A DNA stretch of 24,000 bases from Bryobacterales bacterium. GTDB lineage: Bacteria > Acidobacteriota > Terriglobia > Bryobacterales > UBA6623. The stretch is from the NCBI GenBank assembly GCA_963666225.3, contig OZ224030.1, positions 1,042,062-1,066,061 of the forward strand, written 5' to 3'. The translations under genes were made by a program, and so were the position numbers. Positions 1-24,000 of this stretch are shown here, in pieces. Each line of letters begins with the position of its first letter. Positions within the stretch are counted from its first letter, which is position 1. The notes beneath the pieces are model-generated. The model searched no databases, was not told the DNA's origin, and was given only the letters and a program-made list of their open reading frames with translations.

Positions 1-2772
1 CTTCCGGAAACGCCGGTCGGCCGTGCGCTGTTCGACTGCATCTTCGGATCGAGCCCCTTCCTTGGGATGTGCATGGTCCGCGAGCAACCGCACCTGCGGA
101 AGATATGGGAAGAAGGGCCGGGCGCACCGGTCGCGCGTGAGATCTCCCGGCTGAGGGAAGTCGCGCCGGGAAGCGAACGGCAAGCGGTGGCCCGCCTGCT
201 CCGCGTCACCCGCCGAAGGGTGGCCTTGGCAATCGCCCTCGCCGATATTTCCGGGCATTGGGACTTGGAGGCGGTCACCGCAGCGCAGACGGAACTTGCG
301 GAGGCCAGCTGCTCGGCGGCGTTTCGGGTCCTTCTCGCCGAGCTGGGACGACGGGGGGCTCTCGCACTCCCCGATCCGGACCGTCCGGAAGAAGGGTCCG
401 GCTTGATCGCCCTCGGGATGGGCAAGCTTGGAGGGCGCGAGCTCAATTTCTCCTCCGACATTGACCTGATCCTGCTATACGACCCGGAGGTTGTGCCCGC
501 CGCCAGGCGTTATGAGGTGCCGTTCCACCTGATGAAGCTGGCGCAGTCGTTCATCGCGCTGCTGTCCGAGCCCACGGTTGACGGCACGGCCTTTCGCGTG
601 GATCTCCGGCTGCGGCCAGATCCCGTGTCCACACCGCTGGTGATGTCGACCAAGGCCGCTCTCGACTATTACGGGAAGCGAGGGCAGACATGGGAGCGGG
701 CCGCGCTCATCAAGGCCCGGCCGGTCGCCGCCGACGTCCGGGCCGGCGCAGAGTTTCTCCGGCGGCTGGAAACATTCGTCTGGCGGCAGCGCTTGGACTT
801 CGCCACTGTTCAGGACTTGCACGACATCAAGCGCCGGATCGACGCCCAGCACAAGGGTGGCGACATCGGGTCGCGTGGCCAGGACATCAAGCTGGGCCGA
901 GGCGGCATTCGGGAGATTGAGTTTTTCGTGCAGACCCACCAGCTTGTCTGGGGCGGCACTGATCGGTCTCTGCGCACGATCGCCACCTGTGCCTCTCTCG
1001 AGGCCCTGACGGCGGCTGGGCACATCCCGCAGCCCGTGACTGATGCGCTCGCGGACTCGTACCGCTATTTGCGGCGCGTCGAGCATCGCATCCAGATGGT
1101 CGCTGACAACCAGACTCATTCGTTGCCAGTGGACACCGCCGAGTTCGAGGCGCTGGCCAGGTTCTTGGGCTATCGCGACAGCTCGGCCTTCTCCCGAGAT
1201 CTGACGGCCTATTTGCGCCAGGTCGAGCGCCAGTACGAACAGTTCTTCGAGCTACCGCGGGAAATGTTCGACGCGGGAGGGGCCTCCGTGCTTGCCGGCG
1301 CGAGCCAGGGTGAGACTGCCGAACGTCTGGCGAGGATGGGCTTCGAGAGTCCCGGCAGGGCCGCTAGGATTGTCCGCAACTGGCACACCGGAGGCGTCGC
1401 CGCAGCCTCGGATCCCCGTGCGCTCGACCTGCTGAGGTCCTTGGTGCCGTCACTGGCGATCGCAGCCTGCGGGACTGAGGAGCCGGATGTGGCTTTGGAG
1501 CGGATCGATGCGATGATTCACGGGCTTCTTGACGGGACCCGAGCCTTCACCCTGCTGCAGGCCAACCTGCACGTGATGGAGAGCGTGTCAGAGATTCTGG
1601 TGGCGTCCCCGGCGATCGGCACAATCCTCACGGAGTGCCCGGATCTGTTGGAGGATCTGCTCGCCCCGGCGATGGATGCCTACGCGCCAGGACGGAAGGT
1701 GTTCGAGGCCGAGGTGGCCGACACCCTTGCCATCGATGGCGGGGAGTCCGGGTGGTCCGAGCGTCTGGGCGATTGGGTTGGCCGCGTGCGGTTCCGCCTT
1801 GCCGCGCAAGTGCTGTACCGCAGCTTGGACCCGATCGATGCCGCCCGCTCGGTGAGTGACTTAGCCGATTGTCTGCTGGCCGTCGTGCTGGCAAAGTGCG
1901 ACCGGGCACTGGCCGCGGAGCATGGGCGACCCGCGCAGTCTGGCGCTGCGCTCGTGGCGGTGGGGGGCTTGGCCGGACGGGACTTCGCGATCGGAGACTC
2001 GATCTCTGCCGCGCTCCTCTTCCACGCCCCGAGTGGCGCGACCACGCCCGGGCCGCGCCCGATCCCGGCGCGCTCCTACTATTCCCAGCTTGCAAGCTCG
2101 GTCCACTCCGGCCTGGCCCGGACGTTGGGCCGCCGCTTGCTGTTCTTGGTGGGAGACCGATTGCACGCCCGGCCAGTGTCCGAGTGGTCGGGATGGCTGT
2201 CGGGGACTCCGGCGTCATTCGCCCCGCCGCGCATTGTGGCGTCGACGCCAGGCGCTTCTTCGGAGGTTGTCCGGGTCGTCCAGTCCGGACCGCTGGAAGT
2301 GGGTGAGCCCACGCCGGTAGGCGCGCCGCGAGCGGGCCCCGGTGGCAGTGACGTGATCGAGTGGGACGGCGAGGATCTCGGGCGAGTGCTGACCCGCGTT
2401 GGGTTGGCTGCCAGAGCTCTTCTGGAACGGGAGGGCGTGCCCGTTCGAGCTGCAGCCAGCGCGCGAGCGGTGAGAGAGGCACTGCGAGAATTGAACGACC
2501 GCGGCGGGGCAGGGCAGGACGCGGCCCGGCTAGCTCTCGCATGGGAGGCTGGGGCCCGACTGCACTCACTGGAACGGCTTCTCGGCAGGTCTTTGCGCTC
2601 CGGCCCGGTTCCCGCCAGCTTGCTGTCGCTCGTGCAGACGGCCGGGGGCGCGAACCAGCCCGACCAGGCCGCAGGGTCCGCAAAGGCGGCGATCACCAGC
2701 GGGCTGGAGGTCGCAGACAGGGTGCTAGCCCCGCTCGGGCAGAGCTCTGGGCCAGAGGTGGCGGCACGTTGA
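1..2772 (+). CDS. glnE: Glutamine synthetase adenylyltransferase / adenylyl-removing enzyme GlnE, 5'-truncated by the window edge
   Basis: Frame 1 is open from nt 1 (LPETPVGRALFDCIFGSSPFLG precedes the Met at 67), so the gene starts upstream of the window. The N-terminal half carries the hallmark GlnE motifs GMGKLGGRELNFSSDIDLILLYD, FRVDLRLRP and DIKLGRGGIREIEFFVQ. The second half is colinear with the second GlnE repeat but degenerate (see findings). Confidence 0.9.
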   Translation, partial: LPETPVGRALFDCIFGSSPFLGMCMVREQPHLRKIWEEGPGAPVAREISRLREVAPGSERQAVARLLRVTRRRVALAIALADISGHWDLEAVTAAQTELAEASCSAAFRVLLAELGRRGALALPDPDRPEEGSGLIALGMGKLGGRELNFSSDIDLILLYDPEVVPAARRYEVPFHLMKLAQSFIALLSEPTVDGTAFRVDLRLRPDPVSTPLVMSTKAALDYYGKRGQTWERAALIKARPVAADVRAGAEFLRRLETFVWRQRLDFATVQDLHDIKRRIDAQHKGGDIGSRGQDIKLGRGGIREIEFFVQTHQLVWGGTDRSLRTIATCASLEALTAAGHIPQPVTDALADSYRYLRRVEHRIQMVADNQTHSLPVDTAEFEALARFLGYRDSSAFSRDLTAYLRQVERQYEQFFELPREMFDAGGASVLAGASQGETAERLARMGFESPGRAARIVRNWHTGGVAAASDPRALDLLRSLVPSLAIAACGTEEPDVALERIDAMIHGLLDGTRAFTLLQANLHVMESVSEILVASPAIGTILTECPDLLEDLLAPAMDAYAPGRKVFEAEVADTLAIDGGESGWSERLGDWVGRVRFRLAAQVLYRSLDPIDAARSVSDLADCLLAVVLAKCDRALAAEHGRPAQSGAALVAVGGLAGRDFAIGDSISAALLFHAPSGATTPGPRPIPARSYYSQLASSVHSGLARTLGRRLLFLVGDRLHARPVSEWSGWLSGTPASFAPPRIVASTPGASSEVVRVVQSGPLEVGEPTPVGAPRAGPGGSDVIEWDGEDLGRVLTRVGLAARALLEREGVPVRAAASARAVREALRELNDRGGAGQDAARLALAWEAGARLHSLERLLGRSLRSGPVPASLLSLVQTAGGANQPDQAAGSAKAAITSGLEVADRVLAPLGQSSGPEVAAR

Positions 2773-4205
2773 TCTGCCGCTCGGTCCGGCGGGTCGGGCG
2801 TGGCGCGGCCATGCTGCTCGCGCTGTGCGCCTGCCAGTCCGGACAGCTGGAAGAAGTCGCACTGCCTCCCCTGCCGTCTTCGTTGCCGGCTGGGTTGTCG
2901 TCGGAGATCGCGAGCACGCTCGGCGAGGCGCTGGAGCTCGCTCGAGCGTCGCCGTTGGACGCCGGTCTGAGCGGTCAGTTCGGAATGGCGCTGCACGCCT
3001 ACGGGTTTCGGGAAGCCTCCGTCCCTTGTTACGAACGAGCTTGGGCCCTGAATCGCGAGGATCCGAGATGGCCGTACTATCTCGGGATCGCGCGCGCCGA
3101 GCAGGGACTCCATCCGGCAGCCGTGGAGCCGCTGGGGGCCGCCGTGGCATTGCGCCCGGAGTCGGTGGCCTTCCTCGTCCGGCTAGGCTCGTCTCTGTTG
3201 GAATCCGGCCGCCCGGCTGACAGCGGGCGAGTGTTTGCGAGGGCCCTGGAGTTGGACGACCGTTCCGCGGCTGCCCATCTCGGGCTGGGACGCGCTCGCG
3301 CGTCGGCCGGCGACCATGCCGCGGCATTGCGCGCTTACCTGCGGGCGGTCGAGCTTGCCCCGCGATCCGGCACGGCCCGCTACGCGCTGGCGCTCCAGTA
3401 CCGGTCGCTTGGCCGGGAGGCCGATGCGCGGCGCCAGCTGGAATTGCTGGGCCCTGGTGAGCGTCGCCCGCCGTTCGTGGGCGATCCTCTGATCGCCGCC
3501 CTCGAGAGCGTTCGGTCGGACCGTCAGTCGTTTCTTGACGAGGGCCTCCGGTTGGAAGGCCAAGGGTTGCTCGACGAGGCGGCACGGGCCTACGAGGCCG
3601 CTCTGGAGCGAGATCCGGCCTACGGTCAGGCGCGCACGAACCTTGTCTCGGCCTTGGGCAAGCTGGGCCGGCTGGACGAGGCGGCCGAGCACTATCGCAA
3701 GGCCCTCGAGGTGGCTCCCGACTCCGAGGAATTGCACATCAACTGGGGCACTGCCCTGGTTCAGGCCGGGCGTCTCGACGACGCTGCCGCGAGCTTTCGC
3801 CGGGCGTTGGAGATCAACCCGCGCGCGGCCAGCGCTCACGCCGACCTGGGGATGCTCCTCGACCGCTCCGGTAACTCCGAGGGGGCTCGCAGGCACTACC
3901 GGCGGGCCTTGGAGAGCGAGCCCGAGAACCGCGAGGCCAACTTCCACCTAGCCCGGCATCTGGTTGCCGAAGGCCGGGCAACCGAAGCTGTCTCCCACCT
4001 GCTGAAGACTGCCCGTCCGGTGGACCGCCGCACTGCCACCTACCTGTACGGCCTCGCAGACGCCTACGTGCGGGCCAACGAGCTCGGACCGGCTGTGACC
4101 ACGCTCCGGCGTGCCTTGGATCTTGCCCGCTCGCAAGGGCAGGCCGAGCTTGCTGTGGAACTCGAGCAAGACCTTCGGGCACTCGAGGCGGCGACCGCGC
4201 GCTGA
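2769..4205 (+). CDS. TPR-repeat lipoprotein
   Basis: The protein has repeated 34-aa TPR-like units (AxxxYxxALxxxPxxxxAxxxLG pattern throughout). The track ORF from 2361 overlaps glnE out of frame, so I trimmed it. A TTG at 2769 overlaps the glnE stop (TTGA) and gives a basic n-region plus hydrophobic core and lipobox (RSVRRVGRGAAMLLALCAC). An alternative start is the ATG at 2811. Confidence 0.75.
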   Translation: MICRSVRRVGRGAAMLLALCACQSGQLEEVALPPLPSSLPAGLSSEIASTLGEALELARASPLDAGLSGQFGMALHAYGFREASVPCYERAWALNREDPRWPYYLGIARAEQGLHPAAVEPLGAAVALRPESVAFLVRLGSSLLESGRPADSGRVFARALELDDRSAAAHLGLGRARASAGDHAAALRAYLRAVELAPRSGTARYALALQYRSLGREADARRQLELLGPGERRPPFVGDPLIAALESVRSDRQSFLDEGLRLEGQGLLDEAARAYEAALERDPAYGQARTNLVSALGKLGRLDEAAEHYRKALEVAPDSEELHINWGTALVQAGRLDDAAASFRRALEINPRAASAHADLGMLLDRSGNSEGARRHYRRALESEPENREANFHLARHLVAEGRATEAVSHLLKTARPVDRRTATYLYGLADAYVRANELGPAVTTLRRALDLARSQGQAELAVELEQDLRALEAATAR

Positions 4206-4230
4206 CGGCTGCGAAGGCCTCCCCGCCGCC

Positions 4231-7200
4231 TCAGAAGATCAGCTTCAGGCCGAATTGCATCTGGCGGGCCGGGCAGCACTCCGAGGTCGACGAGATCCGC
4301 CCGCCCGCGGGGCGATTGATCGTTCCGTTCGGGAAGTTGAAGTGCGCCTCGTTGAACAGGTTGAAGAACTCGGCCCTGAAGTCCAGTGACAGTCGCTCGG
4401 TGAGCACAAACGTCCTAGACACCATCATGTCGAGGTTCACAAGGCCTGGGCCCTCGAGGATCCACGCCGCGGAATTGCCAAACGTGAAGCGGGCCGGGAC
4501 CTCGAACGCGTCCACGTCGAACCATCTCTCCGGTGTGCGCTCGCTGCGCGGCAGGTTCCCGTCGCGGACGCGGTTGGGACGCTGCCCGCCAGTCGTGTTT
4601 GCCGGATTGCCGGCCACCGAGGGGCTCAGCGGGAGCCCCCGCTGTGCTTCGAAGATGGGCGAGATCTGCCAGCCCCCAATCACCTTGGCGAGGGGTCCCT
4701 GCGTAGCGTACCGCCGCCCCGCCCCGAAGGGCAGGTTCCACACGCCGGCGTAGAAGAACCGCTGCGGCATGTGCTGCCGCGAGATTGTCTTCTCGGCGAC
4801 GAGGTGCGCGAAGCTCGTCCGCTGCCCGAGCTGCCTCACGAGCGTCTTGCTCAGGGTGAAGCCGCTCAGCATCGAGAACCCGCCGCCGAAGCGGCGCTCG
4901 AACTTGGCCTCCAAGCCTTGGTAGTTGGCGCCGCCGATCTGCGGGTTCGTCGTGATGTTGGCGAACTGGGGGAACCAGCGCCGGGGATTGTTCGGGCCGG
5001 CGCCCGGCTCGGGCTGGTTGACGTTCGCGCTGACTTGGTTCTTGACCGTGTTCGACCCGACGTACGCCACAGAGACCAGCGAGTTCCCGGGCAGGGACCG
5101 CTGGATGTTCATGTTCCACTGGTTGGTCATGCCGTTCTGGAAGTCGAACGGCCAGACGCCCACCAGCGATCGCCCTCGGATCACGCTCGGATTGAGCGCG
5201 TCGGCTGGGATCCCGTCCCGGATGATGACTCGCGACGTGGAACTGGCCACGTTCGACGGAATGTCGTTCTGCAAGTAGAACGGCGGGTTCGCCGTGGGAT
5301 CTGCCAGCACGGGCAGGGTGAACGTACCGACGTAAAAGATCCCGTAACCCGCCCGGATCACAGTCTTGGGCGTTAACTGGTAGGCGAGGCCCAGCCGGGG
5401 CCCCCAATCGTTGAGGTCACGTTTTCGGAACGAACGGCCCTCCGTGCCACTGCCAGTCGGGACCAGCGTTCCGAACCTTGAGTCCTCCCAGTCCACGATG
5501 AAGTTCATCGCTCGGTCGTTCTGCTCGACGTACGGCGATTGGTACTCGAAGCGGAGGCCGAGGTTCAGGGTGAGCTTGGGGGTGGCCTTCCACGTGTCCT
5601 GGATGTAGGTCTCGTAGGCGTAGCCGTGGCGGCGCACGTTGAGCGGCGTGCTGAATCGCGTGTTGCTCGTCAGTCCGAGCAGCGCGTCGGCAATCCCGTC
5701 ACCGCCCGTGCGCGTGCCGACCTGAGCCCGCGTGAACTGGTTGTTGAACTGGAACCGGCCGCGGGCAAAGTTGGTGATGCCCGACCAGCGCACGAAATTC
5801 CGAATGTTGACCCCCATCTTCAGCGAGTGGTTGCCCTTCGTCATCGAGAAGCTCTCGACCAGTTGGCGCACGTCCTGCTTGCGCGGATCCGGCGCGAAGT
5901 TGCGGTCCCCGATATTCCGGTAGCCCGATGGGATGAAGACCGGAAGTCCGTTGATGTCCTCCCGATCGAACAGTCCCTTGAAGCCGAAATCCTTCCAAAG
6001 CTGGGTCTGCGTCGGCGTGTCGATGGCGCCGAACAGGCGGTTGTACGCGACGCGCAGCTCGTTGACCATGCTGCCGCCGAGGGCGGCTGTCCAGTTCACC
6101 ACCCCGGTCTTCGCCCGCGACAGGCGTACCGCCGTGTTGCCCCCGCTGGCCGGCAGCGGAAGGTTGCCCGGCTCGAGACGGTCAAAGTTCAGGTAGCTGA
6201 AGCGCACGAACAGCGTGTGGTTGTCCGCGGCCCGCCAGTCGAAGCGCGTGTCGATCTTGTCGTCATCGCGGTTGCGCGAAGGGTTGAAGATGTAGTTCTG
6301 CCGCCCGCCGCGGTTCGGCGCGGGGTAGAGCTCGATCATCCTGGCCGCCACGGGGTCGATGCGGCTCGCGGGGATCACGTCGCCGGGAAAGCGATCGCGG
6401 GTTCCATCCTCGGCCTGCGTCATCGGATCCCAGATGCCGACAACCCCTGAGAGGTCCCCGCGGACTTGCTCGGGAGTCGGGATGATGCTCAGGCGGGTTA
6501 GCTTCTCCCGGATCCGCGTCCCCTCGTAGCTACCGAAGTAGAACATCCGGTCCCGCACCAGCGGCCCTCCGAAGGTGGCTCCGTACTGGTTCTGCCGGAA
6601 GGGCGGCTTCGGCCGCCCGCTGTTGAAGAAGTTGTTCGCGTCCAGAACCTCGTTGCGCAGGAACTCGAACGCCGTGCCGTGGATTTCGTTCGTGCCTGAC
6701 TTGGTCGTCACCTGGACGATCGCCCCGCCGCCGCGGCCGAACTCAGCGCCGTAGTTGTGCGTCTCCATCTTGAACTCTTGGATGGCGTCGATCGAGGGCT
6801 TCACGGCTTGGTTCGATGCGACCACCACGCCGCTGAAGTAGTTGTTGTTGTCGGCGCCGTCCAGCGTGAATACGTTCTGGTCGAATCCCGCGCCGTTGAC
6901 GCTGAAGGCATCCTCCACGAAGTTCTGGCGCCGGCTCGGGAGCACTCCCGCCGATAGGACCGCCAGCTCTTGGTAGTTCCGGCCGTTGAGCGGCATCTGT
7001 GTGATCGTCGTGTTCTCTATCGCCTGGCCGAGGCTCGAAGTCTCCGATTCCAGCAAGGGCAGGTCTGCCGTGACCTCGACCGTCTCGGAGACCGATCCGA
7101 CCTGCAGTTCGACGTCGACCCGGGCTCGCGTTCCCGCGTTCAGCGTGACGTTGGGGCGGAACAGCGTCTGAAAGCCCTCACTTGTTGCCGTCAGGTCGTA

Positions 7201-7437
7201 GGTTCCGATCGGCAGGGCAGTGATGACGTAATTGCCCGTGGCATTGCTCTCGGCGACGTGTTCCAGGCCCGTCGCTTGGTTGATCGCCTGCACGGAAGCG
7301 CCGGCCACCGCCGCGCCGGAAGCGTCCGTCACGAGTCCGGTGATTGTCGCGGTGTCAGTCTGAGCAGACCCCACGCCCGTGAAGATGGCCATGGCCGCAA
7401 CGATCACCGCCCAGCCACAAGATTGCAGGATTCTCAT
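4231..7437 (-). CDS. TonB-dependent outer-membrane receptor with N-terminal carboxypeptidase-regulatory-like domain
   Basis: I chose the start at the internal Met (MRILQSCGWAVIVAAMAIFTGVGSAQ signal peptide), preceded by AGGGGGG 2 nt upstream. The protein begins TDTATITGLVTDASGAAVAGASV (CarboxypepD_reg-like), followed by a plug region (MPLNGRNYQEL). It then runs as a long beta-barrel ending in the C-terminal aromatic signature ...FGLKLIF. Confidence 0.9.
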   Translation of the reverse strand: MRILQSCGWAVIVAAMAIFTGVGSAQTDTATITGLVTDASGAAVAGASVQAINQATGLEHVAESNATGNYVITALPIGTYDLTATSEGFQTLFRPNVTLNAGTRARVDVELQVGSVSETVEVTADLPLLESETSSLGQAIENTTITQMPLNGRNYQELAVLSAGVLPSRRQNFVEDAFSVNGAGFDQNVFTLDGADNNNYFSGVVVASNQAVKPSIDAIQEFKMETHNYGAEFGRGGGAIVQVTTKSGTNEIHGTAFEFLRNEVLDANNFFNSGRPKPPFRQNQYGATFGGPLVRDRMFYFGSYEGTRIREKLTRLSIIPTPEQVRGDLSGVVGIWDPMTQAEDGTRDRFPGDVIPASRIDPVAARMIELYPAPNRGGRQNYIFNPSRNRDDDKIDTRFDWRAADNHTLFVRFSYLNFDRLEPGNLPLPASGGNTAVRLSRAKTGVVNWTAALGGSMVNELRVAYNRLFGAIDTPTQTQLWKDFGFKGLFDREDINGLPVFIPSGYRNIGDRNFAPDPRKQDVRQLVESFSMTKGNHSLKMGVNIRNFVRWSGITNFARGRFQFNNQFTRAQVGTRTGGDGIADALLGLTSNTRFSTPLNVRRHGYAYETYIQDTWKATPKLTLNLGLRFEYQSPYVEQNDRAMNFIVDWEDSRFGTLVPTGSGTEGRSFRKRDLNDWGPRLGLAYQLTPKTVIRAGYGIFYVGTFTLPVLADPTANPPFYLQNDIPSNVASSTSRVIIRDGIPADALNPSVIRGRSLVGVWPFDFQNGMTNQWNMNIQRSLPGNSLVSVAYVGSNTVKNQVSANVNQPEPGAGPNNPRRWFPQFANITTNPQIGGANYQGLEAKFERRFGGGFSMLSGFTLSKTLVRQLGQRTSFAHLVAEKTISRQHMPQRFFYAGVWNLPFGAGRRYATQGPLAKVIGGWQISPIFEAQRGLPLSPSVAGNPANTTGGQRPNRVRDGNLPRSERTPERWFDVDAFEVPARFTFGNSAAWILEGPGLVNLDMMVSRTFVLTERLSLDFRAEFFNLFNEAHFNFPNGTINRPAGGRISSTSECCPARQMQFGLKLIF

Positions 7438-7539
7438 CGCCCCCCCTGATTGTCCGCCCAGCCGCCCAGCGGTGCCGATGATCGATGTTTCGTTCGCCCG
7501 CGTCGCCGGAGGAAAGCTGCCAATGCGCTTTCGGGCAGA

Positions 7540-7545
7540 ATTATA
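7540..7545 (-). promoter_or_regulatory. Candidate -10 box (TATAAT on the minus strand) upstream of the TonB-dependent receptor
   Basis: A perfect TATAAT hexamer lies in the divergent intergenic region about 100 nt upstream of the ATG at 7437. No convincing -35 element was seen. Confidence 0.25.
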
Positions 7546-7614
7546 CATGTTGCGTTGTTGCGCCGGTTGGCGTTCCGAACATTCGGCGGCTAAGTGCTGG
7601 TAGAGTGAATACTC

Positions 7615-8055
7615 GTGGCCTACCGTCGGTCCGTGCCCCGGAGTCCGATCAAGACAGCGATCGGAGTCCTCGGGGTTTTGGTCAACCTGGCCTTGGGTCT
7701 GTTCTGTCTGGGCTTGGGCCTGCTTGGGTGGATCGAGGGCGGCGAGATGCGGGTGGACCTTCTGCCGGTGGAGGCCGAGAGCGCGGCTGGGTGGCTGCTA
7801 GTCATCGGGACTTTCGGGACCATCGCGTCGGGGTTGGCCATTTCCGCCGCTGGCTGGCGCGCCGGTCCCCACTTTGTGTGGGCACTAGCCGTGGCCCTGG
7901 CATTGGTGGCCGCGGTGTTTCGGTCCGGATATCGGTTTGACGGGATTGAAGGGCTAATAAGCCACGGGTGGGAAGTCCTTGCCTCGCTGCTCTTGGTGGT
8001 CGCGAGCTGGTGGCGGCTTCGGTCCCCGGGCCGGGTCCGGAGACCCATGCCGTAG
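7615..8055 (+). CDS. Small integral membrane protein (about 4 TM helices), function unknown
   Basis: GTG start. There are four hydrophobic stretches (IGVLGVLVNLALGLFCLGLGLLGW, WLLVIGTFGTIASGLAISAAGW, FVWALAVALALVAAVF, WEVLASLLLVVASWW). No family was recognised. Confidence 0.5.
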   Translation: MAYRRSVPRSPIKTAIGVLGVLVNLALGLFCLGLGLLGWIEGGEMRVDLLPVEAESAAGWLLVIGTFGTIASGLAISAAGWRAGPHFVWALAVALALVAAVFRSGYRFDGIEGLISHGWEVLASLLLVVASWWRLRSPGRVRRPMP

Positions 8056-8162
8056 CCACCGGTCCGTCCACCTCGCGCTGCCGCAGCGCAGGGTGACGTT
8101 CCGGCCTGTGACCGCGGACGCCCGTCGGCTTGGTGCAGCATAATGGTCGGGGGCTCGGGACG

Positions 8163-9323
8163 ATGGATTTCTTCGACCAGGTGGGCCAAGCGTTGTCTTC
8201 CGGCGACGTCGATCGCGGGTTCGAGCTCGCGATTGAGCGTTTTCGCGAGGAGCGGGCCTACCCTCTGATCTTCGAAGCCCGCCTGATGCGCAAGCGCCAT
8301 GCGCTGGGCATGCCGCTGATCCAGACCGAGCCTTGGAAGAACCTCGAGCCTTCCGTTCAGGCGGAGTACGAGAGGGCGACCATGGAGGCTGCCGGGGAGG
8401 TCGGCGGGCTGTTCTTGGAGGACGGCGAGATTGGCAAGGCGTGGCCGTACTTCCGGGCCATCGGTGACCGAGAGGCCGTGCGCTCGGCGATTGAGGAGCA
8501 CGGCCCCACCGCGAGCGGCGAGGCTCTGGAGGGAGTGATCGAGGTTGCCTATCACGAGCAGGTCAGCCCGAGGCGCGGATTCGAGCTGATCCTGAAGCAC
8601 CACGGCACTTGCCGGGCGATCACCAACTTCTCGCAGTACCCGGTCGAGGAAGGGCGGGCGGACTGTGCCCAGATGCTGGCCGAGAATGTGCACTCGGAAT
8701 TGCTCGGCAACATCAAGTACGCCATCGAGAAACACGACGGAAGCGCTCCCGACGGCGATGATTTGGCGGCCACCGTGGTCGGCAGGGACTGGCTCTTCGA
8801 CGGGAATGCCTACTACTTGGACACCTCGCATGTCTCCTCGCTTGTCCAAATGGCACCCTCCATTGACAGGTCGGAGACCCTGAGGCTGTTGCTCGGGCTC
8901 GCCGAGTACGGCCGCCGCCTCGGGGAGATGTACCAGTTTCCCGGGAATCCGCCGTTCGAAGACGTCTTCGCGGACTTCGCGGTCTATATCAAGGCAGTGC
9001 TCGGCGTCGAGGTCGAGGCCGGGCTGGACCACTTCCGCCGCAAGATCGAGGTCTGCGACCCGAACGTGGCCGGGACCACGCCTGCTCAGGTGCTGGTCAA
9101 CCTGTTGGTGCGTATAGGCAGGAAGGCCGAGGCGGTCGACGTCGCGCTGGAGCATCTGACCGATGCCAATCCGCAATTCCTGCAGTGCCCGGGACCGCTG
9201 CAGCTTTGCCAGATCGCTGGGGATTACGGGCGGCTGGCCACGGTGGCCCGCGAGCGGCGCGACCTACTCAGCTTCGCGGCGGCGACGATGCAGGATTCCC
9301 CACTGCCAAGGCCGGCGGCCTAG
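8163..9323 (+). CDS. Conserved hypothetical protein (all-alpha composition), function unknown
   Basis: The ORF has a balanced, protein-like composition. An ATG (MDFFDQ...) is preceded by a G-rich stretch; the track start at 8130 is a TTG 11 codons upstream. The stop TAG (9321-9323) lies inside the 9-bp target duplication of the downstream insertion. Confidence 0.7.
   Translation: MDFFDQVGQALSSGDVDRGFELAIERFREERAYPLIFEARLMRKRHALGMPLIQTEPWKNLEPSVQAEYERATMEAAGEVGGLFLEDGEIGKAWPYFRAIGDREAVRSAIEEHGPTASGEALEGVIEVAYHEQVSPRRGFELILKHHGTCRAITNFSQYPVEEGRADCAQMLAENVHSELLGNIKYAIEKHDGSAPDGDDLAATVVGRDWLFDGNAYYLDTSHVSSLVQMAPSIDRSETLRLLLGLAEYGRRLGEMYQFPGNPPFEDVFADFAVYIKAVLGVEVEAGLDHFRRKIEVCDPNVAGTTPAQVLVNLLVRIGRKAEAVDVALEHLTDANPQFLQCPGPLQLCQIAGDYGRLATVARERRDLLSFAAATMQDSPLPRPAA
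9315..9323. repeat. Left copy of the 9-bp direct target-site duplication GCGGCCTAG
   Basis: An identical 9-mer abuts the outer end of the right terminal repeat at 16840-16848. Confidence 0.75.
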
Positions 9324-9373
9324 CTAGCGCTACATCGTAGTTAACACAGAGCGGGTTAGTCGTGTAGAACAGC
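9324..9373 (+). repeat. Left terminal inverted repeat, outer part (before the intron)
   Basis: CTAGCGCTACATCGTAGTTAACACAGAGCGGGTTAGTCGTGTAGAACAGC matches the reverse complement of 16790-16839 with 5 mismatches. Confidence 0.8.
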
Positions 9374-9719
9374 GTGCGCCGTGCTAAGGCACTGGCTCCC
9401 AGCGGGTGCGAAGCCCGCCCGGCTAACTGTCGCTCCAGCCGGAAGCCGTCGGAGCGGGTCATGGAGGTAACGACATGGACTGAAGCACTTCGACGTGACG
9501 GGCCGCCTTTTGGGCGGCTCAGCGAGCACGCAGGCCGCAACGCGAGTGAACGCCGAGCAGGCCTCGAAAAGCACAATGCGGAGGCCGACCCGCCGTTGTT
9601 TCGGGGAAGGCAGCTAGCGTCCGGGAAGCGAGCGACGCGAGCACCGGGCGTCTCCGCCGGGGTATTGGCGGCAGCATGCGTGCAAGAGGGAGACGGAGGC
9701 AACACGGGAAGCCCTGGCG

Positions 9720-11210
9720 GTGGCGCGCACGCGCCAACCGGCATCCCGCGAGGGACAGGCCGGGCCGGGCAGGGTGGCGGAGAGGCCCGTAGTACCGACG
9801 AAGCCGGGTAACTCCGGCGGAGGGAAGGGACCTCAGTTCGAGAGCGATGCGGGAAGGGGGAAAGGACCGGTGGAGACTGGCGAAGGCCTAGGAGCTCCGG
9901 AAACTGTTCGGAGACTCCAGACGGCATTACATGTGAAAGCGAAGGGAGATCCGGGCTTTCGGTTCTACACGCTGAGTGACAAGGTGTGGCGGGAGGACGT
10001 GATGGCTGCCGCGTGGCAGGCGGTGCGCCGCAACGGCGGGGCCTGCGGAGTGGACGGCGAGACGTTCCAGCACATCGAGGAGCGAGGCGTGGACGGCTGG
10101 CTCGGAGGACTGGCGGAAGAGCTGAGGGAGAACACCTACCGACCGCATGCGGTGCGGCAGGTGCTGATCCCGAAGAAGCAGCCGGGGAAATTCCGACCGC
10201 TGGGCATACCGTGCATCCGGGACCGGGTAGCGCAGACGGCGGCCACGCTGGTGTTGACGCCGATCTTCGAAGCGGACCTGCAACCGGAACAGTACGCCTA
10301 CAGGGAGGGCCGGAGCGCGCTGGACGCGGTGCGTCACGCGCATCGGCTGGTGCACACCGGGCACGGCGAAATCGTGGACGGCGATCTGTCGAATTACTTT
10401 GGCGAGATCCCGCACACCGAACTCATCAAGTCCATCGCGCGGCGCGTTAGCGACGGGCGGATGCTGGGCTGGATCAAGCTGTGGCTGGAGATGGCTGTGG
10501 TAGAGGACGACGGCAAGGGCGGCCAGCGCCGCACGAACCGGGCGCGCCGGGAAAGGAAGGGGACGCCGCAAGGCGCTCCGATCTCCCCGTTGCTGAGCAA
10601 CGTCTACATGCGGCGGTTCCTCCTAGGTTGGAAGCTGCTGGGCCTGGCCCGGCGGTTCGGCGCGGAGATAGTGAATTACGCGGACGACTTCGTGATCTGC
10701 GGCAAGGCCCCGGCGGAAGCCATGCGGGCCGCAGTCGAAAGGATCATGGGGAAGCTGCGCTTACCGCTGAACGCGACGAAGACCGACTGCCTGCGCACGC
10801 CGGAGGAGCCGTTCGAGTTCCTCGGGTACCGCATCGGACGCAATTACAGCCCGCGCACAGGCCGGGCCTACATAGGCACGCGCCCGAGCAAGGCGAGCGT
10901 CCGCAGCATATGCCGCAAGATCAGTGAGCTGACTCGGGCAAGATACGGGCTGCTGGCCCCGGAACTGGTGGTGGCGAGGCTGAACCGAGCGATGCTCGGC
11001 TGGGCGAACTACTTCCGGTTGGGACAGGTGAGCCCGGCGTATTGCGCCGTGGACGCACACGCGGTCAAGCGGCTGCGTCAGTGGCTGTGTCGGAAGCACA
11101 AGGTGAAATCGGGGAGATACGTGCGCTACCCGAGCGAGAGGCTGTGGGACGACTTCGGCCTCGTGCGCCTGCAACTGCTGACGGCCAGCTTCCCGTGGGC
11201 GAAGACATGA
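9720..11210 (+). CDS. Group II intron-encoded reverse transcriptase/maturase (no endonuclease domain seen)
   Basis: The N-terminal block is typical of bacterial intron-encoded proteins (RRLQTALHVKAKGDPGFRFYTLSDKVWREDV...NGGACGVDGETF). RT motifs are present, including PLGIPCIRDRVAQ and NYADDFVI (YADD). The C-terminus has a maturase/X-domain-like segment (LNRAMLGWANYFRLG). The start codon is uncertain: GTG at 9720 or a later GTG. Confidence 0.9.
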   Translation: MARTRQPASREGQAGPGRVAERPVVPTKPGNSGGGKGPQFESDAGRGKGPVETGEGLGAPETVRRLQTALHVKAKGDPGFRFYTLSDKVWREDVMAAAWQAVRRNGGACGVDGETFQHIEERGVDGWLGGLAEELRENTYRPHAVRQVLIPKKQPGKFRPLGIPCIRDRVAQTAATLVLTPIFEADLQPEQYAYREGRSALDAVRHAHRLVHTGHGEIVDGDLSNYFGEIPHTELIKSIARRVSDGRMLGWIKLWLEMAVVEDDGKGGQRRTNRARRERKGTPQGAPISPLLSNVYMRRFLLGWKLLGLARRFGAEIVNYADDFVICGKAPAEAMRAAVERIMGKLRLPLNATKTDCLRTPEEPFEFLGYRIGRNYSPRTGRAYIGTRPSKASVRSICRKISELTRARYGLLAPELVVARLNRAMLGWANYFRLGQVSPAYCAVDAHAVKRLRQWLCRKHKVKSGRYVRYPSERLWDDFGLVRLQLLTASFPWAKT

Positions 11211-11220
11211 TCTCGTCCGA

Positions 11221-11253
11221 GAGCCGGATGCTGGAAATCGGCACGTCCGGTTC
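11221..11253 (+). ncRNA. Group II intron domain V (catalytic hairpin)
   Basis: GAGCCGGAUGCUGGAAAUCGGCACGUCCGGUUC has a 9-bp lower stem with the AGC triad, a 2-nt AC bulge, a 4-bp upper stem and a GAAA-type loop. It lies 10 nt after the IEP stop. Confidence 0.85.
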
Positions 11254-11256
11254 GAC

Positions 11257-11383
11257 GAGCGGGGAGAGGAAACGTGGCTAAGCAGGAAGGTCAGTGAGGC
11301 ACCTACAGATGGCGAAAGCCGTAGGAACAACCCCAAAACAGCTACTGCTTCTTGACTAAGGCCAACGCGCCTCTCCTCGACTC
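11257..11383 (+). ncRNA. Group II intron domain VI, unusually long (about 127 nt)
   Basis: Basal helix GAG/CTC, unpaired A at 11380, then CGGGGAGAGG (11260-11269) pairs with CCTCTCCTCG (11370-11379). The distal arm contains AAGCAG/CTGCTT and a CCTAC...GGC-GAAA-GCC...GTAGG hairpin. All pairings were found by eye only. Confidence 0.55.
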
Positions 11384-11386
11384 TAC

Positions 11387-11435
11387 AGTAGTGCGAATTG
11401 GCCTGCGTATGCTGAAGCTGGGCACAGCCGATTGG
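11387..11435 (+). repeat. Left terminal inverted repeat, inner part (after the intron); contains the DUF4338 start codon
   Basis: AGTAGTGCGAATTGGCCTGCGTATGCTGAAGCTGGGCACAGCCGATTGG matches the reverse complement of 16741-16789 with 3 mismatches. Confidence 0.8.
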
Positions 11436-11519
11436 TTGCGCGAGGCTCTGCGGAAGGGCACGCTCTCGCGGGCGGCCTTGGCACGACAGCTGTGTGAGCT
11501 GGACGGCTGGCGCAACTAG
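11409..11519 (+). pseudogene. DUF4338 (DruA-family) gene, 5' fragment of 36 codons, ending at a TAG supplied by the abutting Rpn cassette
   Basis: MLKLGTADWLREALRKGTLSRAALARQLCELDGWRN*. The sequence continues in frame (NRKGERCAASARKGLPRLAAELGLPLPP...) on the opposite strand at 14500 downward. Confidence 0.65.
11498..11516 (+). repeat. 19-bp junction repeat GCTGGACGGCTGGCGCAAC, copy 1
   Basis: Identical copies occur at 14508-14526 (direct) and 14482-14500 (inverted). All three sit exactly at rearrangement junctions. Confidence 0.9.
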
Positions 11520-11864
11520 CCCTGCCAGCATGATCGTGCCGGTTCCCGTGCTACCGTCCAGCCACTCTCTGGCGGGGCCAGCCCGCGGACTGTGGCTCTT
11601 GAAGGGCGCTGACGATTGAAGGGCCGATGCCCACCCGTGCCCGGCAGCGAACCTCGGCGGTCGTGAGGGCTCAGGCGACCGGGCCCTATGCCGACGCAGC
11701 CGTCTCGGGGCCATCCTCTGCTGGCAGTTGCGGTGTGATGGTTGTCCGCAGGGCTCGTTTCGCGATTCACCGCACAATCATCGAGGCCGGGCGGCGGTGC
11801 TACCCTGCCCCTTGACGCCGACGCGGTCCTGACTTGTAGCGGCGGCGAGCATCACCAACCCACC

Positions 11865-12860
11865 ATGGATCCGGCAGTCAACCCTGGCAAGCCCAAAGAC
11901 AAGAAGCCACGCAACACCATTGACAAGCCGCACGACGCCCTCTTCCAAGGGCTGCTTTCGGACCCGCTGCGCTCGCAGTCCGTGCTGCAGGCGCACCTGG
12001 AGCGGTGGACGCTGGAGCTGCTGGCCGACGAATTGCCAGTGCCGCTGGACCCCAGCTTCGTGGACGAGGCCTTGCGTCGGAGCCAGAGCGACAAGCTGCT
12101 ACAGGTGACGCTCAAGGATGGCGCGCCAGGCTACGTGTATGCCCTGCTGGAGCACAAGTCCTATCCGGACGCAGGTACGGCGCTGCAGATCTCAACGTAC
12201 AAGAGCCGTATCTGGGAACGGTACGCCCAAGGCCGAGCGAGCAGGCTCCGGGCGCTGCCGACGATCATCCCTGTCGTGTTCTATCACGGGGAAGAGGAGT
12301 GGACGGCACCGATGTCGATTCGGGAAATGCTGCGGACCCGGGACGAACGGTCGCGGAAACTGGAGCCAGCGCTTGGGTATTATCTGCGGGACTTGAGAAG
12401 GATTCCAGCGGAGCAACTGGCATCCGACCGGGCAGCGCGGGCGGGTTTGATCGCGCTGCGCCACTCGCATGCGCGCAGCCAGGACGAGCGGCTGCGGGAA
12501 CTGCCCGAAGTAGTGGCCGGGCCACGGTCGGGATCGGAGTACGAGAAGCAGGTTTTCATGTATCTTATGAACATCTGGGGCATCGCGTCCGAAACGCTGG
12601 GAGACGTTGCGGAAGTAGTCAAACCGAGGAGGGGTAAGGCCGTGGTTGGACAGATCGTGCAGGAACTCATTGATCGGGGCGAGGCCAAAGGGCTGGCTGG
12701 TGCCTTGACACGACTCTTGGAGCGTCGATTCGGCATGCTGCCGCTTGCAGTCCGTAGGTGGATCGCAACGGCCCCGCCGAGTGAGCTGGACGATCGGTTC
12801 ACCGACTCCTTGGACGCCAAGTCCCTCGCCGAAGTGTTTCCGGGGCTCGATTGGAACTGA
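11865..12860 (+). CDS. Rpn family recombination-promoting nuclease / putative transposase (PD-(D/E)xK, YhgA-like) with DUF4351-like C-terminal domain, copy 1
   Basis: KPHDALFQGLL near the N-terminus; SDKLLQV...GYVYALLEHKSYPD (D...ExK core); LPTIIPVVFYHGEEEWT; C-terminal GEAKG...LLERRFG...LD...L.AKSLAEV. These match E. coli RpnA-type landmarks (PHDAVFK, YSDVLY, VLIEHQS, LPLVIPILFYHG). I chose the ATG at 11865 over the track's TTG at 11742. No Shine-Dalgarno is visible (CACCAACCCACC-ATG). Confidence 0.85.
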   Translation: MDPAVNPGKPKDKKPRNTIDKPHDALFQGLLSDPLRSQSVLQAHLERWTLELLADELPVPLDPSFVDEALRRSQSDKLLQVTLKDGAPGYVYALLEHKSYPDAGTALQISTYKSRIWERYAQGRASRLRALPTIIPVVFYHGEEEWTAPMSIREMLRTRDERSRKLEPALGYYLRDLRRIPAEQLASDRAARAGLIALRHSHARSQDERLRELPEVVAGPRSGSEYEKQVFMYLMNIWGIASETLGDVAEVVKPRRGKAVVGQIVQELIDRGEAKGLAGALTRLLERRFGMLPLAVRRWIATAPPSELDDRFTDSLDAKSLAEVFPGLDWN

Positions 12861-12977
12861 GGAAGCCGCTGGCCGCGAGCCGCCCGGAGGTTCGCCTCGA
12901 TCTGCACCAGGTAGGACCACAATGCTAACCGGGCGTGGGTTTCCAGATTGTCCCGGCGAGTGCGCGGCGCGCCGGAG

Positions 12978-13224
12978 TCAACCGGAGAAATACTGAAGGT
13001 CCCAGGACGGTCGGCCGCGACAGATCGAGCCAGCGGCTGAGCACCGGCCGGGCGACTTGAGGAAGATACTGGGTGTACGGCTTGCGTCGGACCTCGCGGC
13101 GCGGGCGCTTAATCGTGCTGCGGCACCGTGCGCTGCCCGAAGTGGTGACACAGACGGCGGTCGGGATCGGATCTCGAGAAGCGAGTGTTCTTGTGCCTCA
13201 TGAAGGTTTGGGACGGTGGGCCGA
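12978..13224 (+). pseudogene. Decayed Rpn paralog remnant downstream of copy 1
   Basis: Nucleotide-level colinearity with Rpn codons from about SIREML through ...SGSEYEKQVFMYLMNIW. For example, TCGGGATCGGATCTCGAGAAGCGAGTGTTCTTGTGCCTCATGAAGG aligns with TCGGGATCGGAGTACGAGAAGCAGGTTTTCATGTATCTTATGAAC. The remnant is interrupted by stops and indels. Confidence 0.55.
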
Positions 13225-13285
13225 CTAGCGCGGAAGCGTAGTTAACTCTTACTTTCAGTTGCGAGTTGAAGTTGGCCTGGCCGAA
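13225..13285 (+). repeat. Third, more diverged copy of the terminal-repeat motif (internal)
   Basis: CTAGCGCGGAAGCGTAGTTAAC matches CTAGCGCTACATCGTAGTTAAC of the left TIR at 18 of 22 positions. It is followed by a second similar block (...GTTGCGAGTTGAAGTTGGCCTG versus ...GTAGTGCGAATTGGCCTG). Confidence 0.5.
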
Positions 13286-13820
13286 TCTGTGAGAGTCCCC
13301 GGGGGCGGTGGGCCAAGTCTGGAGGATGGCAGCAGCGGTGCAGACGAGTCTAGTGCCCAGCGGCGTTCTGGGCGTGCTGCAGGCCGCCGTCTTCGGGGAG
13401 AGTGGGCGGCGCTGTCCCTTGGGCGCCCGCGCCTCCCATGGCCGGCGACTGCGGCCAAGCCGTGGGTCTGTGCGAGGTTCAGCCAACAGACTGGCCGACC
13501 GCGCACCGGCTCCAGACGGACTAGCGGACGTTCTCCGGCTTTGCACCCCGGTGAGGGCCCCTGTGGTTCGCCGCGAACTGTCGCGCTAGTCCCGAGCTCT
13601 CCGGCTTGGCGCTACCGGGACTCCATGGCCTGCGGCCGGGCTGCGCTCGGCGGCTATCAATCACCGTCGAAAATTGCACACTTTTCGGGAGCCGCCGCGG
13701 AGGGGGCGGAGCGACCGGAGCGGGGGCTCCCGATGGAGTCGAGACACCCATCATGACCCTGCTCCCCCATTCCCGGTGTGCTCCGCGGAGACGGCGCGGG
13801 AGGCCGTTGGATGGATGGCC

Positions 13821-14500
13821 TTCGAGAGTTCCATATGGCGGCGCATCCCGCGCGTAGCGCACCAGCAAGGAGACCTGCTTGCGATTGCGCTCCGGCTCGC
13901 GGAAGTCCGGCCTGGCCCGCTGCGCCCGCGAGGGCTCCTTGGCCCCCCGCGGCAGGCCCTCCGTCTCACCCAGGCACTCAAAGCCCGCCGCCTTGTAGCA
14001 CGTCGCCCGCCGGTGCTGCTCGACGCAGGTCTCAACCGCCACCGGTGCGCTCCCGTTCAGCCGCTGACAGTCGAGGCCCAAGCGCCGCAGCGCCAAGCCC
14101 GGCACGTGGCTGGCGAGGTTCTTGACAACCACGCCGGAGCGCACCAGGAAACGGTCGTTGGAGACCAGCTTGGGCAGGTTCCGGCGGCGGGTGCGCTCGT
14201 CCCAGCCCAGATGCTGGTCGCGCGGCCCTAGGCGCATCGGCGCGGCCACGAAGCTGACCACCCCCACGACCTGACCCCCCGGCTCGGACGCCGTACACCA
14301 GCCGGAAACCCGGTGCGCGCCCGCGCCCCAGCGGATGTTCCGCAGCCAGCAGATCCCCATAGTGCCGACGCAGCTTGAGCGTGTCGGCCGGGCGCCGCGC
14401 CGGCGGCAAGGGCAGACCTAGCTCTGCCGCCAGCCTTGGCAGACCCTTGCGAGCCGAGGCCGCACACCTCTCCCCTTTCCGGTTGCGCCAGCCGTCCAGC
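13821..14500 (-). pseudogene. DUF4338 (DruA-family) gene, 3' portion on the minus strand; frameshifted
   Basis: Two minus-strand frames together give LDGWRNRKGERCAASARKGLPRLAAELGLPLPP...HPLGRGRAPGFRLVYGVRAGG / QVVGVVSFVAAPMRLGPRDQHLGWDE..NLPKLVSNDRFLV...VKNLASH...VAVETCVEQHRRATCYKAAGFECLGETEG. This follows the DUF4338 pattern (..AAxWxxxxRDxxIGW..NLxxVVNNxRFLILP..NLAS..LLETFV..GTCYKAANW..G.T.G). The frame switches at a G6 run (14275-14280). Several conserved positions are substituted, and the ORF runs past the expected C-terminus. Confidence 0.7.
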
Positions 14501-14526
14501 TGTGTGAGCTGGACGGCTGGCGCAAC
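14482..14526. repeat. Perfect 45-nt palindrome: 19-bp arm, 7-nt spacer (TGTGTGA), 19-bp arm
   Basis: GTTGCGCCAGCCGTCCAGC TGTGTGA GCTGGACGGCTGGCGCAAC. The left arm is the start of the minus-strand DUF4338 3' piece. The right arm plus spacer duplicates 11491-11516. Confidence 0.9.
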
Positions 14527-14807
14527 TAGCCCTGCCAGCATGATCGTGCCGGTTCCCGTGCTACCGTCCAACCACTCTCTGGCGGGGCCAGCCCGCGGAC
14601 TGTGGCTCTTGAAAGGCGCTGACGATTGAAGGGCCGACGCAGCCGTCTCGGGGCCATCCTCTGCTGGCAGTTGCGGTGTGATGGTTGTCCGCAGGGCTCG
14701 TTTCGCGATGCACCGCACAATCATCGAGGCCGGGCGGCGGTGCTACCCTGCCCCTTGACGCCGACGCGGTCCTAGCCTGTAGCGGCGCCGAGCATCACCA
14801 ACCCACC

Positions 14808-15875
14808 ATGGATCCGGCAGTCAACCCTGGCAAGCCCAAAGACGAGAAGCCACGCAACACCATTGACAAGCCGCACGACGCTCTCTTCCAAGGGCTGCTC
14901 TCGGACCCGCTGCGCTCGCAGTCCGTGCTGCAGGCGCACCTGGAGCGGTGGACGCTGGAGCTGCTGGCCGACGAATTGCCAGTGCCGCTGGACCCCAGCT
15001 TCGTGGACCAGGCCTTGCGTCGGAGCCAGAGCGACAAGCTGCTGCAGGTGACGCTCAAGGATGGCGCGCCAGGCTACGTGTATGCCCTGCTGGAGCACAA
15101 GTCCTATCCGGACGCAGGTACGGCGCTGCAGATCTCAACGTACAAGAGCCGTATCTGGGAACGGTACGCCCAAGGCCGAGCGAGCAGGCTCCGGGCGCTG
15201 CCGACGATCATCCCTGTCGTGTTCTATCACGGGGAAGAGGAGTGGACGGCACCGATGTCGATTCGGGAAATGCTGCAGACCCGGGACGAACGGTCGCGGA
15301 AGCTGGAGCCAGCGTTTGGGTATTATCTGAGGGACTTGAGAAGGATTCCAGCGGAGCAACTGGCATCCGACGCCGCAGCGCGGGCGGGTTTGATCGCGCT
15401 GCGCCACTCGCATGCGCGCAGCCAGGACGAGCGGCTGCGGGAACTGCCCGAAGTAGTGGCCGGGCCACGGTCGGGATCGGAGTACGAGAAGCAGGTTTTC
15501 ATGTATCTTATGAACATCTGGGGCATCGCGTCCGAAACGCTGGGAGACGTTGCGGAAGTAGTCAAACCGAGGAGGGGTAAGGCCGTGGTTGGACAGATCG
15601 TACAGGAGCTCATTGATCGGGGCAAGGCCCAGGGGCTGGCGCAAGGGCTGATCAAGGGGGAGGCCAAGGGCGAGGCCAAGGGGCTGATCAAGGGCGAGGC
15701 CAAAGGGCTGGCTGGTGCCTTGACACGACTCTTGGAGCGTCGATTCGGCATGCTGCCGCGTGCAGTCCGTAGGTGGATCGCAACGGCCCCGGCCAGTGAG
15801 CTGGACGCTCGGTTTACCGACTCCTTGGACGCCAAGTCCCTCGCCGAGGTATTTCCGGGCCTTGATTGGAACTGA
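14808..15875 (+). CDS. Rpn family recombination-promoting nuclease / putative transposase, copy 2
   Basis: Near-identical to copy 1, with a handful of substitutions by eye. It carries a 24-codon expansion of a GEAKG/GLIKG-type repeat in the linker before the C-terminal domain. It has the same upstream leader minus a 67-bp segment. Confidence 0.85.
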   Translation: MDPAVNPGKPKDEKPRNTIDKPHDALFQGLLSDPLRSQSVLQAHLERWTLELLADELPVPLDPSFVDQALRRSQSDKLLQVTLKDGAPGYVYALLEHKSYPDAGTALQISTYKSRIWERYAQGRASRLRALPTIIPVVFYHGEEEWTAPMSIREMLQTRDERSRKLEPAFGYYLRDLRRIPAEQLASDAAARAGLIALRHSHARSQDERLRELPEVVAGPRSGSEYEKQVFMYLMNIWGIASETLGDVAEVVKPRRGKAVVGQIVQELIDRGKAQGLAQGLIKGEAKGEAKGLIKGEAKGLAGALTRLLERRFGMLPRAVRRWIATAPASELDARFTDSLDAKSLAEVFPGLDWN

Positions 15876-15992
15876 GGAAGCTGCTGGCCGCAAGCCGCCC
15901 GGAGGTTCGCCTCGATCTGCACCAGGTCGGACCACAATGCTAACCGGGCGTGGGTTTCCAGGTTGTCCCGGCGAGTGCGCGGCGCGCCGGAG

Positions 15993-16198
15993 TCAACCGG
16001 GGAAATACTGAAGGTCCCAGAACGGTCGACCGCGAGAGATCGAACCAGCGTCCGAGCACCGGCCGGGCGCCTTGAGGAAGATACTGGGTGAACGGCTTGC
16101 GTCGGACCTCGCGGCGCGGGCGCTTAATCGTGCTGCGGCACCGTGCGCTGCCCGAAGTGGTGACACAGACGGCGGTCGCGATCGGATCTCGAGAAGCG
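15993..16198 (+). pseudogene. Decayed Rpn paralog remnant downstream of copy 2, truncated by a crossover into genuine Rpn sequence
   Basis: Colinear with 12978-13188. At GAGAAGCG (16191-16198) the sequence switches from the decayed type to the intact-gene type. Confidence 0.55.
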
Positions 16199-16205
16199 GG
16201 TTTTC

Positions 16206-16556
16206 ATGTATCTTATGAACATCTGGGGCATCGCGTCCGAAACGCTGGGAGACGTTGCGGAAGTAGTCAAACCGAGGAGGGGTAAGGCCGTGGTTGGACA
16301 GATCGTACAGGAACTCATTGATCGGGGCAAGGCCCAGGGGCTGGCGCAAGGGCTGATCAAGGGGGAGGCCAAGGGCGAGGCCAAGGGGCTGGCTGGTGCC
16401 TTGACACGACTCTTGGAGCGTCGATTCGGCATGCTGCCGCGTGCAGTCCGTAGGTGGATCGCAACGGCCCCGGCCAGTGAGCTGGACGCTCGGTTTACCG
16501 ACTCCTTGGACGCCAAGTCCCTCGCCGAGGTATTTCCGGGCCTTGATTGGAACTGA
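16206..16556 (+). CDS. Orphan ORF equal to the C-terminal 116 residues of Rpn (linker plus DUF4351-like domain only)
   Basis: MYLMNIWGIASETLGD...AEVFPGLDWN is identical in register to the C-terminus of copy 2 and starts at the in-frame Met pair (M-Y-L-M) present inside both full-length genes. It has an intermediate repeat number in the linker. Whether it is expressed is unknown. Confidence 0.55.
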   Translation: MYLMNIWGIASETLGDVAEVVKPRRGKAVVGQIVQELIDRGKAQGLAQGLIKGEAKGEAKGLAGALTRLLERRFGMLPRAVRRWIATAPASELDARFTDSLDAKSLAEVFPGLDWN

Positions 16557-16673
16557 GGAAGCTGCTGGCCGCAAGCCGCCCGGAGGTTCGCCTCGATCTG
16601 CACCAGGTCGGACCACAATGCTAACCGGGCGTGGGTTTCCAGGTTGTCCCGGCGAGTGCGCGGCGCGCCGGAG

Positions 16674-16740
16674 TCAACCGGGGAAATACTGAAGGTCCCA
16701 GAACGGTCGACCGCGAGAGATCGAACCAGCGTCTGAGCAC
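16674..16740 (+). pseudogene. Third decayed Rpn remnant, cut off by the right terminal repeat
   Basis: Matches 15993-16059 with one substitution, ending ...CAGCGTCTGAGCAC directly at the inner edge of the right TIR. Confidence 0.5.
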
Positions 16741-16839
16741 CCAATCGGCTGTGCCCGGCTTCAGCATGCGCAGACCAATTCGCACTACTGCTGTACTACA
16801 CCACTAACCCCCTCTGTCTTAACTGCGATGTAGCGCTAG
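16741..16839 (-). repeat. Right terminal inverted repeat (uninterrupted, 99 bp)
   Basis: Its reverse complement equals 9324-9373 plus 11387-11435 with 8 mismatches, and includes a copy of the DUF4338 start (ATGCTGAAGCCGGGCACAGCCGATTGG). Confidence 0.8.
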
Positions 16840-16848
16840 GCGGCCTAG
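16840..16848. repeat. Right copy of the 9-bp direct target-site duplication GCGGCCTAG
   Basis: Identical to 9315-9323 and immediately outside the TIR end. Confidence 0.75.
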
Positions 16849-16882
16849 GCAGCCCGTTCTCCCTCTCCCGTACCATGGGGGC

Positions 16883-18316
16883 GTGTTAGCAGAGCCAGTC
16901 CACTCCGAGCTGAGCCGGGTCGTGGGGGAGCGGTTCGTCCTCCACGATGACCGGGATCTGCTGCTGTACGAGTACGACGGCAGCATTGACAAGGGACGGC
17001 CCGACTGCGTGGTCTTGCCCCGCACGACCGAGCAAGTCTTGGAGATCGTGCGCATCGTCGGGGAACACTCGCTCCCAATCGTCGGCCGCGGGGCCGGCAC
17101 GGGCCTCAGCGGGGGCACGATAGCCACCCGCGGTGGCGTGATGGTCGGATTCTCGCGGATGAACAAGATCCTCGAGATCGACCTTGAGAACGAGTGTGCC
17201 GTAGTCCAGCCAGGCGTCGTCAACCTTGACATCACCCGCGCCGTTCAGGGGCACGGATATTATTACGCCCCGGACCCCTCGTCGCAGAAGGCCTGCACCA
17301 TCGGAGGCAACGTGGCCGAGAACGCCGGCGGCCCGCACACGCTCATTTACGGGGTCACCACGAATCATGTCCTCGGCCTGGAGGCCGTCCTGCCCGACGG
17401 GACGCTGCTCGAGATCGGCGGCAAGGAGCAGGACCTGGCCGGTTACGACCTGACCGGGCTGCTGACCGGGTCTGAGGGCACGATGGCGCTCGTCACCAAG
17501 GTCATTGTCAGGCTCATGCGGTCGTGCGAGGCCGTGGAGACCCTGCTGGCGATCTATGACCGGCCGGACGATGCCGCGACGACGGTCGGCGAGCTGACGG
17601 AGCGGGCAATCACCCCGGCGGCCGTGGAAATGCTCGACGGGGTGATGCTGCGAATGGTGGAGGAGGCCACGCACGCTGGATTTCCGCTCGACGCGCAAGC
17701 CGTGCTGTTGATCGAGCTGGAAGGGGTCAGGGAAGGGGTCGCCCAGCAGCTCGGGCAGGTTCGGTCCGTCTGTTTGGAGTCCGGTGCCCGCGAGGTGCGC
17801 GTCGCGAAGACCCCCGCCGAACGGGCGTTGCTGTGGAAGGGCCGCAAGAACGCGTTTGGGGCCGTCGGCCGGGTCAGCCCGACCTACTACGTGCAGGACG
17901 GCGTCGTTCCGCGGACGCGGATCGCCGACACGCTGCGCCACATCTACCGCGTCTCCGAGAAGTACGGCCTCACGATCAGCAACATCTTCCACGCCGGGGA
18001 CGGGAACATGCACCCGATCATCCTGTTCGACCCGCGCAGCGAGGACGAGACGCAGCGCACGCGGGCCGCCGGCGAGGAAATCTTGCGCTACTGCATTGAC
18101 GCTGGTGGGGCGATCACCGGCGAGCACGGGGTCGGCATGGAGAAGAATGAGCTCATGCCGCTGCTGTTCTCGGACGACAGCCTCGCCCAGATTGCGCGCC
18201 TGATGCGCATATTCAACCCCGACGGGCGGCTCAACCCTGGGAAGGTCCTGCCGACCGGGAAGGGATGCTTGGAGGTTCGGCCTCCCGCCGCGGCGCACAA
18301 GGCCGTAGTCTGGTAG
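16883..18316 (+). CDS. glcD: FAD-linked oxidase, glycolate oxidase subunit GlcD-like
   Basis: The FAD-binding PCMH-type region is closely GlcD-like: PDCVVLPRTTEQVLEIVRIVGEHSLPIVGRGAGTGLSGG; MNKILEIDLENECAVVQPGVVNLDI; YYAPDPSSQKACTIGGNVAENAGGPHTLIYGVT; C-terminal GAITGEHGVGMEK. No glcE or glcF is adjacent, so the substrate is uncertain. Confidence 0.85.
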   Translation: MLAEPVHSELSRVVGERFVLHDDRDLLLYEYDGSIDKGRPDCVVLPRTTEQVLEIVRIVGEHSLPIVGRGAGTGLSGGTIATRGGVMVGFSRMNKILEIDLENECAVVQPGVVNLDITRAVQGHGYYYAPDPSSQKACTIGGNVAENAGGPHTLIYGVTTNHVLGLEAVLPDGTLLEIGGKEQDLAGYDLTGLLTGSEGTMALVTKVIVRLMRSCEAVETLLAIYDRPDDAATTVGELTERAITPAAVEMLDGVMLRMVEEATHAGFPLDAQAVLLIELEGVREGVAQQLGQVRSVCLESGAREVRVAKTPAERALLWKGRKNAFGAVGRVSPTYYVQDGVVPRTRIADTLRHIYRVSEKYGLTISNIFHAGDGNMHPIILFDPRSEDETQRTRAAGEEILRYCIDAGGAITGEHGVGMEKNELMPLLFSDDSLAQIARLMRIFNPDGRLNPGKVLPTGKGCLEVRPPAAAHKAVVW

Positions 18317-18325
18317 CATCGCCTC

Positions 18326-19954
18326 GTGACAGTCCGGCCAGCGCTCACAATGGCCCTGATGGCCGCCCTGTGGGGGTGCGGCGCGGCTCCCGGGCCCGGC
18401 CCTGGGATTCGCGGTGAGGATTTGGCCGCTGACACACGATTCCTGTCACTCGACCTGCTCGAAGGCCGGGGCGTTGCCAGCAGGGGCGAGATACTCGCCA
18501 CGGAGTATCTCGCCACTCAGCTCGCGCTTGCCGGGGCGGAGCCGGCCGGCGATGGCGGGACGTACTTCCAGGCGGTCCCGCTGGTCGAGGTCAAGACCCA
18601 GCCCGGCACGGAGCTCAGCGTCGCGGGCCAGGCCCTGCGCCCGCAGGACGACTACGTCGGCACGAACGAGCTCCAGACAGGCCGGGAATTGCTGGATGCC
18701 GAGGTCGTCTTCGTCGGGCACGGCATTAGCGCGCCGGAATTTGACTGGGACGACTACAAGGGGGTGGACGTCACTGGCAAGGTTGTGGTGCTGTTCACCA
18801 ATGAGCCACCCTCGGAGGATCCCGGCTTCTTTGGGGGCCGGGCGCTGACATATTACGGCCGCTGGACCTTCAAGTACGAGGAGGCGGCTCGCCGCGGAGC
18901 TCTCGGAGCGCTCATCGTGCACACGGACGCCACGGCCGGGTATCCGTGGGATGTCGTGCGCAACTCTTGGAGCGGCGGGCAGCTCTACGTGGAGCGGGCT
19001 GAGGGCGAGCCAAAGCTGGCCCTGGCCGGCTGGCTGACATCGCAAGCCGCGCGGCGTCTCTTCGATGCATCGCCCGAGACGGCTGGCGCGTCTCTGGACG
19101 AGCTGCTGGCCGCGGCGAACCGCCCCGACTTCAGCCCCGTCGCCCTGGGCGTGAACGCGCGGGCTGACATGCGCAGCTCGATCGTCCCGGTCGAGAGCCG
19201 CAACGTGCTCGGCCAGTTTCCCGGCAGCGACGACGTCCTGGCCGGCCAAGCCGTCCTGTACACCGCCCACTGGGACCATCTGGGCATTGCCGAGGCAGGG
19301 GACGACCCGATCTACAACGGCGCCGTCGACAACGCGACGGGGTGCGCGGCGCTGCTGGCGATCGCGCGGCAGATCGGCGCACTGCCCGAAGCTCTGGGAC
19401 GGTCGGTCGTCTTCGCGTTCGTTGGGGCCGAGGAGAGCGGGTTGCTCGGCTCCGCCTATTACGCCGCGAATCCGGTCTTCCCGATGGGCCAGACCGCCGT
19501 CAACCTCAACTACGACGGACTATTCCCGTTCGGCGTTACGAGTGACATCTCCGCTCCCGGGCACGAGAGGACCACGCTGCGCCAGACGGTTGTCGATCTC
19601 GCGCGGAGTTTCGGGCTGGACCTCACGCCAGATGCGCACCCCGAGCAGGGCTACTACTACCGGTCGGACCAGTTCAGCCTTGCCAAGCGGGGCGTGCCGG
19701 CGTTCTCGATCAGGAGCGGTTCGCACTTCACTGGCCGTCCCTCGGGCTGGGGAGAGGAACGTGTGGGCCAGTACCGGGAGCGGCACTACCACCAGCCGTC
19801 CGACGAGTTCCGGGAAGACTGGGACTTTTCCGGAATCGCCGACTTGGCGCGCTTCGGGCTGGAGCTCGGGCGCATCGTCGGGAACTCCGCCGAGGTGCCC
19901 ACGTGGGCCGACGGGGATGAGTTCCGGGCCGCGCGGGACGCTTCCTTGCGCTGA
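18326..19954 (+). CDS. M28-family aminopeptidase with PA domain, probable lipoprotein
   Basis: The signal/lipobox is MTVRPALTMALMAALWGC. The M28 metal-site context is HWDHLG, YNGAVDNATGCAALLAIAR and FAFVGAEESGLLGSAYY. The gene starts 9 nt after the glcD stop, which is operon-like. Confidence 0.85.
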   Translation: MTVRPALTMALMAALWGCGAAPGPGPGIRGEDLAADTRFLSLDLLEGRGVASRGEILATEYLATQLALAGAEPAGDGGTYFQAVPLVEVKTQPGTELSVAGQALRPQDDYVGTNELQTGRELLDAEVVFVGHGISAPEFDWDDYKGVDVTGKVVVLFTNEPPSEDPGFFGGRALTYYGRWTFKYEEAARRGALGALIVHTDATAGYPWDVVRNSWSGGQLYVERAEGEPKLALAGWLTSQAARRLFDASPETAGASLDELLAAANRPDFSPVALGVNARADMRSSIVPVESRNVLGQFPGSDDVLAGQAVLYTAHWDHLGIAEAGDDPIYNGAVDNATGCAALLAIARQIGALPEALGRSVVFAFVGAEESGLLGSAYYAANPVFPMGQTAVNLNYDGLFPFGVTSDISAPGHERTTLRQTVVDLARSFGLDLTPDAHPEQGYYYRSDQFSLAKRGVPAFSIRSGSHFTGRPSGWGEERVGQYRERHYHQPSDEFREDWDFSGIADLARFGLELGRIVGNSAEVPTWADGDEFRAARDASLR

Positions 19955-20158
19955 CAGCCGCCCCTCCGGCTGGCACTCCAACGGGTAGGCTGGCCTCGTC
20001 GCAGGTCCGCGCAGGCTCGTTCTGAATGGGGGCGGTCATGGCCCCGAAGGCGCCATGGGGCGCGGCGGGAATGCCCGGCGCGGTTTCGTTACAATCGGGC
20101 AAATCCGGCGAGCGGGCCGGCGAGCCCGACCGCCAGTCTAGTCTGGGAGAATTCTCGA

Positions 20159-20572
20159 ATGAAGCGATACTTGACCCTTGCGGCTCTGGCGGGGGCGATG
20201 GTCGGCACACTGCAGGCCGAGCACACCTACCAGAAGGCTGCCACCGTGAATCACCTGATGGAGTACATGGTGAAACCGGCCATGGCCAAGGTCAAGGCTT
20301 ACCGCGAGGCCGGAGGGCCCGCGGACAAGGAACAGTGGCAGACGGCGCACGGCGCGATCTCGATGGTCAACGAGGCCGCACAGCTTGTCCTGATGGACGG
20401 TCGCGTCAAGGATGACGCATGGAAGACGGGGGCGGAGAAGGTCATTGAGGCGGCCCGCTCAGCGATGCTAGGCGCCTATCGCATGGATCCCGATGGCTAC
20501 AACGGTGGCGTGAAGGCCATGATGGGCGGTTGCAAGACATGCCACGATGTCCACAAGAAGGACAAGGAGTGA
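20159..20572 (+). CDS. Class II c-type cytochrome (cytochrome c-prime / c556-like), secreted
   Basis: The signal peptide is MKRYLTLAALAGAMVGTLQA. The mature size is about 117 aa, with a single CxxCH (CKTCH) close to the C-terminus, the class II arrangement. GGGAGA lies 8 nt upstream of the ATG. Confidence 0.75.
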   Translation: MKRYLTLAALAGAMVGTLQAEHTYQKAATVNHLMEYMVKPAMAKVKAYREAGGPADKEQWQTAHGAISMVNEAAQLVLMDGRVKDDAWKTGAEKVIEAARSAMLGAYRMDPDGYNGGVKAMMGGCKTCHDVHKKDKE

Positions 20573-20637
20573 GCAAGCCCTAACTGCTCGACGCCAGCAG
20601 TAATCCCGCGAGGGCTAGCGGGCTGAGTGTTCGTTCG

Positions 20638-20677
20638 CGCGTCTCTGCCCGCCGTTGTCGGACCAGGCAGAGACGCG
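20638..20677. terminator. Candidate bidirectional terminator hairpin between convergent genes
   Basis: CGCGTCTCTGCC (20638-20649) pairs perfectly with GGCAGAGACGCG (20666-20677) across a 16-nt loop. It lies between the cytochrome c stop and the ferredoxin stop. There is no clear U-tract. Confidence 0.45.
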
Positions 20678-20694
20678 GGTTGCGGTGATCCGCC

Positions 20695-20952
20695 CTATTC
20701 GTAGTACTCCGCGTTGCGGTCGATGAAGTCGTCCCACTCCTCTGGCAGGTCTTCCTCGGCGAAGATCGCCGACACTGGGCAGACTGGGACGCACGCGCCA
20801 CAGTCGATGCACTCCTCGGGATCGATGTAGAGCATCTCCTCAACATCAAAGTCTTCCTCGTCTGACCTCGGGTGGATGCAGTCCACCGGGCAGGCGTCCA
20901 CGCATGCCGTGTCCTTTGTGCCGATGCATGGCTCGGCGATGATGTAAGCCAT
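20695..20952 (-). CDS. fdxA: 7Fe-type ferredoxin ([3Fe-4S][4Fe-4S], FdxA-like)
   Basis: MAYIIAEPCIGTKDTACVDACPVDCIH ... YIDPEECIDCGACVPVCPVSAIF shows the classical Cx7CxxxCP plus CxxCxxCxxxCP spacing. An acidic C-terminal tail follows (EEDLPEEWDDF). A strong GGAGAAGGA lies upstream. Confidence 0.9.
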   Translation of the reverse strand: MAYIIAEPCIGTKDTACVDACPVDCIHPRSDEEDFDVEEMLYIDPEECIDCGACVPVCPVSAIFAEEDLPEEWDDFIDRNAEYYE

Positions 20953-21327
20953 TGCTGTTCCTTCTCCCCTTCGTGATCCGACAACCCGGGCGGTGTCCCA
21001 ACCGCCCCGGAGCCCGGGCCGCCAAGGCGCCCAAGGTCAAAGTTTATCACACCGGGGCAGCGCTAGCGAGACACATGAGGGAAGCGCCCTAGGCCATGTG
21101 CGGGGGCTTGATTCACCAGGCTTCCGGGCCCTGGAATCGATGCCCGCCAGCCGTGTCGCCATCCCGGCGGCCGTCTTCTCCCGGCCAGGCGGGCTAATCG
21201 TGACCGCGGACTGGCACATCGGGGCCGAGTGTTCCGGTCTCGCTTGCCGGGCGGCGGCTCCACGCGGACTCCTCGCCGCCGATCCCGCGAAGGGCCGCGA
21301 AGTGCCGTCGCGATCGTATGATTGTGC

Positions 21328-21669
21328 ATGCCCATGGCACTGAAGTGGACCTTTCTCCTCGTCGCCCTGTTGCTCGCACAGCCTGCCACTGCCCAGCGCC
21401 GGGGGACCGCTGGACCGCTTGGCGGCACTCTTGGCGACGAGCCCGAGCGGACCATGCCAGATGGCCGGTCCCGGACGCTGTTGCTGCTCAAGAGCGATGC
21501 CAAGAAGTCTTCCGAGGACATGGCGCGAGTTGTGAAGCTCGCAGCGGAGCTCCAAGAGGACGTCGAGCGGAATGAGTTCCACACCGTGGATCTGGGCAGC
21601 GTCCGCAAGGCGGAGGAGATCATCAAGTTGGTCCGGCGGGTCAAGACACGCCTCATCAGGGCGCGGTGA
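21328..21669 (+). CDS. Small secreted hypothetical protein
   Basis: The signal-like N-terminus is MPMALKWTFLLVALLLAQPATAQ, followed by a charged helical C-terminal half. No family was recognised, and the start is ambiguous (21322 TTG, 21328 or 21334 ATG). Confidence 0.45.
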   Translation: MPMALKWTFLLVALLLAQPATAQRRGTAGPLGGTLGDEPERTMPDGRSRTLLLLKSDAKKSSEDMARVVKLAAELQEDVERNEFHTVDLGSVRKAEEIIKLVRRVKTRLIRAR

Positions 21670-21992
21670 CCGGGCGCTCGGCACTGTTAACCGGGAGGCT
21701 GCACGCCAAGCGACGGGCGGTGTCGACACCTGCTCGGGGGATGCGCCAAGTTGGCGGAAGTCCGTCGCGGCACACTGCTCAGGGTCCGCCGTACCCCGCA
21801 GGGTTGCGGCACTTGGGTAGTCAGCTTCCGCGGGGAGACTGCCGTCCCGTGCGATCGGCCGTGTTGCGTGGGGTGTCCCCGCGGACCGCGGTGTTCGGGG
21901 CCAAGATCAAGCGCACCCGCCCGGACCTTGCCAAGAACTCGAGGCTTTGCCAGGCCGGGCGAATCGCCCGCTTCGAGTCCTGAACCGGTCCC

Positions 21993-23390
21993 TCAGGCCA
22001 GAATCTCGCGCACAACCCTGCCCGCCACGTCCGTGAGCCGGAAGTCCCGACCCTGGAAGCGGTACGTCAGCTGCGTGTGGTCGAACCCCAGCGCGTGGAG
22101 CAGGGTCGCGTGCAAGTCGTGCACGTGTACCTTGCCCTCGACCACGTTGAATCCCAGATCGTCGGTCCTGCCCAGCGTGATCCCGGGCTTGATGCCGCCC
22201 CCGGCCATCCACATCGTGAATGCGTTCGGGTGGTGGTCGCGCCCATCGTCAGTGCCCCCTTGCACCATTGGCGTGCGACCGAACTCCCCGCCCCACAGCA
22301 CCAGTGTCTCGTCGAGCAGCCCTCGCTGCTTGAGGTCCTTCACGAGCGCGGCGCTGGCTTGATCTGTGACTTCGCAGTTCTCACGCAAGTCCGAGACCAG
22401 ATTGCCGTGCTGGTCCCATGACTCGTGGAACAGCTCGACGAAGCGCACACCGCGTTCGACAAGCCGCCTGGCTAGGACGCAATTGTTCGCGAATGACGGC
22501 TTGCCGGGCTCCGCCCCGTACATCTCGAGCACGTGCCGGGGTTCTTGGGAGATGTCCATCAGCTCCGGCGTGCTGGCTTGCATCCGGTAGGCCATCTCGA
22601 ACGAGCTGATCCGGGTCTCGATCTCAGGGTCCCCCACCGTTTGCAGGTGCATCCGGTTGAGGCGACCGATCGAGTCCAGCGACGCGCGCTGCAGCTCTCG
22701 GTCCACCCCGGGAGGGTTTGACAGGTACAGGACGGGGTCGCCGCTGGTGCGGAACTGCACTCCTTGGTACATCGAGGGCAGGAAGCCGCTGCCCCAGTTG
22801 GCATTGCCCCCGCTCGGCCCCTTGTTCCCGGAACTGAACACGACGAAGCCCGGCAGGTCGCGCGATTCGCTGCCCAGCCCGTATAGGGTCCAAGCGCCGA
22901 GGGACGGGCGCCCGAACTGCTGGGAACCGGTGCTCATCATCACCTGGGCGGGCGCGTGGTTGAAGGCATCGGTCACGACCGATTTCACGATCGCGATGTC
23001 ATCCGCGATGGAGGCCGTGTGCGGGATTAGCTCCGACAGTTCCAAACCGCTCTCACCGTGGCGGGCGAACTGGAACTTCGGGCCCAGCAGGGTTGAGTTG
23101 GGGTCGATGAACGCGGCCCGGTAGCCCTCGAGCAACCCCGCCGGCGGCAACGTTCCCTCGTGCTCCGCCAGTGCCGGCTTGTAGTCGAAGAGTTCCAGAT
23201 GGCTTGGCCCGCCTCCCATGAACAGGAAGATCACATTCTTGGCCGTCGGGCTGTGATGGGGCTGCTTTGCCCCGAGCGGGTCAGAAGCCTGCAACAGCTG
23301 CCGCATTGCGACAGCGCCAAGGCCAACGCCGCAGCGCTCTAAGAACCAGCGCCTGGCCAATAAGCTGGGGTTGGATTCCACACCGGCCAT
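21993..23390 (-). CDS. DUF1501 domain protein (sulfatase-fold), Tat-signal
   Basis: The twin-arginine N-terminus is [17 protein letters not shown]. Typical DUF1501 blocks are present: [62 protein letters not shown] and [13 protein letters not shown]. Confidence 0.9.
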
Positions 23391-23393
23391 CGT

Positions 23394-24000
23394 TCATTCC
23401 CTCGTGATTGTCTCGTCCAAGTTCAGCAAAACCCTCGAAACGGCGGTCCAAGCCGCGATTTCCCGCGCGGGCCCCCCGCTCGCGGGCGATTCTTGCGACG
23501 CCGCACCGAAGGCCAGCAACTCCGCGTCGAGTTCCGCGGCTCCGAGCCGTCCCCGCTGCGCGTTGAGCAGGGCAACGAGTTCCGATCGCTCGGCATCCCC
23601 CGGTGGCCGGGACAGCACCGTGCGAAACGCGAAGTCGACTCTCTCGGCGTCGCTTCGGCCGCCCTCGGCCAGTGTCCTCCGGGCCAGGCCACGGGCGGAT
23701 TCCACGAAGACAGTCTCGTTGAGCGTCACGAGCGCCTGTAGCGGGGTGTTCGAGCGGTCCCGCTTGACACACGCGAAATTGCCAGTGGGCGTGTCGAAGG
23801 TTGTCAGCACCGGGAATGGCACCGAACGATAGCGGAACGCGTACAGCGACCGGCGGTAACGGTCCGCACCTTCGGCCTCGTACCACCGCTTGGGGCCGTA
23901 GCTGACCGGGGGCTGGAACAGGAAGTCCGGCGCCGGCGGGTACATCGGCGCACCTCCGACTTGACGTGTCAGCAAGCCGCTGGACGCGAGCGCGATATCG
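23394..24000 (-). CDS. DUF1553-type protein (PSD1-like), C-terminal part; 5' end lies beyond the window
   Basis: The frame stays open to nt 24000 (DIALASSG precedes the TTG the track used as a start). DUF1553 blocks are present: RRSLYAFRYRSVPFPVLTTFDTPTGNFACVKRDRSNTPLQALVTLNE. The stop is 3 nt before the DUF1501 start, the usual DUF1553-DUF1501 pairing. Confidence 0.85.
   Translation of the reverse strand, partial: DIALASSGLLTRQVGGAPMYPPAPDFLFQPPVSYGPKRWYEAEGADRYRRSLYAFRYRSVPFPVLTTFDTPTGNFACVKRDRSNTPLQALVTLNETVFVESARGLARRTLAEGGRSDAERVDFAFRTVLSRPPGDAERSELVALLNAQRGRLGAAELDAELLAFGAASQESPASGGPAREIAAWTAVSRVLLNLDETITRE

Follow-up and report, generated by a model that had tools for sequence, protein, structure and literature searches.

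The window analysed here, a stretch of 24 kb, carries an insert of about 7.5 kb (9324-16839) between a conserved hypothetical gene upstream and glcD, whose product contains FAD_binding_4 and FAD-oxidase_C domains according to a Pfam search. The insert is flanked by a perfect 9-bp duplication, GCGGCCTAG. The window has just two copies of this 9-mer, at 9315 and 16840; each adjoins one end of the insert, as a first-pass annotation of this DNA had stated. The same annotation proposed that removing the insert leaves a clean junction, and such an empty site is present in two relatives, where orthologues of the upstream gene (82% and 76% identity) have glcD as their direct neighbour, 53 and 21 bp away. 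The parts of the locus are arranged as follows.

9315-9323, no strand: left target-site duplication, 9 bp, GCGGCCTAG; the TAG that ends the conserved upstream gene lies within it
9324-9373, forward: 'type A' left end (IRL) of an insertion sequence, covering IS positions 1-50, with CTAGCGCTACATCGTAGTTAAC as its terminal 22 bp
9374-11386, forward: group II intron, inserted into the transposase gene's 5'UTR in the orientation of that gene (Rfam and reverse transcriptase/maturase ORF)
11387-11516, forward: IS positions 51-180, i.e. the remainder of the left end and ~36-42 codons from the start of the DUF4338-transposase gene
11517-13224, forward: Rpn block A, with a PD-(D/E)XK nuclease gene of the Rpn/YhgA-like kind (11742-12860) and its tail, and with the beginning of a second, 3' partial copy
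13225-13611, reverse: 'type B' right end (IRR) of the canonical IS, now internal and in inverted orientation, with the terminal motif CTAGCGCGGAAGCGTAGTTAAC and ~390 bp of non-coding DNA
13612-13878, reverse: decayed 3' end of the transposase gene (around SLARYARDAP; compare the C-terminus of P0032 and of the L028 ORF)
13872-14501, reverse: sequence coding for the DUF4338 (GNAT-like) domain, in the opposite orientation to its own 5' end (Pfam, tblastn, blastn)
14482-14526, no strand: perfect palindrome of 20+20 nt with a 5-nt spacer (inverted-repeat search)
14527-16736, forward: Rpn block B, with a full Rpn gene (14685-15875) and a 3' partial copy (16173-16556), each with its tail
16737-16839, reverse: second IS left end, inverted, forming the right boundary; IS positions 1-103 (motif and alignment), comprising the IRL, the 5'UTR and the gene's first ~10 codons (MLKPGTADWV)
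16840-16848, no strand: right target-site duplication, 9 bp, GCGGCCTAG; glcD starts 34 bp downstream

With the intron removed, the left boundary (9324-9373 plus 11387-11435) and the right boundary (16741-16839) form an inverted repeat with 8 mismatches in 99 positions; the first-pass count was reproduced, and the repeat can be extended to 104 nt with 10 mismatches. The start codon of the DUF4338-transposase gene, ATG 11409 or GTG 11391, lies within this repeat, as had been noted. The coding sequence at 11387-11516 matches residues 1-42 of intact ORFs (tblastn) and stops abruptly at the Rpn block, and the second left end meets the Rpn tail via a microhomology of ~5 bp. The left end is 88% identical to the IRL of a related locus (L011). 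The two left-end copies are 8-10% apart, whereas the 9-bp duplication is perfect. A 22-bp end motif, CTAGCGC-N5-CGYAGTTAAS, has three sites in the window against none expected, namely 9324 (forward), 16839 (reverse) and 13225 (forward), the last of which had been missed before.

What had been called the DUF4338 gene of the window is the first third, on the 5' side, of a transposase gene of the IS4/IS50 (Tn5) type. Altogether 52 related loci were found in Acidobacteriota genomes, with up to at least 20 per genome and with identical copies at different sites. Intact members have 22-bp terminal inverted repeats (TIRs) starting CTAGCGCT, 9-bp duplications and a single ORF; the duplications differ in sequence between loci (L008, L011, L020, L028, L030, L033 and others). 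The IS is 2385-2430 bp long in the L014, L025 and L028 types and 3046 bp in L008, and uninterrupted ORFs of 761-809 aa are found at L028, L034, L025, L008, L009, L004, L016, L021, L022 and L013. A copy on the window's own 2.09-Mb contig (P0318, 697 aa) is also more complete, with the D, D and E residues, and is broken off just after the catalytic E. The IS4-family transposase with matching ends that the first-pass annotation proposed to look for elsewhere is present in Acidobacteriota genomes.

The order of domains in the intact ORF is a wHTH-like region, the DUF4338 (GNAT-fold) domain and then a full Tn5-like transposase, i.e. DUF4338 homologues are fused to Tnp_DNA_bind and DDE_Tnp_1. In the 763-aa ORF of L028, Pfam finds DruA (7e-14), Tnp_DNA_bind (7e-11) and DDE_Tnp_1, and the NCBIfam model NF033590 'IS4 family transposase' scores 286 bits against a cut-off of 160. 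The IS50/Tn5 subgroup of the IS4 family is defined by a DDE transposase with a YREK signature in region C1, a typical size of 1350-1550 bp, short TIRs with 5'-CT ends and an 8-9-bp target duplication (PMC2266710). The DDE and YREK motifs can be read directly in L028 (LLVQDTTTLNY, VVVGDRESDIY, YEARWGIEEYFRVLK), the signature having the form Y-(2)-R-(3)-E-(6)-K, and residues 298-754 align with residues 11-460 of the Tn5 transposase, the best PDB sequence match (E 1.6e-34). The parent IS further resembles IS50/Tn5 in its Tnp_DNA_bind N-terminal module, its single transposase ORF without programmed frameshift, its 9-bp duplications and its 5'-CT ends, those of the L028 type fitting the published subgroup consensus CW------Y---CA-A--W-. 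It differs in an extra N-terminal extension of ~297 aa (wHTH-like plus DUF4338/GNAT) and in size (2.4-3.0 kb versus 1.35-1.55 kb), the extra length coming from the DUF4338 extension and from a long stretch of non-coding DNA at the 3' end. The window copy differs moreover in that the catalytic core is missing. The earlier impression of an IS4/Tn5-type insertion is supported.

When compared with intact copies, the window element proves to be strongly rearranged. It aligns only to IS positions 1-1067 and 2290-3046, and a deletion of ~1.2 kb (1067-2290), with its joint at 13871-13878, has removed Tnp_DNA_bind and the DDE core. This is why the window copy has no DDE part: neither tblastn with an intact relative, which detects the DUF4338 part alone, nor Pfam finds a DDE segment inside the insert. 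The first-pass statement that no transposase lies inside is therefore right for this copy as far as the catalytic domain is concerned. The right-end sequence of intact copies aligns with window positions 13225-13655 (79% identity over 13225-13611, L008 IS positions 2613-3046), and L008 IS positions 2290-2330 correspond to 13878-13838. The true right end lies internally, at 13225, because the remaining IS body is inverted. The family's own TIRs are short, as canonical copies have only ~22 bp common to both ends; the long "TIRs" of ~99-104 bp are not native to it but are two copies of the IS left end.

The DUF4338 region is further damaged by a frameshift near 14279-14293 and by an internal deletion of ~100 bp near 14391-14395. 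The palindrome at 14482-14526 is the junction of the inverted IS body with a second forward copy of IS positions 151-180, and is centred on the native CAGCT-GTGTG-AGCTG hairpin of the transposase gene. We note that if the genome is a long-read MAG, as we assume (the closest relatives found for it are MAG assemblies), assembly errors could contribute to the frameshift and to the palindromic junction.

The DNA that splits the left end, at 9374-11386, is a genuine group II intron. It matches Rfam RF02003 (78 bits) and RF00029 (42.4 bits), contains an ORF with RVT_1 and GIIM domains (9720-11210), and has boundaries that can be read from the sequence (5' GTGCG, 3' CTAC); copies of the same intron are found at unrelated sites in other genomes.

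Blocks A and B are a direct duplication with 94-98% identity, the second, partial copy in block A being cut off at 13212. The full genes match PF04754 (Transposase_31) with E values of 1.7e-40 (block A) and 8.8e-41 (block B). The partial copy of block B holds a stand-alone ORF of 116 aa (16206-16556) with a weak DUF4351 match. The Rpn block is absent from all 52 related IS loci. The cargo is similar to Rpn genes with intragenic RpnS antitoxins in the PF04754 match, in copies that vary in a short C-terminal repeat, and in the stand-alone ORF for the C-terminal part alone. The block A gene has a weak NCBIfam RpnA-like match, and similarity of the cargo to E. coli RpnA is weak (54 bits against a cut-off of 583).

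We consider 9324-16839 to be a defective, rearranged, non-autonomous composite derivative of an IS4-family (IS50/Tn5-type) insertion sequence, with a probability of about 0.82. The parent encodes one long wHTH-like/DUF4338/Tn5-like DDE protein and moves by cut-and-paste, with ~22-bp 5'-CT TIRs, producing 9-bp duplications. In the window copy the catalytic core has been lost and the rest of the body inverted, Rpn nuclease genes captured and duplicated, and the left end invaded by the group II intron. The unit between the two inverted left ends probably moved here as a composite, giving the 9-bp duplication, with transposase presumably supplied by a cognate copy, either the internal one before its decay or another in the genome. 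A multicopy variant in CAXXUI01 consists of a complete IS with an adjoining extra inverted right end, and its 9-bp duplications differ from site to site, so that transposition does occur in this family for units of the 'extra end plus IS' kind. Neither the IS|Rpn junction nor the type-A end gave a match in metagenome contigs, and no second copy of the cassette was found there or in the 52 loci, so we infer its movement as a unit only from the types of its ends and from the duplication. Further points against this reading are the divergence of 8-10% between the two left ends beside a perfect duplication, the interruption of P0318, no fully intact transposase having been demonstrated in the window's own genome, and internal rearrangements whose order defies reconstruction. 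The element is now probably immobile or can be mobilised only in trans.

The first-pass annotation had offered two explanations, a non-autonomous element mobilised in trans or a DUF4338 protein with a mobility function of its own. As the window copy has no working transposase, the former is the better of the two; the element is non-autonomous and was probably moved by a cognate transposase. The latter, a new transposase or recombinase recognising the long repeats, could draw on the ORF start inside the repeat, on purifying selection on DUF4338 within the IS family and on the recurrence of the domain beside several transposase families. We find it hardly credible, since every full-length member examined encodes a whole Tn5-like DDE transposase within the one ORF, CT ends and 9-bp duplications are Tn5-type hallmarks, the predicted fold is that of GNAT (Mom/acetyltransferase-like) proteins and no known recombinase fold, and the window copy of DUF4338 is split, inverted and frameshifted. 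It is very improbable, too, that the segment owes its movement or assembly to the Rpn/YhgA-like 'Transposase_31' proteins. It does contain two full copies and a partial one, the junctions at 11516/11517 and 16737 resemble illegitimate recombination with a few bases of microhomology, and Rpn proteins promote RecA-independent recombination (PMC5350276). Nevertheless, the ends and the duplication belong to an IS4-type IS that is present in many genomes without any Rpn gene. Rpn proteins are not known to produce TIR-bounded insertions with 9-bp duplications.

An unlikely, though more serious, possibility is that a single autonomous IS (IRL to IRR) inserted here, and that afterwards, in situ, Rpn DNA was captured, parts were inverted or deleted and a copy of the left end took the place of the right end. 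Single copies of the family do make duplications of 9 bp, and extensive rearrangement in situ is evident from the palindromic junction and from the direct duplication of Rpn DNA. However, the right boundary is left-end sequence over 103 bp, far past the 22 bp common to both ends, and the genuine right end is internal at 13225; a special conversion event would be needed to swap the end and yet keep the flanking duplication, and the Rpn DNA would have had to enter without any insertion signature.

Since the outer ends are two copies of the IS left end, the derivative of the preferred reading is a non-autonomous composite that resembles a mobile insertion cassette, such as MIC231 of IS231, also of the IS4 family (cited in PMC2266710). 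Like MIC231 and compound transposons with one defective IS, it has inverted IS ends around passenger genes, no functional transposase and a flanking target duplication. In contrast to these, both of its ends are left ends of ~100 bp, a decayed, inverted IS body is still within the cassette, and it is a single known copy for which we can only infer mobilisation in trans.

The DUF4338 domain itself deserves attention. The reconstructed window protein matches Pfam DruA at 1.2e-14, and scores against PF14236 are above the cut-off (54.7 bits for the window protein, 52-76 for intact relatives) as partial matches to profile positions 70-219 of 297; PADLOC DruA models gave no match at E<=0.01. The AlphaFold2 model of P0001 has a mean pLDDT of 79.6, with values >88 across most of residues 90-290. 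Residues ~90-290 of this model have 88 PDB matches at E<=1e-3, and the best 50 of these 88 are Mom or GNAT-type acyltransferases, headed by phage Mu Mom (8bv8; E 1.3e-6, target TM-score 0.58) and then acetyltransferases, at 10-18% sequence identity. DUF4338 has been termed a GNAT domain (PMC10853773). The model thus predicts a GNAT-type alpha/beta core, with Mom, a DNA-modifying enzyme, as the closest solved structure, and not the RNase-H-like or integrase-like fold that had been considered. Nor is DUF4338 a new, stand-alone mobility enzyme, as it forms the N-terminal domain of the Tn5-like DDE transposase ORF of intact relatives; its share in a mobility function is a weak one, that of a conserved accessory domain within the transposase. 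It shares Pfam family PF14236 with DruA of type I Druantia. Unlike there, it has no druBCDE context: its neighbours in the element are Rpn genes and a group II intron, and the intact relatives carry it, fused to a transposase, within an IS of 2.4 kb.

Within the IS family the domain is under purifying selection, and it recurs with several transposase families, ISAs1- and IS66-type among them. As a conserved transposase module under purifying selection it is not described in the literature searched. We tentatively suggest that the DUF4338/DruA-type GNAT domain may serve, in a large clade of Tn5-like transposases, as a functional module that is under selection, perhaps sensing acyl-CoA or modifying DNA or protein at transposon ends or target and so controlling transposition. 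If this is true, Druantia DruA would share its ancestry with an accessory domain of transposases, and this kinship would give a handle on the unknown function of DruA.

The insertion at window positions 9324-16839, between a conserved gene and glcD, is a real mobile-element insertion of the ordinary kind: it derives from an insertion sequence (IS) of the IS4/Tn5 type, has decayed and carries cargo. The inverted repeat described in the first-pass annotation was recovered: with 9374-11386 removed, 9324-9373 plus 11387-11435 agrees with 16741-16839, reverse-complemented, at all but 8 of 99 positions, and the repeat is in fact longer (104 nt, 10 mismatches). The 9-bp duplication is also real, GCGGCCTAG being found in the 24-kb window solely at 9315 and 16840, directly outside both ends. 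The ORF upstream is a genuine gene (386 aa) with wide conservation. In the closest retrievable orthologous loci, L056 (82% identity) and L057 (76%), glcD and the M28 peptidase gene come directly after it, the gaps to glcD being 53 and 21 bp, respectively; these relatives therefore have the empty site that the annotation had called for. The order of glcD and the M28 peptidase gene in the flanking chromosome is also kept in relatives. The flanking chromosome carries the following genes:

67-2772, GlnE
2361-4205, TPR protein
4231-7548, minus strand, TonB-dependent-receptor-like outer-membrane barrel
18326-19954, M28 peptidase
21993-23390, minus strand, DUF1501 protein

The protein of the window copy was reconstructed from 11409-11516 and the minus strand from 14501 down, with one frameshift repaired. 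It matches Pfam DruA (DUF4338) at 1.2e-14, covering only profile positions 70-219 of 297. Its homologues in a collection of 5.8 billion proteins repeatedly contain, within the same protein, the DNA-binding domain of the Tn5 transposase (PF14706) or DDE_Tnp_1 (PF01609). A scan of species-representative genomes gave 52 loci, all of them in Acidobacteriota MAGs (Bryobacterales, Vicinamibacterales, Terriglobia), and multiple copies per genome were common. One of the retrieved loci, L028, has a single uninterrupted ORF of 763 aa with these domains:

124-231, DruA
299-355, Tnp_DNA_bind
further domain, DDE_Tnp_1

This ORF scores 286 bits against the NCBIfam model 'IS4 family transposase' (cut-off 160), and its residues 298-754 align with residues 11-460 of the Tn5 transposase (E 1.6e-34). 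It has all three catalytic residues as well as Y-(2)-R-(3)-E-(6)-K, the defining signature of the IS4 family (PMC2266710). Comparable ORFs of 761-809 aa are present at ten loci in several genomes, and two such proteins are already named 'IS4 family transposase' at NCBI; the L014 'ORF', an out-of-frame artefact of ~20% identity, was left out of this comparison. Copies within one genome are 95-100% identical across exactly 2385-2430 bp, and every copy has its own 9-bp duplication. The terminal inverted repeats (TIRs) are 22 bp long (e.g. CTAGCGCTCAATCACAGTTGAC), and beyond these the left and right ends are unlike. By reading, the L028-type end agrees with the published end consensus of the IS50 subgroup. 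The parent element is an active IS4/IS50-type insertion sequence, the sole oddity of which is an N-terminal extension of ~297 aa. The suspected resemblance to IS4/Tn5 elements is thereby borne out, in that intact relatives carry a Tn5-like transposase and 9-bp duplications, and the search for an IS4-family transposase with matching ends elsewhere ended in these intact copies. The suggested test of whether intact DUF4338 genes are flanked by the same TIRs and 9-bp duplications came out positive for the duplications but not for the ~99-bp TIRs, in place of which there are 22 bp.

The window copy has its closest relatives in the Bryobacterales genome CAXXUI01. There, the left end of the copy at L011 (type A) is 88% identical to that of the window over 180 bp, its right end (type B) is unlike its left, and its duplication is CACTGGCTG. 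The copy at L008 in the same genome is 3046 bp long and has an intact 809-aa ORF. The right end of the Bryobacterales subfamily contains a conserved non-coding region of ~390 bp (window 13225-13611; L008 IS 2657-3046) versus ~80 bp in Vicinamibacterales copies.

Aligned to the L008 IS, the window copy keeps IS positions 1-1067 and 2290-3046. The ~1.2 kb that is absent codes for Tnp_DNA_bind, for the whole D, D, E triad and for YREK, and tblastn with intact proteins as queries found no DDE segment in the whole 24 kb. The statement that the element has no recognisable transposase is right for this copy, from which the transposase has been deleted. The parts of the element are scrambled, as follows:

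9324-9373 plus 11387-11516, forward, IS positions 1-180
11517-13224 and 14527-16736, Rpn blocks in direct duplication, 94-98% identical, each after a forward IS junction
14501-13225, inverted, remainder of the gene and genuine right end
14482-14526, perfect palindrome (20+20 nt, 5-nt spacer) at the junction of the inverted IS body and a second forward copy of IS 151-180
16737-16839, right boundary, a second left end (IS positions 1-103) with the start codon and ten codons

Only three motif matches occur in the window (0 expected), among them the right-end motif at 13225. The 99-bp repeats are accordingly not native TIRs, which are only ~22 bp long in canonical members, but two left ends. The two are 8-10% divergent, and at the start of the coding sequence one reads MLKL... 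(like P0014) and the other MLKP... (like P0005 and P0318), resembling different IS lineages of the same genome; both observations fit an origin of the left ends from two IS copies. P0318 (697 aa) belongs to a more complete copy on the window's own 2.09-Mb contig and is interrupted just past the catalytic glutamate. A small hairpin native to the transposase gene (CAGCT-GTGTG-AGCTG) forms the centre of the palindrome, which resembles a fold-back (template-switch) inversion junction or may be a long-read assembly artefact. If the genome is a long-read MAG like its closest relatives, assembly error may have contributed to the frameshift and to the palindromic junction.

Tn5-type transposases accept any two correctly oriented ends, so a unit between two left ends would be mobilisable and would produce the 9-bp duplication of the family. 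In a CAXXUI01 variant an extra inverted 173-bp copy of the right end adjoins a complete IS; this variant is multicopy and its duplications differ from site to site (CTGGGCCGG, CACAACTGC). The IS family demonstrably builds composite units with extra ends. The 173-bp TIRs of the variant look perfect (L008 5757-5929 and 8630-8802; also L004, L005, L010, L020, L026, L027 and L037) and come from the inverted right-end copy lying next to a now-degenerate left end, each copy having its own 9-bp duplication. By analogy, the ancestor of the window element would have consisted of a solo left-end fragment, Rpn DNA and an entire IS in inverted orientation. This composite would have moved into the site by transposition as one unit and would then have decayed through deletions of 1.2 kb and ~100 bp, a frameshift, the fold-back junction, duplication of the Rpn block and invasion by the intron.

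Other routes were considered. A single IS insertion with an end replaced afterwards in situ is regarded as improbable. One-step origins, whether through one inversion or through one duplication, do not fit, and at least three events are required. Direct reading for target duplications that would flank the internal IS body (13225-16839) or the notional left IS with the inversion undone gave only 4/9 and 6/9 matching positions, and both candidates were rejected.

The segment that interrupts the left end (9374-11386) is a bona fide group II intron, as had been assumed: RF02003 and RF00029 match with 78 and 42 bits, both above the gathering scores, the ends read 5' GTGCG ... CTAC 3', and the ORF has RVT_1 and GIIM domains. 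Relatives of the intron occur in other Bryobacterales genomes (L039 8631-10625, 84% identity over the full length; L037 8884-10208). Homing to the IS left end was rejected, since these copies have unrelated flanks.

Each Rpn block encodes an Rpn/YhgA-like PD-(D/E)XK nuclease (PF04754, 1e-40). The two genes, 11742-12860 (372 aa) and 14685-15875 (396 aa), have unequal numbers of short KGEA/KGLI-type repeats near the C terminus, and a stand-alone ORF of 116 aa (16206-16556) corresponds to the C-terminal part of Rpn only, with a weak DUF4351 match. These features resemble the E. coli rpn genes, which have variable repeats and small intragenic RpnS antitoxins (PMC10400941). A stretch of ~59 bp in the leader of the first block (11631-11689) is missing in the second and has short direct repeats at its borders, which suggests a slippage indel. 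Neither the IS/Rpn junction nor the type-A end had matches in metagenome contigs.

The proposed role of DUF4338 as a new mobility enzyme is refuted: in intact relatives the domain lies N-terminal to a conventional Tn5-like transposase in the same ORF. The Tn5 transposase binds its ends through its N terminus. In the AlphaFold2 model of P0001, a protein of the window's own genome (mean pLDDT 79.6, about 90 across the domain), three N-terminal helices and a short beta-hairpin (wHTH-like) precede an alpha/beta core. In the PDB this core best matches phage Mu Mom (E 1.3e-6), along with dozens of GNAT acetyltransferases. The core is thus predicted to have a GNAT fold, not the RNase-H-like or integrase fold that had been envisaged, in agreement with the assignment of DUF4338 as a GNAT domain in the sole relevant literature item (PMC10853773). 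The domain is conserved to the same degree as the transposase part: between L028 and L016 the domain is 69% and the transposase part 75% identical; the linker drifts (20-48% identity across the pairs compared). The motifs PRD...W and NDRFL are invariant. Residues 1-270 have dN/dS values of 0.24-0.42 and the transposase part has 0.18-0.42; purifying selection acts on the domain just as it does on the catalytic part.

An exhaustive phmmer search gave 3048 clusters (E<=1e-3), and 41 of the best 150 were proteins of at least 600 aa with N-terminal DUF4338. A Pfam scan of ten among these 150, nine from the long group, found Tnp_DNA_bind and/or DDE_Tnp_1 in seven; the other three were an IS66-type transposase with C-terminal DruA, a 487-aa protein with a partial Tnp_DNA_bind fragment alone ahead of DUF4338, and a DruA-only protein. 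A Thiodictyon plasmid protein annotated as 'ISAs1 family transposase' has DUF4338 at its start. The conservation, the dN/dS values, the N-terminal fusions and the ISAs1 fusion suggest that the domain is important to the IS family. Fusions to ISAs1-type (N-terminal) and IS66-type (C-terminal) transposases were seen in P0040, P0259 and L055 (3441-4775), and P0018 combines DUF4338 with GAF and HD domains.

Two further features of the family were observed. The 9-bp flanks of two identical IS copies in OY761475.2 (L031 and L032, about 3.40 Mb and 7.11 Mb) are exchanged reciprocally between them (ACCTCGCAC / GGTGTCGCC), which indicates a chromosomal inversion through recombination between the copies. 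In two CAXXUI01 copies (L002 7954-11685, L011 7932-11685) the transposase gene contains a ~3.7-kb element with a large serine recombinase (Resolvase, Recombinase, Zn_ribbon_recom) at one shared position within the YREK-coding segment. To judge by the homologous read-through tail of P0318 (a tail was noted in P0308 as well), a copy on the contig of the window has it too. The element would seem to integrate site-specifically, with the IS transposase gene as its target.

PADLOC DruA models did not match the DUF4338 proteins of the family and no Druantia genes were found nearby; the domain is related to DruA but distinct from it. DUF4338 has no known function in Druantia either. Fusion of DUF4338 to a transposase is undescribed in the searchable literature (DUF4338; DruA + transposase; GNAT + IS4). 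The apparent novelty lies at the family level, in the conserved GNAT/DruA-like N-terminal module on Tn5-like transposases. For the window locus a tempting wrong lead, DUF4338 as a new transposase, is removed, and what is left is a composite of the IS4/Tn5 type that has decayed. The locus also illustrates how extra IS ends give rise to new composite units able to pick up defence-type genes such as Rpn. Beyond it there is a widespread, active Tn5-like IS group with a conserved DruA-like GNAT domain at the transposase N terminus, which offers an experimentally tractable system for DUF4338, namely transposition with versus without the domain.

Follow-up and report, generated by a model that had tools for sequence, protein, structure and literature searches.

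A IIB-like group II intron in the 5′ leader of a Tn5-like transposase gene, and its ORF-less relatives, in a Bryobacterales genome

The window, a stretch of 24,000 nt from the genome of a Bryobacterales bacterium, harbours a group II intron of 2013 nt, which encodes a protein with reverse transcriptase (RT) and maturase domains (Table 1). The intron lies between an upstream ORF (8130-9323) and the truncated start of a transposase gene at 11410, and has the same orientation as both, in agreement with the initial annotation made from the sequence. This region belongs to a transposon-derived element occupying 9324-16839, which is flanked as a whole by the 9-mer GCGGCCTAG.

Table 1. Features of the intron and of its host element in the window
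Feature	Position	Strand	Basis
Left 9-bp target-site duplication (GCGGCCTAG) of host element	9315-9323	.	Same 9-mer at 16840-16848
True TIR of host transposon family, left end, about 24 nt	9324-9347	+	Tips of intact copies
IBS2 region of 5′ exon	9357-9365	+	3-4 bp with EBS2 loop; two possible registers
IBS1 (GAACAGC), last 7 nt of 5′ exon	9367-9373	+	Pairs with EBS1
Group II intron	9374-11386	+	Rfam at both ends; empty site; four full-length genomic copies
Domain I	9374-9715	+	Consensus fold, 26 related introns: 95 pairs, 48 with compensatory changes
EBS2 internal loop (AGCACAAU)	9570-9577	+	Hypervariable loop between conserved helices; exon covariation
EBS1 (GUUGUUU), terminal loop	9595-9601	+	Allele matching in genome; permutation test
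EBS3 (U) in GGGGUA-N-UG loop	9665	+	Sole variable base of conserved loop; pairs with A11387
Domain II	9711-9775	+	Consensus fold with compensatory changes
Domain III	9778-9840	+	Consensus fold with compensatory changes
5′ part of domain IV including start of intron-encoded protein	9846-9928	+	Conserved helices around start codon
Intron-encoded protein, 446 aa, RT and maturase	9870-11210	+	Pfam RVT_1 2.4e-32, GIIM 1.2e-14
Domain V with AGC triad	11221-11253	+	RF00029 alignment; consensus fold
Domain VI, 127 nt, branched	11257-11383	+	Consensus fold; outer helix covariation
IBS3 (A), first 3′-exon base	11387	+	Pairs with U9665
Truncated host transposase start (DruA/DUF4338)	11410-11516	+	35 codons then TAG; aligns with start of 703-aa ORF
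Second left end of same element family, inverted; unoccupied target	16737-16839	-	Junction between 16790 and 16789
Right 9-bp target-site duplication	16840-16848	.	Same 9-mer as left

The 5′ junction of the intron (9373/9374) reads ...GTGTAGAACAGC/GTGCGCC..., and the 3′ junction (11386/11387) reads ...CGACTCTAC/AGTAGTGCGAATT..., with the intron tail ...CTCTAC. Both ends follow the boundary rule of group II introns (5′ GUGYG and 3′ AY), with GTGCG at 9374 and ..TAC at 11386. The Rfam model RF02003 (group-II-D1D4-4) matches positions 9400-9545 with 78 bits, and RF00029 (D5-D6) matches 11219-11386 with 42.4 bits, compared with a gathering score of 40, the end of the model falling exactly on 11386. 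The 25-mer obtained by fusing the two exon halves recurs at 16777-16801 (-), where a single position differs (-6, T instead of A); no match of this kind was found in 100 shuffles. The genome-wide search with the spliced left end of the element revealed more than ten other places, including at least six further identical targets that are unoccupied. Because of the empty paralogous site at 16777-16801 (-) and these genomic empty sites, both splice junctions are fixed to the base. The junctions, the internal empty site and its difference at -6 had all been proposed in the initial annotation and are confirmed here, the covariance model placing the 3′ splice site at the same nucleotide. A 3′ extension of the intron, or a shift of its 3′ splice site, was also considered as an explanation for the 130 nt that follow domain V. 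It was rejected, since these additional nucleotides are inserted within domain VI, both the branch-point adenosine and the 3′ end have the canonical form, and the boundary is confirmed by the empty site.

Eighty related introns were taken from other genomes, with proteins 67-85% identical to the intron-encoded protein (IEP). They belong to Bryobacterales, Vicinamibacterales, Longimicrobiales, Rhodothermales and other groups, the closest relatives being found in Bryobacterales MAGs (82-85% IEP identity). Alignments of the window copy with related introns from other genomes gave a consensus fold for the ribozyme, in which domains II, III and the start of domain IV jointly contain 25 pairs with compensatory changes, and domains V and VI contain 21. 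Domains I-IV had previously been expected within 9374-9719. Ribozyme structure is indeed detectable there, as evidenced by the RF02003 match, and the range covers domain I; domains II, III and the start of domain IV are found at 9711-9928. The features characteristic of group II introns are present, namely the AGC triad of domain V, the bulged branch-point A of domain VI, and a conserved fold of domains I to IV. At 7 nt from the 3′ end, the branch point A11380 is bulged between the helices CGGGG/CCUCG and GAG/CUC. A conserved branched insertion at the tip makes domain VI unusually long. The outer helix of this domain shows GC/CG and AU/UA swaps in 8 of the 18 relatives, a covariation that supports the pairing. 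A literature search on long domain VI in classes E/F returned nothing usable.

The ORF of the IEP sits in domain IV and starts with the GTG at 9870, which is aligned with the ATG of most relatives. The protein contains the YADD motif, and the Pfam search detected only RVT_1 and GIIM, and no endonuclease domain. The best solved relatives of the IEP are RTs of group II introns, IIC enzymes first, a ranking that reflects sequence resemblance only.

A candidate EBS1 (GTTGTT, 9595-9600) had been pointed out in the initial annotation. This candidate holds and is lengthened by one nucleotide, to 9595-9601, on account of allele matching in the genome and covariation across genomes. At the window copy, all seven positions of EBS1 and IBS1 are paired, two of them as G-U, with U9601 facing G-7. 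Among the 31 complete copies of the intron in the genome, positions 9596, 9598 and 9600 vary together, resulting in two EBS1 alleles, GUUGUU[U/C] (10/31) and GCUAUAU (21/31), each located behind 5′ exons with which it pairs. The 7-nt loop also varies between the lineages of related introns and fits the exons of each lineage; in 25 related introns from other genomes, the EBS1 of each fits its own 5′ exon. When 77 distinct sites are considered, 5.79 of the 7 positions are paired; re-pairing introns and sites at random gives 3.45 ± 0.14, and 0 of 2000 permutations were as high as the observed value. Covariation thus shows that the predicted EBS1-IBS1 interaction reads the target by RNA-DNA base pairing.

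The EBS2 pairing of the window copy is weak (3-4 bp) and its register is ambiguous, the IBS2 being either TAGT at -17..-14 or GUGU at -12..-9. Over the same 77 sites, the EBS2 loop covaries with the exon at about -14..-11, with 3.57 of 4 positions paired compared with 2.73 ± 0.07 after permutation (0/2000 permutations reach the observed value). All sites in the genome possess TA[A/G]T, or a variant of it differing at one base, at about -16..-13, and the loop pairs with the third base of this motif and the next three bases. Copies with the loop AGGAU.. are found at TAATCC or TAATCT, and copies with AGCAU.. mostly at TA[A/G]TG. The leading T-A of the motif is fixed across the lineage, opposite a conserved A-A/G-A in the loop. 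With this covariation as basis, the upstream motif is assigned as the predicted IBS2. EBS3 pairs with the first base of the 3′ exon in most relatives, with a few exceptions that include L014/L020, L069 and L087, and the complete copies in the genome are all followed by A or G at +1. The intron therefore possesses the characters of class IIB, an EBS2 that pairs with IBS2 from an internal loop of subdomain ID, and a single-base EBS3 in the coordination loop. Class IIC, defined by the lack of EBS2 and by targets located after a terminator or hairpin, is not supported, since an EBS2-IBS2 pairing is present and no terminator-like site was found upstream. Targeting of hairpins or terminators in the manner of IIC introns was likewise rejected: small inverted repeats occur in some flanks, with no consistent stem, and there is no terminator at the window site.

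The check for further copies and target sites suggested by the initial annotation revealed about 34 copies of the intron in the genome (34 5′ ends), with EBS1 alleles fitting their sites. Four are full-length with an intact ORF; the window copy is one of them, and the other three show 7-30 differences from it over the 2013 positions. Two additional full-length copies are interrupted. Another 26 copies, mostly near IS ends, lack the ORF; they measure 958-960 nt and keep nt 1-581 and 1671-2013 of the intron. Twenty-one out of these twenty-six differ by 0-4 nt and occupy 10 distinct sites, and other ORF-less sublineages are 27-53 differences away, up to about 5%. ORF-less copies outnumber protein-coding copies about 5 to 1, and the allele GCUAUAU is absent from the full-length copies. 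Almost every site is located within a repeated element, at a distance of 19-200 nt from one of its ends, and these elements also occur in many unoccupied copies. The preference for AT-rich leaders near IS ends is explained by EBS sequences that are A/U-rich in a GC-rich genome, and no special targeting mechanism is needed. Insertion at sites of the window type is infrequent, as at least six identical targets are empty. Head-to-tail tandem copies were found at C2:129150-131197 and at locus L016.

Intact copies of the host transposon measure 6.26 kb, and one of them has a clean 9-bp duplication. Their first gene encodes a protein of 703 aa, with DruA (DUF4338) followed by Tnp_DNA_bind, the DNA-binding domain of Tn5-type transposases, and their second gene encodes a large serine recombinase of 738 aa. 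In the window, the arms 9324-9373 and 11387-11439 form an inverted repeat with 16737-16839 (90% and 93% complementarity, respectively). This repeat runs over 103 nt and includes the ATG of the transposase because the right boundary of the element is a second left end in inverted orientation.

The initial annotation described the intron as splitting the TIR, and considered that recognition of that end at the DNA level would probably be blocked. The 103-nt repeat of the window is indeed split by the intron, and a location inside IS inverted repeats is already published for RmInt2 of Sinorhizobium meliloti GR4, found in those of ISRm17, where a 4-bp EBS2 pairing is tolerated (PMC4615759). A related intron from a Bryobacterales genome, L017, is also inserted 18 nt inside a CTAGCGCT... 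end, and thus shows the in-TIR location. Nonetheless, the left and right tips of the intact host copies have in common only CTAGCGC-N5-CGTAGTTGAC, an imperfect match of about 24 nt, and the self-comparison of an intact copy revealed no inverted repeat longer than about 24 nt. The window intron is inserted at nt 50 from the left tip, 26 nt further in than this true TIR and 23 nt before the ATG at 11410, and hence in the 5′ leader and not inside the TIR. That the intron disables this transposon end at the DNA level is therefore unlikely and is not supported by the intact copies, although sub-terminal binding sites for the transposase may exist.

Two further explanations concern the choice of the site and the state of the window copy. 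The upstream motif could be read as a -10 box, with the introns targeting promoters and landing just past the transcription start, about 12 nt downstream of TA[A/G]T. The presence of the motif, or of a variant with one base changed, at every site of the genome fits this idea, as do one site with TTGACA-N18-TATAAT and several sites a few bases before an ATG. However, the motif and the two bases that follow it covary with the EBS2 loop, both in this genome and in other genomes. Pairing with U and G would produce just the A/G and T/C alternations that are seen, and nothing promoter-like was matched at the window site. Promoter targeting was rejected on the covariation and on this missing match, and we regard it as extremely improbable. 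As for the state of the copy, the host transposase gene is already broken at codon 35, so that splicing would rescue nothing and would not be under selection at this site, as expected if the window copy were an immobile relic that had lost splicing. Against this, the other three full-length copies are nearly identical to it, the 446-aa ORF with YADD is intact in all four (4/4), and all ribozyme domains and pairings are intact, which makes a relic very unlikely.

We consider it highly probable that the window harbours a complete IIB-like group II intron, encoding an RT/maturase without DNA endonuclease, inserted in the 5′ leader of a transposase gene via RNA-DNA pairing. The intron is complete and probably still active, and the near-identical copies at many matching sites hint indirectly at self-splicing and retromobility. 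Its arrival would have involved reverse splicing into DNA and then reverse transcription. The target lies in the leader of the transposase gene, 50 nt from the left tip of the Tn5-like transposon, and is read by EBS1 (last 7 exon bases), by EBS3 (U9665, first 3′-exon base), and by a weak EBS2 of 3-4 bp. Endonuclease-less introns of the RmInt1 type are thought to prime on replication-fork DNA, and priming of the window intron may have proceeded in the same way. Neither a terminator-like nor a sigma-70-like site was found in 9100-9450. As there is no terminator between the upstream gene and the sense-oriented intron, read-through transcripts from that gene could splice, as the initial annotation had put forward.

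Group II introns have long been described from IS elements, and the intron is an ordinary addition to a well-known kind of element. Similar to the window intron, RmInt1 in ISRm2011-2 (class D, IIB3) encodes an RT/maturase without endonuclease domain and targets an IS. RmInt1 has a fixed T-15 upstream of IBS2, which compares with the conserved T-A at about -16/-15 found here. Unlike RmInt1, the window intron possesses a branched domain VI of 127 nt and about three unpaired bases between IBS2 and IBS1. Its IEP resembles the bacterial IEP class D in lacking an endonuclease domain. Solibacter is placed in the Bryobacterales. The intron So.us.I2 of Solibacter usitatus, of the former class F, is alike by its description as endonuclease-less with a IIB-type RNA (PMC3552965). 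RmInt2 is also an endonuclease-less IIB-type intron in IS ends, with an EBS2 relaxed to about 4 bp, a U as EBS3, and tandem copies, and its head-to-tail copies are attributed to the ability of the EBS3 U to pair with the first G of the intron (PMC4615759). In contrast to RmInt2, the insertion described here is not within the true repeat, and the host is a Tn5-like transposon of 6.26 kb.

Bacterial introns without an ORF have been described as rare, occurring next to related copies that are coding (PMC4424553). According to its description in PMC8643678, the family of Thermosynechococcus elongatus (PMC2882425) is the known example in which copies without an ORF are mobilised in trans. As described there, it resembles the present family in its few coding copies and an ORF-less majority that continues to spread, its divergent EBS and its new target sites. 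The introns of T. elongatus are given in that description as IIB1; the family reported here is a different lineage and resides in a GC-rich genome. Most of the IIB1/IIB2 intron RTs in the T. elongatus study are also described with an endonuclease domain, which the window IEP lacks. Mobilisation in trans would likewise account for the ORF-less copies of the present genome. We slightly favour the view that the ORF-less derivative of 959 nt represents a genuine lineage of non-autonomous retroelements, which recently burst as a SINE-like parasite of the RT encoded by the introns themselves.

For annotation, the intron is defined to the base, with EBS1, EBS2 and EBS3 mapped, and the picture of the host element is corrected: its true repeats are short, and its transposase is Tn5-like and carries a DruA-type domain. 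The locus adds to the known cases in which a mobile intron takes shelter in a different mobile element. The long domain VI and the ORF-less burst are the sole parts that go beyond routine. The family in this genome comprises many copies lacking the ORF, two alleles of EBS1, and variants of EBS2 that follow their targets, and represents a usable natural data set on how EBS drift opens new targets. If the ORF-less derivative is indeed such a lineage, then, together with the lineage-wide branched domain VI of 127 nt, it would be an unusually clear case of a bacterial group II intron giving rise to a SINE-like parasite.

The host element of the intron (window 9324-16839) is limited by two left ends, mutually inverted, and the 9-bp duplication around it is intact. 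Intact copies of the host family measure 6.26 kb and have terminal inverted repeats (TIRs) of ~24 nt. Their two products are a large serine recombinase and a protein combining DruA(DUF4338) with Tnp_DNA_bind, which makes the DUF4338 protein a probable Tn5-like transposase. At window 14482-14526 lies a palindrome whose 20-nt arms match perfectly around a 5-nt spacer. Its arms correspond to transposase N-terminal coding sequence, also present at 11497-11516, and it marks a rearrangement junction within the host element. The place in the element expected for the transposase is occupied by a Transposase_31 (YhgA/Rpn-like) gene that occurs three times, twice complete and once partial, at spacings of 2943-3015 nt.

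Locations of genes, transposon and intron copies
Feature	Location	Remark
Transposase_31 gene copies	window 11742-12860, 14685-15875, 16173-16672	direct repeats
Intact host-family copy (L093)	G000:C1:638250-644750	minus strand
ORF-less intron L008	G000:C1:1943631-1944590	
ORF-less intron L009	G000:C2:178125-179082	
ORF-less intron L010	G000:C10:318130-319087	
ORF-less intron L011	G000:C3:246376-247333	
ORF-less intron L012	G000:C1:1351069-1352027	

A related intron (IEP identity 82%) was identified in L017, a locus of a Bryobacterales MAG (OZ241924.1), with its 5′ junction at 1007. It is inserted 18 nt inward in a CTAGCGCTGGGCCATAGC|TGACACAG end, similar to the true TIR of the window's host element. 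Unlike the window copy, this intron really is located within the repeat proper.

Domain VI of the window intron comprises 127 nt (11257-11383), the usual length being ~35-45 nt. The branched insertion in this domain, bearing a GCGAAAGC hairpin, is conserved in the window copy and in 17 out of 17 aligned relatives. A literature search found no published description of such a long domain VI with a branched insertion. In the 5′ exons of all related introns, a T-A dinucleotide at about -16/-15, immediately 5′ of the covarying IBS2 bases, is almost invariant, and the EBS2 loop opposite carries a conserved A-A or G-A. This T-A may be recognised by protein, a possibility paralleled by T-15 of RmInt1.

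Head-to-tail introns were present at two loci. At G000:C2:129150-131197, a full-length copy begins immediately after a 35-nt relic of the 3′ end of an intron, and from L016:3018 onward the end of the first intron directly adjoins the start of the second. Both arrangements fit pairing of the EBS3 U to the first G of the intron. At G000:C1:1446122-1451337, an insert of ~3.2 kb, probably an IS, interrupts a full-length copy, whose two parts overlap by 8 nt (nt 760-767). The insert contains an ORF-less intron oriented oppositely to the split copy.

The window's own genome (G000) harbours twenty-six ORF-less derivatives of 958-960 nt. Twenty-one out of the twenty-six differ from each other by 0-4 nt, yet occupy 10 distinct insertion sites. 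These near-identical copies possess the EBS1 allele GCUAUAU, missing from every full-length copy in this genome. The ORF-less derivatives thus look like a recently spread, non-autonomous intron lineage.

Follow-up and report, generated by a model that had tools for sequence, protein, structure and literature searches.

Wreckage of DUF4338-bearing IS4-family copies flanks a small rpn array in a Bryobacterales bacterium and is unlikely to form a working DNA switch

Composite transposons of the Tn5 and Tn10 type carry inverted IS4-family copies around passenger genes, use the outer IS ends to generate a 9-bp target duplication and undergo rearrangements at short repeats inside the inverted copies. 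Work in E. coli (Ripley, Lovett, Foster and Kleckner) has reportedly described RecA-independent template switching at quasi-palindromes and nearly precise excision between inverted IS copies. Short perfect inverted repeats around a gene-carrying segment of a few kb are also found in invertons (Hin/Gin/Fim-type systems and shufflons). As passengers, rpn genes have been reported to be non-autonomous hitchhikers that form arrays with downstream small homologues, and variable four-residue repeats have been described in the Rpn C-terminal domain (PMC10400941).

The window analyzed here (the whole stretch of 24,000 nucleotides) contains a wreck of IS copies flanking a small rpn array, and very probably no working DNA switch. 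Its anatomy, read directly from the sequence, is as follows:

9315-9323, target-site duplication (9 bp), left copy, GCGGCCTAG; the flanking gene (8130-9323) has its stop codon here
9324-9373, plus strand, left end of IS copy A (CTAGCGCTACATCGTAGTTAAC...), comprising its terminal inverted repeat and the subterminal region; alignable to the corresponding ends of L001-L004
9374-11386, plus strand, group II intron, separating the IS end from the start codon of the transposase
9720-11210, reverse transcriptase/maturase ORF of the group II intron (Pfam RVT_1 and GIIM)
11409-11516, plus strand, codons 1-36 of the transposase (IS4 family) in copy A, where DUF4338 begins; ends at junction J1 (AAC/TAG)
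11497-11516, plus strand, 20-mer copy 1 (AGCTGGACGGCTGGCGCAAC), codons 30-36 of the transposase
11517-13224, plus strand, rpn unit 1: upstream region, rpn1 ORF and downstream tail
11865-12860, plus strand, rpn1 ORF, 331 aa (Pfam PF04754, 1.7e-40)
~13105-13224, fragment of a second, diverged rpn in the tail of unit 1
13225-13300, minus strand, IS right end whose outer boundary is 13225 (CTAGCGCGGAAGCGTAGTTAAC...); alignable to the corresponding ends of L003 and L004, both of which also gave BLAST matches
13301-13871, minus strand, degenerate 3' IS remnant; ~1.2 kb of transposase coding sequence is gone relative to L001
13872-14501, minus strand, DUF4338-domain coding part from codon 30 onwards; 105-nt in-frame deletion at ~14394 and 1-nt insertion at ~14275
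14482-14501, minus strand, 20-mer copy 2 (AGCTGGACGGCTGGCGCAAC)
14482-14526, perfect palindrome, junction J2: 20-mer copy 2 (minus), loop GTGTG, copy 3 (plus)
14507-14526, plus strand, 20-mer copy 3 (AGCTGGACGGCTGGCGCAAC), absent from the preliminary description
14527-16172, plus strand, rpn unit 2: upstream region (67 nt missing), rpn2 ORF and tail
14808-15875, plus strand, rpn2 ORF, 355 aa
16173-16736, plus strand, partial tandem duplicate of the rpn 3' half and tail, ~705-nt period
16206-16556, plus strand, stand-alone RpnS-like ORF, 116 aa
16736/16737, junction J3 between the rpn tail and the second IS left end
16737-16839, minus strand, second IS left end and first 10 codons (MLKPGTADWV), inverted; inverted repeats I1 and I2
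16840-16848, target-site duplication, right copy, GCGGCCTAG; the start codon of the FAD oxidase (16883) follows 34 nt downstream

The block from 9324 to 16839 (7.5 kb) is one single insertion with two IS left ends facing inwards. The target duplication around these ends can be seen directly and is perfect (9/9), and the relative L028 has an empty site, with a single GCCGCCTAG and a 53-nt intergenic region. Target duplications of 9 bp are found elsewhere in the IS family, for instance in L003 (CACTGGCTG) and L001 (ACATTCTGG). The two left ends form inverted repeat I2 (9324-9373 and 16790-16839, 90%), and inverted repeat I1 reaches 93%. The second left end at 16737-16839 had not been noticed in the preliminary description. 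The terminal inverted repeat-like end placed there at 13225-13285 proved to be a genuine right end of the element, extending to 13300 and aligned with the ends of both L003 and L004; its orientation agrees with that of the left end at 16839. The layout of a composite transposon is therefore present: two IS copies around passenger DNA and one target duplication, all missing from the empty site. No intact transposase lies inside the block, and the composite unit is immobile now unless helped in trans. The group II intron in copy A encodes a reverse transcriptase that matches NCBIfam TIGR04416 (311.9 bits), and its ribozyme matches Rfam RF02003 and RF00029; an intron-less allele in the metagenome assembly L026 has the uninterrupted site ...GAACAGC/AGTAGTGCG.

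What had been described as a DUF4338 gene split onto two strands is merely the N-terminal domain (a GNAT-like DUF4338) of an 803-aa IS4-family transposase. Intact relatives have DUF4338, an IS4/Tn5 DNA-binding domain and the IS4 transposase fused in one protein; one of them, L001, matches NF033590 (253.8 bits, cut-off 160) and the IS4/Tn5 DNA-binding domain. The match to the DUF4338 family in Pfam (PF14236) reaches 51 bits in the window copy and 58 bits in L001. The plus-strand piece at 11409-11516 encodes MLKLGTADWLREALRKGTLSRAALARQLCELDGWRN followed by TAG, in agreement with the 36 codons counted before. When 11516 is followed by the reverse complement of 14481, the reading frame continues, as had been proposed, as ...ELDGWRN-RKGERCAASARKGL, and the passage from ELDGWRN into RKGE is the native order in the homologues P0001, P0003, P0004, P0005 and P0012. 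The rebuilt ORF is still broken, a point missing from the preliminary description, as direct inspection of its defects reveals: the 105-nt deletion is joined by a +1 frameshift (an extra T), homology stops at ~13872 and the whole transposase moiety is absent. On the minus-strand side, the ORF at 13521-14360 is called as a protein in the source genome (P0002). The window copy of the transposase is dead in whichever orientation.

The inverted repeat reported as a 19-mer (11498-11516, plus; 14482-14500, minus) is present, and none of 100 shuffled controls had a match. Its true length is 20 nt (11497-11516 and 14482-14501), perfect, and it flanks a 2,965-bp segment that holds rpn copy 1 (Pfam PF04754), as stated before. 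The third 20-mer starts a direct 3,010-bp repeat (11487-11630 against 14497-14640, 98% match), and together with copy 2 it forms a palindrome with 20-bp arms and a 5-nt loop (-29.9 kcal/mol, z = -7.7), the center of which is the native quasi-palindrome CAGCT GTGTG AGCTG (5+5+5 nt); neither the direct repeat nor the palindrome figured in the preliminary description. The 20-mer repeat is far above chance because of common descent from one transposase coding sequence, not because of selection as a recombination site. The 20-mers are ordinary coding sequence (codons 30-36) and no dedicated recombination site.

The recurrence of J2 was observed directly, with identical flanks and in the same orientation, in two independent metagenome assemblies, L026 and L027. 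Both J2 and J1 occur in these assemblies, which come from different samples and assemblers; position 11516/11517 itself is the sole junction without independent support. Their rpn sequence is ~1.4-2.7% off the window copies, with J2 unchanged. Both assemblies read straight through the palindrome, with no branching to copy A, and have the window orientation only, with the C-terminal part on the left arm. An L026 contig with the same chromosomal flank and left end carries a 20-mer variant that continues natively into CGGAAAGG; the four SNPs at this native junction are clustered, two of them outside the 20-mer, and the L026 copy-A 20-mer has two mismatches to the other two copies. The N-terminus of P0012 equals that of the window over the first 28 residues, has the two amino-acid variants of L026 and is native for 163 codons.

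The window rpn genes are predicted, from their sequence, to form an Rpn/YhgA nuclease toxin–antitoxin array. Both rpn1 and rpn2 are intact and match PF04754 near full length (e-values 1.7e-40 and 8.8e-41; profile positions 1-193 of 203), and repeat families D1-D5 were mapped in the region. Units 1 and 2, spaced by 3,010 nt, differ by 55 substitutions in 1,662 nt (~3%) and by indels of 67 and 72 nt; the two ORFs have 12 synonymous and 8 non-synonymous differences. The lengths of rpn1, rpn2, the partial copy, P0127 and P0129 vary by multiples of 4 aa, and the variable block, a (G/L)xKG-type repeat in the C-terminal domain, accounts for size differences of 24 aa and 8 aa. The joint of the partial copy at 16173-16198 is recombinant.

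The reading that we prefer, at roughly even confidence, is that the locus consists of two inverted IS4-family remnants around an rpn array plus a 3,010-bp tandem duplication, preserved as a frozen scar. The order and mechanism of the events are reconstructed from the junctions. Copy A would start at 9324 and copy B would run from 16839 to 13225 on the minus strand, their opposite orientations bracketing the array; the whole 7.5-kb block would have been inserted once as a composite unit via the two left ends, producing the 9-bp target duplication. First, copy A may have lost everything beyond codon 36, with the rpn upstream region joined to the cut end (J1). A tandem duplication of 3,010 bp, comprising the 20-mer, rpn, its tail and the right part of B, would have followed, joined at the 5-nt microhomology CAGCT that the CAGCT-GTGTG-AGCTG quasi-palindrome offers in both inverted copies; this would place the plus-strand 20-mer directly beside the minus-strand 20-mer of B and create the perfect palindrome at 14482-14526. 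An unequal crossover would then account for the 705-nt duplication, and J3 may finally have arisen by a deletion that brought codon 10 of B up against the rpn tail. The C-terminal part is oriented like the second left end (16839) and therefore may belong to the second, inverted IS, so that an inversion is not required. Copy A would thus be the source of the N-terminal piece and copy B that of the C-terminal one, the 20-nt repeat being the coding stretch retained by both. In favor of this history, the divergence and indels between the rpn units point to an old duplication, and CAGCT is found at no more than four sites upstream of the junction without the intron and seven with it, so that re-annealing at the quasi-palindrome of copy A is a coincidence of roughly 1-in-4 to 1-in-7.

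Several observations count against a duplication. Both proposed breakpoints hit one and the same quasi-palindrome. A local fold-back would explain the shared breakpoints more naturally than a 3-kb jump. The crossing of the palindrome without a branch in L026 and L027 is unexpected if these strains carry the A-J1 junction. The left ends of A and B are 7-10% apart, against 3% between the rpn units, and the region shared by A and B (≤20 nt) cannot assign the C-terminal part to either copy.

The preliminary description had proposed either a fossil inversion or a reversible switch. The geometry behind both stands, since inverting 11517-14481 restores the codon order and the orientation of the right end, and a fossil inversion is one of two comparably parsimonious histories. 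Alone it leaves the third 20-mer copy and the palindrome unexplained, and a prior fold-back duplication of the rpn segment is therefore needed. In its full form, which we entertain tentatively and consider somewhat less likely than the duplication, the ancestor would have had an intact left IS (N- and C-terminal parts contiguous, plus strand) and a right IS truncated at codon 36 and fused to antisense rpn. During replication, the nascent strand would have switched at the right-copy quasi-palindrome and copied rpn backwards, giving a head-to-head duplication centered on CAGCT-GTGTG-AGCTG. One inversion between the left-copy 20-mer and the left-arm 20-mer, not reversible in practice, would then have produced the direct rpn repeat and the split gene. 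This sequence of events is nearly as parsimonious as the duplication; it accounts for the in-frame join, for the exact match of palindrome center, stem and loop orientation to the native quasi-palindrome and for the position of J2 and J3 only 57 nt apart within one IS copy. It also fits the L026 contig and P0012, in which the N-terminal type runs natively into the C-terminal part; these hint at an uninterrupted gene at the same site in some strains, which favors a history with an inversion. Conversely, it requires an intermediate with perfect palindrome arms of ~1.7 kb and a 5-nt loop. Long palindromes with such a short loop are normally very unstable and are usually resolved by central deletion, rather than by inversion via a 20-bp repeat 3 kb off. 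The number of events is at least that of the duplication history, L026 and L027 have J2 in the present orientation only, and no sequence with rpn on both palindrome arms was found.

It seems improbable that the rpn nuclease itself made the breaks that generated the array while riding in the composite transposon. The duplication junction at the quasi-palindrome, the 705-nt unequal crossover from which the stand-alone RpnS-like gene would have come and the repeat-number changes could in that case be footprints of RpnL-promoted RecA-independent recombination, an interpretation we find hard to credit. In a weaker form, likewise improbable, the 20-bp repeats would still allow rare flips and strains would be polymorphic for the orientation of rpn1.

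An active switch would use the 20-bp inverted repeats as recombination sites, and flipping of the 3-kb segment in the population would turn the DUF4338 gene on and off and reverse rpn1; this reading is very improbable. The repeats around the 2,965-bp segment are perfect, and an L026 scaffold has both the native N–C junction and the present-orientation palindrome, which a mixed population could yield. However, a Pfam search of 18 ORFs across the 24-kb window and the rebuilt DUF4338 ORF found no resolvase, invertase, integrase or tyrosine recombinase; it gave GlnE, TPR, a TonB-dependent receptor, the group II intron reverse transcriptase, Rpn, FAD oxidase, M28 peptidase and DUF1501. With the rebuilt ORF broken and the transposase absent, a flip would turn on nothing functional. 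The native junction in L026, with its clustered SNPs, is a diverged haplotype or another IS copy and not the same DNA flipped, the mismatches in its copy-A 20-mer would hinder homologous exchange, and the junction stayed constant while the linked rpn sequence diverged. The reversible switch thus found no support; very probably nothing flips now and the arrangement is a fossil, and the locus should not go forward as a candidate DNA switch. Least probable of all is a chimeric assembler join at the palindromic or A-rpn1 junction: misassembly typically arises at palindromic joins and at repeats such as the 3-kb units, but J2 recurs with its flanks in independent assemblies from other samples, and the substitutions and two indels between rpn1 and rpn2 mark them as real separate copies.

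Compared with invertons, the locus has the short repeats and the segment size, but no recombinase gene was found among the window ORFs searched, the repeats are pieces of a coding sequence, neither orientation gives a functional target ORF, and there is no sign of two orientations on one haplotype. DUF4338 bears the Pfam name Druantia DruA, and the likeness ends at the match to this domain: no PADLOC DruA match, DruE helicase or other Dru partner gene was found in the window, and the domain is fused to an IS4 transposase in intact relatives, so that a Druantia system was rejected. The locus documents an IS4-family lineage with an N-terminal DUF4338 on its transposase, and fragments of such transposases should not be annotated as Druantia DruA. 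As in quasi-palindrome template switching, the junction falls exactly at a 5+5+5 nt quasi-palindrome, where a 5-nt microhomology yields a perfect 20-bp palindrome; the event in the window moved or duplicated ~3 kb and not a few bases, and a shared mechanism is suggested by the junction sequence alone. In layout the locus resembles Tn5 and Tn10, also in the rearrangements at short repeats inside the inverted copies; it differs in that both IS copies are transposase-less remnants, the transposase of the family has the additional DUF4338 and the passenger is an rpn array instead of a resistance gene.

The window rpn genes resemble the RpnL/RpnS toxin–antitoxin defense genes in their near full-length PF04754 domains (Zhong et al. 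2023, PMC10400941; Kingston et al. 2017, PMC5350276), although they are only distantly similar to E. coli RpnA (NCBIfam 54.8 bits, cut-off 583) and matched no PADLOC model. As in the arrays described previously, the gene is duplicated and followed by a stand-alone homologue of its C-terminal part; whereas no defined ends were found around rpn in that study (PMC10400941), the array here is enclosed in a transposon-like unit whose target duplication is clear. Published work could only suspect such rpn "hitchhiking"; the window offers a clean case, in which a transposon-like unit carries rpn defense/toxin genes and has both a target duplication and a corresponding empty site, and the junctions kept here display the origin of an rpn array and of its stand-alone RpnS-like gene.

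The 7.5-kb island at 9324-16839 is bounded on both sides by the left end of an insertion sequence (IS). The second left end, together with the first 10 codons of the transposase, lies inverted at 16737-16839 and matches 9324-9373 plus 11386-11439 at 90-93% identity. Each left end is bordered on its outer side by the same 9 bp, GCGGCCTAG (9315-9323 and 16840-16848), and in L028, an empty-site relative with 82% identity in the flanking gene, the window's gene order is found with a single site copy, GCCGCCTAG: the flanking gene, 53 nt, an FAD oxidase and then an M28 peptidase. The two left ends, the target duplication and the empty site hence identify 9324-16839 as a single 7.5-kb insertion via two left ends, a composite unit. 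The island lies 34 nt before the start codon of the FAD oxidase (16883), where the whole intergenic region of L028 is just 53 nt, and the stop codon of the upstream gene falls inside the duplicated target (9315-9323). Expression of the FAD-oxidase and M28-peptidase genes may be affected by the insertion.

Features of the island
9324 onward, plus strand: left IS remnant (copy A)
9374-11386: group II intron between the IS left end and the transposase start, with an RT/maturase ORF at 9720-11210
11865-12860: rpn1, Rpn/YhgA nuclease toxin-antitoxin gene (PF04754)
about 13105-13224: diverged rpn fragment in the tail, about 73-76% identical to the matching region of rpn1 and rpn2
14808-15875: rpn2 (PF04754)
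16173-16736: 705-nt partial tandem duplicate, joint at 16173-16198
12660-12700, 15600-15700 and 16320-16390: sites of the four-residue repeat block
16839 to 13225, minus strand: right, inverted IS remnant (copy B; proposed extent)

What the preliminary description had called a DUF4338 gene encodes a transposase's N-terminal domain and no component of Druantia. The rebuilt protein matches Pfam DruA/DUF4338, a domain described as GNAT-like (PMC10853773), and the intact relative ORF in a Bryobacterales MAG (L001) encodes 803 aa.

Domains of the L001 protein
residues up to about 300: DUF4338 domain
residues 309-364: IS4/Tn5 DNA-binding domain
residues 356-769: IS4-family transposase (NF033590, 253.8 bits; cut-off 160 bits)

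Intact relatives have terminal inverted repeats of the form CTAGCGC-N5-CG(T/G)AGTT(A/G)AC and 9-bp target duplications (CACTGGCTG in L003, ACATTCTGG in L001). A scan of genome contigs found only four related IS copies, in two Bryobacterales MAGs, at about 82% identity, and none of the four adjoins an rpn gene. The copy in L003 (7929-15136, with target duplication) carries a passenger of about 5 kb with a gene for a large serine recombinase (738 aa, HTH domains; 10771-12987); the IS family is therefore able to carry other cargo too. The group II intron is missing from the otherwise identical allele in L026, a conspecific metagenome contig (intron-less site at L026 130-150). An 82.7%-identical intron lies inverted within the right terminal repeat of the IS copies in L001 (10907-12920) and L002 (10902-12915), and introns of this lineage seem to home to the termini of the DUF4338-IS4 family.

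Compared with L001 and L003, the minus-strand part of the window's transposase gene has a 105-nt in-frame deletion near 14394 and a frameshift caused by an extra T near 14275. Its homology to the two relatives stops at about 13872, and the missing stretch of about 1.2 kb (L001 8824-10045) takes in the DNA-binding domain along with most of the catalytic region; beyond it only a degenerate 3' remnant precedes the right end (13225-13300). Because of these three defects, re-inversion would not rebuild a functional ORF, and whichever way it is turned the window copy is dead.

The two pieces of the gene are arranged as first described. The N-terminal piece consists of 36 codons at 11409-11516 (plus strand), ending in ELDGWRN and followed by TAG, and the 19-mer GCTGGACGGCTGGCGCAAC occurs at 11498-11516 (plus) and 14482-14500 (minus), with a match in 0 of 100 shuffles. 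Joining 11516 to the reverse complement of 14481 gives, in frame, ...CELDGWRN-RKGERCAASARKGL; this is the native join, because five homologous proteins (P0001, P0003, P0004, P0005 and P0012) show exactly that order of N- and C-terminal parts. The arms of the inverted repeat extend to 20 nt (11497-11516 and 14482-14501), and a third copy of the 20-mer, missing from the preliminary description, lies at 14507-14526 (plus), 5 nt from the minus-strand copy. The interval 14482-14526 is a perfect 20-bp palindrome with the loop GTGTG (-29.9 kcal/mol as DNA, z = -7.7), and the third 20-mer in it makes up the opening 20 nt of a directly repeated rpn unit (11487-11630 vs 14497-14640, 98% match, start-to-start spacing 3,010 nt). 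A viral-contig scan found the exact 20-mer in an unrelated phage gene (KLDGWRNLL) on two IMG/VR contigs (L029 7251-7270, L030 3136-3155), neither of which has similarity to the window beyond the 20-mer. A 20-nt exact match can come from a common short peptide in GC-rich DNA, and these matches are treated as coincidence.

Downstream of rpn1, the IS right end truncates the diverged rpn fragment at 13225, so an rpn array was already in place when the IS copy inserted. The joint of the 705-nt duplicate is a crossover between this diverged fragment and rpn2's own sequence, and the duplication yields a stand-alone 116-aa ORF (16206-16556) resembling RpnS, the small C-terminal homologue, with a third repeat number. 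The repeat block (GEAK/GLIK-like) shows differences of 24 and 8 residues among rpn1, rpn2 and the partial copy. Across 1,662 aligned nt the rpn units have diverged by 55 substitutions, with two further indels of 67 and 72 nt, and the duplication is therefore old. With 12 synonymous and 8 non-synonymous changes between the two ORFs, both rpn genes look maintained. A 67-nt stretch upstream of rpn1 (11623-11689) is absent upstream of rpn2 (14632/14633) and present in the metagenome contigs L026 and L027. Private differences number 21 in rpn2 vs 8 in rpn1, with clustered substitutions in rpn2 at the equivalents of 11831-11845 and 12429-12431. A metagenome scan with Rpn1 returned distant relatives alone (at most 46% identity), which gave no help for the junctions.

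The native gene of the window's subfamily contains the quasi-palindrome CAGCT GTGTG AGCTG (11487-11501). The left arm at 14497-14511 follows the native minus strand as far as CAGCT, and the right arm follows the native plus strand, beginning with CAGCT GTGTG and running past codon 36 into the region upstream of rpn; the junction thus joins an inverted native copy to an rpn-fused copy with a 5-nt overlap. Two histories fit the data at hand. The one we prefer, giving it an even chance of being right, is a tandem duplication. Its ancestor would have run from a left end through codons 1-36, rpn and a tail to an inverted intact IS; a 3,010-bp tandem duplication between CAGCT at 11487 and CAGCT at 14497 would have been followed by the 705-nt crossover, and then by a deletion that began in the second tail and ended in codon 10 of the right-hand IS. 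This route would need no inversion, and the N-terminal piece would belong to copy A and the C-terminal piece to copy B. CAGCT occurs 4 times in the upstream candidate region (7 counting the intron), so that a join at copy A's quasi-palindrome is a coincidence of moderate rather than extreme degree.

The second history, a somewhat less probable one, is the fossil inversion of the preliminary description, preceded by a fold-back. A mirror-image ancestor (an intact left IS and a right IS fused to antisense rpn) would have undergone a strand switch at the quasi-palindrome, head-to-head rpn duplication and inversion between the 20-mers. This accounts for the exact centring on the quasi-palindrome but requires a long perfect palindrome as intermediate. 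It also agrees with a hint from L026, whose flank and left end (229 nt) are 100% identical to the window and whose N-terminal region (230-276) is 100% identical up to 11485, after which 4 of 27 positions differ. L026 has QLYELDGWHN against QLCELDGWRN in the window, both variants being shared by P0012 from another MAG; the contig passes its version of the 20-mer region, with 4 SNPs, and goes on into native CGGAAAGG, and P0012 continues for 163 native codons. The clustering of these differences resembles a boundary of recombination or conversion, or else an assembler path into another IS copy. The contig end could be such a path because a window-like adjacency would produce the scaffold link seen to the rpn contig.

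Assigning the C-terminal part to copy A or B by subfamily residues (e.g. GLPRL vs GLPGL) gave no separation; it differs from P0012, P0005, P0001 and P0004 at 7-9 positions each, and none of the four clearly stands out as nearest. Two other mechanisms were rejected. Had the native gene simply snapped back and primed itself, the plus-strand loop would be CACAC and the C-terminal part would lie on both arms, neither of which is seen, and a blunt cut at CAGCTG with rejoining would yield another junction sequence.

Of the earlier proposal of a fossil inversion or a reversible switch, the geometry and the in-frame native join stand, and the inversion survives as one of the two fitting histories; an active switch is very improbable. 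The ORFs scanned in the 24 kb include no recombinase, the repeats consist of ordinary codons, and the gene is non-functional in both orientations. The sole possible trace of another arrangement is on the diverged L026 haplotype, where two of the four SNPs fall beyond the 20-mer and therefore cannot be products of flipping. An assembly artefact is less credible still, since the junction (C-terminal part, minus-strand 20-mer, GTGTG, plus-strand 20-mer, TAGCCC-rpn) recurs base for base in L026 (a scaffold of ERZ23492359 with a 10-N gap) and L027 (a contig without Ns), from other samples and other assemblers; the palindrome is therefore real and stable. The rpn sequences of these two differ from the window copies at 18-36 of 1,309 sites and are nearly identical to each other, and the four-way comparison gives three unrooted lineages and singles out neither rpn1 nor rpn2 as their orthologue.

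The locus has a neat anatomy and is an ordinary graveyard of mobile elements; its side value lies in the rpn-carrying composite unit and the DUF4338-IS4 fusion family. Druantia shares the Pfam DruA/DUF4338 match, whereas at the window locus PADLOC gave no match for the transposase or Rpn proteins and no Dru partner genes were found in the window. The junctions may be likened to products of template switching at quasi-palindromes, a process independent of RecA. Published rpn genes are non-autonomous and occur in arrays, with C-terminal hypervariable four-residue repeats and small downstream homologues (PMC10400941), and the window's passenger agrees with the array, repeat-block and small-homologue features; the hypervariable repeats have been reported to tune RpnS-RpnL pairing. 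The island as a whole works like a decayed composite transposon of the Tn5/Tn10 type, built from an IS4-family element.
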